A DNA stretch of 62,723 bases from assembly GCA_008632985.1 (NCBI GenBank), contig QPGO01000188.1:62001-124723 (forward strand), read 5' to 3'. The notes under the pieces were generated by a model. It did not search any database and was not told where the DNA came from. It saw nothing but the letters and a program-made list of their open reading frames with translations. The stretch is from Psammoneis japonica (Eukaryota). Positions 1 through 62,723 of this stretch are shown here, piece after piece. Both the position numbers and the translations under genes were made by a program. Positions within the stretch are counted from its first letter, which is position 1, and the number at the start of each line of letters is the position of its first letter.

Positions 1-776
1 GTGGGCCAAGCAAGGTGTGGGTTGAACCGTTTGAGGTCAAATGAGATTTTGCTTGAAACGTTTGAGGTCCAACAAGATTTGGCCAGGCTTGTTTCAAGTC
101 AAAAAATTTTTTTGCTCTGGGCCAAGCAAGGTGTGGGTCAAACCATTTGAGGTCAAATGAGAGCTGGCTGGGCATGTTGGGTGTCAAACTTGTTTTGAGC
201 ACTTGGAAAAACAAGGTTTGGGTTGAACCGTTTGAGGTCAAATGAGATTTTGCTTGAACCGTTTGAGGTCAAACGAGATTTGGAAAGGCTTGTTTCAAGT
301 CAAACTTGTTTTGAGCACCTGGCAAAACAAGGTGTGGGTTGAGCCGTTTGAGGTCAAATGAGATTTTGCTTGAACCGTTTGAGGTCAAACAAGACATGGC
401 CGGGCTTGTTTCAAGTCAAAAAAGGTTTTTTGCTCTGGGCCAAGCAAGGTGTGGGTCAAACTGTTTGAGGTCAAATGAGAGCTGGCTGGGCTTGTTTGAG
501 GTCAAAAGCATTTTCAGCACTTGGCAAAACAAGGTTTGGGTTGAGCGGTTTGAGGTCAAATGAGATTTTGCTTGAACCGTTTGAGGTCAAACTCATTTTG
601 AGCTCTTGGCAAAACAAGGTGTGGATTGATCCGTTTGAGGTCAAACAAGATTTTGCTTGAAATGTTTCAGGTCAAACAAGATTTGGTCAGGCTTGTTTTA
701 AGTCAAACACACTGTGAGCACTTGGCAAAACATGGTGTGGGTTGAACCATTTGAGGTCAAATGAGATTTTGCTTGA
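1..776. repeat. Complex tandem (satellite/subterminal) repeat with ~116/~86-bp subunits and a ~318-bp higher-order period; core motif CCGTTTGAGGTCAAA
   Basis: GCCAAGCAAGGTGTGG recurs at 5, 121 and 439; TTTGAGGTCAAA recurs many times; the array is truncated by the window start. Confidence 0.9.
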
Positions 777-2198
777 GCCAGCCATCAAATTGAGGATTCT
801 GCAACATCAGTTGCTCATGGTGACCAACGGATGTGGTTTGCGGTGTCTCTGATGCAAGGTCTGTTGCAGAAGGAGCATCCTCCGGTTGACAGTCCGATGA
901 AGTTCTACAACGGCAGGAAGATTGACTGCGCCAGAGATGCCAGTGCCACGACGGAAGATTTGTTGTGCAACAAGCTGACCTTGTGTGGATTGTCAAACAA
1001 GCACTGCGTGACTGTGTGCAATGGTTGGATTTTTGACTCCAATCATCCACATGCCATGTCTGTGACAAATCTTGATTGCTGGAGTTGGTGTTTGGGCAAC
1101 CGGCCGGAAGAAGCAGCCTGTGTGACCAATGATTTGTCAAAGAAAATTGTGCTGATGCACCAGCTTGATTTGCCCAAGTTCATCTGCAGAAGATTGAACA
1201 AGCGCAAGGTGATGGAGATCCAAATGTCATTTGCAATGCATGTTGGGTGTGATGCGTGTTTGTCTGCATTGCGCAGGCAGCAATTGAATTGCTGTTTCGC
1301 TGGGTCACCCGTCTTAGAACCAAATCTTGGCACAAGTCTCTGTGCTCTGAGTCAACGAGTCCCCAACAAATTGATCCATCCGGTGTTTTCCTGCAGAAGC
1401 CCACCAAAATGGCTTCAATCTGATTCATTTGCAACAAACGTCTGTTGGGTGACTCTTCGCTGGTGATGGTGGCAGCAAAATGACCCTTGCAACCAAATGT
1501 TTCCTTGTGCTCCAGCTGGACATGAAGCAGACGGTTGGGTTCCACAGCAGCTCCGGTCTTGCCCTCTTCTAAATGCACAAGAACTGTTGGTTCTTTGTGA
1601 CACCTCGATTGCGTCCTCTGCCGTGGGCATGTCGTGAGGCACCGAAGTGTCCTCTGCCGTTGCATCACCAGCAGAAGCAGGGTCAGTCTCCGCCAGAGGA
1701 GGAGAGACAGGGGAGTCGTCGGCCAACACAGGTGATGTAGCGGCCTTGAGTGACGACAGAGTGTCCCGCCAAGAGGATGCCGTTTTTGAATGGGCGCTGT
1801 TGGCAGGGGCCATGGTGAGTGACAATGAAAATAAAATTCACTGTCGATCCACCACGCAGGGGCAGCATGTGTCGGATCTCTGTGGCATGTGCCAAGGGAG
1901 ATCGCGATGCACGCAGAAGGTGTGCTGATGCCCATGCAAGCAGCCGCAAAAACAAACAGCAATGGCGTGAATCAGCACCCGAGATGCAGACGTCGTTGTC
2001 ATCGACAGAGCGGCAAAGTTTGCAATGCAAACACTCTCTGCCGGTGTCGTCGATGATGAAACGAGAGGAAAATGTGTTGTCGGCAGTGGCAGAGGAGCCT
2101 TGCTTGCACGTCTGTGTGAGCATTGCTCACAACCTGATGGAGATCCCTGTGTCCAAGCAGGAATGACACAATCCGCTAAGACTTTGTCATCTTTTCCA

Positions 2199-4715
2199 TC
2201 AACAAGAGAAAGAAGATGCTGCCATGTCTTGTGCATTGTGCAGATCTGGCATCACCCCTTTAATCCAAAACTCCAATGACAGTGCATCAGAGTCCACAGA
2301 GTTCTGCTTCTCACCAGTTGAAGCCACATGGTCCATTGCAGCAGTGACATTGAACCTGCTGTGCATGTTTTGAGCAAAATTTTTGCTGCATGAATGGAAT
2401 TCTCTTTTGGTCTGCTTCAGCACCTTTTTGTCTTCCCCTTCCCAACATGCTTGCACTGGTCCTTTGTCATGCATGTTGTCAGGAAATGACAACATGCTAA
2501 GAGCAGTGTGTCTTTCATGCCAGATTGGGGACAGATCTTTGCCATCTTTGCCACGGCTTTGTCACATTGGCAGATCTAAAGAGTCCATGTCATTGAGAAA
2601 TCGCGTGATGCAAAACCTGAGACATGGCTCCAAATCATCTGAGCTGAATCCTGCAAGTGTGTGCGCATGCATGTTTGAGGCAGAGTTGAGCATTTTAACA
2701 ATGTCCGACACCTGCAATTCAGCAGATGGTGGTGTGCCTGGAGGGTTTGTCACAGCCATGCAATCTGCAACACATTCACACAGCTCTTCAGTGTTGCCGT
2801 CCATTGGCAATCCACACATTTTCAGCCACTCCTTGTCAAACGGCATGGTCCAACTTGCTTGTTTGTCGACAGGCAGAAACACCACAGGTGGGCCATCCGG
2901 TGTTTCAAGCACTGAGTTGGCAAAGAATTTAAACAAGCGTCCAAACGCAATCCAATTTTTGTGTTTGAATCCAGCAAAACTGTCCTTTGTGAATGGACGT
3001 GCATTCAACCAAGGAAGTCTCAGTGTTTCACAACAGCGTTGCACCTGGTTCATCAGCAAGGACTCTGCAATCCGCTCCCATTGCCCGCATGAGCAACAAG
3101 CCAAACCTTTCTCCATCAAATGCATCACAGCCTTTGCGGTGTTGCTGAGACCATGCATTGGTGCCTCCTGCCACTGGTCAGGAGGTGTCCTGCCAAACCA
3201 AATGTGAGGCATTTGATGCATGCAGCATTTCTTAGGATGATGTTCACGATCAAGCAAAAGCACTTCTGACAATTCTGGATTTTGACTGGGTTCGTCTTGC
3301 AACACTTTCAACAGATTGCAGTTGTTGGCATTTTCCAAAATGCCAGAAACAACTTGTGTGTTCACACTGCAATGATCACCCAGATGAGCTTTGCCTTCTG
3401 CTGTGGTCCAATGGCTCTGACAGACATTTGTGCGCATTTTAATTGCAGCAGTTTGGAGCAATTTGCAGGTCCATTTGAAAGGAGGGAGAGCCGATTTACC
3501 ACCAAGTTCACTGAGTGGAAAGTTGGCAGGAGGGGAGGCATGCAGCAACGGATTGGAAGCATCAACAAACCAGTTGGCGCACAACCCAAATGGACATGTC
3601 AAGTCTGCAACCGTTTGAAAACCAGCGACAAGGGTTTCTTCAATGCATTTGCGACAGTGGATGCAAGACACAAGATGACAACCAACTTTCTTGATGTTCA
3701 CAACATGGCTGAACAATGCATGATTGGTTTTTATGCCAAGTTTCATCCCAGCAATGGTGCATTTTTCCAGTTGGTCTCCAGATTGCAACCAGACATCTGC
3801 AATGGGTTTCATCAATTTGCCAGTGCTGCCAACAAACATGGGTGGCACCTGCTCAGATTGGAGAAGGCAAATTTTCCTTTCAACCTCAGACACAACCATG
3901 TCATGATTTGCACCTTTGGGCCCAAGTGCAACAAGAAAGCAGTTGTTGAACTCACCAATGTTGGCTGCAGTCACACTTGAGTCATCAGGGAACAAAGGTC
4001 CATGATGTGGTTGGCAAAGAATCCCAATGTGGCAAGCCCAAGTGCCATTGACATTGGATGCAATGAGGCTTGTGGCAGGGTTAAAATCATCAGAAAAGGT
4101 TTCAAAGGCTGTGACAAGCAATGGATGATCAGTGTGCTCATCATCGCTCCAAATTGAAATGGAAGTGTCGCAAATTTCCTTGACCCAACAACACTGTCTT
4201 GCATGGAAAACCAGTTGATTTTTTTGAAACAAACCATTTTCGTCAGCGGCTTCACACAGATTTTCCAGGCCGGTTCCGAGTGCTAAAAAGTTGCACAACA
4301 AGTCAATCACACTGCAGTGGGAGTGTGTGTTTTTGCCAGAGCTGAATGTTTGCATTGGTGCCAAGGGCACCATCTTCTCAAGCAAGTGCAATCCTTCAAA
4401 ACACATGTTGCAAACATGTGTGGGTGTTGTGGGCAGAACAAACCAAAAGTGATCCAGACTCTCGTTTCTTTCCCCCACCAGCGTGGTGGGTTCCAACTGT
4501 CTGAACAAGTCCAGCAACATGTGCTGCTGTGGCTCAGACAGGGACAACATCAACTTGCCCAGCAACAAGTGAATGTCAGCATCCTCGTCTGACACTTTTT
4601 CTGCAAATTGTGTGTTGTCAAACAAATTCTTGGCAAGCAGGTGACGCTCTTTGCTGCCCAGTTGTTGGCAGCAAAAAAAGGATCGGAACAAGTGCGTCAA
4701 ATGGAGAGCAACCAA
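2199..4715 (-). mobile_element. Degenerate DNA-transposase-like ORF (CACTA/Plavaka-like DDE family) with a SAP-like motif
   Basis: Motif order FSDDFNP ... SGDQLEK ... EAPMHGL, then GPVQACWEG in the next frame (2199-2495), resembles the D..D..DxMH..GPxxxW.E pattern. KEWLKMCGLPMDGNTEEL is SAP-like. The 717-aa ORF contains no Tyr. Family assignment is from memory of motifs only. Confidence 0.5.
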
Positions 4716-7700
4716 TCAGTGATTTCAACGTTGGATGGATTGGCCAAATCTGTGGAAACAGCTGGAGGGGTGGCAAACTGGTCGGCTTCTTCCAACATGT
4801 TGGTCAAATGCAGGTCAGCACCGAAAAGGTTTGCAGACATGACAGAATCATCTGCTGCAAAAGTGGTGACATCATTGTCAGGGACTGCCGCAGAATGAGA
4901 ATCTGCATCATTGGTGGGGGGCGAGGCAGAGGGAGCAACGCGTTTTTTGCACTGGTGGATTTGTGTGTCATGGCAGCTGGCTTCCGCAAAACTGAGAATG
5001 CAGTCTTTGCATTGAGGACAGTCTTTGCAAACAACCCAGCTGGCGCTGCAGGGAGGGCGCTGGAGGGTCACCGCCCATTTGCACGGGCACTTGTCAAATG
5101 AGATTTGAAGAGCAATTCGACGGCAATGAGGGCATTCAAGCAAATTGGTTGGACAACTGCCACACAAACCACGGGAGAGCGACACAGGGTCCACAGATTG
5201 AAAGGACATGTCTTGCTGACAACAGCCAATGATGAGTGTGTGTTGACAAAAAGGGCAGAGGCTGCTCAGGCCACCATGAGCACAGTGGCGATGATGTGAG
5301 AAGGACATGTCATTGGTGATGTGGACATCTGTGACTGCCGGTGTGAGCGGCGACATCACATGAGGAACTTGGGGCAAGAAGAACAATGATGACGAAACAC
5401 TGTCAAGTGGAAAAATTGTGCTGACATGGTGGGAAAGGAGGCGCAGCTGTGAGGTGACATGTTGGGGGGGGGCAGAAATTGAGCTCACCCAACATGCAGA
5501 GCACCCCCCAACATGCAGACACCCAGGATGGCACATCTTGGGGGAGAAAACCACTCCCCCATCATGCCAGAGCATTTCTGACCAAAATGCCCCCCAACAT
5601 TTGGCAGGTTGGGTTGTTCTCGTTTCCTGTGTGGCAACAATTTGTCAACTGCAAAGGACGAAAATGTTTTTGCTGCAAAGCTCCGATCAATCCCATGAGA
5701 AGAGCACTGCTCACTTTGAAACAGCGACACAGTTTCCCCATGAGAGCACCTGCCCTCTTTTCCTGAAAATCAACAAATCATGTGTTTTGTCCAATTGTTT
5801 GCAGAAATTCAAGCTCTCAGTGCAATTTGCACAATGTGCTGCACTTGATGCTTGTCAACAAACAAACAAATTTTGCTTTGCCAGCTTGTGAAGTTTGTCA
5901 ATGAATGCTGCTTTGCCACTGGCCTTTCTTCATTTGCTGCATGCTTTGTTCCCTTGCCAGACTGGTGTGGCCCCTGGATCATCCTCGTCATTGTGCCCAT
6001 CACTGCCGCAGCTGCTGCAGGTTGCAATCCATTGTTGGCTTGTGCTGCAGCAATTGTGCTGCACAGCTGGTTGTGCCAGAGATGCCCGCCATTGCATTTG
6101 TTCAAACATCTCTTTTCAACATGGAATGTGGAACACTCTCGCCAATGCTTGTGATCTTTTGGCTGCCACAACTGACAAAATTGACCAAAATTAGGATCAA
6201 ATGCTTGGCCAATGAATCTGCTGCTGTTTGTGTTGTTTGCTGGTTGTTTGGCAATCAAGTGTCCAACCCAAGCAGTGCTTGCAACTGCAGTTTTGGATTT
6301 TTGTGTTCTAAATCCTTTGTTGACATGCACACCGATGTCAACCAAAGCATGCACACAAACATTTGCACCTGAAAAAGTCATCATTTTTGGAGCAAACCAC
6401 TTGCGCCCATCCTTCCCCCCACATCCCTCCATGTCATTTCCTCCATGGGTCACCCCAGTCAATTTCCAGCCCAGCTCTTCAAGCGCATCTTCCTCCAAAT
6501 GGGCCAGGACAAAATGTTTGCACCACTCATTGCAAGAACAGTCTGTCATTTAATCAAACGCACTTGTCACCTCACAAACACAACTCACAAATCTCTCCAC
6601 ATGTTTGCGATGCAGTTTCTCTTTCTTCCGCATGTGCTCATGTCTGCAACGGAATCTCTCTCCTTTCTTGTCTTCACATTCTCATGCTCGCAATTGTGAC
6701 TTGGACCTCTTTGCTTGATCAACTCCAACATCCAACCATTGACCTTCTGCGGGGTCAAATTGCAGAACACCATCCCGCCACACATCCGAACACCTGACAG
6801 GGTGCTGCAAACTGCTGCTTCTTGGTGGAAAAACAAAACCAGCTTCCCAGCATTGAATGCACTGCTTTTTTTGTCCATGGCAAGTGTGCACACACCTGCT
6901 GACATGGAATGGAAGCCAAGCACTCCACACACTCCATTCCTGTCCATTCCATGGGTGGGCAAGCCGGTGCTTGACATCCTTTTCAACTCATGAACGTCTC
7001 TCTTGTCCAAAGCCAATCACGTGTTGCCCCCCCTTGATCCAGCACAGCTCTCATCTGCAGCTTTCACATCTTCAATGGGGTGGTTGAAATGATGCCATTG
7101 ATGCAATGCATGTTGCCTGGCCTGTCCTGGTGGGTTGAAACAAATTCCCAATGCTGCCTGCACTTGTGTGCCTCCCTCACTTGTTCAATGATCTCATCCA
7201 GCCAGCAAATTGCACCAGCATTGGAGAACATGGGTGTGGCAGAGCACATGCACTCAACTGCTTCATCACTCAATTGCTGCATTTCTTCCTGCACTTTGCT
7301 CATCAACCAGAATTTTGTCCATCTGCCAATCCTTCCAGATTCTGTGGAGACTGTTGTTTTCACATCACCAGGTGCCACTTTGGTGCAGGCCAACACTGCC
7401 TGTTTGGTGACAGCTGCCAAGCCAAAAACAGCAACTCTGTTCCACTTTACAGCTGTCAGCAGTTGGACATTGAAACTTCATTGGTCAATGCACCTCAGCG
7501 CCCTGCATGGACCGACAAAGTTGCAAGACTCAACAGCTTGTGGCCAAGGAGGAGACAGTGCCACCAGCCCACAGTTGGTCATTGTCAGATGGAAAAATCT
7601 CCCTGAGCAAAATTTTTGCAAAGACTTTGAATTTGTTGAAGACAACCACACAACTGTGCAAGCATTTTTGATGGAAAAATTTGCTTGTGTTGCCCACCAA

Positions 7701-9913
7701 AAATTGATCTGTTCAAAAGACACTCAAGACTCAATTTAGAAGGTGCAAGGTGGCCCATTTGACTCAGCATGAAATTTTTCCTGCCGGCAGAAATGATCTT
7801 GTGCAAACTTTTTTGATGAGTGGGGAAAAAAGTTGGCAGCTGTCACCAAATGGACAGTGCAGCATTTGTGGCAAAGTCCAAGGCAAAAGCAGAGCCATGT
7901 GTGGCCACAACAAATGTGTCAGATTGAACAGCCATGCTTGTTCTTCCAACTGATGCATCTCATGCACAGAATGAAGCAGATTGTTTGGAGTCACTCTGTT
8001 GCCATGCAGCCACAAATTCAAACCACAAGGCATCTGGAGAGAAGGCCAAGGCAAAAGTGGAGCATCACAAGGCTGACAAAAATGTGGCAGATTGAGTGGT
8101 CATGCTCACTCTCTCCTTTGACCCATCTCATGTGCAGAGCACAGCATGTCATGTGCTCCTTCTTGTGTTGCATGGTCACAAATGCAAGCCACAAGGGCTC
8201 TGGAACATGAGCAACATTGATGTGGCTAAAACTCAATGGCAAAGTTTGTTCTTTCCTTGCTCTGCCACAAGGGGCCACTTTGTGTTGATGTGTCAGTGCG
8301 TTGGTCATTCTCGTTGGTTGTCATGGGAGCAAATGCACACACCCCTGACTGCAGCCACCGCACATTGCCACACTCCATTCATTTTTGTTCCCCTCCCCTG
8401 AGCCCTTTCAGGCATTTCTTCCCCAAAATTGCCCTCATTCCCCAGTTTCCCAAAAAGGGTGAGGCAACCCCCCCCTTGCCCTGGCCATTTTCTTGGGGGA
8501 TGGCCTGCACACTTTGTTTTCCTTCCTGGTGGAAGCACACTTTTTTGAAACATTCCATCACAGCCTTTGACCATTGCTCAACTTTTTTAGACGCGTGTCA
8601 AAGAAAATGCATTTTTGAGCACAAAGACTGGATCTTCTCACAATTTGCATCTTTGGAGTGTCCCACCATCTCCTCCTGTCACATCCTGTCATCCTCTGCA
8701 CTGCATGGTGCAGCCTCAAGAAGGATCTGTGCCATCCACAAATGTCATTGTGTCCTGACGCAACCAAGGAGCTTGCTGTCTGGCCGCCAGCTGCCACACC
8801 ATGAACCACACCAAGTGTTTTCTTGTCAAGCAGCATTGACTCTGGTCCCATTGTGACAACTTTGGTGTGTTCAAGGTGTGGAGCTGGCTGATCAATTTGC
8901 CAATCATCTTGCCAAACTTTTGGCTGAAAAACTGGTTGAAGGTGTGTGGATGGCAGATTGCTTGGAGCTGTGCATCTTTCATTTGTCACATGTTGTGGCT
9001 TGGTCAAGATGCAGGATCTCTGCTCTGAACTTGCTCAGTTGTGCGAGCTTTCTCATTTGCAACTTCTGGGCTGATTGCCAAAATTTGTGAATGAGAGAAA
9101 GAGAGTCATTTTGTCTGTCCAGCAACCCAATTGTTTGTCTGTGTTTGTGCCTCCATCCATCGGAGCTGTCATTCAAATTTCTTTCAGCACCATGTTTCAG
9201 CTCATTGCTGTGGAGCCGTTGCATGAGCTGTGTGTTGGAGCTTTTGTCATTTGTTTCAACAGTGCTTTTGGTTGATTGTTGTGTTGGTTGTCAACCCTGA
9301 AGCTTGTGCTGATGTTCAGCACAAGCTTGCTGGAAAATGGCCAATCACAACATTCAGCAGATTCTGACTGGATGGCTTGCAGTTTGGTCTCCAGTGGTTT
9401 TGTGAAGAACTTTTGACTGAATGCTCATCACCACTCATTGGCAGAGACCCTCCACCTGCTTCCCCTCTCTGAGGCTTTGGTCTGGACCAGACATCCAGCA
9501 GCCAGTGCACCAGCAAGACACTCGGAGCTCAGCTGACATGCGAGCTTCGACTGCAATGATTCAGGTGAATTGCACACATTGTCTCAGACTTCTCTTTCCA
9601 CCTTTTTGGATCAGTGGAGTGACAAGGCACCAAGAATTCAAAATTGTTGGTGTCTTCTGTCATCTGGCTGAGAAAGAAATTCACATGTTTCATTGCACAA
9701 CACATGACCTAGCTAGGACGAAAAATCTGCAATTTATTAGAAATTGCTTCGTTGGATGCCAAGTTGTGTGATTGCACCTCTAGTGGCATGCCATTGAGAG
9801 CAACAGCGATTGAAGAAGTAACACACTGACTGTCACCAACGCCTACAAGTCGATGTGTGCACATAACATGACAACACTGCAAACCTTATATAAATTGTCT
9901 GTCATTCAATTTA

Positions 9914-11384
9914 TTACTTGAAGACCTTGGAATCCTGAATAGGCTTCCCTTCGAGTTCGTTCTCCGAACACCAATACGCCGCGACCTTGGCCTTGACTTG
10001 GTCCGTGGGAGACAATCCCTTTCCCGCTAATTTTCTCCACGTGTACCAATTGGCATCGTCATTCGCATTTAGCATGTGTTCAACACTATCACCTCGCAAC
10101 AACCACACACCCGAGATTTCCAATCCCGCCTCTTCGGTTCCCAAAACATCCATTACACCAAACGCCCATTTTCTAATTTCGCCCGTGCGCTGTTGAAACC
10201 CTCCCACGGCGTTGCTCGTCATGAATATCCTCTTGTTATCCTCATTGTGCTTGTATTCCTGTAGCCACAGCGACCAGCCCTCTTGATCAAACTCGTTCCA
10301 AAATGTGTCCATTGCTTCCGCGTAGGTTTTGCAATTCGAATACGTCCGTTTCCATGCATCCATTGAAAATTTGGAGGGTGCATCCTTATCCATTATTTTG
10401 TAGGGGTGCTCAATCTTATTTTTTGGAACCGCCGCTGGTGTCTTTGGGGCAGCTTTTTCCTTTCCACCCTTCTTCTTATCTTTGTTGTCTTTTGGTTGTT
10501 GCTTTTTCTTTTGAGGAGCAGCCGCCGCCGCCGGTGGTGCTTCCTGTCCAGCTGCTAAAAGTTCCTTTTTGCACATTTGAACAGATCCAACGACAGCCGC
10601 AAATTCAGGTTGATTTACACAGGTCTGGAACCAACGGACGGTGTTTTCGTGCGTTTTGAGAAAGCCCTTGTCGGCAACTAGCTTCATGACATACAACAGA
10701 GCAGAGGCCACCGTAATGTCAGCAAGAGTAATCTGATCTCCGACAAGGTACGTATTGTTTGTCAAGTGGCAATCGAGGACGGAAAGAGCTCTGCTCATGT
10801 CAGCCTTGGCCTTTTCGTATCTGATGTGTAGAGAATCATACAAAAAATGTGAGAAGAATTGGGCCATGCCGTCAGGATGAGATTGCATGTATTTGGGCGG
10901 AGCAAAATGCGATAAATGGGTGACACTTCAAGCGAAGCAGCCCTTTAGAGTCACTCGAGCCCGGCGATTCAAACACAAGATGTTTCGCAGTACCCCTCTG
11001 ATAGCACTGACATTGCAAAACTCACGCTTCTTTAGAGTAAGGCATGTAACCCAGGATGGGATAAGTCCACACACACGCCGGTAGCTCAATTTCCATGGAA
11101 CAGAAATCCATCCACGAGTCGACCAGTGCTTGCTCTTGAAGATTTTGTCCCTGAAGCCCCGTGTCTCGACGAATTCCAGCAATGAATCGAGCAATCGCAT
11201 GACTGGAAAACAATATTTCTCCCGAAGGCAGCTCGAGAAGAGGAGCTTTTCCGGTAGGAGACAGTTTCGAAACAACCTGGGTATCGAATTCAGGAACCTC
11301 TACAGAGATGCCATTGTATTCGGCCGCAATCAGAGCTGGAAAGGCACGGAATGAACCGGCGGGAACGTGCAATTTGTACGCCAT
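9914..11384 (-). CDS. EEF1G: Translation elongation factor 1B gamma (GST-N, GST-C and EF1G domains); exons 11384-11026 and 10820-9914
   Basis: GST-like N-terminus SPTGKAPLLE; TYLVGDQITLADI; C-terminal EF1G domain FSMDAWKRTYSN...FMTSNAVGGFQQR...KVFK. The GT-AG intron joins in frame (421 aa). Confidence 0.95.
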
Positions 11385-11788
11385 GGTTGTTGTGTTCGCA
11401 TAAAAAATCTTTTGACACTTAATATTTGTGAGCGCGCGCGAAGAAACGTTGTTGATTCTACGCGCCGTACATTTCCTACATAAATCTACGAAGAATCCTT
11501 GTTCCAACGCGCGCTGACCTACTGATGGCCGTTCAATCTTTGATCATGCTAGATTCTCATGAAACAGATTCCACATTCCTATCATTATTTCAGTCGATTG
11601 ATTCATTCAAAGATCGATCGTGGAACCCATAACCCAGCAAGATGAAGTTCAAAGATACCGAAAAACAACGAGAAAGCAAACGTGGCGTCAGTCCAGTGGG
11701 TCGTAGTACACTTTGTACGTCAGTCACCATCAAATCGCATTCTTGTTGCAATCACCAAGCACACTTGAAGCCGTTCCTATCGACCAAG

Positions 11789-12541
11789 ATGAAGCTCGCC
11801 GTCCTTGCTGTCCTCGCATCGTAAGTCGAGTCGTATTGTTGTCCTTACTCTATGCGAGTGAATTATGTGCTGAAACAGAGTGGTTTGAGCATGGCGTCGA
11901 GAGAAATCAGATCAATCACCGCCATGGTCCGCGACGATACCGTGTTTGTTTCTGATTGGCTGACACAGCGCCTGAATACGATTGCCCGTTCGGATTCTCA
12001 CGTCGATTTTCTTCGTTTTTCCTCTTTTTCGCTGTCAGCACCGCCGCCGCGTTTGTGGCCCCCAACACTGCCCAGCAGCGTGCTTCGGTCGCCATGCAAG
12101 CGGAACGCCGTGACTTTTTGTCTGCCGCTGCTACCGCTGCTGGATTGGCTGCCTTTGCTCCCGCAGCCAACGCCATTCGGGATTACGAGAACTTGGGATA
12201 CTTGGGTGGTGGAGAAGTTGTCGATATCAACAATGCCAATGTTCGTGTCTACCTCAAGATGCCCGGTATGTACCCCAGTGCTGCCGGGAAGATCGCCGCC
12301 AACGGACCGTACAAGTCGGTGGGAGACATTTACAACATCCCCGGACTCACCTCCAAGGAAAAGGATGTCATGAAGAAATACGAGTCTCGCTTCACTGTCA
12401 AGGAACCGTCTGCCGACTACGTCATTGACCGTATCAACAATGGACTGTAAGTTGTTTTTTGGGAAATCGTGTGGAAGATTCACTCCATCCAACATCTTGC
12501 TAATTCACATCGCTTTCTCTCTTTGTTGCAGTTACCGTTAA
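11789..12541 (+). CDS. psbU: Photosystem II 12-kDa extrinsic protein PsbU, plastid/lumen-targeted; exons 11789-11820, 12039-12446 and 12532-12541
   Basis: MKLAVLAVLASTAAAFVAP bipartite signal; Tat-like RRDFLS...ANA; VDINNANVRVYLKMPGMYP; the spliced C-terminus reads DRINNGLYR*. Confidence 0.95.
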
Positions 12542-12685
12542 GCAAACCTGAACTTTCAAGACCAGAACACGCTGGTGGTAAGGCTAGTGTTCGTGTTTTG
12601 AAGCGAAAGGATGCGATTGTTCGATACTTGATTCATGTCATGGTTAGTAGTAGAAGTCCCTTTGGGATGTTATAGATACGACATT

Positions 12686-13027
12686 GTCATTGATCACTAT
12701 TATTTATGTCTTGTAACATAAGCTCTAGCGTTTTGATTGACATGGCTCTTTGCGAATTCCTTGGCCTTCTCTTCCTGTCGTGGGACTTCCGACGATCAAG
12801 AATCAGGTAGCCGTAGCTACATGGACGCGGAAGAAACTCACCATCTACCTCGAGTCAAATGCTATACTGTAGATGTCATTGATCACTATTTGTCTCTTAC
12901 GAGTATAAGCTCTAGCGTTTTGATTGACACATCTCTTTGGGAACTCCTTGGTCTTCCTCCCGTCTAGCTCCCTACTATCAAGAAACCGGTAGCCCTAGCT
13001 ACATGGACGCAGAAGAGAATCACCATC
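12686..13027. repeat. Short intergenic tandem duplication (2 x ~165 bp, period ~190 bp)
   Basis: GTCATTGATCACTATT...ATAAGCTCTAGCGTTTTGATTGACA...TAGCTACATGGACGC...CACCATC occurs at ~12686 and ~12875. Confidence 0.85.
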
Positions 13028-13653
13028 ATAGTCCAATGCAATAGATCCCAACCCATACAAAGACAGACGACTTGATAGAGAGCTAGATCCCCCATCGGTT
13101 GATTGTCAAGCATCCTACTCTATGTGGCAAGTAGTGTCTAGCGAGACACGAGTGAAGCTGCCATATGTAGTCACAAGCACTGCTATTCTGACAGTCAACC
13201 CGAAGTCGCCATGAGAGACAACTGGATTCAACATCGGTTGGTCAAGCATTCTGGTTGTATGAAACAAGAAACTGAGGTAAACACTACCTCCCGCAGTGGA
13301 GATCAAGAATCGTTCGTTGCCGCACCAAAGAAGGCAGGGTTCGGATGACTCTATTTACCCTTCTTGGGCTCGTAGCATTGTGAGATTAGAATTCAAACTA
13401 TCTGTCGGGAATATGAGAGCTTACAGAAGCTCTACGAATAGATTTGATGCAAAGTCTGAAGGTTAAGTCACTCGCTTTCAGATCTCCATATACGGTGCGG
13501 AATTAGATTGGCTCTCTCCCTCTCCCCCTCTAGTTTAGCTTACATTTGCTGTTGGCCAGTTTTGTTTTAAAATGAATTTATAGATAGACACGCGCAAAAG
13601 AATTCAAAACGCAGAGTGTATTTTCTTTTCTCATTTTCAGTTTTCCTTTCTAT

Positions 13654-14696
13654 CTAGTCCCACTGCCGGGGATTCACGCGAATCGTCATTTCCCCTTCTT
13701 GCATTCCGAATCCCACAATGGCTTTGCACGCAAGTCGCCATCGCGGACTATCAGCCAGCATTTGTTGTTCGGCTACTCGCTGCGGGTTGAGGAGTTCTCC
13801 TCCCGAATAATGGAAACAGCACAAGTCCGACAAAGCCCTCCAGCTCCGCAATTGCCACCGTTCTTGGTGTCGAAACGTTTCGCGAGCTCATCATTGAGTT
13901 TGACTCCTCGAATCAACATTCCCTGTCGCAGGTTCTCCCCAGCAAACATTTCAATCGTTGCATCTGGTTCGTTCTGACTAGGAGGGTACTGTAACTTAAC
14001 AGAAACCTTGGGTTTGCGGCGAATTCTTCTCAGCTTGATCCTGAAAGTATCCTTGTGCGATGTGGAAGGAGGCGGTAGACTCATAATGGCCTCTACCGTT
14101 GCGTCGTAACAAAGACATTCTGTCTTTGCAACAAATTCCTGCTGGGTTTCAACAAGCATGGCCTTTCCCTCCTGATTCTCCTGCATTTGATCGGTTCTGA
14201 CAATAGCAACTTCGGCTATCGAATCGCCTGGGAGTATATCGGTTCCGCTAGCCATTCCTTCCTCCAACAAACCTGTAACTAGAGTGATACCCATTCCATC
14301 TGGTCTTCCTTCCACAAGATCTTCTAGTTGAATACCCAAGCCGCTTGCCGACTCATCACGTGCAAAGACAACCGTTACAGTATCGACAAAGAGTTCTTCG
14401 TCGGATCGTACTCCTAGCTTTGCGATTGCTTCCTTTTCTGCTGCCTTTTGTACCAAATTTGCGGTCCATTCGTTTTGGATTTGCTTCAGAGGCAAATTAT
14501 ATTGATCAAGGTCTACAGAGGCTGGTCCCGCGCCTTGCAGTATCTGGGTGGCGACATTCTTTGCCGTTTGACCAAAGGGAGACGGGGATGAAAGACTGTA
14601 GCATGATTTGGTATTCGCGAGGCAGAACAGAATGAGAACAAAAACAGCAAACTGATACAGGCATGGTCCCATCATGACTCGCTGACTCCTCTTCAT
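13654..14696 (-). CDS. PDZ-like plus 2Fe-2S ferredoxin domain protein, probably plastid-targeted; 1-nt frameshift near 13803
   Basis: GLGIQLE...ILPGDSI (PDZ-like); NCGAGGLCRTC and WRLACK (2Fe-2S ligands). The two ORFs join if one G is added to CGGGA. Confidence 0.75.
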
Positions 14697-15138
14697 CTCC
14701 ACAGCTTCACAAGTTGTGCTTCCGTCTTTCAAAGGCGGCACAACAGCATATGCTGGTTCGACGATGCGGCTAGAGTATGTTGAGCTTGAACTTTATTAAA
14801 TGTTCGCAACCTTCAGCTATCAACTTTGGAAACTTGAACCTATATGCTTCTCTCTTCTTCACTCCCGCCAAAAAAAAAGAAAACACCCCGTTCCTGCGCG
14901 TTTCATCATTTGCGCGATCTCGCGCGATCAGGCGATGACGTCAGTTGTTTTTTAGTCGGAGTATTCGTTGTAGTCACGTCTCACACTTTTGGCGCCATCA
15001 TGCTTCATGCTACAGTATGCCATCATTCGTCAAAAACATGTCAGAGTAAAAAGTAGCCGTTGACACAGAGCTTATTCTACATCAACACATGCCTCACAAA
15101 GAACTACAAACAGTACAATCAGTAGAGGAGGTTAAAAT

Positions 15139-16290
15139 ATGAAAGGCTCTACGCTTGTCTCTGAAGTGGCAGCAATGATGTTGTTGATCACCGCGGTGAA
15201 CGCATTTGGTCCTGGTCTGACGATCTTGCAAGGTCGTCAAAGTACAGTGCAGCAAACATCACGACAAAGAATGCAATTGAGCATGTCTGACGCATCGTAC
15301 CCTTTGACCTACGTACCTCCAAATCGGAATGGACGACCTATTTCGAGGTTTCTTGAGACACCTCCCAAGTTTCTAGCGGCACCTACTAGTGGAACCCACA
15401 GCAGAGGATTTCTCGAAGAGAGACCGCAAATGTCAAGAAGAGCCTTTTCATTTTTGGATGCAATTGGACAAGACGAAGACTACAACGATGAATGCCTCCA
15501 GTATTTACCTTACGGTACAGATGAGAACGACGACGACATACCACAGCTTACGCGTGACATGCTTGTACATATCACGGCCCAGTATGCGAATCGAGGTGCG
15601 GGACCAGATCATGACATTGTGAAGGAGTTGCTGGAAGTGATTAATGAAGAGTACAAGTGTGTACGAGTGCCGGTACAGTTAGGCGAACTACTGGTTCACG
15701 ATGAAGATCTCGTAAAGATATTGTCGTTTGCGGCATTGTGGCGATTGCCGAAGGAAATTACGAGCATGATGATGCGTGAACGGAAAGTAGGGTCGCCTTC
15801 TTGGGACACGTGCCGAAGCGTTTTTGATCAGGATGGGTGGAACAAAGTTTCATTCCCTGAAGGACTTGCAATTGGTCTACCAAGGAGACACATTCGAAGC
15901 TCATCGACGCGAAAGACGCAGCCATATGCCCCTACCTCTTGGCGTTTGACTCGACGAAAATCAAGGGCTCGGGAATACGCTTCAGTTGCTGTAAAGGAAG
16001 CTGCGGCTGTTATACCACCTCCTAGAAAGCCAACTCGAGAAGAGTTTTTGATATTTATGCAACAGGAACTAGCGAAAGGCAGTAGACTTGGTTCGCTACG
16101 AGAGGCTGGCCCAATGTCTCTGTTCTATTTTCCAAGACGCAAATTCAGCTGGAATCAACTACGAGTATCAGCTCCCAGGAGCTTTGGCTTTTTGATTCAA
16201 ACGTCCATCAAAATAGTATTCAAGATTGCCACAGAGGTTCTCACGCGTTGTCTTGCAGGGCTAAGGAGGATAGTCTTCCGTATGATGTAG
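15139..16290 (+). CDS. Plastid-targeted protein with a divergent HopJ-like domain
   Basis: Signal peptide ending VNA-FGP; KILSFAALWRLPKE and FDQDGWNKVSFPEGL resemble the HopJ-family KxxSFA.L..L and F...GW..i.F motifs; normal composition. Confidence 0.55.
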   Translation: MKGSTLVSEVAAMMLLITAVNAFGPGLTILQGRQSTVQQTSRQRMQLSMSDASYPLTYVPPNRNGRPISRFLETPPKFLAAPTSGTHSRGFLEERPQMSRRAFSFLDAIGQDEDYNDECLQYLPYGTDENDDDIPQLTRDMLVHITAQYANRGAGPDHDIVKELLEVINEEYKCVRVPVQLGELLVHDEDLVKILSFAALWRLPKEITSMMMRERKVGSPSWDTCRSVFDQDGWNKVSFPEGLAIGLPRRHIRSSSTRKTQPYAPTSWRLTRRKSRAREYASVAVKEAAAVIPPPRKPTREEFLIFMQQELAKGSRLGSLREAGPMSLFYFPRRKFSWNQLRVSAPRSFGFLIQTSIKIVFKIATEVLTRCLAGLRRIVFRMM

Positions 16291-16502
16291 CTGGGCTCGT
16301 CGAATTTGCCTCTTCACATCTACGACCCGGAGCACCACCCCCTTCCTAAAGATAAAGATACACTGCTGCAAATGAAGATTATAAAGGTGATGAGGAATAC
16401 AGTGCTCGATTTTTATTCATGAACCGGGAGAACGGCTTTGCTACGAAGCCTTTGTCTATATTTGCTGTAACCACAGCGTCCGATCAATTTTTGCGACTGT
16501 TA

Positions 16503-16892
16503 TAGTTTGGCTTGTTAAAAATCCAGAAAGTAGCATACCATACAGTATCCTAAACAATGATAGCATCTCCTTGGAGAGAGATTTATTTTGAGTTCAGTGA
16601 AAAACACATTGGTGTCGAGCAATTTCTATACGAAAACAGAACGAATTGAAATTCGTGAAGCCTAGGTGAACAACCGTCCGAAGCCTTTGCCGAGACGCGC
16701 TGTGGCCACAATGCAGTTTGGGTTGTTACTAGTCCAGAAAGCAGCATACCATATCCTATCCTAGACAATGATAGCACTTCTCTAGACAATAAAAGCCTCG
16801 CTCGCAATGAAAAACAATACAATTATCTTTCGTATCAAGCAATATCTATATGAATACTCAATGAATTGGATTCGTGAAGTCAATCAAGCCTA
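16503..16892. repeat. Short intergenic tandem duplication (period ~212 bp)
   Basis: TCCAGAAAG[TC]AGCATACCATA...ATCCTA[AG]ACAATGATAGCA...AGCAAT[TA]TCTATA...GAATTG.ATTCGTGAAG occurs twice. Confidence 0.8.
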
Positions 16893-16958
16893 GCAATCGT
16901 ATTTTCCAGCGAATGTTGGTATAATTGATGGCAAGGACTGCCAAGGACAGAAATCAAT

Positions 16959-17477
16959 CTAACAGAAATGAGGAAAGCGTACAATCGCGCGTATCAAGCT
17001 GCCGAGTGCATCATGAGGAGCTCCAATCTCAACTGGAGCCAAAGCATTCTCAATGTCGGATTGCGGAGTAGCCGTCGCCTCTAGCATCACCGGCTTTGTC
17101 TCTTCAGCCACAATGGAAACGTCAGGCTTGACATCCTCGACAACTTTCGATTTGGAAGCCTTGGAAACCGCCGCCGCCGTCCCCTGCTTCTTGGCCTTCG
17201 CCGCCTTAGCTTTTGCCTTGTTATGACGAGGGCAGCCCTTGCAGCACTTGATACACTGCTGGTTGGCGCACTTTTTGGCAGCTGCCTTTCCACAGCTGCA
17301 GAGCGATTGCTCTTTCAAAGTATCATCGAGCGCCTTGAGAGAATCCTTGACCGCTCGTGACTTCTTGTTTGCCTTGCGGTTGCGATTCGACTGAAGAGGC
17401 TGAAGAGCACGAGAGTGAGGATTCTTCATCGTATCACCCTGTTGAGCATGGATGCTGGTGTTTTCCTTCTTTGCCAT
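16959..17477 (-). CDS. Hypothetical Lys/Ala-rich protein with a Cys cluster (CSCG..A..KC..QQCIKCC.GC.RH), possible zinc finger
   Basis: Coding-like codon usage, ATG start, Cys/His cluster; the 3' end may be spliced. Confidence 0.6.
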   Translation of the reverse strand: MAKKENTSIHAQQGDTMKNPHSRALQPLQSNRNRKANKKSRAVKDSLKALDDTLKEQSLCSCGKAAAKKCANQQCIKCCKGCPRHNKAKAKAAKAKKQGTAAAVSKASKSKVVEDVKPDVSIVAEETKPVMLEATATPQSDIENALAPVEIGAPHDALGSLIRAIVRFPHFC

Positions 17478-17864
17478 TGCTGAAGGTGACGGGAGAGATA
17501 CGGAGGTAGCTCACTGTGAGAACAAAAGTTGCGAACAAAGAACAAAAAGTGAGCGCAAAAAGCCACGGTGACCGTTAGAATTCAGGTATATCAAAATTGA
17601 GAGAGTGTCATATAATAAGAATTGTATACAAATATGAAGCTTTCCAATAATTAGATATTTAAATTGTACATAGTAAACGAGCCGTTGAGGGGTATTGCAC
17701 ATGAAAAGTCGGCATCAAAACCTCCTTCCGACAAACTCAAAAACAAAACGCACCTCCATCCAACTTCGTTTCCCACATTACGACTACGAAACTTCATTAT
17801 TTTGAGGTGTCATTTCTCTTCTTCAGGAAAAATATAAAGCCATTGAACAAAAGACTTGAACGTG

Positions 17865-18988
17865 ATGGGAAACGCGGTGTTGACGGACAATCCAGTCTCT
17901 GATAAGGTCACAGAGCGCGGCGAGGAGACTGAGCAGAAACTTCTCTATGCTGCCTCCGGGATGAAAGGATGGCGGCAGTCGATGGAAGATTCACACACAA
18001 TCTGTCTGCAGATTGTTGTGAACGGCAGGGCCTTACTAGGGCACAGCTTACTTGGTGTTTACGATGGTCACGGTGGAAGCTTCACCTCCAAATTTTGTGG
18101 CGAGAATTTTGTTCGCGTGCTGTCGGAAACTGAAAATATGAAGGCGTATTCGAGACTTGCTGAGACTGGGAATGAAAGTAGGTCTGATGCCAATGGAATT
18201 GAGTTGCTCCACAATGCCCTAGAAGAGTCTTTTCGCATTGTTGATGACGAACTTCGTCAAGAACAAACGAAAAGAAATCGAGACTTTTCAGATGCCGTTG
18301 AGTCAACTGAAATGCAGATTGAACGATCAGGAGCTACCTGTTGCGTGGTTCTCTTAACCCCTTCCCACATACTTTGCGCAAATGCAGGAGATTCGAGAGC
18401 TATACTTCAGCGTAGTGGGCATGTACTGCCTCTTAGCTTTGACCATAAACCTATCGACATTCCAGAACAAGAACGAATCGCGGACGCTGACGGTTTCGTG
18501 AGCAACAAGCGAGTAAATGGAGATCTAGCTGTTAGCCGGGCATTAGGCGACTTTGGCTTCAAGAGTAATGCATCACTACCATATGATCAACAACCAGTAA
18601 TATGCGTACCCGAAATCGTTGTTTGCCCTCGCAAAAAGGATGGGGATGAATTGTCGTCCTTGCATGCGACGGTGTGTGGGACGTGCTAGACAACCAAGGT
18701 TGCGGAAAGATAGTACAAACCATGTTCGATGAAGGAGAAAGTGATATCGGACTAGTCTGTGAAGAGGTACTGGACACGTGCTTAGAAAAGAAAAGTAGAG
18801 ACAACATGACCATTGTTATGATGTGTTTCGAAGCTGCCTCAATTGAGAAGAACCGGCTTCTTCAGAAGAACGTGGTCCTGAGTCGGAGGGCGTCACGGTC
18901 AGATACGACCATTACGGATGATACCGTTTTCAACAGTGCCACACAGGACGCGTTTGGCAAAGTGGCTAGTGGCATTGTGTGTTTCTAG
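17865..18988 (+). CDS. Protein phosphatase 2C (PPM family), N-myristoylation-type MGN start; 1-nt frameshift near 18651
   Basis: MKGWRQSMED, GVYDGHGG, ANAGDSR, DHKP, LAVSRALGD, (F)VVLACDGVWD across the frameshift, SRDNMT. Confidence 0.92.
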
Positions 18989-19154
18989 CGCTGTCGACGC
19001 AGACATGCACGTTTCGTATGCGTGTACTGTGCAGACTAATCTTTATTGTAATTATTTTGAAAATCAACAGCGCCATTACGGTGTTATACAAAATTTCGTC
19101 GGTCGCGATCTGTGTGAATGGACAAAAGTACACAAACATGAATGGGAAGAACAA

Positions 19155-21144
19155 CTAGGAAGCATGCCAGGAATTATTCAGTGCGTCTCCTGAACTGTTG
19201 CGGCGAGTAATCTTTCGTGTATTGTTCATCCTTCCAGACTTCCATTCTTTAAAGATATTGTTGCCATGAATTGAGGAGGGCTTCTTGCCAGATTCGTTAG
19301 AATAGATTGAATCGTCATCGGTGATTGCAGTAGCACTAAGTTTTGTTCCGGCAACACTCGCATTCCGCCTTAGTCTACCGCCGTCGCTAATTACCGCCGA
19401 AGGACCTTTATCTCGGGGAGTGAACTGTTTCAACAAGGCAACGTGATACGCGAAGGTCTCGTAGCTGCTGGAATTTGGCAATTGGCGGATCAAATCCAGA
19501 CTGCAGAGGAAATGGAGTATAAAAAGTTAGATATGGTGAAATTTTGCACACACGATATTAAACCGAAACGGGTGGTTCAACCCACGACTTACGCCTCAGT
19601 ATGCCCATCTTCCTCCAACAATCTCTTAAGCTCACTAATTGGAATGACTCCGAGCTTGCTGGTCTTGGATGTGGTAGCAACACCGCCATTGGGCGTTGGC
19701 GAGACTTCGGTTCCTTCTTCATCGGTAGTCATATGCTGCTTGACTCTCTTCAAGAATGCGGTAAACTCCTGCTTGCTCAATAACGTAGCCAATAAAGTTG
19801 TGACACTGCGTTCAAACTTTTGATATCCCAAAAACAAAGCATGCCTATGGACGCTGCCTGTAATCTTGATACTCTGAGTCCGATTGACTTTCCTTGAGAA
19901 GCTAGTGCTACCATTAGCATCCTCTTCACCCTTGGCAGCTTCGGCAGCAATGTCTTCCACACTCAATGGTGTACCATCATTGTCCTTGAAGGTTTTATGA
20001 AAATTCACAAACTCATCCTCGGCCAGCACCTTCCCAGCAGACGGTCTAGACTTGTGACGATACACCAATAGCTTGTCCAGTAATTCAGGAAAGAATCAGG
20101 CATGTCGGTCGGCAAATTGGGAGTTTTCGAAGGTCCCGTCCCTTCCCCTTTTGTATCATGTTGAATGCCTTTTGAAGCTGCTCTGCAGGATAACCAGCCA
20201 CCAAGACGTAGAGCGTGACGCCACAGCTCCAAACGTCCGTTTTAGAAGTGTACGTCTTTTGAAACATTTCCGGCGAAATGTAAAAGGCCGATCCAGCAAA
20301 CGTTGTGTGTTGCGACAACTCCTTTGGATCAGCTGGAGTTTCAGAGTCGATGCAGCCCGAGCCAAAGTCGATAAGACGCAATTCCGCTCCGGGCTTCACC
20401 GACTTGAACCTGGTTGACAGTAACACAAGAGAAAGAGTTAGTTTGGATCACGGGATGACCATCGGCTCATCACTTTGAAAGGACGAGCTTATACCCCACT
20501 TCTACAGTAACTTACATCAAATTCTCCGGCTTGATGTCTCTGTGTCTGAACGAAACGAAAAGAACGAAAAAGGGGCAATGGAAAGGTTGAGCGAGTCTTG
20601 TTTGTGACGGATGCCTATGGATCAGCCTTGCAGAAGGCTTTCCAAGATGCAGCTGCAGAACAAGGGCTACTCACATAATGTTGTGCTTGGCACAATGATT
20701 CACAGCATCAAGCAACTGAAAGGCAATGCGCGACACATCTTCTGTTCGGAGTTCAGACTCCTGCTTGGAAACGTATTCCATCATCTCGCCGCCTTCACAC
20801 AATTCTGTAACCATGAGAATCTGCTTGGGCGTTTCATAAACACCCAACAGTTTCAAACAATAGTGCGCTCCATTGAGCGTCCTGAGAATCTCGCATTCCT
20901 GCTGCAAGACTTTCGAATCAATAGGGGCCATGAGAGTATTATCCTTAAACTGGACTCCCTTGCGTAAAACCTTACACGCCCTCATGTCGTTGGAGTTATC
21001 AGGCGCACGCATATCATGTACCAGTTTGACCTGACCAAACTGGCCTTCGCCCAACACCTTGTCTTCGAGGTAGCGCGAATGGAATCCTTCCTCATCGCCA
21101 TCTGTATTCTCCAAAAGCTGTGGCTTGGAACTACCGCAGCCCAT
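19155..21144 (-). CDS. CaMK/CDPK-like Ser/Thr protein kinase with MGCGSS acylation motif; multi-exon (21144-20675, 20545-20516, 20409-...), frameshift near 20080-20100
   Basis: LGEGQFGQV, ACKVL, spliced HRDIKPEN, IDFGSG, YISPE, DVWSCGV; GT-AG introns keep the frame. Confidence 0.9.
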
Positions 21145-21689
21145 GTTTATAACTGTTTCAACAAAGTTCTGGAAAAAAGAATACGCACGAGTTGCGACTC
21201 CCTGGCGTGGTGTTGCAGCAAGCAGTAGTTGACGTTTTTCACGCTGTGGAGTTGATATGGTGAAAGGTTGTTAGTGCTCTGGGCTGTGCCTCTTCGTCGC
21301 ACCTCACGCTTGCTGTCTTCGACCTTTTTATTAATAGAGCAGAAGAAACAGTGAGCAAGAGCAACGACCAGATGCCGGGGAATGGCTATGAAAGGAAGGT
21401 GTAACCTGGTCCTTAGCCGTGTGCCGTGCGCTGACCAGAAGGCGCGGCATTTTGAGCCATCAGTATAAAAACACGTAGCTTCTACGTATGATGGGGATGA
21501 CGTGGCGCGGGCTTATTATTGTTCTACAACCCGCTCCGAAAAACACTACTGCTTATGTGTCTTTTTTACATGGGGCCCTACTAGATTTTTTTAGCTGTCC
21601 ACCTCGGCCGCCAATCTCGATCTTTGTCAGAGCTCGAAAGGGCAAATGGAATCCTGCATTTTTCATTCGACGCCCAACGACGCCACCAT

Positions 21690-22915
21690 GACATTCAGCG
21701 CCCACGACAGCTCAATTTTTGTCACCTTGTGGTGACAAGAAGAACCTTTGTAGAGCGGGAGCACAATGTGCGCGATTGTGAGGTTGTTGTCTTGGCGCGC
21801 GTGGAAACACTTGTGATCAACTTGTGTTTGATTTTAGACACTGCAAAACCGTGCCGCAGATTTGCAAACAGCGGCAATGGCGGCCACATCATCACAGGAA
21901 AAGGGACAAATGAACACTTTTCCATTGAATCCACCACATTTGTTTTGGTCACAGAGGGTTCTGTCATCGTGTCAGCCACAACTCCAGACGCCTTGCGGCC
22001 TGCATTTGTGACGACACGACAAAAGTGCAATTTTTTGTGTGACGAACAATGCAGCGCACTCTGAACATGAGTTGCCACAATTCATCTTGTCATTGTGCTG
22101 CAGATCATTGCTCAATCAGCATCATCAACTGCACTGAGTGGTGCAATGATCGCCACAAAGGGGCTCCAAAGTGTCGCTGCATGTCATGCCCACTTTCATT
22201 GTTGAGATCCCTTCTTGTTTGTGTCATGAGACATAAAATCTGGCAGACGTGCCCTCACATCTTCTAGATTTTTGTAAAAAAGACACAAATCCATGTGTGC
22301 TCATGACCCAACAATTTCATGTCTTGTTGACACAAATCCGCGCTTTTTGTGTTTTCCTGAGTGACCCACTGCACCAGCTGGCAGCTTCCAGCAGAGAGCA
22401 CTGCACGACTGTTTGTGACGGACTGCAAAAACTTGCATGATCTGAGATGAGGCAGCCGGTGGCTGCCTGGTTGGTGGTGGTTGCCAGTTGCTTGCTGGGG
22501 TTGGATGCCTTGTCCATCGAACCTTTGTCGCTGCCAGCACAACTGAGTGTTCATGCCGATGGATCAGCTGCTCCGGCGACACTTTGTTTGCATCCAGAGT
22601 GCCCCGCTGTATCGGCTGCTGCTTGGTGGCTGCTGGTTGCAGTTGCCGGTTGCTGGTTGCCGGTTGGTGGTTGGTGGTTGGTGGTTGATGGTTGGTGGTT
22701 GCCGGTTGCTGGTTGCTGGTTGTGGTTGCCGGTTGCCAGCTGCTGGTTGCCGGTTGCCGGTTGGTGGTTGGTGGTTGCTGGTTGCTGGTTGCCGGTTGCC
22801 GGTTGGCGGTTGCCGGTTGCCGGTTGCGGTTGCTGGTTGCTGGTTGCCGGTTGCCGGTTGCCGGTTGCTGGTTGAGTCACGAGTGGGCTTGACTCACCAC
22901 TTCACACTCGATCGA
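21690..22915. other. Small TpA-depleted island B (TE relic plus minisatellite)
   Basis: Near-absence of TA between two normal genes; Tyr-poor, Cys/His-rich spurious ORFs. Confidence 0.8.
22620..22875. repeat. 7-bp minisatellite (CCGGTTG / CTGGTTG / GTGGTTG)n
   Basis: About 35 directly visible tandem heptamers. Confidence 0.95.
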
Positions 22916-23169
22916 CTTAGGGCTAGGGCCCTACGTGCGAATCATGCGACGGGCTGCCAAGCAGTGTCACACGTCAGCGCTGCCAACTCCCAACTTTCAG
23001 TCTGAAGTCCATTGACCAGCCTTATCCTCTCTACTGTAGCTATCTGAAACTTGCAAAGTTTGCTCGCTCTTGAATTAATACACTTTTTACTATGAACGAG
23101 ATGAGACAATCAGCCTCCGCACAAATAGTTTACTGTACTATGTAACATTGATGAGTTTCTAACGCTGGC

Positions 23170-24981
23170 TCAAATAATCGACACACCAACATTCTTGACA
23201 TCCTGTTCATCCAAAGCGCAGGTAGCTTTGGCCGATATCGCTGCACCCAGAAGCTTCCAGCGGCCGCATTCTTTCCAGGCGGCTGGGTTCCTGGCCAGTG
23301 CAGTGAGAATGGCCGTGCGGGGAATGAAAACCATGCTTGAATACGAGAGAAAGTGAATTTTGCTCTCTATACCAGGGCGATCGTCTTCCAAAAGAACATG
23401 TCCATCTCCAACGACGCCATCACACAAAATGGGAAGGGTTCCAGCCAACGGGCTCGATCGTATCGCTATGCCCTGCAGCTGAATGAGTATGCCTCTGCCG
23501 TAGTTTTCGACTCCATCCTCCATTCGAAATACTTCACCGCATGGAAATTCTAATTGTAGACACCGCCTCGCTACAAACGACTGATCATCTCTACTAAGAA
23601 AGCGAGACGACAGATACGGAACTCGTTCCATGTATTTTTGTACCACCAAGCGACTCGCGTGGCGCTGTAGCGAGGGAGAAAGCGAATTCATGACAGGAAA
23701 CAGGTCGTCAAGTGTGCTCACGTACTGGAAAGAGCTCATTGGTCTCTCGTTTTGTGTATAAATATATCGTCGAATTCCCTTGGCCACGTTCTTCCGTTCA
23801 ATCAAGTTGTCACCTGGAAGCTGCGTGTCGTCATCTCCACGGCGGCAAGATGAAAAGCGGCATAGCTTTCTCTTCCTTTCTTCAGGCTCAAAGAGAGATA
23901 TAAGATCATTGGCCTTGTCAATGCGATCTCGAAACTCTTCGTTTCTAGCCTCCATGGCTGTTACGACTCCTACAAGACCACCGATAATGTACGCCCAGAG
24001 TATTCCTGCCATGAGCTGAAGTATGGCACCCACCCACCACTCGGCTACTGTAAACGGCACAATGTTTCCGTAGCCGATGCTTGTAATTGTCTGAATTGCC
24101 CAAAACAAGGACAAGACATATCTATCCAGATCTTGATACCAACCAATTGGATTGAGAGGCCCAGGGTTGGCCTTTGCCCAATTTCCAATCCAATTGTCAT
24201 TTAGTATTAATTCCCCGCCAAAGCTTCCTTCAGCTTCGACAAAAGCCACGAAACTCCAAATACAAGCAAACCAGTGTGCCGCAACAACAATCAAAAACAC
24301 AAAGACCCATAATCGTATGGTGAATGCCTTGTGGCGTTCTCGAAATTCACGGACAAAATCCGACGTTGATAAGAGCCGTTTGGCACGTCCCAGACGAAGC
24401 AGTTTCAACATGTCAGACAATTTCAGGAGAACAATGTAGGAGTTTTGTTCTTCAGCGAAAAAGTTGAAATCACTCCTATCGGACTCCATTAGATTCCTCC
24501 CGTATATAAAGAATATGATCGTTGTCGGGAGGTTGGAGAGCAGATTTGGAATAAAAAGCGATCTCAAATACTTCCTTCGAATCGTTTTTGGATCAATCAT
24601 CATGCGACCTTTCTCGTCTCGGTACGCCCGGAAGAAATGAAGAAAGGTATCGATGAAGAAGCAAGTATTCATGCACACCGTTACAATGAACCACGATACG
24701 CTCAGCAGCAAGTGAACGCCGGCGCTAACTCCAAGTTGATAGGGAACCGTAAAGGCATAGATGAAAATCAGACAAAGCATCAGACCGTCCCACCGGCGTA
24801 TGTAGCGGTTGTCAGGGTAAATGATACGAGGACGCTTCACTTCAACTTTCTCTGTATCTTTTCCCGCCTCTTCGTCATTGTTCTGTTTGCTTTTCGCGCC
24901 GTTAAAGTGCCCGCTTTCCGCCATGGTGGTAGAGCGATGTTGGATGTTTTGAGATTCAGGTGAGAGTAGTCTTGGATGCAA
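23170..24981 (-). CDS. Voltage-gated/cyclic-nucleotide-binding-domain K+ channel (KCNH/HCN/Shaker-like)
   Basis: Six TM segments; S4 LKLLRLGRAKR; pore TITSIGYGNI; C-linker and degenerate CNBD. The start may be at 24924. Confidence 0.9.
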   Translation of the reverse strand: MHPRLLSPESQNIQHRSTTMAESGHFNGAKSKQNNDEEAGKDTEKVEVKRPRIIYPDNRYIRRWDGLMLCLIFIYAFTVPYQLGVSAGVHLLLSVSWFIVTVCMNTCFFIDTFLHFFRAYRDEKGRMMIDPKTIRRKYLRSLFIPNLLSNLPTTIIFFIYGRNLMESDRSDFNFFAEEQNSYIVLLKLSDMLKLLRLGRAKRLLSTSDFVREFRERHKAFTIRLWVFVFLIVVAAHWFACIWSFVAFVEAEGSFGGELILNDNWIGNWAKANPGPLNPIGWYQDLDRYVLSLFWAIQTITSIGYGNIVPFTVAEWWVGAILQLMAGILWAYIIGGLVGVVTAMEARNEEFRDRIDKANDLISLFEPEERKRKLCRFSSCRRGDDDTQLPGDNLIERKNVAKGIRRYIYTQNERPMSSFQYVSTLDDLFPVMNSLSPSLQRHASRLVVQKYMERVPYLSSRFLSRDDQSFVARRCLQLEFPCGEVFRMEDGVENYGRGILIQLQGIAIRSSPLAGTLPILCDGVVGDGHVLLEDDRPGIESKIHFLSYSSMVFIPRTAILTALARNPAAWKECGRWKLLGAAISAKATCALDEQDVKNVGVSII

Positions 24982-25189
24982 TTCTCGTGGTAGTAAACGT
25001 CGTAGAACCTACGGAATTTCGAAATTTTGCCAGTTTCTATTATTCCTCGGGTCTATATAAAGGTTTATATACATAATACACGGTACGAAACTTTTCGTAT
25101 GTACATGCTACATAGTATTCGTACCAACAGCCCATCTGCTCATTCTTCTCATTTTTTGTGGCGTGGTTGCGTTCCGTTGCTGGCGACCA

Positions 25190-26270
25190 TGACGAATTCT
25201 CCCGCTTCTAAGGACAACTTTACTATGTATTCGATTGTTTCAAGGCAAAGACGACACTATCGATGGACCATCTTCAACAACAAGTCTTCACTGTTATGGG
25301 CGTTTGCACTTGCGTGCCTTTTCTGCCATGATGATTTCATGTTGGGCGCTCAAGCCTTTACAGTTGCCCGAAAAAATAATTGCCAAGCACATTTTACTCC
25401 AATGAAAATGTCAAGGAGTAGTGCTACTGACATTCCTTCCGAGATATCTTCACCCGTGCTCAAGCAAGTTTATCCCCATTTAGTGGCTCATATTCAAGAA
25501 TACGGCCATCCAAATATTCCACTCGGCTCCGCGCAGGTACGAGAAGTGTTGTTGTTGTGCCTGCAGTCTTCCTCTCTGGCGTGTCTGTTTCTAACTAGTT
25601 CATAAAAACATTATCCTTTTTCTCCTTTTTTCTATAGGTCGTCAGTGTCAGACTCTTCGTAAATTACAAACGCAGAAAAAACTATCAGACGTTGAAGTTG
25701 AGCTCCTGACAGAAATGAACTTTCGTTTTCACTCGTTGGAGGATGTATACCATGAAGTGGACTTTGACGAATTGTTTCAGCGCTTGGTAGAGTACGTGAT
25801 TTATGTGCTTGTGTGTATCAATTATAAAAAGTTTGTGTTGCTCTTGTGTGTCTCGCGAAAACTCACGTGCAAGAATCATGTTTTTGTAATTTTTGCTTCC
25901 CGTCTCTAGCTACGAACAAGAGTACATGACTGGGTTTCAAGTTCCAAAGAAATACGAGCTGGATCCGGAATTGGGTGCGTGGGTGACGGGGATTCGAAGA
26001 TTGGGTCCAACCGGAGTGCAACCGAATCATGCCGACAAGTTGAATGAGGTTGGCTTTGCTTGGAAATCGAATCGCAAGTGTGGGAGTAAATTTATGCAAC
26101 AATATAGAGCCATTCGAGAACGAATTGACAAGGGAGAAGAGGGTGTGTTGGAGAGTACTGAAGTGCAAGAGTGGCTTGGTGCACAGCGAGACGCTTATAA
26201 ACGCGGTGCTTTGGGCGAGACACGGTCGCATTACATGGCCCAGGTGTTTGGGGAGGAATGGAATCAATAG
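25190..26270 (+). CDS. Helicase-associated (HA) domain protein with signal/plastid-type N-terminus; 3 exons (introns ~25537-25637 and ~25794-25909)
   Basis: EYGHPNIP and FQVPKKYELDPELGAWVTGIRR...KLNEVGFAW match HA repeats; GT-AG introns are visible; the start codon is uncertain. Confidence 0.7.
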
Positions 26271-26840
26271 AAATAGAACAAATCATGCCATCCGGTTTAT
26301 GTTTTCGTGTACGATGAGGTGACTATCTTACCTTTCGTTACGGTTGTTAGGACTTATGAACGTATACTGTTGTGTCCTGCATCTCCTTTTGTTAGATTAT
26401 TTGTGTCTCACTGTTCTGCTCTAGAAAGCAACGACACCATGAGAGCCATAGACTAAGATTATGATGCATACACAAAGCAATATGCCTTTTAAGAAGTTTG
26501 TAGAAGCCCCGAGCTATTGGCAGGGATGGGATGAAGTGTCGAGGTATGGCAATCAGCAGTCATCGCGCAACCGCTCTAGGACAAGCAGATTCTCGCCACG
26601 CAACCTTCAAACTCGTCATTGCCGCTCACAGAACCTCTAGCTAGTAGTAGACTGTATTCTCATTGTGAATAATAAATGCAAGTGCAGTCGTTCGAGTCGA
26701 CACTCAATCAATAGGATAGCCAGACTTTTCATAAGAGAAAAAAAATCTTGTTTACTAAGCTATGACTACTAAATTGGATGGAAACTACCAAGCAGATTCC
26801 AAGGTCGGTTCATGGTATTCAACCAAGCAAAAAGCATAAT

Positions 26841-27244
26841 CTACTCCACCTTCAAACCGGCAAAGGTTCCCTCCTCTCGTTCCTCGTCCCATTTCTCGGT
26901 CCAAATCGAGGGGCAGATACTCGTGGCCATTTGACGCATCGGCTTGCATCCTTCGTCATCCTTGGTTGATTTGACGCAAAGCAACCATTCATTGTAGCGA
27001 TTCCAGCAGTGATTGGCTTGGTTTTGGGAGGGGAAACGGGCATCACGGGGAGTCGTCCTCGTGTTTTCCACCAGCTTGAGCAAGGCCGATTCCTCCTTGT
27101 TGAGCTCCGGAGGCAACTCCGTGAAAATCTAAAAAATGTATGAATCAGAAAAAGATGAGTGAGACTGTATCCTACAGAACTAGTGTGGTATAAGCCTCTC
27201 GTTTGTGGCGTAGAACCTACCTTGTTGAGCTTGACTTCTCCCAT
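26841..27244 (-). CDS. COX6B: Cytochrome c oxidase subunit 6B; exons 27244-27221 and 27128-26841
   Basis: TTPRDARFPSQNQANHCWNRYNEWLLC...C...ICPSIWTEKWDEEREEGTFAG (Cx9C-Cx10C); in-frame GT-AG intron. Confidence 0.93.
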
Positions 27245-27710
27245 GATTTCTGTTCGGAAGATTCGAAAAGAAAAAATGAGGGTGTTAGGACAGATGGAAT
27301 ACGGAATCTCGAAATCACGATGAACGCGCAACACCCACGATCCGAACTCTGAAAAAGATCGGCGTTGAACCCTACAAACAGCGACATGCATTCCACAATA
27401 CAACGACAATATCAATGACACGTCTTTTCATCAAAATAAAACAACGATCTGCAGCAGCGTAATGGTCATTCGAAGCATGCTCAGGTGCGGCACACACACA
27501 CCTTGTCCTTGTCGTCTCTTGGTCGACGCAAAGTGTTGCTCTTTGTGATGCTGGCGAGCGTAACAGTACGAAGGCTGTGTAGGAATCTACATACACATCA
27601 TCAGTATTCATTTCGCGTACGTACGCAATCTTCATCTTTCGCGCGATAATCATGCGCGAAATTTGCGGATTGATGATGTTAATTCATTTTTTGTGATGCC
27701 TGACATCACC

Positions 27711-29164
27711 ATGGCGTCTTCTTTGCCCCGTCGTTCTCCAATGTTGAGGTCAAAAGACCGCATAGTATCATGCCTAAGCGTTGTGTTGCTCCTGATACAG
27801 GCATCCTCGAGTTTCATACCTGATCCACGGATCCATCGTCTACGCTTTACAACAATAACATTGCACACAACAACCACACCAGATACCGAGTATTATTCTG
27901 CAGTCCCTATTCGACCGGAACCCAAGCAACAAGAGCAGCGCATCACATTGACTCGGTTCCTACAAAATAAAGTGAAAAAGAATCCAGAACTGTCGAATTT
28001 AGATTTTTTGTTATCGATTCAAATGGCCTGTAAAACGATTGCAAGTCTCGTTCACAGAACCGGCCTCGTGTACAATCGCGACGATTCTCGAGAATATTAC
28101 CAAGCCACCGAGTATCCACCGTCGGATGGACGTTTTTATTCCATGAAGCGACTGGATCAACTATCGACCAATGTCTTGAAGAATGCATTGCGATTTACAG
28201 GAAAGGTAAACTTGGTCACTCCTGCAGCCGAAACGGACGGAGAAGAACCGGCCAACCATCAACCCGGTGTGCTGATTGCGAGTGCTATTGATTCCAATTA
28301 TGGTAAGTAGTTGATATGTTTGTGACTGAGATATTGTAGTAGTTGTGATTTCTCATATTGATTACCAATATCTCTTATTTAATTTCTTTCTTTGCAACAA
28401 ACTATACAGTCGCCGTACTGGATCCTTTGGATGGAAGTGGCAATGCTGACGCATCCATTTGTACAGGCACGGTCTTTGGTGTCTTTGAAAATACATTACA
28501 AGAAAGCGATGATGGCACTGACAATGTGGTGGTGGGTGGGTCCGATGACAATAGCAATTCCCCATCCACATTGCTCGATGCCGTCTTGCAACCGGCAAAC
28601 AAAATGGTGGCTGCTGGATACTGTTTGTACAGCAGTGCCACCGTTCTAGTCTTTACACTCGGAGAGGGTTGTGTTTATGGCTTTACGTTGGACCCGCAAA
28701 CCAAAGAGTTTGTCATGACGCATGCGAATTTGACCATCCCCAAACGTGGCAATGTGTATTCCTGCAACGAAGCCAATTCCGAAGGATGGTCTCAAGAGTT
28801 TAAAGATTACCTCGTCTCCTTGAAGACTGGAAACAATCAAACCAATCGTCGATATGCACATCGTTATGTCGGAAGCATGGTGGGTGATATTCATCGTACG
28901 CTATTATATGGTGGCGTCTTTTGTTATCCAAGCGATTCAGGATTGCATCCTCAGGGGAACTTGCAACTGCTTTACAAGTCGGCACCCATGGCGTTTGTTG
29001 TAGATCAAGCGGGAGGTAAGGCTACCAATGGGGTTTCGGACTTGCTCAATATACGACCCGAGCGCATCCACCAAAAGTCACCGTGCTTTATGGGATCGCC
29101 TGACGATATTGATGAGCTGCAAAGCTATCTAGTTTCAACAAAGAGTAATTCTTTGTCGGAATGA
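27711..29164 (+). CDS. FBP: Fructose-1,6-bisphosphatase class 1, plastid-targeted; exons 27711-28302 and 28410-29164
   Basis: ASSSF bipartite signal; SIQMACKTIA, DPLDGSGN, RYVGSMVGDIHRTLLYGG, IHQKSPCFMGS. LQLLYKSAPM replaces the canonical LRLLYECxPM. Confidence 0.92.
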
Positions 29165-30624
29165 GATAGTCAGGACGATGAACAGGACTGAATAGACATT
29201 ATCCTACCTTCTTATCCAATCATGTGCTGATAAATACATAAAGAAACAAGGATTTAGTTGCCACTGTCTGCACTGATTGTTTTGTAGCTGCTACGGAACT
29301 AACAGGAGTGGACGCTCAAGGCTCGCCAACAGGGCATACAGCCATGCAGAGCGTTGGGAGGTGCATTGCCAGCCTTCTTGCAAATGGCATGTTAAATGTG
29401 AAATGACTCGGCGGACCAGCCATGGCAGCAAGAGGATCCATCATTTGAAAAGAAAGAGACCCACTTGGATTCGTTGCAATGGTCGTTTTGTCAACGGACT
29501 GGAATTGTGAGGGACGAAGGCATGCCCCCACCGACTTTGTTCGCCAAGAAGGCCAGAATAAAAAAACTGTTTCGACCATTCATTCTTGACATGCTTCTTG
29601 CAAATGGTTCACGCCCCTTGCTTCATTGATGTAAGGGATGAACAAGGGGCTTTTGCCAAGTTGACAGGTGAAAGAGAGATGAGACGTGATGAGATGATGG
29701 TGAACTCAACATCGTCATCACGAACACCACCGCGGGCATCACAGCCAAACAACCCAACAACAAAGACCATTCAGTGCACAATGCTGCCACCACCAGAGCA
29801 CCCAATGAAACCACCATTGTTGCCACAAAAACAAATGCATGGCATGTCTCTCTTCTGCCAAATGCTGACATGAACTGGCATGATGGTGACTGGCACTGGT
29901 GCAAGTTGATTCAACACATGGCAGCCTTGACGGCAGCCGCCACCACAACCAATTTGGGACATGCTGCTGCCGCATCTGGTCGGGCCCTGCTGAGTTGATG
30001 ACACCCCACACTTTGGATGAATTGTTGACACTTGCTTGGAAAATGCCGTTGCAGATCATGTTGATTGGCAAAGCTGCAGGTTGTGCACCTTTGCTCTCAA
30101 AAGAATGGCAAAATGAAAAACAGCCCCCCATTCTCTCTTGTTTTGAGTTTGCCCACAACTTTTGAGGAAGGGTCCAAAGCTGCAGTTTTGACATTGATGT
30201 CAATGCTTCAAATTGGGGCAAAGAAGTCTGCAAAAGCTGTCAATGTGCAGAGTGTCAACTTGAGGCAAGATGAAGCAACCACAAATGGAAAATGTTTTTG
30301 TCTGCACTTGTGTGTGTTTTGCACAAGCGCCACAGCACCGTTGCTCCCAAAAACTCCCTGATGCCTCAAAGGCTTGCTTTTCACTGTTTGATGGGTTCCA
30401 GTCCTGAGTGGAACTCCGTGTGACATTGGGCTCACAGAATTCTCCATGGGCCCGCAGAATTCCATGTGCGAGCTCCGCAGCAAATTTGTTGAGCAATTAA
30501 AGTGCAAATCATCGCCAACAGAAAAAGAGGTGATTTTGTGAGCACAGCTCCTCTCCACACTTGAAGCACATCATCAACAGTTTGCCCGGGGGTGCATTCT
30601 GCAGACATTAAAGAATGTGCCCAG

Positions 30625-31075
30625 CACATTTTCGTTCTCACAAATGTTGAAAACAGAAAGCCTTTGGCTTTGCAAAACAGGGAGCATGAAACAATTTCAT
30701 CAAAAATCACATGCAGCCAACTGCACGCAACGTGCGCGACATGCGATGCGATCCAAAAAACTCTTGATGTCACAGTTCAGCAGTGTGAGGTCCCACCCAG
30801 AGCTGGAATGCATCTGGTGTGGGTTCTTGATTCCGGGCTCTCCTGCAGTCAGCCCATGCATGATGCACACAGAGCCTGCATTCTCACAAGTGCTGAAAAT
30901 GGAAAGCCTTTGGCTTCGCAAAATGGGGCCACCAAAAAATTTTGCAGAACATCATTTTGCAGAACATCACACGCAGCCATGATCTGTGTGCATGACATGT
31001 GATGCAATCCAAAAAAACTCTTGATGTCACAGTTCAGCAGCACCAGGTCCCACCTGAAGCTGGAGTGCATCGGGT
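30625..31075. repeat. Degenerate tandem duplication (~250-bp period)
   Basis: GAAAGCCTTTGGCTT.GCAAAA and ATCCAAAAAA.CTCTTGATGTCACAGTTCAGCAG...GGTCCCACC each occur twice. Confidence 0.8.
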
Positions 31076-32539
31076 TGACCAAGGAAGCGGTGGCAGGTGG
31101 TGACAAGCGGTGGGTGGTGACTTTGGGAGAGAGAGTTGGGTTGTTGGCGGGGTTGGTTGGCTGCCTGCAGACAAGAAAGCACTTTTCTGCAAATTTCTGT
31201 TGACACATTGGGCGCTTAAAACAGTGGTTCAGTCCTCCATGTCATTGCCTCCTTGTCCACAAAACTGCCTGGAACAGTTTGGGGGAAAGAGGAGTGAACC
31301 CAGTCCAATCCTTGGGGCGAACATGGGTTGCAAGCACCCAAGCATTTTCCTCTCAAAAATGTGAGTCTCTCATTTGGCACATTGGTGGAAAAGTCTCAGG
31401 CATTTGCTTTGTTTGGGCCGTTTCATCATCTTGCCATCATTTTGATCAATGTGTCTTTTTCCAAAGGTTCTTGCACTGCACGCCCCTGCTGTTGCTGCTC
31501 AATTTTCTGAGTTTGGGATCAACCTTGATTGCAAGGACAAGACAAGAGACAGCAACAGCTCAAACGGATGCTGTGCTCCAATTCTTCAGAAGAGAGAACA
31601 GAAGCAAGTCCATTGCAACCCCTGGGGAGATCAAGAAGAACTCAAGTGTTTTCCTCTAAAAAATGCAAGTCAATCTTTCAGTGCATTTGCATCTTGCATT
31701 TTGTTTTGTTTTGTTTGGGGGGTGTCATTGTCTTGCAGTTGTGTGCTGCAGCAACATTCCACCAGGTGACCTTTCTTTGTGTTGCACTCTCTGTCGGGTG
31801 TTGGGCAGTGCAGCCCTGTTCTGCACCAGCTCTAGAGTGAAGCTTGGGAATTTTTGGCAATGTCTGTGATGCACACCATGCCTTGGAAGTTGTCTGGACA
31901 AGGGCTTGGGCTTGCTTTTTGAAACTGGGAACCACATTTCTGTTGATCATCTGTTGTCCATCATGTCAAGTGTGCTGTGCTGATGTGGAAGATTTGTGCT
32001 TTGAAAATTGCTGGGCATGCACCCGGCACTCTTGCCGTTGTTGATTTGGCTGGTGCACAGTGCCCTTTTGTTTTGATGCCTTTGTGTTGAAAGTTGAAAG
32101 CTCCGACACATTTGCTTCATGATTTTTGCACATGTTTGTGTTTTTTGTGGACAAGGGATGCTGTGACGCAACTTTGGCAATGTTGGATGATGCGTTGCTT
32201 GCGGTGCAAAGGAGGTGACTGCTTGATTGGAGTGTCAGCTGAGCTGCTGGACCACATCCAAGAGAATGCAACAAATGAGGGGGGCTTGATGAGTGGCACA
32301 AAAGACCGCTGTTGAGTTGGTCAAGGAGCTCAAGAGCAAGGGAGCAAATGCCGTCCATTCTCCAAATGCACCAACTTGTGCTGAACATGCTTGCCTCATG
32401 AGTGGTGTGGGAGAAAACTTGAAGAAGAAAGGTCACCAGAATCCACAACAAAATGCAATTTTGTGAAGAAAGTTGGGATCCAGGGTGGGGCTCGAGGGGC
32501 AGGCATTGGAGCTGTGTGTGTGCGGCGGGGGGGGGGGGG

Positions 32540-32852
32540 GCAACAGTGCTTTTGATCATTGGCAGCAAAGGAGGCATCACACAGCAGGACCTGGAGCAGA
32601 CAGTGGTGCAGGAGTGCAACAGTGCTTTTGGTCATTGGCCACTGGCAGCAAAGGAGGCATCACACAGCAGGGCCTGGAGCAGACAGCGGCGCAGGTGCGC
32701 AACAGTGCTTTTGGTCGTTGGCGGCAAAGGAGGCATCACACAGCAGGACCTGCTGGAACAGACAGTGGTGCAGGAGCGCAACAGTGCTTTTGGTCATTGG
32801 CAGCAAAGGAGGCATCACAAAGCAGGACCTGGAGCAGACAGCGGTGCAGGAG
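32540..32852. repeat. Tandem repeat of ~75-85-bp units (about 4 copies)
   Basis: GG[CA]GCAAAGGAGGCATCAC...GCAGGACCTGGAGCAGACAG.GGTGCAGGAG.GCAACAGTGCTTTTGGTCATT repeated. Confidence 0.9.
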
Positions 32853-33599
32853 CGGCAGGGGAGGGGGTGGTCGTGTGGGTCCTGCTGGTGTCAGGGCTTG
32901 GAGATGGAGGCAAGGTTGGTGACGCAGCAGCCATTGTTTGTGGAAATGTTGGTGGTGGTGGGGGTTGGTTGCTCTGAGGTGCTGGTGCTGGAGTTTTTGA
33001 AGGTCCGTTGGTTGGAGGTGGCGAAGGGGGCATGGCAGGACCTGGATTGGGCGGCAGCAGTGTGGGGCCTGGGAGACCCAGAGTTGGTGGAGATTGTGCA
33101 GGCAACAGTGCAGAAGAAACAGTGGGCTCAGATGCAGGGCCCAAGGCGGAAGCATTGGCCCTGGTCTCACCTTGCATCACACCGGGAGCATTGCAGGTGC
33201 AGATGACGAAGAGTCCCATTGCGGGTGCGTTGCTTGCACCGGGAGTTCAAATGACGAACTTCATGGGCAAGCCCGTCTTTTCAAAAATGATGCTCACAGC
33301 TGCACACACAGCACTGAAAGGGGTCTTTGTGTTGCATCATGGATGACAACACAGTGATCATGCTTTCGAAAGTTCTTGCTGCCACAAATGCAATTGACGC
33401 AGACAGTGCGCATGCAGTCTGGCCGCCTGCAGAGCATCACCACAGCGCGGCCGGTGAGTTTTGTGTCCACGTGTGTCGAGGTTTTCCCCCCCGACCGACC
33501 ATGTCAGTTGTTGGCGAAACAGCAACAGCACATCGGCTGGTGCAGTGAGACCACACCGCAGCAACAGCGCACTGTCATTTACTCAGTGCATTTGTCATC

Positions 33600-35232
33600 C
33601 AGTGACGGCACAATTCGAGATTCCCAACCCACTGAAAGCTGATCGAGACTTTGGCAAAGAGCATGGTTTAATGCTGCAACATGTTAATGAAGTCAGTCAC
33701 GGTGAATTCGAAGAAGCAGCCGAGCTTGTCATGGAGCAGTCAAATTTCACAGAAGATGAACACCGGAGTGCCCTGCAGCCGTGGCAATCCAACGATGCCG
33801 TCGTGGTGGCAAGACGTTTCACTGCATGCTGTTGCGGCTTTGTTGCAAAACAGGGCCAACCGTGGGGAACACTGCTCCCAAGTCATTTGTGTGTCACTCA
33901 ACGGTGACACGGCGTTTGATCCGCGTCAGGAGACAGCTCATGGGGCGACAACGTCACGCTTGGCTTGGGAACTGAGCGCCCGAGAGGGGAATTTCTGTCG
34001 TTTTTGCTCCAAGTCTCTGATTTTTCAAGTGCAGATGTGTGGTTGACGGATGAAAGCAGCCATGTCATGCTTCTCATTGATGAGTTGAGTGCCATTCATC
34101 ACAACATGGAGGGACACCAGGACATGAGTGAATTGCTTGTGACTTTGTGCAGCAAGATGGGTGCGCTTTGCTCTGCTCTGCGCATCTGTGCAGCACTGCT
34201 GATCTGTTGAGAGGAAGACATCCAGGAGGACTTCACCCCCCAGCAGAGCTTTCCAGGCGAAAACATGAATGGGCTGAGATCCCTCAATTCAGACAATCAA
34301 GTGCTTTCAAGGCATGATGTTGCAAAGCCATTCAGAACAACCATCGTTTTGGTGTGCCGTGCTTCGGGGGCGCATTCCCGCACTTGTCATCCAGACACGT
34401 GAAATTTCAACATGTGCCTCAGGTGCAATCATTGAACCCCGTCACCAGAAGGCATGCCAGAAGAAGAACAAGAACGGCACAAGCGCCTTTCAGAAGAACG
34501 ACGCAAATGCCTTTCTGCTGTGATGACAGGTGCATCGAACAGCTTCCAAACGAGCACAATTTGTTCCGGGCTTGTTCCCACAGGAGTGAGCGATTTGCAG
34601 CTATGGATGAAAGCGAGCCATTGTTTGCGTGGCCTCCTTTTGTGCTCGCTCAACGAAACATTCTAGGAAAGAAATGTCATCTTTTCCAGACCACATTGGA
34701 ACAACCTTGCTTGTTGACCGAACCAAGGCCTTTCTGATCATGATGTTCCGACATGTCAGGCGACAATTTTTTGGAACTGAGACTTGATGGATTTTTTGAA
34801 GTAGGCGTTTTGACGGTGTGCAAGCATGCTGTGCATGCATCTTTTCCAACCTGCGACTTCTTTCTCCTTCATCGTGAAGGCAAGAGAAAGTGGAAAGTCA
34901 TTGTGGGCTGCCAGTGCAAACAAGGCAGCGAGAATCCCAGCGAAGATGCATGGAAAGATGTCCCCACATCTGTCTGGATCGAAGGCAAATGTCGCAGGTG
35001 TCGTGTGTGGGGTGATGGGCAACGGGTTTCCATGAAATTGCACCGAGGTTGGACATTGCTGAGTGAATCCAACCAAGCTGATTTGCTTGGTGTTTCCGTG
35101 GCTGAAGCTCTTCCACAAGAGCCAGCAAGCAGGCAAGAAGAAAGACAGTGCTGCGTGGCCGAGCAAGAATGGGACGCACGCCATTTAGACTCACAAAACT
35201 CCCAATGCAGCGCAAAAAGACAGCGTGTGTAA
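33600..35232 (+). pseudogene. Degenerate multi-frame coding relic; C-terminal part resembles a PD-(D/E)XK/Crinkler-type nuclease domain
   Basis: Protein-like segments across frames (SRLAWELSAREG, VLRGRIPAL, CDFFLLHREG...VIVGCQCKQG) with Cys/His where Tyr would be expected. The family call is weak inference. Confidence 0.3.
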
Positions 35233-37180
35233 TTGGCGAGGTGGGTGAGAGATCAGCAATAAGTCCATTTAAAGATTGACACTTGGTGATGACAAGTTGG
35301 TCCCTCGGTTGTCTTTTTGAAACCGTTTTTTGTGAGTTGTTTCACGAACTTGTCGATGCGATTGCAGTCGAAGTGCCGCATGTCTTCCGAGAGTCAAAGC
35401 GCACCGTACGCAAGTCGGACACGAGCTCTTCCAGGATTCGTGGAGCTGTTGCTGTCGCTTTCACTGGTGGTGTCGCAGGCCCCTTGTGGAGCGCCGCTGC
35501 ATGCGGTGTGTGTGCACTGGTGCGATGGACTTGAATCTGCGCAGCATGATGAGCAGTTGTCTCGATTTGCCGCCGGATGATTGTGAGTTGATCCATCTGA
35601 CCGGCAGTTGGGCGTGCGGGTTCAACATTCAATGGGACTCAGCACCTGCCAGATGCTTTGAGACAAGCAGTGCCTGTGGCACCAGCAGTGCGGTGCACAA
35701 TCCATTTCTGTCTGTCCTGGAGACGGGTGCTGACGAGCAGCATGGTTGCCACCGCCCCCTGATGTGTGGTGGAAACTTTTCAATTTTGGCAGAGTGGGGT
35801 GAGTTTGAAAGTCTGCATGTGTGGACTCAATCCATTTTATTTTAACTGGCTGCCAGAGCTGGGGGCCAAGTTTGCCAGTCTGGAAAAAGGGGCACAAAAT
35901 CAGTCTCAAATTTGCCAAGCCAAAGTTCTTTCCTCTGACTGCACTTCATTGCAGAGAGAGAGAATCTTTTAGCACCATTGTTTGTCACCATTGGGCATCT
36001 GCTTCAACTTGAAAATGATTGCATGACAAAGAAACACAGAGGGTGGAAGAGCAGGGGTGTCAAACATTGGCATTGTGCCTCATCCCTCATCCCAAACTGT
36101 GTTGACACTTGCACCATGCAACACAAATGGGATCATGTTGGCTTCAATCATGTTTTAAATGTGCACTTTGTTCATGGAAAATGAAAACTGAGGGTGCGTG
36201 ATGACGGCAAAATCACAAGGTGGACTTGCTGCTCCATGCTGGGAGATGTGGCTGGCCTGCTTGGGTTGCAGATAAACAAGATTTCTCACCACCCCACACA
36301 ACCACGCACCTGGGACAGGAATCTCTTCTCCAGGTTTGTTGAGTCTTTTTCAAGCTCATCAGCAACAGGCAAGCGTTCTTCTGTCAAGATGACAGGCAGC
36401 TCCCCATTCCAGGGCTCTTCACACCTTCGAAAGTGGTTGGTTGCACCCTCAAAGCCAGGCCATGCAGACAAGACAACTCGACAACAGCCTGCCTTTAAAA
36501 ATGCATCAAAGGCAGGGTCAACATCTTCATGCAGCACACACTCTGTCCAGCAACTCTTCTTTCCCCAGAAATGTGGGTGAGTCAGCCAAGTCATTTGCTT
36601 CTGTTCAAATGCTTTCCAAAATGATTGATCTGAGAGACTCCATGTTGACCAAGCTTGATGGCTTCAAACTTGTTGAAGTGCTGTGCACTTGCTGGGACAG
36701 CAGTGCAGTGTTTCTTCAGTTCACCTTTTGTCAGTTGAAGGTCAACAGAGGAGGGGTTCTTCCTCCTGGCTGCAATGTCAGCCTTGGCCTCAGCCGCTGC
36801 CAGCTTCACACTTCATGCTCCTCTTTTTTGTGCTGCACACATTCGTGGACTTGCCATGTGTTTTTCCAGTCACCATTGCTGCACAGAGGGCTTGGTGTGC
36901 TCACATTTAACCATGACACAAACTGCAACATCCAAAACATCATTTGTGATCAAACCAAAGGCGCGCATGCATTGGCGCTTGTTGTCGAGTGCTGCGCTCC
37001 ACACCCATGAAGTTCCTGGGGCAAACTGGTGATTCGGCATCTCAACATGACATCAACAAGATCCTTGTCAGACCAGACATTGTTGGCCACAGCAACAGTG
37101 CCATGGACAGCCCTGTGCCATCCTCCATTTGCATCTCTGTGCCAAATGGGCATGATCAATCTTCTTGTTCTTGCCAGGCT

Positions 37181-37636
37181 GAACTTGCAACTGCTTTGCA
37201 AGTTGGCACCCATGGTGTTTGTTGCAGACCAAGCTGGAGGTGAGGCTGCTGGTGGGGTTTCTGACTTGCTCAACATGCCACCTGAGCACACCCATCAAAA
37301 GTTGCCATGCTTTGTGGGCTTGCCTGACGACATTGATGAGCTGCAAAGCTGCTTTGTTTAAAAAGAGCAACACTTCATTGGAACAAGATGAACACAGGAC
37401 TGAACAGACATTGTCTCACCTTCTCATCCAATCATGTGCTGACAAATGCACAAAGAAACAAGGGTTTGGTTGCCACTGTCTGCACTGGTTGTTTTGCAGC
37501 TGCTGCAGATCCAACAGGGGGGTTGACACTCAAGGCTCACCAGTGGGGCATGCAGCCATGCCGAGTGTTAAGAGGTGCATTGCCAGCCTTCATGCAAAAA
37601 ACAGCATGTGTCAAATGTGAAATGACCCAGCTGACC
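37181..37636 (+). pseudogene. Hypermutated duplicate of the FBPase 3' coding end plus 3' flank (source 28957-~29415)
   Basis: Collinear alignment; translates NLQLLCKLAPMVFVADQAGG...PDDIDELQSC versus NLQLLYKSAPMAFVVDQAGG...PDDIDELQSY in the gene. Confidence 0.95.
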
Positions 37637-39815
37637 ACAACTCAATCCATCTGACAGAGCAATCAAACAGATGGCTCATGACCAGATGGAGGCATGTCAC
37701 GCTGCCAGGCTGAAACCAACTCCTCATCATCATTGTTGTCGTCTCATTCAAAGCATGCTCCAGCATTTCCATGGGCTTCTTTGGGGCCAACACAAAAACA
37801 TGCCAGCCTGCATGATCCCACAGCAGCAGTGCCAAGAGCTGTTCATTTCTCTTTGCTCCAACACCGTTTTGATGGCATTTCTCCATGTGCTCTCTCAGCT
37901 GACAAAAGTTGCCAAGTGTCGCCACTTTTCAGGCCTTTGAGGCACATGTTGAGTGGCTGGGGGGGGGGGGGGTTGATGTGCGATCAGACACAAGATGAGC
38001 AAGAGAGGAAGCTGGTCCATGGGTGGGAAGCAATGGCGCTGGTGGTCTGTCAACAGGAGAGGCGGCAATGGCCATGTTTGTTTCTCATGCTCATTTGAAG
38101 GCATTTCATTGGAAACAAAATGACCAGGCATCATCCACCACAGCAGCCACACATTTCATTGCATCCATTGATTCAGTTGCACACTTGACTCCATTGCAGC
38201 ACTTGCAACATTCTCATCAGACCAACGAAGCTCCACAAACTTAAAACAGCACTGCTCTTTAAATGGAGTGCCTGTCATGATGTCTGAGCTCAAAGTCATT
38301 TTGATGTGAGAACAATGCGTTGCAGTGGAATCTTCAAAAAGCAGCGGCATTGCCCCCCAAGTGAGCCCTTGCTGCAGTGTCTTGTCCAACTTAAAAACCA
38401 TTTCGACCTGAGAACAACTTGTTGCAGAATCTTCCTTTGAGCAATGTGTTTTGTTGCTTGACAAACCAACAAAACTTCCTCAAGCAAAACAGCCCACCAA
38501 AGCAATTGTGCAGACCTGCAACTTTGCACCGCATGGATTTGTGCGGAGTGTGTGAGTGCATGTGCAAATTGCTGTGTTCCTCCTGAGCTGCACTTGCAAA
38601 CAACTTGCATCTTCTCATCACTGGAGTCACATGGATGCCAATTGTCTGTTGTTTTAAAGTTGTCCCAAGAGCTGCTGGCTGCTGGGGCATCGGGCTGGCT
38701 TCATTGGTGCCTTGGTTTTGTGTTTTTCCTCTGGGAAAATCAAAGTCTTTGAAATGTCATGACAGAAAGTGTCTCAAGCTGAGCTCTGGGTGTGTGCCAA
38801 AGGTGCTGACTCCAACAGTTGCTTGCATTGTTGCACTCAAAATTCATCCTGTGAACAAGTCAATGTCTTTCTGGCGTGGCCTTGTGACGCGTCCTTGCCT
38901 TCTCAAATGGCGCGCACATGGCAACCAAAATGATGCCAGTGGAGCGGCGCCTTGTGCCCTGCTGCACTGGCTTGTCAAAGAACCACAAATGACATGATCA
39001 ACAAAATGTTGCATCCACCTGTCGGTCCACAGTCATTGTGCGCTTTCAACTCCCGAGCTGGGTTGCCAATTGGAGAACAACTTGTGCTGGGCCGGACATT
39101 TGAGTGAAGTGCAAGAAGAGCAAAGTTGATTCCCTGGCCAATTGTCCACCTCAGCTGCACTCAATTTCACTCAGTCTCTTTGAACAAATTGCAGCCACTG
39201 GGCAGATGCAGAGTCAACAACCATGAGGCAGATTTTGTTGGTGGAGTGCACAGAGCTGTGCGAAGCTGCAAATCGGCCTTCTTGGGGGCTCAAAACAACC
39301 CTGCAATTGTTTCAATTTATTTCACACAACCCTCCCTTTGGCGACATTGCCACCAGAGCATTGCGTTGCTCAAATCCTGTTTCTCAAATGAGGGTCGACA
39401 ATCCCTGCCAGCCGCAAAGGCAAACGGCGAGGCAAGGGTTGGCAGCGACACCTGGGAGATCTTAAAAAATTCACTTGTTTGCCCAACAACTTTGCTTCCT
39501 CACATTCTTTTACATTCATGACGTGATGTCTGGCTGTCTTGACTTTTGTCTGCATCATTCACGTTCATCCTGTGTCCTTTTTTCCATCATCCACTGCCTC
39601 TTGCAGACCGCACCTCTCTCGAATTATTCATGACATTGAAGATGAGGGAGAGGGACAGACTTTCTCGCCCCGCATTTCAATTTCAGCGATGACATAAAAT
39701 TCAACATGATGCCGATACCAGATGATAGCCGTGCGTAGTAGAGCGAAGTGAGCAGAGCAGTGTGAGGTGCGAGTGCGGCTTTCGATGGTGTACTTCTCCT
39801 TCTAGTTACCCTACA

Positions 39816-40860
39816 ATGGCACCATCCCCTACAGCCGCAGCGGCAAACTCAAACAAGAGAAAGAGAGGTCGTTCTCCTAGTCCTGTCGAACGCAAAAGTC
39901 AAACAGACTCGGAAGCAGCGGTAGTTGGTATTCAGGGTGAAGATGAAAGCCAGAAGAATGATGAAAGCAACATGCAACCACAGAATCCAAGCTCAACAGC
40001 CACAACAACCAATCAACTGGCAAGAAGAAACTCTCCTTTTTTAGCAGGAAGAGGGTTAAAAAGGCATTTCAACCTCGAGAGAACGAGACAGTGCAGGAAG
40101 CCATGGCGAGACGTCAGCTTTTGTTCGAGGGCATCATTCAAGACTTTTCGAAATATCGCTCCGTAATTGATCCAGAAGGTGGCGACGATGATAGGCTGAC
40201 CACGGAGCATCAACAAAAGATTGTTGTTTCTTGTATGTTACTGCGGAAGGCATATTTACTGCTTCAAGCCAACGCAGATGAAAACGGCATGAACTGGCAA
40301 GGAGCCTGCACTCTTACTATGAATCAAGCGAAAGAGTGGGGCATGCAGTGTCCCAAAATGTCCAAACGCTGATGAGACACCATCATTGCTTTGTCCGCAA
40401 CAACGACAAGTTTCCTCATCCTGTCAAAAAGAAGGATCCGACACCTGCAGATCCGCCTTTTTTCCATTCTCATCCCTTGGCCAAGCAGCAGTTTGTAGAT
40501 TACTTGCAACAGCGCGTTACGGGACAAGACGAGGAGAGTGGAGTTTACGTTGTCGAGAACACGAGTGGCCGTGAATTATTGAAGTACTTTGTGGAGCAGA
40601 TTGTTCCCGAGTTTCTTCGGCGGTACAATGAACAGCAACAACGAGAAAGTGGAGCACCACCGTGCACACAAGAAGACTTTCTCGAAAAGTTTAGTATCAA
40701 GAAGGTCACTTTTCACCCTAGGGTTGTGTGTGAGTGGTGCCAGAGGTTTGGATTTAGGATAAAGCGTGACTACAGCAAATGCATCAATGCGTCATAAAAG
40801 CGAGGATGCTTCAAGAGCAACAGCAACGGGACGAGCAAGATGATGACGACCATATAATGA
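39816..40860 (+). CDS. Hypothetical protein split by apparent frameshifts (ORFs 39762, 40091, 40336)
   Basis: Normal composition with consecutive coding-like ORFs; basic NLS-like KRKRGR. The C-terminal part (VCEWCQRFGF) vaguely resembles a transposase HTH. Confidence 0.5.
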
Positions 40861-41244
40861 TTGACGAATACTTTACAGCTCCGTAACAGATTCATTATAA
40901 CGGCAGAGATTCCTTGGCCTGTTCAATTCTTTTCAATGTGCTTTGCTTACGCAATTGCGATATGCCACCGTCAGCGATTGTATACCGATGCCACAGTGCG
41001 GGGCTCTAGATACTCGCAATCAAGAGTCGAGCCACAAATCGAGAGCCGCATCGCGAAAGACCACCATCCGTATCTGCAATAACTTCCAAAGTGCTAGCAT
41101 GTTCGACAAATAGTTTGTCCAACAAGCGCCACGTGGGTTGCCTTTACAATATCTTCGTCGGGCTGTCAACGAGGCAGAGGCATGACAGTAGCGCAAGAAA
41201 CAAGTCGCTTTGTTTTGTTGAACAGCATGAGGCTCCTTGTGTAC

Positions 41245-42632
41245 CTACGCAATATGCGAGCGATCAATATTGTTTTTGTCAAGAAGCCGTCGTAGCTGGA
41301 GTAACTCCCGGTCTTTCTTTCGTAGCTCAGACTGGAGTTGTGCGATTTGCTCGTTGTAGTCCGCCACCAAATCTCGAACCATGCCAGGATTCGTTGCAGG
41401 GACGCTGATGAGTTTTTCTTGAATCAGCCGTCCCAAAATTTGGTTGCACGAGGGTCGACAGAAGGCATCCTTGCCAATAGTTGCCTAGCAAGTTTCATTT
41501 GAAGCTCGTGAGTGCATGCCCATTCGTCGGGAAACGACAAGGACGATCGCAGCTCTCCAAGTACTTTGACTCGCTCCATACCGGTTGCAAACTTGGAAAA
41601 GATCTCAACGAGCAAAACACCAAGAGAATATACATCACATTTTTCACTGTACCTCCCCGTTGCCACCTCGGGTGCCGTATAAAGAAACGTCCCAACTTGT
41701 GATGACTTTGAACGATGCGAGTCATCGCAACAATCACTACTCGTGACTTGTTCTTCGTCGCCATCAATCGAATCCATGTTAGCCAAAGCGGACGGTATTA
41801 GTGCTGGGCTGTAGGTTGAAAGTCCAAAGTCCCCAATTTTGACAACTCCATCATCACGAATCAAAATATTGGTTGGTTTCATGTCTCGGTGGATGATACC
41901 CTTGGAATGCAAGTGGGCAAGTCCTTGCACGGCTTGTGCAAAGTGTTCCCAAATCGCCGCATCGTCGTTGCAGTTTGCTACAGCTTGGTTCAAATTTCCA
42001 GAGCAATATTCCATGAGAATAAATAGATAAACTGGGAATATTTGTTTTTCTCGGATGTGGATTGTACTCGTGTCAGCTTCCGGCGGTATGCTCTTCATGT
42101 AACAATCCGTACACAAATCGAGTGGTTGCAAAACAGCGTCGATCAGTCCCCACTGCTCAAAGCTCACCTCCCAATCCTTATACGTAGTTTGGCATAGCTG
42201 GCAAGTAGGATCTATGTGATTATTGCTTTCTTCGGATACCTTTGAGCCACTTTCAGAGTCACTATACAAAAATGATCCCGAGTCGTCTGCTGCGCAATTT
42301 CTGCCACTGAATACGTCATCTTCTCCCTGTTCAAGCCATGCCCCATAGTACCGCACCACATTTTCATGATTGACACTTGAGAGTACCTCCACTTCTCGCA
42401 GCACTACATTGCATTCTTCTTCAGTACCGGAACCAGCAAGCTTTACACATTTTAAGGCATACACTTGCGAATCGATGCGGTTCTTGACCTTGTACGTTGT
42501 CCCAAACGCGCCCCTTCCCAGAATACAAAGCATTTCAAACTCGGTGCGGTGTCTCGCATGCTCCACGTGTTCACGACGTGTCCATTCCAGAGAATCATGA
42601 TGAGCCAATCCTAAAATGTTATTGTTTTGCAT
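41245..42632 (-). CDS. eIF2-alpha kinase-like (HRI/GCN2/PERK family) kinase with long kinase insert and C-terminal coiled coil; frameshift near 41455
   Basis: LGRGAFG, VKNRIDSQVYALK, HENVVRYYGAWLE, acidic insert, YLFILMEYC, HRDMKPTN, KIGDFGL, VGTFLYTAPE, FATGMER. Confidence 0.88.
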
Positions 42633-42849
42633 GTTGTTTTAGAGAAAATATTATGATGAAGTAGTGTTGAGATAAACGCACAACGCAACAACATCATTGT
42701 GAAGAAGATCATACAGCAATGTGGGGGCGCACTGCCGGCATGCTGTACGAGCTCGAATTTAATGTTTTTGATAACCCGGATCGTGACAATCGTGACAAAA
42801 CTGCCCATTTTTACCCAAGTTTTACCCTGTGTAATAAACAACACGAGTC

Positions 42850-44240
42850 ATTGACCACTCAGTGGTTGGTGATTGCAGACTTTTTCGTGTTGGTCAGTCG
42901 GTCCGGCAGTTGGGCAGTCCGTCCGAATTTTAGAGTGCGTCCCTCGGATTTTGGAGCGGCACGGGTTGTTCAGTGCAAACGAGTTTTGCTCGGATTCGTG
43001 TGGAGTGATCATTGAGGACATTGGAGGTCGTGGGGACATCCCAAAAAATTGACAAATTCCCCATGATGGGTGCATGGAACAGTTTTTCAGGAGAGCTCAA
43101 AAGTGCTGCAAAGCTGGGGTTGCCGGCGTGGCATGTTGAAAAATGCGCTGAGCTTTGAACAAAGAAGACAGCTTGTGTCGTGAATTCTGCGTGAAACAGT
43201 CAAATTGAAGAAACATGTCAAACAACAAGTGGTTTGTGCAATGCACCATTTCAGTGGCAAATTGGACAAAAAAGTGTGTCCGTGCACCTTGCCACAGTCC
43301 CAAAAATGGAGTGAGCTGTCAAACACAGCTGTCATCTGCATCACCTGTGCGCTGACCACACACCACCCTGCCCCCCTGCCGCTGCAACACCAGCTGCAGC
43401 AGCAGGGCCCTGCTTGTGCACATGCAAGCAGTGCAGCATGCAACAGCACGCACCCACACTCACAAAGAAAAACAAATGTCAGGCAGCTGTGCAGTCCGTT
43501 GGTGTTTGTTGTGTTTTTCGGTTGTGACTTGTGTCCAATTGTTTGCGGTGGGCATGACCGTGTGAGGCAGAATGACTTTGTGTTCATGTTGGGTGCATGT
43601 GAAGGCCAGTGTGCAATGGCCTCATTGCACACGAACATTGTGGGGATTGCTTCCTGTGGCTTGAATTGTGAAACATGGATCTGGGCAAGGAGAAGGCAAA
43701 GGAGTCTAAGAGACTGGCAACAAGAAAACTGTGGAAAAAAAGAAAGGAGCTGAAGAATGCAGAGAACGTCAGAGGAAGGAATTGGAAGACCAACATGCAG
43801 ACAGGTTGCAATGCAAGGTGGTGCAGAAAGTGGATCGGCAGAGCAAGGAGTCAGAGGACCAACACATCGAGAAAGGTTGCAATGCGAGGCAGCACAGAAA
43901 GTGGATCGGCGGAGCAAGGAGTCAGAGGACCAACATCGAAAGAGGTTGCAGTGCAATGCGGCACAGAAAGTGGATTGGCAGAGCAAGGAGTTGGAGGACC
44001 AACATCAAGAGAGGTTGCAATGCAAGGCTGTGCAGAAAGTGGGTTGGCAGGGGGCAAGGAGTCAAAGGACCAATGTGAGGAGAGGCTGCAATGCGAGGCA
44101 GTGCAGAAAGCAGACTGGCAGAGCAAGGAGTCAGAGGACCAACATGAGAAGAGGCTGCAATGCAAGGCAGTGCAGAAAGCAGACTGGTGGACATGTGCCA
44201 CAGAATCATCCAGGAGGCATGTTGGCCATTCTCAATGAAG
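42850..44240. other. TpA-depleted island D
   Basis: Near-absence of TA between two normal genes. Confidence 0.8.
43775..44190. repeat. Tandem repeat of ~60-63-bp units (about 6-7 copies)
   Basis: GAGGTTGCAATGC[AG]AGGC.GTGCAGAAAG.GGA.[CT]GGCAGAGCAAGGAGTCAGAGGACCAACATC repeated. Confidence 0.92.
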
Positions 44241-44538
44241 AGAAGTAAAGACGCAACACTCCAACAAAGTGCTGCACTCTCGATGTAACGCACGTCCCAT
44301 ATAACCGTGACAAGATGGGACAAAAGGTGACAGACTTGGGAATGTGTGCGTGTGTGATTGCATGCAATGGAAAATCATGTGTTTTGTGTGAGTCGAAACA
44401 TGGCAAACTCGAGCTGAGTGTACAGCATAAAAGCGTCCTGCAGCTGCTGCAAGCACATATCATGACCATTCTCTCTAGAAAGAATACAACAACCCCAGCT
44501 TTGATATATTTTTATATAGTCTACACAATCACACTTTT

Positions 44539-45563
44539 CTAGCAATTATCATCATGGTACACCCAATCCTTTTGGAATTGTCCGGGTTTGTTTTGAGAAT
44601 GCGCCGCATTATCCATGGGTAAGGATTTGGTCTGAGCCGAACTCAAAATGGAAAGAATCGAAACGGCAATCGATTGTGCCGTCATGGTGGGTCTCCATCC
44701 TTTCCCCAACAATGACAAGCAAATGTCACCATTGGTGTACACGTGCTCGTGTTTGGGTGTCGGTTGGAGGAAATACACACTGGGCGGGACACTGGGATAT
44801 TCCTTGGGGAATTGAATACGAAGCTTGTATACTTCGTCCTCGTAAATGGTATTCTTGGCTCCCGTCAATGTGACAATCCAAATGCGAATGTTGGATCCAA
44901 CCTTGACTTTGAGATTGGGAGGTGGATTCGTAATGAATTCCTTGAGTTCGCGTTGAATTCTGTAATTGGGACTCTTGTGACTCAGCTTGACGTCCAAGTG
45001 TTTGTTGCTCTTTGCTTTTTCCGTCTTTTTGGTTGTCTTCTTCTTCTTTCGACTAGAAGACAATGATTTTGTTTTCTTTGTAGTAGTCTTGATGTCGTCC
45101 TTGTCTGTCTCTACTGCTGCGGCTTTCTTCTTTGCGGCCCTCTTCTTCTTTTTCTTTTGTTTTGGAACCGGCAAGAGACGAGTTCCTGTAATCTTTTCCA
45201 TGAGCTGTACCAAGGAACGTAACAAGGCACCAAGAAGAGGAAATTTACGATCCAAAATCTCCAAGAGGGAACGAATCACGTTTCGAGTTTTGGTAATGAA
45301 TACTCCGTCGTTGTCCGAGTCGTCCTCTGCAGTTCCAGAGTTGATGATGACGACTCGGCTCCTCCACGAAGACGATCCACCAAGAGTGATACCAACTCGT
45401 CTTTATTCTGATGTCTATTCGCTACATTCTCCAGGATATCGTTACTGTCGAGTTTCTGATATAGTTGTCTATTAAGAAACGCTCTTTTGGTTGAAGGTAT
45501 CGCCCTGATTTCGGCATGATAGCTGGGACTAACTTTGCGCTCGTCCCTCTCTACTCTTTCCAT
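44539..45563 (-). CDS. Ubiquitin-conjugating enzyme E2 (UBE2W/UBC16-like) with long N-terminal extension; probable frameshift near 45355; start uncertain
   Basis: RIQRELKEF, YPSVPPSVYF, HEHVYTNGDICLSLL, SILSILSS, WVYHDDNC; Lys-rich linker. Confidence 0.85.
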
Positions 45564-45964
45564 ATCAACAGTTAGAGAAAAAGATACATACGCAAGCGAA
45601 AACATGCCGTGAATTGAAGCAACTCATCATGGTCCGTAGTGGCTTGGATGGACAGCGACGGCTCAACGCCATGGTGCTTTCCGAAAGGCAAAGAAATAAA
45701 AAAAAGAAAAAGTGACGCTCGATCGGAACGAGAAAATAGCTCAACGTGGAACCTATTGAACGGACTGTCGGTCAGACGAGACTCACTGCGGACGAACAGG
45801 AGCGACGGACTGACACAAGATCTTCGAAAAAAGATATCCGGGATCGTGCGCCGGGCATGACGAACACATTTTTCTTATCGCGCTTCCAACTTCTTCTTCC
45901 CGTTTTTGCTGTTTTGACTTATTCTTCCGAGACTAACCTCTTTACATCATAGCAACAAGACACC

Positions 45965-47844
45965 ATGGCCACGTCAAGCACAGCTACTATCGCTGGATGG
46001 TTGCTGCTGCTGCTACTAAATCTGGCGATAGTAGTAGCAGTGGTCTCTTGTCAGGACTTGTTTCCGGACTTTGGCCTCACATTAACGAAGCAGTATGCAA
46101 AGAAGTAAAGGCATCGGTTGAACCGTCTTTGCCGATTTACCCGGACCGCTCAAGACCTTGACCTTTACAGAATTGGATTGGGCATGGTTCCTATTCGTAT
46201 TGATAACGTCTTGATTCACGATAAGGAGAGAGACGCGCTTCAGTTTGACTTTGACGTCGTGTGGGACGGTGATTGTAACATTCAATTGAAAGCCAATTAT
46301 CTCGGATCATTTGGAGTTCAAAAAATCAAATTAGTGGACGTCTCAGTGTCGTGCTGTCGCCCTTGTTGAATACCATTCCCGTCGTTTCCGCGGCACAAAT
46401 TTGCTTTATCAATCCCCCCACGTTTGAGTTGGACTTTTTGGGATTGGCCGATCTGGCCGATTGCAGTTTGGTGGACAGCAAGATTCGAGGTGTCATATCG
46501 GATGTGTTGGATAGCATACTCGTCTTGCCCAATCGCTTGTACATCAAGGTGGATCCTGCCAATCGGTTCTTGGACACGTACAAGCCACCCGTGGGTGTGG
46601 CGCGAGTGACGGTGGAACGTGCCACGGGATTTGATGGAGGGTACTTTTCCGATTCGGATGATGTGTATTGCACCGTCAAATTGGGAAGCAGTCCTTTGTG
46701 GAAGACGAGTACCAAAAACAATTGTACAAGTCCTGTATGGAACGAAACGTCTGACTTTTTGCTTTATGATCACGATCAAATCCTTACCATTAGAGCTTGG
46801 GATGAGGATACCGGTTCGGATGATGCCTTGGGGACTGCCCGAGTCACGGTTCGTGAAGTGCTCTTGGCTGGCAAGACTGTTACTCTTAACCTGGACAAGA
46901 ATGCCAAGGTGACTCTGCGCTGCGAAATTTGTCCCTTGAGTCCATCCAATCTCGACAGTTTGGAATCCAACAAGGATGAGAATCTCCTCAGTGGTCTCAT
47001 CACCGTCTTGGTGATTGGGGCCGAGGATATTCCATTGAAAAAGGCCGAGGCCAAGACCTTTGTCAAGGTAAAGTATGGCGACAAGACTGAATTTGTTACC
47101 GGTACAGTGAAGCACGCTCCCGGTGTGGATGCTCTCGATCCAATTTATGATTGTGCCTTTCAGATACCGCTTGGTCCCGATGCATGCAACAAGAAGGAAT
47201 CGCTCGAGTTGATCCTTATGAATGGTAAAGACACAGTCTTGGGCACTACGACGGTGTCTCACGATGCCATGATGGTGGCTTCTGAAACGGGAATTACCGG
47301 TCAACGTAAAATTGGTGACGGTGGAGCCTCCTTGGAGTTTCGTGTGACCCTCTCCGGCGTACTCGAGCCCACGGATGCGGATACCCTTGCCAAGGATGGT
47401 ATTTCTAAACTAGACCTTACGGCATCTTCGAATCACCCCGACAGAGCCAAGGGGACAGTTCGTCTCTCCATTTTGAAGGGCTGGGGATTTGAAGTCGAAA
47501 AGAGAAAACACCGATTGATCAAGCGTAGGGACGTGCCGGATGTCTATTGCAACATTACCTTTGGGTCGAGCCCCAAGGTTTGGAGGACAAAGACGATCCG
47601 AAACAACCTTACGCCCGAGTGGAACGAAGCAGCAGACTATTTGTTTTTGGATCATGGACAGATTATCAACATTGAAGTGTTTGACGAGGACAAGAGACGA
47701 GATAAGGACGACGAGCTTGGAGGGGCTAGGATCAATGTTGGAAAACTATTGGTTGCTGGAGGACCAACGGACGTGGAGCTTTTCGAAGCGGGCAAGCCAA
47801 GCGGAAAGTACATTTCCATGCGCTGCGACTTTGTCAAGCCATGA
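45965..47844 (+). CDS. Extended-synaptotagmin-like protein (N-terminal TM, SMP-like region, three C2 domains); frameshifts near 46120 and 46335
   Basis: Hydrophobic N-terminus; FTFTELDWAW/GMVPIRIDN SMP-like; C2 motifs SDDVYC...PVWNE...WDEDTGSDDALG and PDVYC...PEWNE...FDED. Confidence 0.8.
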
Positions 47845-47975
47845 AAGAGTAGTCAATGTATAGATACCTTTTCAATTTAGTAATAGACATTCAGAGTACC
47901 TGCGACGAAAGCAGTCCACGAAAAGCACTTTCAGAATACTTCACTGGATCAACAGATTTCGTAATACGAATCATC

Positions 47976-49187
47976 TCAGAGTTCGGGTGCCCAAGGCGCA
48001 ACAGCATGACGAATGTTTCCTTCGGCTTGACGAAGCCGTCGGACCCATTTTCCACTTGGCAGACCAACGTACTCGGCAATCTTTCGCTTGTAGATAAGAG
48101 AAGTATCAGGTCCTTGATTGAGAAGGCTCAACGGTGTTCCTGTGGATTCAAAAGTTTTCGTAGAGAGCATGCTGCCAAGGATGCACTCCAAAAAACTGTC
48201 GTACAATGAAAGATGCAGCCTCACAATATCAAGAATATGTTTTATCATCTCGTCATCTCCCTCAATGTGGTATTTCGACATCCTTCTTGCTGCAAACTCA
48301 CGTGACGCTGCAAACAGAGCAACGAGCACCCGTACAGTGCGTGCATACTTTGTAAACACATGCTTGTTGAACACGAAGTCCAAAACCTTCTGGTTCTCCT
48401 TACAATTATCGACAACGTCAAGCATGAAATCTTCATCCCGAAGCCATTTCTTCGATATATGTAACAAGTCTCCATATAACGTAGCACTTGCTAGACAGAT
48501 TTCACGATCCTCTGCCCATTGCCAACGTCGGCCGTTACCTAGTACGTAGGACGGAAAACCGAGACCAGCCTTCATCCAGGCTCTGGCAAACTCCAAGTTA
48601 TCCCAAAGAGAGGGCTCGATCTGTTTTTGGACTGGAAACATAATTTCTGAATCACCACCAAAACGCCCAAGAGCAGGTAGTGCCTCCATAACTAGAGGTA
48701 AGTAAGCCAGTTGAAGTTCATGGCTCATGAAACCGAGTATGCGAACATTTTCGTGGAGAACCCTCACCCCATGATTCAGGACCTCCGCTGGACGCCAAAG
48801 CAGCAATCACAACGTTTTCGTTTACCATCAAATTATACGGTAGATTGAAGCAAGAAACCTGCTTGCATCCCGCGAATGCGAATGCCTTTTGCATTTGATA
48901 TTTTGGACTTTCTGGGTCATCCAAACAGCGAACTGCAGGAAAAGCGTGAAAGGTAGCGCATACATCCTCAATGTCATTCTTCCATTCAGGCTCGAGATCA
49001 TTAAAATTGATTTTGCGTTCGCCAATGGAAGACAAGACAGATTCACGGGTCTCCTTCTCACTTCTAGTAGAGTTGGGACTACTGAGTTATGGATTGCCTC
49101 CTCGAGTTCTGCCACGCGACGACGGAGTCTGTCGTTTTCTTGTTCCAGTTCTGCAATGCGCTGTTTGTCGAGGCACGATTCTGCCAT
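47976..49187 (-). CDS. Hypothetical protein (N-terminal coiled coil, DUF4116-like WxxDxxF repeats), split by frameshifts
   Basis: IAELEQENDRLRRRVAELE; repeats LWDNLEF, WAEDREI, WLRDEDFMLDVV; normal composition. Confidence 0.55.
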
Positions 49188-49713
49188 TTTCAATCTCTTG
49201 TTGTTGGGTGCAATGATGACAAGACGATGGGGAGAAAGGAATTGAAAGATTTTGAAGAGAAAAGAGAATGTGTCATTGTCATTTATTCGCGATCATTTTG
49301 TCCGAAGTTCTGTCCCCCATGCGTCTTGGGTGTTTGCCATTTAGTCTGCTGTGACAATTTCCCGGTTCATGATCAGTGTCATGATTGCCTCTCTGCTCAC
49401 TGCGAAGACAAAACATTCCCAAATGATGCACACAATGACCACCCAGTGCTTTTGTTGTTGCAAATGCCTTGGGCAGACATTGGGACCTTGCTGGGTGATT
49501 GCGAGGCCACCTTTTGGCTCCTCTTGTGTTGGCTTGCAGCAGGAGTGCCAGAGAGCTCAACGATGTTGTGACCCGCACTTTCCTTGTGTGGTGCAATCAA
49601 AGCATTGCCAATGATGCCCACCTGCTGATGGCACACATTGTCATTGCCTCAACTTGACAAAATGTGCCAGTTTGACTTTTTCATGTGATGCCTCTCAGCA
49701 GTGCTTTCCCAAC

Positions 49714-49989
49714 TGACAGGATTTGAACAGGATTTGGGTGTGCGCGAAATGCCGCACGCTGTTTAGTTTACCGCGCACAGTTTTGTGTGCTTTAGTTCCA
49801 CGCGTTCGCATGCAATGCAGTTTGCTTTCGAGCCACAAGGCTCACAAGAATGACAACAGTGGCCCGATTGTGCCGACTTGCACGTCTTTCGGCTCCTGCA
49901 GCGGTCTCTGAGCGGAGACTCATCTGCCATTTAGACAGCAGCAAGGAGTCATTGTTTGAATTCTTGCCATTTGCCTTCAATTTCTGTCA
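49714..49989 (+). repeat. 5' LTR
   Basis: Ungapped 276-bp match to 56021-56296; TG...CA termini. Confidence 0.97.
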
Positions 49990-50926
49990 GATTGACAGTC
50001 TTGCTCATTGTCAACCCATTGAGCAACCGCCATCGTCGTCGTTGATTCACCGACGATGCTGTTTCAATTCTGCGTGGACCTCCGTGTGTGTTCTACACAC
50101 ATCGGCAAGTCTGCGCGCGTTCAATGCCAGGCATCGGCAGGAATTTAACGTCACCGTCAAGTCTCCTTGCCGCTGGACATCTGGATTGATTGTGCTGCCT
50201 TTGATTGCTGAAGACATGCATCAACGGTCATGTCCAAGTCCATCCTTGATCCTCATCCCTTGATGCACCCATTCATCGGTCAACGGTCAAGAACCCTGCA
50301 CATTCAAGTGTCTTCGTCGCTGAAGACATGTGCACATGTGCACATCTTCACAGCCAAGAACTTGTGCCCACTCTTCGGACTGCGGTTTTGCTTCCACTCT
50401 ACAAGCACACCGAGTCCATTGTGTCTGATCTGCCCCGGACTGCTGGTGCTCTGCAGTTCCGCTGGGTCCACGAGGACAACTGTGAGAGCAAGCAGCCATG
50501 ATTGCAGCCTGCGTTGGGGCGGGGGTGTTTTCCCGAGTTTGTTTGTTCGTCCACAGCGCCTGGCACCTGCGTCAACTGGCCAGCCTGATCGGGAAATCCA
50601 ACCGACACAAAACAAGAACGGTTCGGGGGTCTTGTCCACCTCCAGTCAGCTCACCTGCAGGGGTTTACAACCCGCTGCTCCGCTCGCAAGCAACCCAAAG
50701 CACCGCCAGCTGCGGGTTCAGACGTGCCGGCACAACTCTGCGGACCGGATGGGAAGTTTAGCACTTGACAACAAACGGGATGGCACAGCCCGGCAACTTC
50801 TGATTTTAAGGTAGTTCAAGATTTCAAGTCAAGTCCATTTCAAGTCAAGTCTGTTCTCACCCAAGTTTCAAGTCTGCCTTTGCTTCCCAACAAGAATTGC
50901 TTGTCCCGACACCACTTTTTGTCTGC

Positions 50927-53498
50927 CATGGTTCTCACTCGTCAGCAACAAACCGATGGTTTCGAGCACGTTGTTGGAACCGTGCTTGCCCAAGGTGCTG
51001 GGAGCCCTCTTCGTTTGGCTTTGACCCAAGACGGCACGGACTCGCATCAGGAACTGTTCACATTCATGCCGTCCCAAATCGACTCGCTTGAGTGCGACAA
51101 CGGCACCAATGTGATCCCTTTGCCCCGCGGTTATAAGAACATGCCAGCAGCTCTAATTAGTCTGTACATTGTCAAAGCACACGAAGGTCTCGACGTTGCC
51201 AATGACTCCTTGTTGTTCACGCATGACGAGTTCCTTGCCTGCCGCCTCAGCCCCGACTGCATGTCTTCTGTGTCCGCAGGCAGCTCACCCCTCACACCTC
51301 CGCATGTCACCAACCCGACCAAGGCACGCGACCCGGTGCGAGACTTCAAGCGAGGCATCAAGCGTGACCCCACCGCTTTCACGGCTCTCAAATCCGACAA
51401 GCAGTGGCACACTTGGCACACCTCACTTGTGGCACAAGCCCGTGCCCAAGACGTCGAGTGCATTCTAGACTCGTCGTACAAACTGACCAGCCCTGAAGAC
51501 AAACTGCTCTTTGCTGAACAGCAAAAGCACATGTTCACCGTCTTCGAACGCATCCTTCTCACCGACAAGGGCAAGGCTCTCATTCGCGAAAATGTGGGGT
51601 CTTCTGATGCCCAGACCGTCTGCTGTGCCTTGTCTGAGCATGCGCTCGCCTCCACCCGCGCATCTGTCAAGTCCTCCACCTTGCTCACGCACCTTGCCAC
51701 CGCACGTCTTGGTGATGGTGCTTGGAAAGGTCCGACCCACAGGTTCATCCTTCATTGGCAAGATCAGTTGCGCAAGTGCAAGGCACTCATCCCGGCCAGT
51801 GACCACTTCTCTGAAGGACAGAAGCGCGTCATGCTCGAGAATGCCGTGCACCCTGTCGAGGAACTCCGTGCTGTCAAGAGCCAAGCTGATCAGCATCGTA
51901 CGCAGAGTGGCAAGAGCCTCACATGCGATCAATGCTGTGGCTTGCTCCTCTCCGCGGCGGCTCAATGCGACAGTGCGTTTCAACCCAAGACGACACCTCG
52001 AGCTCCCCGACGTGCCACACACGCACACAACGTCTGCTCCGAGGAACCGTCCGACGATGTGTTCTACGACATTGACAGCGACATTGACGTCCTTCAGGCC
52101 AATGCTGCCTGCACCCGTGGTCCCAGCCTCACTGGTGACCAATGGAAACGTCTCCCTCCCGACCACCAACGGATTTGGGATTTGTTGCCCCATTCCTCCA
52201 AGGCGATCATCCTCGAGCATTCTCGTCCACCTCCCCGCAACCCGCGAGCCAGCAACTGCCATGAGTCCATTACGGCCAACCTTCACGACCAACGCCTTGG
52301 GAGTGACGGTGATGTCAACTTGTCCAACACGACTCCTGCTGACTCTGGTGACTCCGCTCCAAATGTGGGTGCCACTTCGGATGATCCCATCCTGGCACAC
52401 CTCACCAAGCGCAAGCCCCTGCCACCCGGTGATCTGCAACGTCTGTTGTCTCCCAACCAAGCCCCAAATGCTGGTCGATCGGGGCCATCCACCGCTCCCT
52501 CTACCCCGCCAGCTCCTGCCGATGACACAGAACTTAACGGCCGCACTTGCCGCCGCGTTGACAACCACAATGTCATTTGCTCTGCCTCTGCTCATCGCTC
52601 CACACGCACTGGTGCTCCAGTCGATCGTGGGGCCAACGGTGGCATTGCTGGTGATGACGTTCGCGTCATTGCACGCACCTCTCGCCAAGTCGACGTTCAG
52701 GGCATTGACGACCATCAATTGGTGGACATCCCCATTGTCACCGCTGGTGCCGTCATTGAGACCCAGTGTGGTCCCGTCATCGCCATCCTCCATCAGTGTG
52801 CATGCACGGGCAAGGGCAAGACCATTCATTCCTGCGGCCAGCTCGAATGGCACAAACAGGATGTCAACGATCGCTCTGTCAAGGTGCCCAACGGCCTGCA
52901 ACGCATTGCCACTCCTGATGGCCATGTCACCCCCATTGACATCAAGGGCGGCCTGCCTTGTGTTGCCATGCAACCTCACACTGACACCGTTCATGCCGAC
53001 ACCCCGGCCGTCGACTCTGGTTGCACCAGCGCCCAACTGTTTGTTGGCACCGAGTCCACCGTCACTGACGTCTGCGGCACCAAGACGGACAAAGAGTTTG
53101 TCAACACACTCGAGGATCAGATCCATGAGCGTGGTGCCCCATCCAAACTCATTGGCAACCGTGCTCAAGTTGAGATCAGCAACAAGGTGCTTGGGATTCT
53201 ACGAGCCCTCTTCATCTCCAGCTGGCAAAGTGAGCCTCACCAGCAACACCAAAACTTTGCTGAGCGTCGATGCCAGACCGTGAAGTGCATGGCAAACACT
53301 GTCATGGATCGTTTCGGTTCGCCTGCCCACACATGGCTGCTGGTGCTCATGTGCGTGTGCTTCATGCTCAACCACACAGCGTCCCCACGTCTCCACTGGC
53401 GCACGCCCCTTGAGACTCTCACTGGCTCCACCCCGGACATCAGCCCATTGCTTCGCTTTCACTGGTGGGAACCCGTGTGCTTCCACCTTGATGACTAA
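50927..53498 (+). pseudogene. Copia gag-protease-integrase (5' part of the polyprotein), with internal deletion
   Basis: DFKRGIKRD gag motif; protease VDRGANGG; integrase core TDTV(H)ADTPA...SEPHQQHQNFAERR; Tyr->Cys/His substitutions. Confidence 0.9.
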
Positions 53499-56073
53499 TT
53501 GGCCGTCCGAATCCCGTGAGTTGCGTGGACGCTTTGTTGGCATTGCTGAGCACGTCGGCCACCAGATGACCTTCAAGATTCTCTCTGACGAGACTCAGAA
53601 GATCCTCTGCCGGTCCAACGTACGATCCGCCACCACCGATCCTGCCGTTCGAAACCTGCGTCTTGATCCTCCTGATGGGGAGCCACCTGAACCCATCATC
53701 AAATCTCGCCATGACGACAACCCCGTCAATTCTCCTGATGGGGAGATCAGGACACCCAAGATGCCAGTTTTTGATCCGCAAGACATCATCGGATGCACCT
53801 TCCTCATGCAGCCACAAGAGGACGGACAACGCCACAGAGCTCGCATCGTCAGAGCCGTCGAAGACCACGAATGGAAAGTGAACGGCAACCCCGAGCTCAC
53901 CAAGTTCGTCTGCTCTGTCAACAACGACGAATGCGAGGAAGTCCTTGCCTGCAACGACATCATGAATCACATTGAGCAAGAAGACGAAGACACTGCTGTT
54001 TGGAAATTTCGACGCATCGTGTCACATGAAGGGCCTCTGAAGCCTCATGACCCAACCTGGAAAGGCTCAAGCTACAACATTGTGCTTGAATGGGAAAGTG
54101 GGGAGATCACGTCCGAGCCTCTCGCCATCATCACCAAGGACGACCCCGTCACCTGTGCCATCTATGCACGAGAGAATGGACTTCTCGACACTGATGGCTG
54201 GAAGCGGTTCCGCACCATCGCGAGGCGCCAGAAGAAGCTGTTTCGCATGGCCAACCAAGCCAAGCTTCGCTCCTTCCGCACTGCACCTCGCTGCAAGTGC
54301 GGATGCGAAGTTCCCCAGAACTGCAAACACGCCATGTCACTGGACGAACGCAATGGCAACCGCAAATGGGGAGACGCAACTAATCTCGAGATGGACCAAC
54401 TCGGGGAATACGAAGTCTTCCATGACTGCGGGCCATTTGAGTCTTCCACTCCTCCTGCGGGACACAAGAAGATCCGAGTGCACCTGGTGTGCAATGTGAA
54501 ACATGACTGTTGCCACAAGGCACGACTCACAGCCGATGGGCACCTCACGGACGTGCCCATCGACAGTGTCTGCTCCGGAGCAGTCTCCCTCCATGGCCTT
54601 CGGCTGATGATTTTCCTGGCCGAACTCAACGAGTTGGAGACATGGGCCACTGACATTGGCAATGCCCACCTTGAAGCCACCACCAAGGAGAAGCTCTACA
54701 TTGTGGCCGGACCCGAATTTGGCAAACTCGAAGGACACATCCTTGTCATCCACAAGGCCCTGCATGGACTGCGCAGCTCCGGTCTCCACTGGCATGAGCG
54801 CTTCGCCGACTGCCTGCGAGCTGAAGGCTTCTTCCCCTGCCGCGCCGAACCCAACATTTGGATGTGCAGGAACGGCGACCACTGTGAACACATTGCCGTT
54901 TGTGTGGATGACCTCGCCATTGCCATGAAGGACCCTCAATCTTTCATCGATGCTCTCACGGAAAAGCACAAGTTCAAGCTCAAGGGTGCGGGACCCATTG
55001 AGTTCCATCTGGGTTGCGACTTTTCCCAAGATCCCGACGGCACCTTGTGCCTGTCTCCGCGCAAGTGCATCGAGCGCATGGTCGACAGCTGCACCCGACT
55101 GTTTGGGGAGAAACCTGCCACCAATGCCCTGTCACCTCTGGAGAAGGGTGACCACCCCGAACTGGACACTTCCGAACTGCTGGAGCCCGATGGCATTCAC
55201 AAGTTCCAGTCTCTTGTTGGTTCACTCCAATGGGCAGTGTCCCTTGGTCGAATTGACATTGCCACGGCCATCATGTCACTCTCTAGCTTCCGAGCTGCGC
55301 CCCGTCAAGGCCACTTGGATCGTGCCAAACGCGTCTGTGGGTGCCTCTCCAAGATGCGACACGGCGCTCTCCGCGTTCGCACGGAAGAGCCCGACTGTTC
55401 GGATCTCCCTGCTCCGGCCTGTGAATGGATGCATTCCGTGTATGGCGAAGCAGAAGAGATGATCCCAAAGGATGCTCCACCGCCCCTTGGCAAGTTCGTC
55501 ACTGCCACCCACTGCGTCGATGCAAACTTGTGCCATTGCATGCTCACCGGACGCTCTGTCATGGGAATGCTCCACTTCCTCAACAAATTCCTGGCTGATT
55601 GGTTCTCCAAGAAGCAAGCCACCGTGGAGACTGCGACCTGCGGGTCTGAATTTGTTGCCGCAAGGACTTGTGTCGAGCAGATCATCGACCTGCGCATCAC
55701 CCTGCGCTGCCTTGGCATCCCGATCCGCAATGTCAGTTGCATGTTCGGTGACAACAAGTCAGTTGTAGACAGTGCCACCATCCCGCACTCCAAGTTGCAC
55801 AAGCGACACACCGCACTGTCGTTCCACCGTGTGCATGAGGCAATTGCCTCTGGTCACCTTGAGCTCCATTTCATCGAAGGCTCCCGCAACCCTGCTGACA
55901 TTCTCAGCAAGCATTGGGGTTGCTCCCAAATCTGGGACCTTCTCCGCCCCCTCATGTTCTGGAACTTCATTCCATCCGAAGTCGAATCTGTTTCTGTGGC
56001 TCCTCAAGCAAACTGGGGAGTGACAGGATTTGAGCAGGATTTGGGTGCGCGCGAAATGTCGTGCACTGTTTAG
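53490..56073 (+). pseudogene. Copia reverse transcriptase-RNase H (3' part of the polyprotein), reading through into the 3' LTR
   Basis: HKARL, DIGNA(H)L, KAL(H)GLRSSG, AV(C)VDDL, (C)VDANL, TAT(C)GSEF, FGDNKS, NPADILSK. Confidence 0.92.
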
Positions 56074-56296
56074 TTTGCCGCGCACAGTTTTGTGTGCTTC
56101 AGTTCCGCGCATTCGCGCGCAATGCAGTTTGCTTTCGAGCCACAAGGCTCACAAGAATGACAACAGCAGCCCGATTGTGCCGACTTGCACGTCTTTCGGC
56201 TCCTGTGATGGTCTCTGAGCAGAGACTCATCTGCTGTTTAGACAGCAGTGAGGAGTTGTTGTTTGAATTCTTGCCATTTGCCTTCAACTTCTGTCA
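56021..56296 (+). repeat. 3' LTR
   Basis: Matches the 5' LTR; preceded by a purine tract. Confidence 0.97.
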
Positions 56297-56839
56297 CTGA
56301 CAACTGCTGCACATGGGCCAGTTGTGAGAGCGTGTCGAAACAGCTGGCTTGTGCTTTGCAGCTTTGGGTTTTTTGTGCTGCTTTTTTGCTGCTTGTTTTG
56401 CATTTTTTAAATTGAGTTTGATTTTGACTTTCTTCTGCTGCACCTGTGTGGCCAAGTTGCCGCTGCCTGTCGACTCAGCATTTTTCTTGTTTTTCATGCT
56501 TCCAAGTTGCACGCCGCTCTTGTCTGTGCTGTGTTTTTGGCACTCCAGCTGCGCACACTTTCCACACACACACCACAACAGTGCACCCTCTCCTCCAACA
56601 CAGAAAATCAAGAGTGCATTGTTGTGACATGCATGTCTTCTGTGTGTTTTGGCTCCAATCGACAAACAACCGCTGCGGCGTTCTTGACCGGATTTGCTCA
56701 CCCCTTTGCCCGATGAAGCTGACCTGGATCTCTCATGTTCAACAACAATGACATCACAATTGCAGTGGTGTGGAATGACTTGCCTGTGGCTTCAACATGG
56801 AGTTGTTCAAGTTGAGGCCAAAAAGCTTGGTTGTGTGTC

Positions 56840-57920
56840 TTGCACTTGTCTTGCACACAAATCTCTCAAACACCTCACACATGTTCTGCGTTGTGGTTTC
56901 ATGCACAGAGATCTTGCAAGCACCTCACATTGTCTCATGTGCACAGCTCCTGCACACCTCACATGCACCTCTTTCACATGCCTTGCAAAAACACCTCATG
57001 CTGCTCTCCTTGCGCACAGGTGGCAAACACCACCTTGCACACATCTTGCACACACAGCACGCGCACATCTTTGCACAGAGTTCTTGCACAGCGCAGCTCC
57101 TGTGCACACCTTGTGCACATCTTGCACACATCTTGCAAACACCTTGCAAACACCTTGCACACAACTCACACATCTTGCACAAATCTCAAAACCACCTCAC
57201 ACACATCTTGCGCACATTTCAAACATTTTGCACACATGTCACACACATCATGTGCACAGATCTCTCAAATGTCTTGCACACAGCTTGGCACAAATCCTGC
57301 AAACACCTTGCACACATCTTGCAAACACACCTCACACACAATTTCCAAACACCTTGCAAACACATCACACACACACACACACACACACAAACACGCATTT
57401 GCACAGCTGTCAAGTGTTTTGCACACATGATGAACACAGCACATCTGTGCACAGATCTTGCAAGCACCTTGCCACAACTTCTGCAAACCTGGCACACATC
57501 TTGCACACATTTCATGCTCATCTTGCACAACCATCCCACAACCAGCAGCACCTTGCAAATGTCTTGCAAACACCTCACACACAATTTGTGCACACCTCCC
57601 ATGCACCTCTTGAACATTTTGCAAACACCTTGTGCACACTTTGCACACATCTCACAAACAGCACCTCACACTCAAATCCAAACATCTTGCACACATTTCA
57701 CACATGTTGTGCACACACCTGACACGCATCTTCTTGCAAACACCTCACATGCACTTTGCGGGCATTTGCAAAAACCTCTCACACATCACACAGCCATCTT
57801 GCACACTTTTCAAACATTGTGTGCATGCTGATCATGCACACCTCTGCACAGATCTTGCAAACACCTTGCGCATGTCTTGTGCACAACTCCTGCACACCTT
57901 GCAAATGTTGCACACATTTT
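56840..57920. repeat. Degenerate low-complexity satellite (CACATCTTGCA / AACACCTTGCA / CACACA units)
   Basis: Dozens of ~11-12-bp units; no TA. Confidence 0.9.
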
Positions 57921-58929
57921 GCTCCCACCTCGCATGTGCCACATGCCTTGCGGCTTGTCCCAGACTTGGGCGGCACACATGTGCCCCTTTTTGCACAACA
58001 GAATGTGTTCAGTGCACTGTTCAACATCAACTGCATTCAACTGCAATGACTGCACTGGCGGCTTTTGAGCAAAACAAACAAATGAAGTCCAAGCCAACTG
58101 GCGGGCTTTTTCATCTTGTTGAAAATTGAATGAGGACATTGCAAGGACACCAGCATTTCATGCAGTCTGTGTCATGAGCAACAACAGTGAAAATGCATGC
58201 CCAGTCTGTTGGCGACAGCAACTGAACCTCATTTTGCTCACATTTTGCCTTCAAGAACTGTTTCTTTTCCATTGCCATGTGTGTCTCCTCCACAGCATCA
58301 ACTGGCACAAGTGCACCAGTTTTGTGTGCCAACAGATCAGCGAAACAGGGTCCAAAGTTGGTGCCATTGTGTGGGCCAAGCCTTGCTTCTTCTCATGTCT
58401 GCCAAAACTTGTCAACCAACAAATGTTTTGTTCAATCTGTTGAGATTGTTTTCACTGGCATGTGTTGACAAAAGAGCATTTGTGTCATTGCAAAGACTTC
58501 ATTTGCATGCAAGAATGTCAATTTGTGTCTTTCTCAACACATGAATGTGACCACAAATTGCTCGTTGGAAAACCAAGCTCTCATCTTGTGGTGCCATTTG
58601 GCCATCAATGACTGAGTCTAGCATCCTCATTTTGGATGCATGTGGGTGCACACACAAGAGCTTTCTGAACATGCCCACAGCAACACATTTGAAAATTGCC
58701 ATGTTTCAACTGTTGAAAATTGCACCGCAAATTTGGGCCAAGTGTTTTCATGCAAAAGGGGTCATTTTGTGTGTGTGAGCACACCCAAGTCTGGAGCAAG
58801 TCTTGCACAAACATCCCACACACACCTTGCAAACACCTCACACACATTTTTGCACATCTCACAAACAGCACCTTGTGCACATGTTGACCACATTTCTGGA
58901 ATCCTGTGCCCCGCAGTGTTTTGCTTTTT

Positions 58930-59330
58930 GCATCTTGCAGCCAGTTGTTGGGCGAATCCTGCAAACTGCAGCTGTTGCATCTGACAGCTTTTGGGCAAAT
59001 CCTGCACCCCACAGCATTCTGCACCTTGCAGTTTTTGGGCAAATCCTGCAATCCACAGCTTTGCACACCGCACAGAGTTTTTGAGCAAATCCTGTGTGGC
59101 TTTTTGCACATCACAGTCATTGGGCAACTCCTGCAAACCTCAGCTTTTTGCACCTTGCACACCCTGCAACATCTTGCACCTTGCTGTTTTTGGGCAAGTC
59201 CTGCACCCCACAGCTTTTTGAACTGTGCAGCTTTTGGGCAAATCCGCACCCCAAAGCTTTTTGCACCTTGCAGTTTTTGGGCAAATCCTGTGCCCCACAG
59301 CTTTGCACCCCCCCCCCCCCCCTTGCTTTC
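58930..59330. repeat. Degenerate tandem repeat (TTTTGGGCAAATCCTGCACCCCACAGC...TGCACCTTGCAG)
   Basis: About 7 visible copies. Confidence 0.85.
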
Positions 59331-59399
59331 AAAGCACTCAACATGCAAACAACACCATTGAATCCAATGCCCCCAAATTGTCTCTCGCATGCATCTTCT

Positions 59400-60460
59400 A
59401 AAAACAACACACACACGCCTTGCAAACACCTCACAAACATTTTGTGCACACGTCAATGACAGCACCTGCACGTGCATTGCTCACATGTCTTGCACTTTTT
59501 TCAAAAATGATTTGCACACACACATCTTGCAAAAAACACCTTGCATGCACACCACACACACATGTTGCACATGTGTCATGCGCGTGTTGCAAACATCTCA
59601 CGAACACACAGATCTTGCAAGCTGTTTGCACGTGCGTCTCTTGCGCATGGCTCCTGCGCACCTTGCACACATTTTCCACACACATCATGCACTCATGCAC
59701 AAACATCCCACACACACCTTGCAAACACACCACACACTCTTCACAAACAGCATCTCACACACGTGTCACTCACATCTCCTTCGCACCTTTCAAACATTTT
59801 GTGCACATTGTCTTGCACACATCTTGCAAACATTTTGCACACATTTCACACACTTGTTGTGCGCGCATGTGCACATCTTGCAAACACCTCTCACACACCT
59901 CACACACAATTTGCAAACACCTTGCAAACATTGCAAAAACTGCACCTTGCAAACTTCTTGCCCACAAACATCCTGCACACTTTTCAAACATTTTGTGCAC
60001 ATCTCACAAACACCTCACAAATTGTTTCACACACATCTCACACAAATCATCTTGCAAACACCTTGCACATGTCTTGCACACCACATCTGGTGCACATCTT
60101 GCAAACACCTCACACACATTTTGTGAACATCTTGCCAACTCTCACGCACCTTTCGAACATTTTGCACACATGTTGCAGACACCTCACACATGTCTTGCGC
60201 ACAGCTCCCACACATGTTGTGCACATCTTGCACATGTTTTGCACACATCTGGCACACATCTTGCAAAAAACCTCACACGCATCTCGCTCTCAACTTTCAA
60301 ATGCCTCTGACATGTGTCTCTCTTGTGCAGCTCCTGCAAACCATGTGCACATCCTTGCACACATCTTGTGCACATCTCACACACATCTTGCACACATTTT
60401 GCAATCACCTTTCCCTGCACACCTTGTGCGCATCTTGCAAACACCTTGCACACTTCTTGT
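59400..60460. repeat. Second block of the CACATCTTGCA/AACACCTTGCA satellite
   Basis: Same units as 56840-57920. Confidence 0.9.
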
Positions 60461-62723
60461 GTGTGCCAGGCCCTGGTTTGTGTTGGCAGCTTCCGGCAGC
60501 ATTGTCATCTTCAGCACACTTTTTCCTGCATTCGGTGTTTTTTGTGCTGATTTGTGTGATGGTGATGTGCCCATTGTTGCCAAACTGACAAGCCATTGGG
60601 CCTGCAGCTTGCTGCCTGTGTCATTTTGCAACATCAAAGGGTGCAACAATGCAGCTTGCACTTTGTGCCAAAATCATTTGAAAATGTCATGTTGGCCCTG
60701 ATCAATTTTTGCTTGTGGCAAAGCCAAAACATGCACGCCACCCTGCAAAAGAACTCTGGAACAATGAATTTGTGCAGAAGCAGCGCCACAGGGCCCCAGT
60801 GGAAATTCCAAGAAAGTCTGGAATGTCGCAATTTTTTGGCATTCCTGGTGCTGATTCTGCACTGACTTTTGTGCAGTTTCTCAACATTTCAGACTTTTTT
60901 GGCATTTGTGCTGCTTCTGCACAAACTTGATGTTCCAAAGTTTTTCATGGAGCATGCAAAGGTGGGTGGACAACACCAACAACTGTGCACAGAAACTCAG
61001 CTGATGAGACATGATCCCACCCACAGCTCCTTTGCAACAATTTTCTGGCAGCTGCCTGCCAGCGTGCACAGACGTTTGCTGTGCAGCAGCTCTCTGTTGC
61101 AAAGACATTCCTGGCCACTGTCCAATGAGGAGATCTTTCCACCAGCGCTGTTGTTGTTGCACATGCCTTGCTCAGACTGGATGACTGAGGCAACTTGTTC
61201 CAAACTCAGGTGCAAAAACACATGAAAAAAAAGCCCATTTTTGCATGAAACACATGGTCTGATGAACTTGTGGTGCAACGTGGAGGCATGGGCACATTCA
61301 AAAATGTCTTGCGCACACCCAAGTTGTCATTTCTTGAGCATTGATTTGGTGTTTTCTCAGCTCCAAACGGCAATTTGAGAGGCATGGCTGTTTTTTTTTG
61401 TTCTTGTTGGTTTTGCAGACATGCAGTGCTGCCAAGGTTTTCTTTCAATTGACAGCACTCTGTTCTGGTGCTGCAGACACTCAACCAACTGCTTGTGCAC
61501 ACCCACAATTCTGCTGCCTTGGCTTCATGGCTGCACCCTCTGCATGTTTTTCCACACAAGCTCTGGTGCAGATGTTGCCTTTCTTTGATGCTGTGTGCTG
61601 ACAACAGCTGTTGCCTGCCTGTTCAGACCTGCTCTTTTGTTGGCGTGCCTTTGTTCTGGCGTGATCATCGGCAATCTTGTGCAGTGAAAAACGACTGGCG
61701 TCAAGCCCTTTTGGTTTGATTGCTCAGCACTCTTCTTGGCATTTTTTGTTCTTGCATGCAAAGTTTCCACACAAGTTTCAGCACAATTCCATGCATTCTG
61801 CAAGTCATTTCAGATGGACGATGCCTCAAACCACCAACTGCTCTCTCTTTCCACACCTCTCAAGTGTCAATGACCTCCCTTCTCCCTGTTGTCTGCCCAA
61901 GTTTCCCATGTTGTGTGGCGAACAATCTTCCATTGTTGCAATTTCAGAAGTTTGAAGACAAGACCAACTCAGCATGTGTTGGCCATTCATCCATGTGCCA
62001 ACAAATCTGCGCAAGTTTCAGCACATTTTCCACACATCTCAAAGGTCATTTTGGAAAATTGACCTGCCAAACTGCTGACTTTGGTCCATGCCTCTCCAGT
62101 GTCAACAACTCCCCTTCTTCCCATTGTCCAATTGAGCTCTCCATTCTGTGCTGTGAACAATTCTCTGTCATTGCTGCCCCCAGAAATGTGAATTTGAGCC
62201 CAGCTCAGCATGAGTTGGAGGTCAATTTGTGCCCCATTCCTTCTCATGTTGAAACTCTTCCAGACCTGTTTTTTGCCTTTGCCGCCAAACCCAATCCCAG
62301 GAAGAAAGCTTGGCTGAAGTGTTGGGCACTTTTCTTTTGAAGTCTTGTTGTGCCAGCCCATTTTTGTTGTTTTCAGCTGTTTCTGGTGGGCCTCACAGCC
62401 TTGTCGCATCAATCTTGACCAACTGTCATGCATCCCTGCACATCACGTGATGCACTGGGGGCGCGGGTTGGCTTGTTGCTGGAGTTGCAGGGCAGAAGCA
62501 TGGCAGCACTTCAAACACAGAATTTGGGTTTTGTTTTGCTTGCGCGTGCCCTTTTCATGGAAACACCATGCCAAGTGGGTGATGATGGCTGGGCATTTTT
62601 GGCAGTTTGCTGTCTCTGTTGCAAATGTCATCTGAAGCTCTCTGCAAGATGTGTGGCAATGGCAGCCTTGGCCATTCTGATTTTCCTGATGAGAAGCTCT
62701 GCTCCAGCAATGTGCCTCAACCC

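Follow-up and report, generated by a model that had tools for sequence, protein, structure and literature searches.

A graded flank rule for leftover TA sites in the TA-depleted repeat domains of a Psammoneis japonica contig

The repeat and transposon domains of a Psammoneis japonica (Eukaryota) contig have probably been exposed to a flank-sensitive mutator that turns TA into TG or CA, works strand by strand and is slow at YTAR sites, i.e., at TA steps preceded by a pyrimidine and followed by a purine. The whole analysis covers a single 62.7-kb window, the 62,723-nt stretch at positions 62,001 to 124,723 of the forward strand of contig QPGO01000188.1 (assembly GCA_008632985.1), and all coordinates below are those of this window. 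The results showed that the loss is specific to one dinucleotide, confined to repeat domains and graded by the flanking bases, with a bias among the products that matches the flank dependence.

TA-depleted domains and the TA sites left in them

The window contains five TA-depleted domains (D1 to D5, none with an assigned strand), whose edges are sharp within about 100-200 bases. Observed/expected values in these domains are 0.00-0.17 for TA and 1.3-3.0 for TG and CA, and the genes between them (EF1-gamma, kinase, ion channel, C2/SMP and FBPase) show TA values of 0.5-0.8. The host genes beside the domains are spared, and TA loss is confined to the repeat domains. It is also only TA that is depleted, and not AA (observed/expected 1.19), CA or GA.

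D1 (1..9709), which includes the region 690-8600 and corresponds to domain A of a preliminary description of this DNA, ends at a sharp edge (9709/9710) and retains 25 TA in 9.7 kb, 19 of which are YTAR; its observed/expected values are 0.03-0.09 for TA, 0.07-0.59 for CG and 1.4-2.0 for TG/CA, and a tandem array lies at 4-776. D2 (21593..23022) retains nine TA (four YTAR) and carries a 7-base microsatellite at 22617-22874, detected by TRF. D3 (29394..39624) has 34 TA, including 22 YTAR, of which 17 are TTAA, and carries mutated gene fragments recognized by Pfam, a GH36 N-terminal one at 35336-35842 and an FBPase C-terminal one at 37011-37358. The only TA of D4 (42932..44245) lies in a CTAA context, and a 69-base tandem array occupies 43770-44179 of this domain (TRF). 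D5 (49089..62723) consists of a copia element and older repeat DNA up to the window end; it retains 41 TA, 19 of them YTAR, with just three in its distal part (56297-62723), all three YTAR.

The ORFs of D1, including one of 717 residues at 2562-4715(-), gave no Pfam family and no homologue. A further 61 ORFs from depleted DNA were compared with Pfam in a batch of 63 that also held two from the normal FBPase gene; only three of the 61 matched, one of them weakly and below the cut-off. These repeats are full of long false ORFs because TAA and TAG are gone, and the long ORFs of D1 are best read as by-products of these missing stops.

The preliminary description had put about 18 of about 25 residual TA in D1 in TTAA, CTAA or TTAG contexts, and this is borne out: the region 690-8600 contains exactly 25 TA, of which 19 are YTAR (seven TTAA, seven CTAA and five TTAG), while the other six are TTAC (two), CTAC, GTAG, ATAA and TTAT (one each). 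Its eight example sites were all found, to within one base, at 1315, 2177, 2261, 2930, 4284, 6192, 7737 and 8588. In the non-depleted DNA of the window, YTAR accounts for 171 of 1153 TA (14.8%), which corresponds to about 3.7 expected per 25 (Fisher odds ratio 18, p=2.9e-11). When all five domains were pooled, 65 of 110 TA were YTAR (odds ratio 8.3, p=2e-23). Counts of NTAN in depleted versus gene-bearing DNA, one of the checks that had been proposed, revealed an enrichment of YTAR and a survival not proportional to background.

Graded dependence on the flanking bases

The order of TA retention was TTAA > CTAA/TTAG >> CTAG > other contexts. Compared with gene DNA, one of two baselines that serve as proxies for the ancestral repeat composition, the depleted/normal ratio was 0.90 for TTAA, 0.405 for CTAA/TTAG, 0.106 for CTAG and 0.015-0.081 for five other classes, with no ATAT left in depleted DNA (0/92). 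With the other proxy, the CA+TG in the same flanks within the depleted domains, which is imperfect since depleted DNA has about twice the frequency of GYRC contexts, TA/(CA+TG) was 0.0525 for TTAA, 0.036 for CTAA/TTAG, 0.020 for CTAG, 0.003-0.014 for most others and 0/490 for ATAT. Viewed as half-sites, TAA was enriched 2.47x and TAG 1.27x among the leftovers, as against 0.56x for TAC and 0.25x for TAT. The second base after the A also counted, a purine at this position protecting TA with odds ratios of 3.2, 2.3 and 4.2 when the first was A, G and C, respectively.

A four-level half-site model in its equilibrium form fits these counts (deviance 10.3, 6 df, p=0.11), with fitted rates for A:G:C:T of 1:2.1:8.4:17.3, whereas a uniform model has a deviance of 98.6. 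A plain Y/R rule did worse than the graded one in both the decay model (deviance 51.3 vs 15.0) and the equilibrium model (20.0 vs 10.3); TAA is its outlier, and CTAG is hardly spared (0.106 vs 0.90 for TTAA). The rule is therefore graded and not binary, the plain Y/R form being statistically rejected.

Sites with a readable ancestral state

A 460-base duplication is present as an unmutated copy at 28957..29418 (+), comprising the last 59 fructose-1,6-bisphosphatase codons and the 3' flank (the FBPase and FBPase_C Pfam matches fall within 28349-29164), and as a mutated copy at 37181..37637 (+) in D3, with 79.7% identity. A tblastn search showed that the duplication is limited to these 59 codons, and BLAST with the sequence collapsed to purines and pyrimidines, aimed at lengthening the duplicate, returned mostly noise. 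The 25 TA in the aligned part of the unmutated copy, including four YTAR, are all lost in the mutated one (12 to TG, 12 to CA and one to TT). The sole TA of the mutated copy, a TTAA at 37569, is new, since the unmutated copy reads TTGG there. These data suggest that many leftovers in saturated DNA may be regenerated rather than spared.

The copia (Ty1-like) LTR retrotransposon of D5 (49714..56296, +; RVT_2 E=1e-20 in the ORF 53284-56073) is less saturated than the other domains, with 36 TA remaining, 15 of them YTAR, and its family is hugely multicopy in sequencing run X1, where the element's depth is about a thousand-fold and the contigs show copies at different stages. Its LTRs (49714-49989 and 56021-56296) are 90.6% identical; 22 of their 26 differences lie within TA, CG, CA or TG steps, and the six CA/TG-discordant sites are all outside YTAR contexts. 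Two TA are common to both LTRs, both TTAG. TTTAG had been described as kept twice in each LTR, which is correct for the two shared sites and for the 3' LTR (56071 and 56239), but the 5' LTR has three (49764, 49793 and 49932). In a young stretch of the element (49714..50366, +), other copies of the family reveal where TA was ancestral. Among 40 of the 807 variant rows of this family comparison, a small sample, 21 have TG/CA in the window versus TA in other copies, and these ancestral TA were 13 RTAY, seven mixed and one YTAR. The six TA kept in the same stretch are four YTAR and two mixed, so that the ratio of kept to lost is 4:1 for YTAR and 2:20 for the others (Fisher p=0.004). Contrary to the preliminary description, not every leftover TA is a survivor: YTAR was kept at four of five sites in the young stretch, but the TTAA at 37569 was newly made.

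Coding positions of the copia element provided a further set of ancestral sites. A near-identical unmutated protein of this family was not found, the closest pol homologues being about 64-66% identical, which limited the inference of ancestral codons to conserved Tyr columns. In a MAFFT alignment, 34 such columns carry 21 Cys, five His, four Tyr and four other residues, and the flank rule explains why the proteins of these repeats have Cys or His where their relatives have Tyr. The share of Cys among Cys and His (21/26) is close to that predicted by the flank model (18.8 +/- 2.1), which makes an extra strand bias of the transcription type superfluous. Tandem arrays were rejected as a source of ancestral TA, having too few units and, in the variable columns seen, changes derived from CpG.

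Altogether, 71 conversions had a known ancestral TA, and 40 of them were informative as to whether the change went through a TAY or a TAR half-site. The TAY half-site was used in 31 of these 40 (one-sided p=3e-4), and the resulting Y/R rate ratio is 3.5 (95% support 1.7-7.6). When the Tyr codons were left out, the counts were 16 vs 7 (p=0.047) and the ratio only 2.3x (1.0-5.9); of the seven copia family rows that were informative, four fell on one side and three on the other. The size of the effect depends on the method, being 8-15x from leftovers versus 3.5x from product direction. Product composition pointed the same way, as the most-gained product was the one made via the half-site ranked T>C>G>A in all six asymmetric contexts; counter to the ranking of T above C, however, ATAC became ATGC (via TAC) in three of three cases in the FBPase duplicate. 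The proposal that TAY is the faster target is hence supported by the product bias, the conversions and the young copia survival, with the qualification that the preference is graded and reaches the second base.

A rival source of the flank bias is regeneration. A flank-blind mutator might have erased all TA, and the present ones might have been remade from CA/TG by a C-to-T process favouring C after a pyrimidine; sunlight-type damage at TC and CC is an example, and it would create YTA and TAR. The loss of all 25 ancestral TA together with the new TTAA at 37569 agrees with this idea, as do the 13 non-CpG C>T/G>A differences in the 453 aligned bases of the two copies and the YTAR TA/(CA+TG) values of 1-6%, about what neutral C-to-T change of a few percent would produce. 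We nevertheless consider it improbable. Even its most favourable form, in which only C after a pyrimidine mutates and no further removal takes place, predicts 46% YTAR among YTAR and mixed sites, while 45 of 62 were observed (p=1.7e-5), and context-blind regeneration gave a chi-square of 97. It also leaves unexplained the flank-dependent choice of product and the survival in the young copia DNA, where background divergence is low (four of the 26 LTR differences fall outside YR steps) and two TTAG are shared. Regeneration alone does not fit as the source of the leftover TA.

It is very unlikely that the repeats were simply rich in TTAA, CTAA and TTAG before mutation. The gene-DNA baseline is indeed biased, in that in-frame stops are avoided and TTAA is rare there (31/1153), but depleted and normal DNA have similar N-YR-N totals per kb in eight of ten flank classes, a 5- to 20-fold spread persists after normalization to the CA+TG of the same flanks, and the ancestral TA recovered from the copia leader included a single YTAR among 21. 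Retention by selection or function, for example because TTTAAA-like motifs serve as signals or TTAA as a target site of transposons, has still less to commend it despite the two TTTAG sites retained in both LTRs, given that the same bias is common to five domains with no relation to one another, tandem arrays and dead gene fragments among them, and that a graded single-base flank dependence with product asymmetry is unexpected under selection.

Proposed mechanism and comparison with known systems

The favoured explanation, a flank-sensitive mutator, would work as follows. The change is a transition from A:T to G:C at one or the other base of TA. Every TA would present two targets, one per strand, and what lies 3' of the A on the strand concerned would set the speed of each. 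A pyrimidine in this place would be fast (T no slower than C), G slower and A slowest, and a purine at the second position would slow the reaction further; on the opposite strand the same rule would read as R-T-A fast and Y-T-A slow. YTAR, above all in TTTAAA-like contexts, would linger because both targets are slow, and this slow loss would apply both to original TA and to TA remade from CA/TG by ordinary C-to-T change. Stacking values are similarly weak for AT and AA steps, yet these behave in opposite ways here, and nearest-neighbour duplex stability was rejected as the cause.

We infer an enzymatic agent that works on a single strand at a time. The leading candidate, though a tentative one, is a TadA/ADAT-superfamily adenine deaminase that makes inosine in DNA, and a thymine-modifying enzyme reading R-T-A is an alternative that would give the same pattern. 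More speculative, and on balance rather doubtful, is a chromatin-targeted, strand-by-strand DNA-editing defence on 5'-T-A-Y(-Y) common to diatoms (stramenopiles) and chlorarachniophytes (Rhizaria), carried out by either an adenine deaminase or an R-T-A thymine modifier. If true, it would mean that the SAR (stramenopile-alveolate-rhizarian) group possesses an ancient enzyme of genome defence, with a natural specificity on double-stranded chromosomal DNA that is seen in no characterized deaminase. A flank rule is a type of fingerprint by which the TpA-erasing enzyme could be named, and it provides an in-vitro criterion for candidate deaminases and thymine modifiers, namely TAT or TAC versus TAA oligonucleotides. 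A natural enzyme that edits A:T to G:C in chromosomal DNA within a defined motif would be of interest for base-editing work, too.

Repeat-induced point mutation (RIP) converts CpA to TpA, thereby enriching TA, and mutates both copies of a duplication. This process, known from Neurospora and other ascomycetes (treated in PMC2621366 and PMC7882544), is likewise a dinucleotide-specific transition mutator that acts on repeats, kills transposons and leaves sharply bounded, skewed domains. Its direction is opposite, however, since the window loses TA and gains CA/TG; moreover, the genic FBPase copy is intact with its 25 TA, and only the copy in the repeat domain is mutated.

The flank rule speaks against two textbook analogies, bacterial TadA (UACG) and ADAR (UAG). 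In tRNA, U33 precedes A34, and early TadA-derived DNA editors prefer a YAC context. In bacterial tRNA-Arg, the TadA target A34 is followed by C-G (PMC10661471, Table 1). As this A34 follows U and is followed by C-G, TadA might plausibly favour T-A-C in DNA. Like TadA and ADAT2-ADAT3, whose A-to-I change is read as A-to-G, the mutator has a T before the A if A is the target, although a T-targeting enzyme would look alike. Unlike the bacterial motif, TAT is lost at least as much as TAC in the window (half-site enrichment 0.25 vs 0.56), and TACG is better retained (enrichment 0.79) than TACC (0.31) and TACT (0.12). The resemblance to TadA, offered earlier as a mechanistic hint, therefore fails in detail; natural TadA/ADAT enzymes, in addition, act on RNA loops, while the effect in the window is on chromosomal DNA.

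ADARs are animal enzymes that share with the mutator the A-to-G change, the preference for U before the A and the action on repeat-derived nucleic acid. Their hot spot is 5'-UAG according to Table 1 of PMC10661471, i.e., G is preferred after the A, whereas TAG is slow in the window (retained 1.27x vs 0.25-0.56x for TAY; fitted rates of 2.1 for G, 8.4 for C and 17.3 for T). ADAR acts on double-stranded RNA, whereas in the window the changes also fall in tandem arrays that are not transcribed, occur on both strands and are limited to TA. Overall, the resemblance of the mutator to TadA or ADAR is weak.

TpA-to-TpG/CpA hypermutation itself has already been reported for Bigelowiella natans in a single preprint of 2026, where it is restricted to TpA and strikes the integrated DNA of giant viruses and virophages (Mettrop et al., bioRxiv 10.64898/2026.01.13.699255). 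In that chlorarachniophyte, A:T-to-G:C changes occur only at TpA, giving TpG/CpA, and only in foreign or repeat DNA; long-term TpA depletion with CpA+TpG enrichment, including in reverse-transcriptase and DDE genes, accompanies them, and an adenine deaminase, an ADAT2 homologue, was proposed (10.64898/2026.01.13.699255). The window agrees in the type of change (24 of 25 FBPase TA, 21 of 40 family rows and 26 of 34 Tyr columns), in the restriction to repeat domains with the adjoining host genes spared, and in TA depletion with TG/CA enrichment. It differs in belonging to another lineage and in holding a fossil signature only, as opposed to de novo mutations in culture, in being far more saturated (TA observed/expected 0.03 vs 0.45 in the Bigelowiella NCLDV, or integrated giant-virus, region), and in the coupling of TA loss with CpG decay. 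The main text of the preprint carries no flank analysis. The flank rule is directly comparable with the 231 de novo TpA mutations recorded in mutation-accumulation lines of Bigelowiella (10.64898/2026.01.13.699255), a comparison that would address whether one mechanism is common to both lineages.

Domain-limited loss of TA steps

Two kinds of DNA alternate along the window, and the boundaries between them are sharp. Five TA-depleted domains, D1 (1-9709), D2 (21593-23022), D3 (29394-39624), D4 (42932-44245) and D5 (49089-62723), cover 36.3 kb in total and hold 110 TA in all; much of their CG is gone too, and TG and CA are raised (observed/expected 1.3-3.0). The rest of the window (26.4 kb) has 1153 TA and CG about as expected, and carries intron-poor eukaryotic genes for EF1-gamma, a protein kinase, an ion channel, a C2/SMP protein and fructose-1,6-bisphosphatase (FBPase). 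The depleted domains contain tandem arrays, one copia retrotransposon (LTRs at 49714-49989 and 56021-56296) and dead gene fragments. The A:T-to-G:C change is specific to TA and limited to these repeat domains, the same ones that show CpG decay.

An FBPase duplication of 460 bases, comprising the last 59 codons and the 3' flank, allowed the change to be followed directly. The gene copy (28957-29418) retains 25 TA; the copy inside D3 (37181-37637), 8 kb away, lost 25 of 25 (12 to TG, 12 to CA and 1 to TT). Because only the copy within a repeat domain was affected, targeting follows the domain and not the duplication, unlike in RIP, and presumably operates through chromatin. In addition, CA in one copy faces TG in the other at four or five places (alignment columns 204-205, 279-280, 287-288 and 457-458), two adjacent transitions each, which fits repeated passage via an intermediate TA or CG, or a TA lost from each copy. 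A second dead gene fragment accompanies the FBPase piece in D3, namely the N-terminal domain of a glycosyl hydrolase family 36 protein (35336-35842, plus strand; Pfam E=1.4e-14).

Observed/expected values were 0.74-0.87 for CG and 0.06-0.17 for TA in the copia region (49089-56296), compared with 0.07-0.59 and 0.03-0.09 in D1. The two losses are thus out of step, and TA erasure seems to outpace CpG decay. D1 and the other depleted domains also contain numerous long overlapping open reading frames (ORFs) on both strands, the longest of 717 residues (2562-4715, minus strand). They gave no homologues and no Pfam matches, and are probably spurious, staying open because TAA and TAG stops have disappeared and TGA alone is left. 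At the D2 edge, a telomere-repeat-like TTAGGG-CTAGGG-CCCTA (22916-22934) supplies three of the nine TA of that domain.

Flank dependence of the remaining TA

The preliminary description had proposed that surviving TA in 690-8600 are mostly YTAR (pyrimidine before, purine after), with about 18 of some 25 being TTAA, CTAA or TTAG. Our count gave 19 of 25 (7, 7 and 5, respectively) and confirmed all eight example sites. Survival was not proportional to background, as YTAR makes up only 171 of the 1153 TA in gene DNA (Fisher odds ratio 18, p=2.9e-11). The bias is present in each depleted domain (pooled 65/110, p=2e-23), and also holds against a second baseline, the CA and TG steps with the same flanks within depleted DNA. 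Furthermore, the total of TA, CA, TG and CG per kb was similar in depleted and normal DNA for eight of ten flank classes, as expected if conversion happens within fixed flanks.

Retention, expressed as the depleted/normal ratio for each context in the window, was graded: 0.90 for TTAA, 0.405 for CTAA/TTAG, 0.106 for CTAG, 0.081 for CTAC/GTAG, 0.067 for GTAA/TTAC, 0.065 for ATAA/TTAT, 0.060 for GTAC, 0.017 for ATAG/CTAT, 0.015 for ATAC/GTAT and 0/92 for ATAT. Each TA was then split into two half-sites, defined by the base 3' of A on either strand. Among leftovers, TAA (2.47x) and TAG (1.27x) were enriched, and TAC (0.56x) and TAT (0.25x) were depleted. Giving every half-site base its own term in a Poisson model lowered the deviance to 15.0, from 51.3 under the plain pyrimidine/purine rule; the T-A-pyrimidine preference suggested earlier therefore stands in direction, also in the products described below, but not as a two-class rule. 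A purine at the second base after A further favours retention (odds ratio 3.2 when the first base is A, 2.3 when it is G and 4.2 when it is C); no such effect was seen after T, where only 16 half-sites remain. Flank dependence is thus graded, strand-wise and extends over two bases, and together these effects make pyrimidine-TA-purine runs (TTTAAA, TTTAGA) a refuge.

Product direction, young DNA and regeneration

Ancestral TA becomes TG via the half-site containing its 3' flank, and CA via the opposite-strand half-site, so that products record which half-site was used. With gene DNA as the ancestral proxy, six of six asymmetric flank classes gained more via the half-site ranked higher in T>C>G>A (for example, ACAA 134 versus ATGA 35, and GCAA 393 versus GTGA 91). 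In contigs of a public sequencing run, other copies of the copia family have TA where the window has TG or CA at 21 rows, among 40 of 807 rows. Moreover, of 34 columns at which Tyr is conserved among 50 and 21 homologues, the window copia has Cys at 21, His at 5, Tyr at 4 and other residues at 4. Pooling these data with the FBPase duplicate yielded 71 polarised conversions, 40 of which set a TAY against a TAR half-site; 31 of the 40 went via TAY (one-sided p=3e-4), or 16 versus 7 without Tyr codons (p=0.047). Product choice gave a Y/R rate ratio of 3.5 by maximum likelihood (95% support 1.7-7.6), and 2.3 (1.0-5.9) without Tyr codons. An extra strand bias behind the Cys excess is superfluous: of the 26 changed tyrosines 21 became Cys, and the flank model by itself expects 18.8 +/- 2.1.

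The young copia stretch 49714-50366 kept four YTAR and two mixed TA; at least 1 YTAR, 7 mixed and 13 RTAY (the reverse of YTAR) are known to be lost among 40 of 807 rows (Fisher p=0.004, kept versus lost). Between the LTRs, 22 of 26 differences lie within TA, CG, CA or TG steps; the two TA common to both are each TTAG, and at the six sites where CA in one LTR faces TG in its partner the context is never YTAR. The copia family (49714-56296) is hugely multicopy in that run (word depth ~70,000-150,000 versus ~50-100 for flanking unique DNA), which also contains less mutated copies. In the window copy, the two long ORFs share 53284-53498 in different frames, and ~190 residues found in relatives near residue 739 of ORF 50769-53498 are missing. 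Five TA within 34 bases at 51132-51165 (TTAT, ATAA, CTAA, TTAG and GTAC) represent either local escape or younger DNA.

Not every leftover TA is a survivor. In the D3 FBPase copy, the TTAA at 37569 is new, as the gene copy reads TTGG there, and all four YTAR sites of this old duplicate are gone; part of the leftovers in saturated DNA must therefore have been regenerated from abundant CA/TG. Regeneration by itself does not produce this distribution. If only C after a pyrimidine mutated, YTAR would make up 46% of YTAR plus mixed sites, compared with 45/62 observed (p=1.7e-5); context-blind regeneration was rejected (chi-square 97). Neither version accounts for the bias in products or for the data from young elements. 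We prefer a balance, in which any TA, old or new, is removed fast if a pyrimidine follows A on either strand and otherwise slowly. A model of this balance, with leftovers set by regeneration from CA/TG over the two half-site removal rates added together, gave the best fit (deviance 10.3, 6 df, p=0.11), with rates A:G:C:T of 1:2.1:8.4:17.3, and 1:3.9:24:26 in the most saturated domains.

Candidate agent and known systems

The agent would be an enzyme working on single strands in turn, and the simplest chemistry is that of an adenine deaminase producing inosine. If a thymine-directed enzyme were instead reading R-T-A, the record would be identical, because sequence alone cannot tell the two apart. 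RIP is opposite in both respects: its direction of change is the reverse of that in the window, and it treats duplicates differently from here, where a single FBPase copy was mutated. According to PMC10661471, the ADAR hot spot is 5'-UAG and the TadA/ADAT2 motif is 5'-ACG; both misfit, because TAG is slow and TACG is not favoured among window TA, so the resemblance to TadA (UACG) proposed earlier fails in detail. Our literature search for hypermutation at TpA in algae, diatoms or repeats found a single preprint, on Bigelowiella natans viral inserts, and none on diatoms. The hypermutation described there matches the process here, an adenine deaminase is proposed, and the main text contains no flank analysis (bioRxiv 10.64898/2026.01.13.699255). 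Working from one window, few polarised events and proxy baselines, the present analysis contributes a half-site model with graded rates, an effect of the second base, tests based on product direction and on young elements, and the separation of survival from regeneration.

Follow-up and report, generated by a model that had tools for sequence, protein, structure and literature searches.

The long terminal repeats (LTRs) of the retrotransposon copy described here have probably been rewritten in place, after integration, by two superimposed transition processes, each bound to a dinucleotide context and directed at transposon and repeat chromatin. The locus is one dead Ty1/copia copy in a diatom-like nuclear genome, and it was analysed within a stretch of 62,723 nucleotides (hereafter, the window). 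The first process converts TpA into TpG or CpA (A:T to G:C, on either strand) and is near saturation in this copy, and the second converts CpG into TpG or CpA at a per-site rate about seven times lower, as expected from cytosine methylation. That the LTR changes are directional and context-bound transitions is supported by the comparisons below. The original prediction missed this superposition, in which 8 of the 26 LTR differences belong to ordinary CpG decay, and also that TA has been erased across whole domains, of which the LTR pair samples only a small part.

The LTRs form one direct-repeat pair, recovered by repeat search, MAFFT alignment and a script. The 5' LTR lies at 49714-49989 (observed/expected ratio, o/e, of 0.24 for TpA and 0.93 for CpG) and the 3' LTR at 56021-56296 (0.13 and 0.90), both on the forward strand, as are all other stranded features given here. 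Each measures 276 nt, begins with TG and ends with CA, and the ungapped alignment is 90.6% identical; no further LTR copies were found within the window by blastn or by a transition-blind scan of the purine/pyrimidine-collapsed sequence. The original prediction had announced about 26 differences, all of them transitions and free of indels, and alignment and script return 26 mismatches in 276 positions, 26 of 26 transitions (P = 2.6e-5 under a 2:1 transition bias) and zero indels. The six CA/TG doublets it counted (LTR positions 42-43, 147-148, 186-187, 215-216, 229-230 and 237-238) and its two TA-versus-TG/CA differences (positions 57 and 80) are likewise present. Eight more differences, of CG versus TG/CA (positions 28, 45, 87, 91, 97, 98, 189 and 201), and four outside both CG and TA context (14, 39, 188 and 268) had not been itemised there. 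CG, TA, CA and TG steps account for 22 of the 26 differences, and adjacent pairs of differences number 9 versus 2.36 expected under random placement (P = 2e-4, 100,000 permutations). When C/G is taken as ancestral, a hand tally assigns 14 derived states to the 5' LTR and 12 to the 3' LTR, with both directions of change present in both. Each CA/TG doublet would represent a double event, with one ancestral palindromic step altered on one strand in the first LTR and on the other strand in the second, and the eight CG-versus-TG/CA differences would be products of CpG decay.

Flanking the LTRs are the predicted 5-mers CCAAC (49709-49713) and CTGAC (56297-56301), the left and right copies of a putative 5-bp target site duplication (TSD). 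They are identical at 3 of 5 positions and agree in purine/pyrimidine class at all five, the remaining two positions forming a CA/TG doublet. No empty insertion site was seen in the sequencing contigs of the one sample compared with the element. CTAA/TTAG ranks among the best-protected TA contexts of the window (3.9-fold over-represented among surviving TA), and in view of this protection CTAAC and CCGAC are given roughly equal probabilities of being the ancestral TSD.

The internal region of the element (49990-56020) has a TpA o/e of 0.10 and a CpG o/e of 0.79, and the whole element contains 36 TA versus 321 expected from base composition. Two overlapping open frames cover its coding part. 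Frame A (50769-53498, 909 codons), for which no Pfam match was obtained, is collinear with residues 1-1018 of a 1859-aa metagenomic copia polyprotein, and residues 58-900 of frame B (53284-56073, 929 codons) are collinear with residues 992-1850. According to overlapping alignments to this polyprotein, the reading passes from frame A into frame B within 53455-53498; relative to the present copy, two extra letters occur at 53497 in some others. Collinearity extends over residues 1-1850 of the polyprotein, with no gag, protease or integrase Pfam match in any frame tried. Frame B includes a reverse-transcriptase domain (54454-55083; Pfam RVT_2, PF07727, E = 1e-20, 74.9 bits against a cut-off of 31.6), whose catalytic motif (54901-54912) reads CVDD, with a TGT codon, instead of the YVDD of homologues. 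Longer homologues numbered 699 at E ≤ 0.001, and the 120 of these 699 that were listed carry PF07727. Frame B extends into the 3' LTR because TAA and TAG stops are absent; on the sense strand of the element, TAA/TAG occur 18 times versus 112 for TGA. A purine run adjoining the 3' LTR (GGGGAG, 56015-56020), read directly from the sequence, resembles a polypurine tract. The copia-type reverse transcriptase (RVT_2), the polyprotein of about 1,900 aa that is undivided in relatives, the short LTRs and the diatom-like host recall the diatom 'CoDi' Ty1/copia elements (Maumus et al. 2009, PMC2806351). The terms deamination, dinucleotide and RIP are found nowhere in that paper.

The direction of change and its relative rates can be read directly in this copy. 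Once three columns lying in the out-of-frame overlap are set aside, Tyr occupies 38 columns in ≥80% of 30 homologous polyproteins, and at these the copy presents Cys at 22, His at 7, Tyr at 6, Phe at 2 and Trp at 1; the Cys and His codons are all TGY or CAY, and TA has been lost at 29 of the 38 columns. This near-saturated loss stands against a CpG loss of about 19-25%, as 10 of 53 conserved CGN Arg codons have decayed (to Cys, His or Gln) and 8 of 32 CpG copies in the LTRs are gone, which yields a TA:CG loss rate ratio of 6.9. Other copies of the family, very abundant in the sequencing contigs of one sample that is probably the same as that of the window assembly (13,108 contigs at ≥80% likeness), give the same direction. 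In 20 of the 35 best-supported differences within the element, this copy reads TG/CA where TA stands elsewhere; in 6 it reads TG/CA with CG elsewhere, 3 are the reverse for CG and 1 is ambiguous. At 49811 and 49814, other copies keep CG where a derived LTR reads TG or CA. A pyrimidine lies 3' of 17 of the 20 TA changes inferred in this way, a preference that can be written R-T-A-Y. The excess of Cys over His at former Tyr codons (22 versus 7) corresponds to a sense-strand excess of A-to-G change (P = 0.008), which is largely expected because Tyr codons are TAY and a 3' pyrimidine is preferred; no significant effect appeared when changes were split by the preceding base.

Loss of TA is also confined to particular domains of the window. 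The element sits at the edge of a depleted domain of 13.7 kb (49001-62700, unstranded; 46 TA versus 811 expected; edges placed to about 100-400 bp), whose left edge lies near 49100, some 600 bp beyond the element, and which continues to the end of the window, so that depletion runs into non-element DNA on both sides. Five such blocks make up 36.8 of the 62.7 kb, with 130 TA versus 2303 expected, TpA o/e of 0.04-0.10, TpG/CpA o/e of 1.5-2.3 and, in the old blocks, CpG o/e of 0.2-0.6. The intervening genes have TpA o/e of 0.5-0.7, and the gene blocks (EF-1 gamma, PP2C, channel, FBPase, kinase, UBC and C2) 0.4-0.7. In the two large old blocks the counts of TG and CA lie within 1-2% of each other. 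A host stretch of 462 bp is present in duplicate. Its gene-side copy (28957-29418), which comprises the 3' end of a fructose-1,6-bisphosphatase exon and 254 bp past the stop codon, keeps 25 TA, 14 of them past the stop. The second copy (37181-37637), located within the depleted block 29301-39700, has lost 23 of these 25 TA, 11 to TG and 12 to CA, and 12 of 18 CG now read TG/CA; one TA has become TT, and only once does a TA stand opposite a gene-side TG. Since a duplicated gene fragment lost 23 of 25 TA with TG and CA in nearly equal number, the target is chromosomal DNA, acted upon on both strands. The LTRs of one element are identical at integration, and those studied here differ; together with the depleted flanks and the altered host stretch, this upholds the earlier proposal that the changes occurred after insertion, on chromosomal DNA.

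Methylation-driven CpG decay could be held to act alone, with all doublets and the TSD (as CCGAC) derived from methylated CG by deamination on opposite strands and the TA poverty of the element unrelated, although this is improbable. It explains the 8 of 26 LTR differences that are unambiguously CG versus TG/CA, the 10 of 53 Arg changes and the low CpG o/e of the depleted blocks. CG giving way to TG or CA, CpG o/e below 1, CG kept by other copies at 49811 and 49814, and the occurrence of CG, CA and TG at one column of tandem-repeat units elsewhere in the window form a pattern suggestive of methylation. However, with 12 CG/CG, 8 CG/x and 6 CA/TG sites in the LTRs, a homogeneous CpG-only model expects 0.67 opposite-strand double events versus the 6 doublets seen (P = 7e-5; joint fit, chi-square 7.3, P = 0.007), and CpG loss in the coding part is slight. 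CpG decay can neither delete TA nor turn Tyr into Cys or His, so that the two TA-versus-TG/CA differences and the Tyr codons lost demand a second process regardless. Strong differences in rate from one CpG site to another could push the CpG-only expectation upwards. A TA origin at p = 0.76 gives 4.1 expected doublets among 10 visible sites, and requires one change beside a 3' purine, the disfavoured context, in 5 of the 6. A two-process model with codon-informed rates assigns 4.9-5.2 of the 6 doublets to TA (posterior mean), with a probability of at most 0.001 for none; flat priors on the rates lower the mean to 3.1-3.5, which favours neither origin, and give 11-17% to no TA-derived doublet. 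Among 40 of the 549 variant rows of the family comparison, the sole one to fall on a doublet (49861) allows no clear reading. Since this copy has lost most of its TA but only a minor share of its CpG, about five of the six doublets probably descend from TA, the ancestral state of each individual doublet, like that of the TSD, being inferred.

Deamination of genomic RNA or single-stranded cDNA before integration, by ADAR- or APOBEC-like enzymes, would make the LTR differences relics of reverse transcription. Such editing likewise leaves deaminase-type transitions with a nearest-neighbour rule on the 5' side in retroelement copies, and the Cys excess at former Tyr codons is of the kind it would produce. 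Yet this excess is largely accounted for by the 3'-pyrimidine preference, and APOBEC3 and ADAR act on one RNA or cDNA strand, so that the two LTRs stay alike and host flanks are untouched. Here the LTRs differ, with derived states of both directions in each where RNA editing predicts identical LTRs, the flanks are depleted, and a duplicate that is not a retroelement was changed on both strands; pre-integration editing was rejected on these grounds and is extremely improbable. A separate origin of the two LTRs in two insertions, through a recombinant element or gene conversion, would turn their differences into between-copy differences with no single integration clock. The abundance of the family, the non-identical 5-mers and the state shared by both LTRs at 49814 and 49818, unlike most other copies, lend it something. 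It is nevertheless very unlikely, as the 5-mers agree throughout in purine/pyrimidine class (chance, 1 in 32), their two mismatches form a CA/TG doublet like those in the LTRs, there is no indel across 276 bp, and the differences would in any case remain post-insertion, in-place hypermutation of two copies. Within the preferred reading of in-place rewriting, the chemistry favoured for TA loss, at slightly under even odds, is the enzymatic deamination of adenine to inosine in DNA. The deaminase would require a 5' T and favour a 3' pyrimidine, and would be recruited by silenced, methylated chromatin and not by sequence duplication as such. A different chemistry is rather unlikely, though the least so of these alternatives: the T of TpA could be modified (for example, to 5-hydroxymethyluracil) and mis-repaired or mis-copied to C, or silenced DNA could be repaired by an error-prone polymerase acting at TA. 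TpA is palindromic and a T-to-C change is indistinguishable from A-to-G on the opposite strand, dinoflagellate DNA contains 5-hydroxymethyluracil preferentially at TpA, and polymerase eta makes errors at WA sites. Polymerase eta also generates transversions at A, in contrast with the pure transitions seen here (26 of 26 in the LTRs; 23 of 25 TA to TG/CA in the duplicate, with its single TA to TT), and the 5'-T rule suits adenosine deaminases, as argued in the Discussion of a 2026 preprint on Bigelowiella natans (Mettrop et al., bioRxiv 10.64898/2026.01.13.699255), which also cites the preference of ADAR for a 5' U.

Repeat-induced point mutation (RIP), known from Neurospora and other ascomycetes, is likewise directed at repeats and transposons, dinucleotide-specific and limited to transitions, ruins coding capacity and spreads a few hundred bases into flanks. 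It was rejected as an explanation, as it alters C:G pairs to create TpA from CpA/TpG and mutates both duplicates; the process described here alters A:T pairs, destroys TpA and left the gene-side copy of the host stretch untouched. The Bigelowiella preprint, too, draws the comparison with RIP in its Discussion, and the TA-loss signature matches what it describes: in mutation-accumulation lines, integrated foreign DNA (giant-virus and virophage) was measured to undergo de novo A:T to G:C hypermutation on both strands and at TpA only, for which an ADAT2-like deaminase is proposed (bioRxiv 10.64898/2026.01.13.699255). Both cases share the specificity for TpA, with TpG or CpA according to strand and almost purely A:T to G:C transitions (here, at 23 of 25 TA in the duplicate, 29 of 38 Tyr codons and 20 of 35 family differences), the restriction to foreign or silent DNA in an otherwise normal genome, and a long-term footprint of TpA depletion with CpA+TpG enrichment; in B. 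natans, RT and DDE domains are enriched in TpA-poor coding sequences. They differ in host (diatom-like stramenopile versus chlorarachniophyte), in targets (LTR retrotransposon, satellites and a duplicated host fragment versus viral DNA) and in extent, erasure being nearly complete here (TpA o/e 0.04-0.10, versus 0.45 in the B. natans viral region). CpG decay accompanies TA loss only in the present case, which was read by sequence comparison, unlike the process measured in real time in B. natans. An R-T-A-Y flank preference is seen in the present case.

TA erasure on chromosomal DNA after insertion has the timing that an in-place, defence-like mutator predicts, and is at odds with an editing accident during element replication. 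It can be proposed, tentatively and with a little less than even confidence, that diatom-like algae possess an enzymatic, chromatin-directed genome defence that deaminates adenine at R-T-A-Y in chromosomal copies of transposons and in other silenced DNA, some seven-fold faster than 5-methylcytosine decays, erasing Tyr codons and TAA/TAG soon after insertion, and shared with the chlorarachniophyte as an old and widespread 'reverse RIP' of SAR. If so, the LTR pair would record that defence at a dated moment, and, if the system is the same as in B. natans, what is so far a single report would reach a second major algal lineage. The relative rates, the R-T-A-Y preference and the domain edges offer a concrete basis for seeking the enzyme and the signal that targets it.

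When elements are dated by LTR or consensus identity, a single background rate is assumed, as is done in a 2025 preprint. LTR divergence here is 9.4% raw versus 1.4% outside CG and TA contexts; such single-rate estimates would be about 6.5-fold too old, in agreement with the predicted overestimation. Because TAA and TAG are missing, the long open frames of TA-erased DNA are artefacts, and gene callers will annotate intact proteins in elements that are dead; the replacement of Tyr by Cys or His also weakens homology searches.

Two processes are recorded in the element, a dead Ty1/copia retrotransposon: a hypermutation of TpA to TpG/CpA and the more familiar decay of CpG to the same two products. 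Its LTRs, at 49714-49989 (5') and 56021-56296 (3'), constitute the single long direct-repeat pair found by a repeat search of the window. They align ungapped over 276 nt each with 26 differing positions, all of them transitions (26/26; P = 2.6e-5, assuming a 2:1 bias), which bears out the original prediction of about 26 differences by transition only and without indels. The six CA/TG doublets (LTR positions 42-43, 147-148, 186-187, 215-216, 229-230 and 237-238) and the two TA versus TG/CA differences (57 and 80) that it listed are likewise present in the alignment, and the flanking 5-mers read as claimed, CCAAC on the left and CTGAC on the right. In addition, eight differences oppose CG to TG or CA (positions 28, 45, 87, 91, 97, 98, 189 and 201) and four lie outside any CG- or TA-type context (14, 39, 188 and 268). 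Differing positions are adjacent in nine pairs, against 2.36 expected at random (P = 2e-4). Further LTR copies were found in the window neither by blastn nor by a transition-blind purine/pyrimidine scan, and a degenerate 31-letter LTR pattern had 0 matches in a scan of metagenomes.

Regarding its coding content, the element carries a copia-type reverse transcriptase in the frame 53284-56073 (Pfam RVT_2, E 1e-20), and Pfam profiles of gag, protease and integrase had no match in three frames, even at E up to 5. Among 699 relatives found in longer proteins, the best are metagenomic single polyproteins of about 1,850-1,900 residues (60-71% identical). The frame 50769-53498 is collinear with residues 1-1018 of the best relative and the frame 53284-56073 with residues 992-1850, which implies one frame change near 53455-53498, where some other family copies have two extra letters. 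Within 49714-56296, TAA and TAG together are far outnumbered by TGA (18 versus 112 in the sense direction, 27 versus 155 in the antisense). Both strands therefore carry open frames of 200-900 codons that seem intact without being so, and gene callers would take these artefactual frames for proteins. The host is a gene-dense eukaryote, whose EF-1 gamma has its best named relatives in diatoms (Attheya, Rhizosolenia, Striatella, Epithemia) and in Triparma, at 63-70% identity.

The direction of the TA process can be read from three comparisons. In the first, tyrosine columns were defined as those with Tyr in at least 80% of 30 homologues, which gave 38 columns once three overlap columns of frame B, before its true start, had been dropped. 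At these columns this copy has Tyr 6 times, Cys 22, His 7, Trp 1 and Phe 2; the replacing codons are TGY for Cys and CAY for His, and the catalytic YVDD has become CVDD. Overall, Tyr amounts to 0.44-0.54% of residues in this copy versus 3.8% in homologues, and Cys to 3.2-4.7% versus 0.9%. The second comparison relies on contigs of one public sequencing sample, the only one of a single study that contains the stretch, in which the family is very abundant (13,108 contigs at 80% likeness or more). Among the best-supported 40 of 549 variant positions, 35 fall inside the element: at 20 of these, other copies have TA where this one has TG or CA, one is ambiguous, six have CG elsewhere and TG or CA here, three show the reverse (CG here), two are transitions in other contexts and three involve transversions. 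Finally, a 462-bp host stretch comprising the end of a fructose-1,6-bisphosphatase exon and 254 bp beyond the stop (28957-29418) has a second copy 8.2 kb away, inside a TA-depleted block (37181-37637; 79.7% identity). At the 25 TA steps of the gene-side copy, the distal one has TG 11 times and CA 12 times (23/25) and keeps none, and 12 of 18 CG steps in the duplicated stretch are TG or CA in the distal copy. The gene-side copy is intact even in its non-coding part, which holds 14 of its TA steps; selection on the protein alone would not account for this.

Depletion of this kind covers large parts of the window, where TpA is nearly absent, TpG and CpA are over-represented 1.5- to 2.3-fold and CpG is reduced. 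Segmentation delimits five TA-depleted blocks, at 1-9800, 21601-22900, 29301-39700, 42801-44400 and 49001-62700, with edges accurate to 100-400 bp; together they span 36.8 of 62.7 kb and contain 130 TA versus 2303 expected. The genes between them have a TpA observed/expected (o/e) ratio of 0.4-0.7 and a CpG o/e near 1. The last block contains the element (36 TA versus 321 expected; CpG o/e 0.79-0.93), and its left edge precedes the 5' LTR by about 600 bp.

CpG decay has been much slower in this copy. At conserved Arg columns, CGN is retained 43 times and changed to Cys, His or Gln ten times, and the LTRs hold 12 CpG sites kept in both copies and eight kept in one. The loss per copy is 19-25% for CpG versus 76% for TA, with a per-site rate ratio of 6.9. 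These rates bear on the ancestry of the doublets, each of which would require that one and the same palindromic step of the ancestor was hit in both LTRs, on a different strand in each. Under a CpG-only model, the 12 unchanged and eight singly changed sites predict 0.67 doublets versus six observed (P = 7e-5; joint fit, P = 0.007). A TA model at the Tyr-codon rate, with ten visible sites, predicts 0.8 unchanged, 5.1 single and 4.1 doublet sites, against 2, 2 and 6 observed. When both sources are allowed, codon-informed rates assign 4.9-5.2 of the six doublets to TA, with a probability of at most 0.001 that none is, and flat priors on both rates assign 3.1-3.5, which leaves the split open. In the family comparison, the same 40 of 549 variants touch a doublet only at 49861, where the reading is ambiguous. 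Among the few LTR positions listed, other copies have C at 49811, that is, CG; at 49814 and 49818 both LTRs have CA, where other copies have mostly G (CG) and mostly T (TA), respectively, in agreement with both processes. The states shared by the LTRs at 49814 and 49818 reflect either parallel double hits in the same direction, a hidden class that the model predicts, or inheritance from the source copy; in the latter case, partly mutated copies can still transpose.

The sequence context qualifies this picture. Among the TA steps surviving in blocks 1-9800, 29301-39700 and 49001-62700, TTAA is enriched 10-fold and CTAA/TTAG 3.9-fold, no ATAT remains, and the frequencies of ATAC and ATAG are 0.15-0.17 of the average. 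The 3' neighbour of the changed A is a pyrimidine in 17 of 20 inferred hits (P = 0.003), and together these biases indicate a preferred site R-T-A-Y. All six TA steps kept in the LTRs are in a TTTA context. This preference weakens the TA reading of five of the six doublets, for which one of the two hits would have a purine as its 3' neighbour, and that of the putative 5-bp target-site duplication (TSD; 49709-49713 and 56297-56301), as CTAAC falls in the protected CTAA context. Given the rates obtained from other parts of this copy, the descent of the doublets from TA, as originally predicted, is the better-supported reading, with the open split and the disfavoured 3'-purine hits counting against it. 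The 5-mers observed are those expected from the single ancestral CTAAC that had been proposed, and CCGAC is estimated to be an equally likely ancestor. Among the 15 of 68 joints listed in the same sample, none spans the element, which has no bearing on the existence of an empty site. A 706-nt contig of this sample covers the left flank from 49004 and ends at 49709, the first TSD base. The 11 differences between it and the window include 49280-49281, which form a CA/TG doublet, and 49285, where TA is opposed to TG. A 548-nt contig begins at 56297 and matches 56297-56815, with 29 further letters unplaced; the two contigs could represent another allele or an unoccupied site.

As for the substrate, the sequence comparisons point to double-stranded chromosomal DNA, mutated after insertion, because derived states run in both directions in both LTRs, the depletion extends into non-element DNA and the duplicated host stretch has changed evenly on both strands. 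The original prediction of changes made on the chromosome is thereby supported, as opposed to RNA editing, which would have left the LTRs identical. An ancestrally TA-poor family is contradicted by the 3.8% of Tyr in homologues and by the TA of other copies, and biased gene conversion would be expected to lack TpA specificity. A polar strand gradient along the element was also rejected, as Cys and His outcomes are intermixed. The excess of Cys over His at former Tyr codons (22:7, P = 0.008) is largely expected, since the 3'-pyrimidine rule acts on TAY codons, and may also contain a residual strand effect; it shows no significant dependence on the base preceding the codon (9:4 versus 13:3, P = 0.67). 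CA occupies six of seven doublets in the 5' LTR and left TSD, and TG six of seven in the 3' LTR and right TSD (Fisher P = 0.03). This orientation and the Cys:His bias may reflect a strand effect, a position effect or chance. In mechanistic terms, the pure A:T to G:C change, the strict 5' T and the action on both strands would agree with an adenine deaminase that has DNA as its substrate and whose product, inosine, would be copied as G; modification of thymine or the activity of a repair polymerase could possibly be responsible instead. Targeting looks chromatin-based rather than homology-based, because the intact duplicate lies in a gene block and the mutated one in a repeat block, and because the DNA affected by the TA process also shows CpG decay, taken as a proxy for methylation.

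The same signature has been described in Bigelowiella natans, where mutation-accumulation lines show TpA-only hypermutation of integrated viral DNA, according to a preprint whose authors also argue for an adenine deaminase, with an ADAT2-like candidate (Mettrop et al., bioRxiv 10.64898/2026.01.13.699255). To judge by its signature, the process seen here would be of the same kind, in a diatom-like host. Fungal RIP, in contrast, runs in the direction opposite to the TA process and alters both copies of a duplication, whereas one copy is intact here. Besides the Bigelowiella preprint, a full-text literature search returned no description of TpA depletion or hypermutation in diatoms or transposons, and the sole paper coupling 'diatom' with 'hypermutation' was unrelated. 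RIP, dinucleotide and deamination do not occur in the term-searched text of a 2009 paper on diatom copia elements (Maumus et al., PMC2806351), and a 2025 preprint dates diatom LTR elements by identity with one background rate.

To the left of the element (49100-49713), TA depletion begins about 600 bp away, with CpG o/e near 0.95 up to 49400, and its onset near 49100 adjoins the apparent 5' end of a gene on the minus strand (ORF 47976-48806, frames onward to about 49190); this depletion marks either an older repeat or a spread outward from the element. Blocks 1-9800 and 29301-39700 have TpA o/e of 0.04 and 0.06 and CpG o/e of 0.30 and 0.40, respectively, and contain long both-strand open frames without Pfam match, one of 717 codons at 2562-4715 among them; both blocks probably represent mobile elements that are older and have been fully mutated. 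From 56900 to 62723 extends a degenerate satellite whose basic unit is 11 nt long (CACACCTTGCA, with variants); it also contains higher-order repeats of 43-44 nt and, near 59305-59320, a C run, and has TpA o/e of 0.00-0.04 and CpG o/e of about 0.2. Tandem arrays are located at 4-776 (periods 31/85/116/201/318), 22617-22874 (period 7), 32540-32854 (periods 79-83) and 43770-44179 (periods 69/140). Used as their own consensus, and with too few units for a firm reading, they present three columns that mix CA and TG and retain neither TA nor CG, and several with CG/CA or CG/TG. In the array at 4-776, one column has CG, CA and TG among its units, a CpG-derived triple.

Follow-up and report, generated by a model that had tools for sequence, protein, structure and literature searches.

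A dead Ty1/copia retrotransposon in a probable diatom carries the coding footprint of TpA-specific change made in DNA after insertion

The region 49714-56296 of the window (the whole stretch of DNA analysed, 62,723 nucleotides or 62.7 kb) is a Ty1/copia LTR retrotransposon with 276-bp LTRs (Table 1). The host is most likely a diatom; where relatives of the neighbouring host gene carry names, they are diatoms. The LTRs align without gaps at 91% identity, with 26 differences, and have TG...CA ends. The two copies of the probable 5-bp target-site duplication share three of five bases, and both mismatches together form a CA-versus-TG pair, as expected of one mutated TA. The purine run next to the 3' LTR is likely the polypurine tract, a function assigned by its position.

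Table 1. Features of the copia element and its left flank, in window coordinates.
Feature	Position	Strand	Basis
Left flank outside the element, TpA-depleted	49089..49713	.	TA positions, ORF list
Target-site duplication, left copy, CCAAC	49709..49713	+	sequence
5' LTR, 276 bp, TGACAG...CTGTCA	49714..49989	+	direct repeat
Polyprotein part 1 (gag-like, protease, integrase-like part), open to TAA 53496-53498	50928..53495	+	ORF 50769-53498
Active-site motif of the protease, DRGANGG, also conserved in relatives	52623..52643	+	alignment
Junction of in-frame internal deletion, 157-276 residues by relative	52979..52985	+	tblastn, alignment, sibling contigs
In-frame TAA and 2-bp deletion site (~53497), polyprotein frameshift	53496..53498	+	tblastn, sibling contigs
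Polyprotein part 2 (integrase C-terminal part, reverse transcriptase, RNase H-like part), ends TAG 56071-56073	53497..56073	+	ORF 53284-56073
Reverse transcriptase domain, RVT_2, with recoded CSGAV, NAHL, KALHGL, CVDD	54454..55083	+	Pfam, frame residues 391-600
Purine run GGGGAG just 5' of the 3' LTR, likely polypurine tract	56015..56020	+	sequence
3' LTR, 276 bp	56021..56296	+	direct repeat
Target-site duplication, right copy, CTGAC	56297..56301	+	sequence

The polyprotein is split over two frames. In the upstream frame, the first ATG lies one base past the start given by the sequence-only reading (50927), and alignment with long relatives begins at 50967 (tblastn). This part has no Pfam match, and intact relatives have none there either. 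Part 2 is 57-61% identical to long relatives across ~830 aa (tblastn), with 1319 relatives at E<=0.001. Its RVT_2 domain (PF07727) scores 74.8 bits against a cutoff of 31.6, compared with 94-104 bits in three relatives, while rve gave no match even at E<=10, either in the copy or in two intact relatives. The protease motif precedes RVT_2, and the copy is collinear with relatives of 1.3-2.1 kaa.

This copy is dead and internally deleted. The internal deletion takes out the linker plus a block that is conserved in relatives, LRPFFGW...TTQYAR...PALNVRRRNEPVA; residues are skipped at the junction in tblastn alignments with 15 of 16 long relatives, the gap is filled in all 14 aligned relatives, and contig loose ends at 52979 run on into sequence encoding NVHRRNEPVA. 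Further downstream, every tblastn alignment with relatives changes from frame 3 to frame 1 at ~53497, where sibling contigs carry an extra CG and also show loose ends.

Almost no tyrosine is left in the copy. Established copia motifs had been read from the sequence with Cys or His in place of Tyr, and all of them are indeed present in the frame 53284-56073: CSGAV (54571-54585), NAHL (54661-54672), KALHGL (54754-54771), CEHIAVC (54883-54903), CVDD (54901-54912), and TCGSE (55636-55650). The count of about nine remaining tyrosines also holds, with four in the 909-aa frame and five in the 929-aa frame. The copy thus contains 0.4-0.5% Tyr, 3.2-4.7% Cys, and 4.7-4.8% His, compared with medians of 4.3%, 1.1%, and 3.7% among the 120 listed relatives, none of which falls below 1.5% Tyr. 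The relatives being only 57-67% identical to the copy, the direction of change in the protein is read from how well columns are conserved. At the 39 conserved-Tyr columns, defined by Tyr in at least 60% of aligned relatives, the copy has Tyr in five, Cys in 23, His in seven, Phe in three, and Trp in one, which makes Cys or His the replacement in 30 of the 34 changed columns. In comparison, 644 of 756 other conserved columns are unchanged (85% versus 13% for Tyr; Fisher p = 7.9e-22), and the loss is thus concentrated at conserved Tyr instead of being spread evenly over residues. No relative natively carrying CVDD or KALHG was found: the Tyr of YVDD, YSG, and NAY is present in 60 of 60 aligned relatives, and that of KALYG in 98%. 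A CpG-decayed control copia from a metagenome (L001; observed/expected CpG 0.18, TpA 0.54) keeps 70% of its relatives' Tyr at 51% identity elsewhere, compared with 11% at 59% identity for our copy, these counts being pooled over six query proteins and hence non-independent.

The near-total loss of Tyr follows from the loss of TpA. The element contains only 26 TpA (observed/expected 0.10), together with an excess of TpG (1.61) and CpA (1.38). CpG is still abundant, as had been noted, with 330 occurrences (observed/expected 0.80), and TpC is undepleted (1.00-1.13). The process is not peculiar to the copia element, as ~35 kb of the window is affected, including tandem-repeat tracts that are not retroelements. 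In 1-kb bins, the window is bimodal, with observed/expected TpA of 0-0.17 in the depleted tracts, where CpA/TpG reach 1.3-3.0, and 0.4-0.8 in genic bins. Among the tracts, the oldest (at 1-9.5 kb and 30-39 kb) have observed/expected CpG of 0.07-0.68. The depletion spreads beyond the element: the left flank contains two TAs in 625 bp compared with about one per 25 bp farther left, giving a depleted stretch of 0.4-0.6 kb that extends into the first ~100 nt of a minus-strand host ORF whose initial Met is placed at ~49187.

The same loss accounts for the open frames. The sequence-only reading had described frames that stay largely open; open they are, but this is no sign of preservation, TAA and TAG being scarce in all six frames. 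In fact, the six frames of the element contain 34 TAA plus TAG, where a genic stretch of the same length has 233, while TGA occurs 245 times in both; the frames are thus open because TAA and TAG have been lost. The companion proposal, that the element was disabled mainly by TpA-specific missense changes and not by general decay, stands only in part. The missense changes are real: among 795 conserved columns, the copy departs from the relatives at 146, and at 37 of these one TG->TA or CA->TA step restores the consensus residue of the family. However, 22 departures are of CpG type (11 of them at conserved Arg) and 87 are of neither type, and the copy also suffered the frameshift and the large deletion. 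CpG-type decay is a second, slower process alongside TpA loss.

The TAs that escaped are not a random sample. Of 1117 genic TAs, 163 lie in the context YTAR; the share rises to 40 of 54 (p = 4e-21) in the oldest tracts and to 15 of 36 (p = 1e-4) within the element. TTAA occurs 27 times in depleted and 31 times in normal DNA, whereas ATAT occurs 0 and 90 times. In these comparisons the baseline is genic DNA, tracts of differing ages are pooled, and adjoining bases may themselves have mutated. As the remaining TAs are mostly YTAR, the preferred target is 5'-TAY-3'. Consistent with this, in 21 events polarised by sibling copies (counted from 5-nt contexts), the edited A is followed on its 3' side by T in ten, C in seven, G in two, and A in two. 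The preference explains part of the excess of Cys over His, which at 23:7 surpasses the 18.2 Cys of 30 given by a crude neighbour-only model (p = 0.04), leaving a strand effect unexplained.

The LTR pair dates these changes. All 26 differences are transitions, comprising six adjacent CA-versus-TG pairs, two TA-versus-TG/CA sites, and further sites including eight single CpG losses; 12 sites are CG in both LTRs. By our own estimate, CpG decay would give only ~0.7 CA-versus-TG pairs between the LTRs. The sibling copies read TA at one such pair (49860-61). Two TAs are intact in both LTRs, each within TTAG, and a single per-site loss rate misfits the counts (two kept in both, two kept in one, six discordant). 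A portion of the concordant TG/CA states may stem from a parent copy that was already mutated. The sibling comparison draws on the 40 best supported of 596 variants, and the contigs come from one sample of one study, which may be the assembly's own source, so that they are not independent of it. At the 30 variant places displayed in the element, the window has TG or CA against TA in the siblings at 21 and against CG at five. In the coding sequence, TpA->TpG/CpA change shows itself as this Tyr->Cys/His recoding. Taken together, the LTR differences, the mismatch pair in the host-derived target-site duplication, the depleted flank, and the sibling TAs place this change in DNA, after insertion.

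We therefore conclude that this dead copia was very probably mutated after its integration by a DNA-level TpA->TpG/CpA process acting on the repeat-rich compartment in which it lies, with a preference for 5'-TAY-3'. Such a process would convert A:T to G:C on either strand, striking TAY first and TAG more slowly and leaving TAA nearly immune. Tyrosine being encoded by TAY, each Tyr codon in frame offers a target on the sense strand irrespective of its neighbours; a hit on the sense strand would yield TGY (Cys) and one on the antisense strand CAY (His). The same process would eliminate TAA and TAG across the six frames, leaving them artificially open, while ordinary CpG->TpG/CpA decay would proceed in these tracts too, more slowly per site. 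Repeats or heterochromatin may be recognised and targeted in a manner resembling genome defence. The favoured though tentative candidate for the chemistry, taken over from a proposal for the chlorarachniophyte Bigelowiella natans, is that a TadA/ADAT-like enzyme deaminates adenine to inosine in DNA.

The same process could instead attack thymine: for example, the T of 5'-RTA-3' might be oxidised to 5-hydroxymethyl- or 5-formyl-uracil, which would mispair with G and give T->C. The footprint is symmetric, TA->CA after a purine being equivalent to TA->TG before a pyrimidine, so that the sequence cannot say which base is attacked. Moreover, 5hmU occurs in dinoflagellate DNA with a preference for TpA and TpC, and 5-formyluracil leads to A:T->G:C changes. 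However, TpC retains its expected frequency here, and the main text of the sole published case, in B. natans, proposes adenine deamination, albeit without proof; attack on thymine is therefore unlikely, though it fares better than the other alternatives.

Editing before integration, by ADAR- or ADAT-like A-to-I change in RNA or by deamination of cDNA that was then copied into the new insertion, is very improbable. ADAR and fungal TAD enzymes favour a 5' U, and Cys, the outcome of sense-strand A->G, exceeds His, but the neighbour rule accounts for much of this excess and the seven His changes require the opposite strand. Changes made before integration would match in both LTRs, and the LTRs are discordant at the six CA/TG pairs and the two TA-versus-TG/CA sites. 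The target-site duplication, the left flank, and the tandem repeats are hit as well. Editing of either the ADAR or the APOBEC type was accordingly rejected, and the word editing, as used in the sequence-only reading and taken to mean RNA editing, is contradicted by the LTR and flank data.

Slightly less probable again is a sequencing artefact, in which heavily modified TpA in repeats is miscalled as TG or CA by the base-caller or polisher. Long-read platforms are known to miscall modified motifs systematically, and at 49280-49340 the sole aligning contig contradicts the window. Yet identical contexts have different outcomes across the LTRs (CA in one, TG in the other), 2823 of 13147 aligned contigs match the window at >=99%, the sibling TAs are read normally in the same data, and the signal varies with tract age and neighbour context. 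Neutral decay combined with methylated-CpG decay, which also produces TG and CA, with Tyr loss as a by-product, is scarcely credible. It would fit the CpG-type replacements, the CpG losses between the LTRs, and the low CpG of the oldest tracts, but TAY cannot become TGY or CAY by this route, other residues are kept far better than Tyr, the CpG-poor control copia retains most of its Tyr with normal TpA, and the element has lost its TpA while its CpG remains. Finally, the notion that Cys and His are native to an active lineage of the family, for which no support was found, can be dismissed given the Tyr content and intact YVDD of the relatives, the TAs of the sibling contigs, and the frameshift and deletion of the copy itself.

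A broader reading of the DNA-level TpA process is that diatoms possess a dedicated, sequence-specific DNA mutator that marks repeats or heterochromatin and, working on both strands, converts A (or T) within 5'-TAY-3', an A:T->G:C counterpart of fungal repeat-induced point mutation (RIP) shared with chlorarachniophytes and still active; we advance this with more reserve than the adenine chemistry and consider it rather doubtful. Being common to both lineages, it would possibly be old within the SAR group. As its motif is the tyrosine codon, it would kill proteins through Tyr->Cys/His while erasing stops, and it would reach a few hundred bases further, into adjoining host genes. Current activity is suggested by the single-copy flank, where the sole contig aligning to 49004-49709 has 11 differences from the window, the four displayed including CA versus TG at 49280-81 and TA versus TG at 49285.

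Several consequences follow. With TAA and TAG lost from the tracts, gene callers will predict long spurious ORFs there and polyproteins that look 'intact'; dating by LTR divergence will give ages that are too old, and host genes adjoining insertions may take collateral Tyr->Cys/His changes. For any candidate enzyme, the favoured TAY and resistant YTAR provide a testable motif. Targeted hypermutation of invading DNA has so far been known for C->T chemistry (RIP, APOBEC).

RIP in Neurospora and other ascomycetes changes C to T mainly at CpA, which raises TpA, lowers GC, and makes stop codons. It resembles the present case in that repeats are inactivated in place by dinucleotide-specific changes, transitions only, within sharp-edged tracts able to leak outward. 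The direction here is the opposite, with TpA destroyed, CpA/TpG raised, and TAA/TAG removed, and fungal RIP was rejected on the TpA value of 0.10, the CpA/TpG excess, and the siblings' TA against the copy's TG/CA. ADAR and fungal TAD A-to-I editing share the A->G outcome and the preference for 5' T/U (quoted for ADAR in the preprint 10.64898/2026.01.13.699255), but act on RNA, whereas the LTR, target-site-duplication, and flank data require DNA here. The APOBEC3 enzymes of vertebrates, which edit retroviruses and LTR retrotransposons, also leave a deaminase-type, context-specific footprint in integrated LTR elements (Knisbacher and Levanon, PMC4866542). APOBEC enzymes convert C to U on minus-strand cDNA before integration and thus cause G->A on one strand, identically in both LTRs. 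The present change, by contrast, is A:T->G:C, affects both strands, postdates integration, and extends to the host flanks. Among diatom elements, the CoDi Ty1/copia retrotransposons described by Maumus et al. (2009, PMC2806351) share the RVT_2-type reverse transcriptase and probably a protease 5' of integrase and reverse transcriptase; the main text of that paper makes no mention of hypermutation, dinucleotides, or RIP.

The closest parallel, and the only other alga for which such A:T->G:C hypermutation of chromosomal DNA has been reported, is B. natans. The main text of the 2026 preprint (Mettrop et al., bioRxiv 10.64898/2026.01.13.699255) describes hypermutation restricted to TpA in the integrated DNA of giant viruses and virophages, A->G/T->C mutations at TpA only in mutation-accumulation lines, and TpA-depleted coding sequences enriched in reverse transcriptase and DDE domains. 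Both cases share changes nearly all of the A->G/T->C kind at TpA, strand-dependent TpG or CpA outcomes, confinement to foreign or integrated DNA, and TpA-poor, CpA+TpG-rich clusters, and DNA adenine deamination was proposed there. The B. natans clusters are delimited by a Rho of <=0.43 for TpA and of >=1.52 for CpA+TpG; the tracts here fall on the same side, with TpA down and CpA+TpG up in clusters, judged from the separate CpA and TpG values. Relative to that account, LTR retrotransposons, tandem repeats, and flanks are hit here instead of integrated viral DNA, depletion is near saturation (TpA 0-0.17 versus 0.45 in the viral region), CpG decay accompanies TpA loss, and the process is known from its footprint, whereas new mutations were measured in the B. 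natans lines. The TAY/YTAR rule appears to be new, neighbour context not being discussed in the preprint's main text. With a chlorarachniophyte in that case and most likely a diatom in this one, a saturated footprint here broadens the range of the TpA process and shows retrotransposons, satellites, and their flanks as its substrates.

Most tyrosines conserved among the relatives of the element have been replaced in this copy, chiefly by cysteine or histidine. The motifs from which the sequence-only reading derived a systematic recoding of Tyr (CSGAV, NAHL, KALHGL, CEHIAVC, CVDD and TCGSE) are all found in the copy. As that reading also held, few Tyr are left, with 4 and 5 in the two polyprotein frames (0.4-0.5%), where Cys amounts to 3.2-4.7% and His to 4.7-4.8%. 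A protein search retrieved 1319 relatives at E≤0.001, the best 120 of which share 49-67% identity with the element, mostly 60-67%, across the RT-RNase H part. The median Tyr, Cys and His contents of these 120 proteins are 4.3%, 1.1% and 3.7%, and none of them has less than 1.5% Tyr. The RT part was aligned with 60 relatives, those heading the list of 120, and the protease-integrase part with 14 long relatives; the second frame was used without its 71 initial residues, an out-of-frame reading, and columns were considered conserved when a residue was present in at least 60% of the relatives. The copy keeps Tyr in 5 of the 39 conserved Tyr columns and shows Cys in 23, His in 7, Phe in 3 and Trp in 1, compared to 644 residues kept in the 756 other conserved columns, where the changes are various (Fisher p = 7.9e-22). 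No aligned relative natively carries CVDD, the YVDD tyrosine column being Tyr in 60/60. The Tyr recoding is real and far beyond chance.

This loss of Tyr is caused by the loss of TpA. The coding region of the element contains 26 TpA (observed/expected 0.10), with observed/expected values of 1.61 for TpG, 1.38 for CpA and 0.80 for CpG. Since TpA is nearly gone and CpG is mildly reduced, the TpA process is the faster one per site. At the 795 conserved columns, 146 departures from the family consensus are observed. A single TG->TA or CA->TA step reverts 37 of them (23 Y>C, 7 Y>H, and one each of I>M, I>V, M>V, V>A, L>P, T>A and S>G), in agreement with the proposed TpA->TpG/CpA change, and a single TG->CG or CA->CG step reverts another 22 (R>Q/H/C 11, V>I 4, D>N 3, A>T 2, T>M 1, P>L 1). 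The remaining 87 revert by neither step and are mostly conservative exchanges, as expected for lineages only about 60% identical. A strand bias inferred from the higher observed/expected value of TpG was dropped, because the raw counts in 49990-56020 are opposite (CA 595, TG 510) and the base composition, itself changed by the TpA process, distorts this comparison.

Against a profile built from 60 relatives, the RT part of the element scores 1509.0 bits unaltered, 1603.7 bits with Tyr restored at 22 Cys/His columns, and 1495.4 bits with X at the same columns. The proposed rescoring after back-mutation thus gives a real gain, which is small and a poor discriminator. As a plain-decay control, we used L001, a metagenome contig carrying a distant copia, which was the sole locus from the metagenome locus search (50% identity) and served only as a contrast. 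Its CpG observed/expected is 0.18 and its TpA 0.54, and it retains 70% of the relatives' Tyr at 51% identity elsewhere, against 11% at 59% identity elsewhere for the copy, with Tyr counts pooled over six non-independent queries. Per kb of L001:1-7978, CpG observed/expected is 0.00-0.41 and TpA is normal at 0.40-0.73, a case from a different organism in which CpG has decayed and TpA has not been lost.

Four sequencing runs, X1-X4, match the stretch, with no RNA data set among them; they come from one sample of one study and may be the assembly's own source. Contigs were placed on the stretch at a likeness of at least 80%. In X1, 13147 contigs were placed, 2823 of them at least 99% alike, and the element's family is very abundant in this one sample. 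Summed word depth over the element is ~60,000-215,000, compared to ~110-130 in the single-copy flank, a value that is not a copy number. Transitions account for 483 of the 580 variant places in X1 (our own sum of counts). Details cover 40 of the 596 variants and 12 of the 32 indels, and 30 of these 40 variants lie in the element. There, the window reads TG or CA where the siblings, contigs representing other copies of the family, read TA in 21/30 cases and CG in 5/30; the window reads CG against sibling TG or CA in 2/30, and the other 2/30 are different changes. The sole contig covering 49004-49709, in the single-copy flank, has 11 differences from the window, and the 4 that are listed include CA versus TG at 49280-81 and TA versus TG at 49285, which hints that two alleles or strains were hit independently.

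The TAs that survive are not a random sample. Depleted DNA (35,037 bp) contains 100 TAs and genic DNA (25,854 bp) 1117, with respective counts of 27 and 31 for TTAA, 28 and 72 for CTAA/TTAG, 0 and 90 for ATAT, and 3 and 198 for ATAC/GTAT. The YTAR share of TAs rises from 15% in genic DNA to 42% in the element (15/36, p = 1e-4) and 74% in the two oldest tracts (40/54, p = 4e-21), a comparison limited by the genic baseline, the differing ages of the tracts and the possible alteration of neighbouring bases. Many surviving TAs of the tracts at 1-9500 and 29650-39300 lie within T-runs followed by A-runs (TTTTAAA), and the two TAs that survive in both LTRs lie in TTAG. The counts fit independent hits on each strand, at a rate set by the nucleotide that follows the A 3', with T fastest, C and G intermediate and A nearly protective. 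Among the 21 sibling-polarised events (5-nt contexts), the edited A is followed 3' by T in 10, C in 7, G in 2 and A in 2. The preferred motif, 5'-TAY-3', coincides with the tyrosine codon, so that every in-frame Tyr offers a good target on the sense strand, yielding Cys. For His, the opposite strand must be hit, an event that depends on the preceding base, and this explains much of the Cys excess (23:7 versus an even split, p = 0.005). Crude neighbour rates predict 18.2 Cys out of 30; the excess that remains (p = 0.04) leaves room for a possible residual strand effect.

In 1-kb bins, the window is bimodal for TpA. TpA loss is not a property of the element alone; several tracts and the flank are depleted too. 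In the older tracts, 1-9500 and 29650-39300, TpA observed/expected is 0-0.14 and CpG 0.07-0.68. Depleted tracts also contain tandem repeats that are not retroelements, although these weigh less as evidence because a TA-less repeat unit is trivially TA-free. The repeats adjoining the 3' LTR hold 3 TAs in total, with a CpG observed/expected of 0.16-0.51 and a C/A-rich plus strand. Two small TpA-free islands are also seen within genic DNA. The neighbouring host gene (46279-47844) is of C2/SMP type; its relatives reach 62% identity, and the only close ones with a name come from diatoms, Cylindrotheca fusiformis at 42% and Amphora coffeaeformis at 37%, so that the genome is most likely that of a diatom.

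Coordinates and properties of the features in the window (observed/expected, o/e)
Feature	Position	Strand	Properties
Ty1/copia-type LTR retrotransposon	49714-56296	+	LTRs, frames, RVT_2
5' LTR	49714-49989		276 bp; TGACAG...CTGTCA; 91% identity to 3' LTR, gap-free
3' LTR	56021-56296		276 bp; TGACAG...CTGTCA
Purine run	immediately 5' of 3' LTR		GGGGAG
Target-site duplication (5-bp flanking repeat)			left CCAAC, right CTGAC
First polyprotein frame	50769-53498		first ATG 50928
Second polyprotein frame	53284-56073		Pfam RVT_2, 74.8 bits
Degenerate tandem repeats	56297-62723 (to window end)		at least 6.4 kb; periods 11, 43, 44, 53
69-bp tandem repeat	43770-44179		inside TpA-free island 42950-44200
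(TGCTGGT)n microsatellite	22617-22874		inside TpA-free island 21900-22900, with ~0.7 kb adjoining
Depleted tracts	1-9.5, 22-23, 29.6-39.3, 43-44.2, 49.09-62.7 kb		TpA o/e 0-0.17; CpG 0.07-0.87
Genic stretches	remaining window		TpA o/e 0.4-0.8; CpG about 0.85-1.2

The change occurred after integration, in DNA and on both strands. The two LTRs of an element start out identical when it integrates. Those of this copy now show 26 differences, transitions only, comprising 6 adjacent pairs reading CA versus TG, 2 differences of TA versus TG or CA, 8 of CG versus TG or CA, and 4 other single ones. With a per-copy CpG loss of ~0.25 (an estimate based on 12 CG/CG sites and on 8 where one LTR lost CpG), CpG loss alone predicts ~0.7 CA/TG pairs, so that most of the 6 observed arose from a TA struck independently in each LTR. 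The siblings read TA at one of them (49860-61). The target-site duplication, which is host-derived, differs by a CA/TG pair like the LTRs. To the left of the 5' LTR, a TpA-free zone (within 48828-49713) reaches 0.4-0.6 kb into single-copy DNA and takes in ~100 nt at the start of a host ORF on the minus strand (MAESCLDKQRIAELEQ..., Met ~49187); the 625 bp of 49089-49713 contain 2 TAs, compared to about one per 25 bp further left. The per-copy TpA loss in the LTRs, 0.70-0.81 assuming 0 to 6 concordant double hits, is close to that at conserved Tyr codons (30/39), so that a mutated parent is not needed to account for the internal changes, although some of them may have been inherited.

A uniform per-site rate of TpA loss does not fit the LTR counts, so the sites are heterogeneous. 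Outside TpA and CpG, LTR transitions are found at 49727 (AAC/AGC), 49752 (ATT/ACT, on the other strand AAT/AGT) and 49981 (GCC/GTC), the first two of which may represent infrequent A->G hits with an A on the 5' side. The left copy reads CA and the right TG in the target-site duplication and in 5 of the 6 CA/TG pairs between the LTRs, a small sample (6/7, not significant) that could reflect a position-dependent strand bias.

The change is TpA-specific, neighbour-dependent and confined to a compartment, from which it leaks into the flank. Repeat or heterochromatic DNA would be recognised, and its adenine deaminated to inosine by a TadA/ADAT-like enzyme; by analogy with Bigelowiella natans, this is the chemistry that we tentatively favour. 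An attack on the thymine of RTA, oxidised to a G-pairing derivative, would leave an identical footprint and is a less likely alternative. The LTRs, the target-site duplication and the flank contradict any editing of RNA or cDNA before integration, so that the word editing in the sequence-only reading does not hold in an RNA sense.

The sequence-only reading is right in its core, TpA->TpG/CpA, and only partly right in holding that the element was disabled mainly by TpA missense changes. Such changes did not act alone, as the copy also has a frameshift, an internal deletion and CpG-type losses of 11 conserved Arg. A 2-bp deletion at ~53497, where siblings carry an extra CG, shifts the frame and leaves a TAA. 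At 52980-52985, 157-276 residues of 15/16 long relatives have no counterpart, and the missing part includes a conserved block, the end of which (NVHRRNEPVA) is encoded by siblings continuing at 52979. The Pfam rve (integrase) model finds no match, even at E≤10, in P0003 and P0126, intact full-length relatives of the element. The integrase region of this family is too divergent for the model, and the absence of rve in the copy is thus no evidence of damage. The frames are indeed largely open, as a by-product of the loss of TAA and TAG, which number 34 in the six frames of 49990-56020 versus 233 in an equal-length genic stretch, with 245 TGA in both. With TAA and TAG nearly gone, non-coding frames of the element stay open too (51465-53198 on the minus strand, 577 codons; 51487-53283 on the plus strand, 598 codons), and gene callers will report false proteins in TpA-depleted tracts.

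This kind of process has been described once before, in 2026. Mettrop et al. (10.64898/2026.01.13.699255) report that giant-virus and virophage DNA integrated in Bigelowiella natans mutates ~1000-fold faster than the remaining genome, almost only by A->G and T->C and solely at TpA; reverse transcriptase and DDE domains are overrepresented among the coding sequences poor in TpA, and adenine deamination to inosine is proposed. Within the literature searched, in part by title or abstract, no description of TpA hypermutation in diatoms was found; two papers on diatom transposable elements, one of them a 2025 preprint, contain no mention of hypermutation or dinucleotides, and for adenine-deaminase genome defence the search gave only base-editor and APOBEC work. 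The TAY/YTAR rule, which we did not find in the main text of Mettrop et al. as far as available, is new as far as could be found. The analysis also contributes the polarity read from sibling copies, the loss of stop codons as a by-product and a list of further lesions. RIP follows the same logic with the opposite chemistry. B. natans is the closest known case, sharing the TpA->TpG/CpA signature, whereas the present process occurs in another lineage, targets retrotransposons, satellites and flanks, and displays saturation and a neighbour rule.
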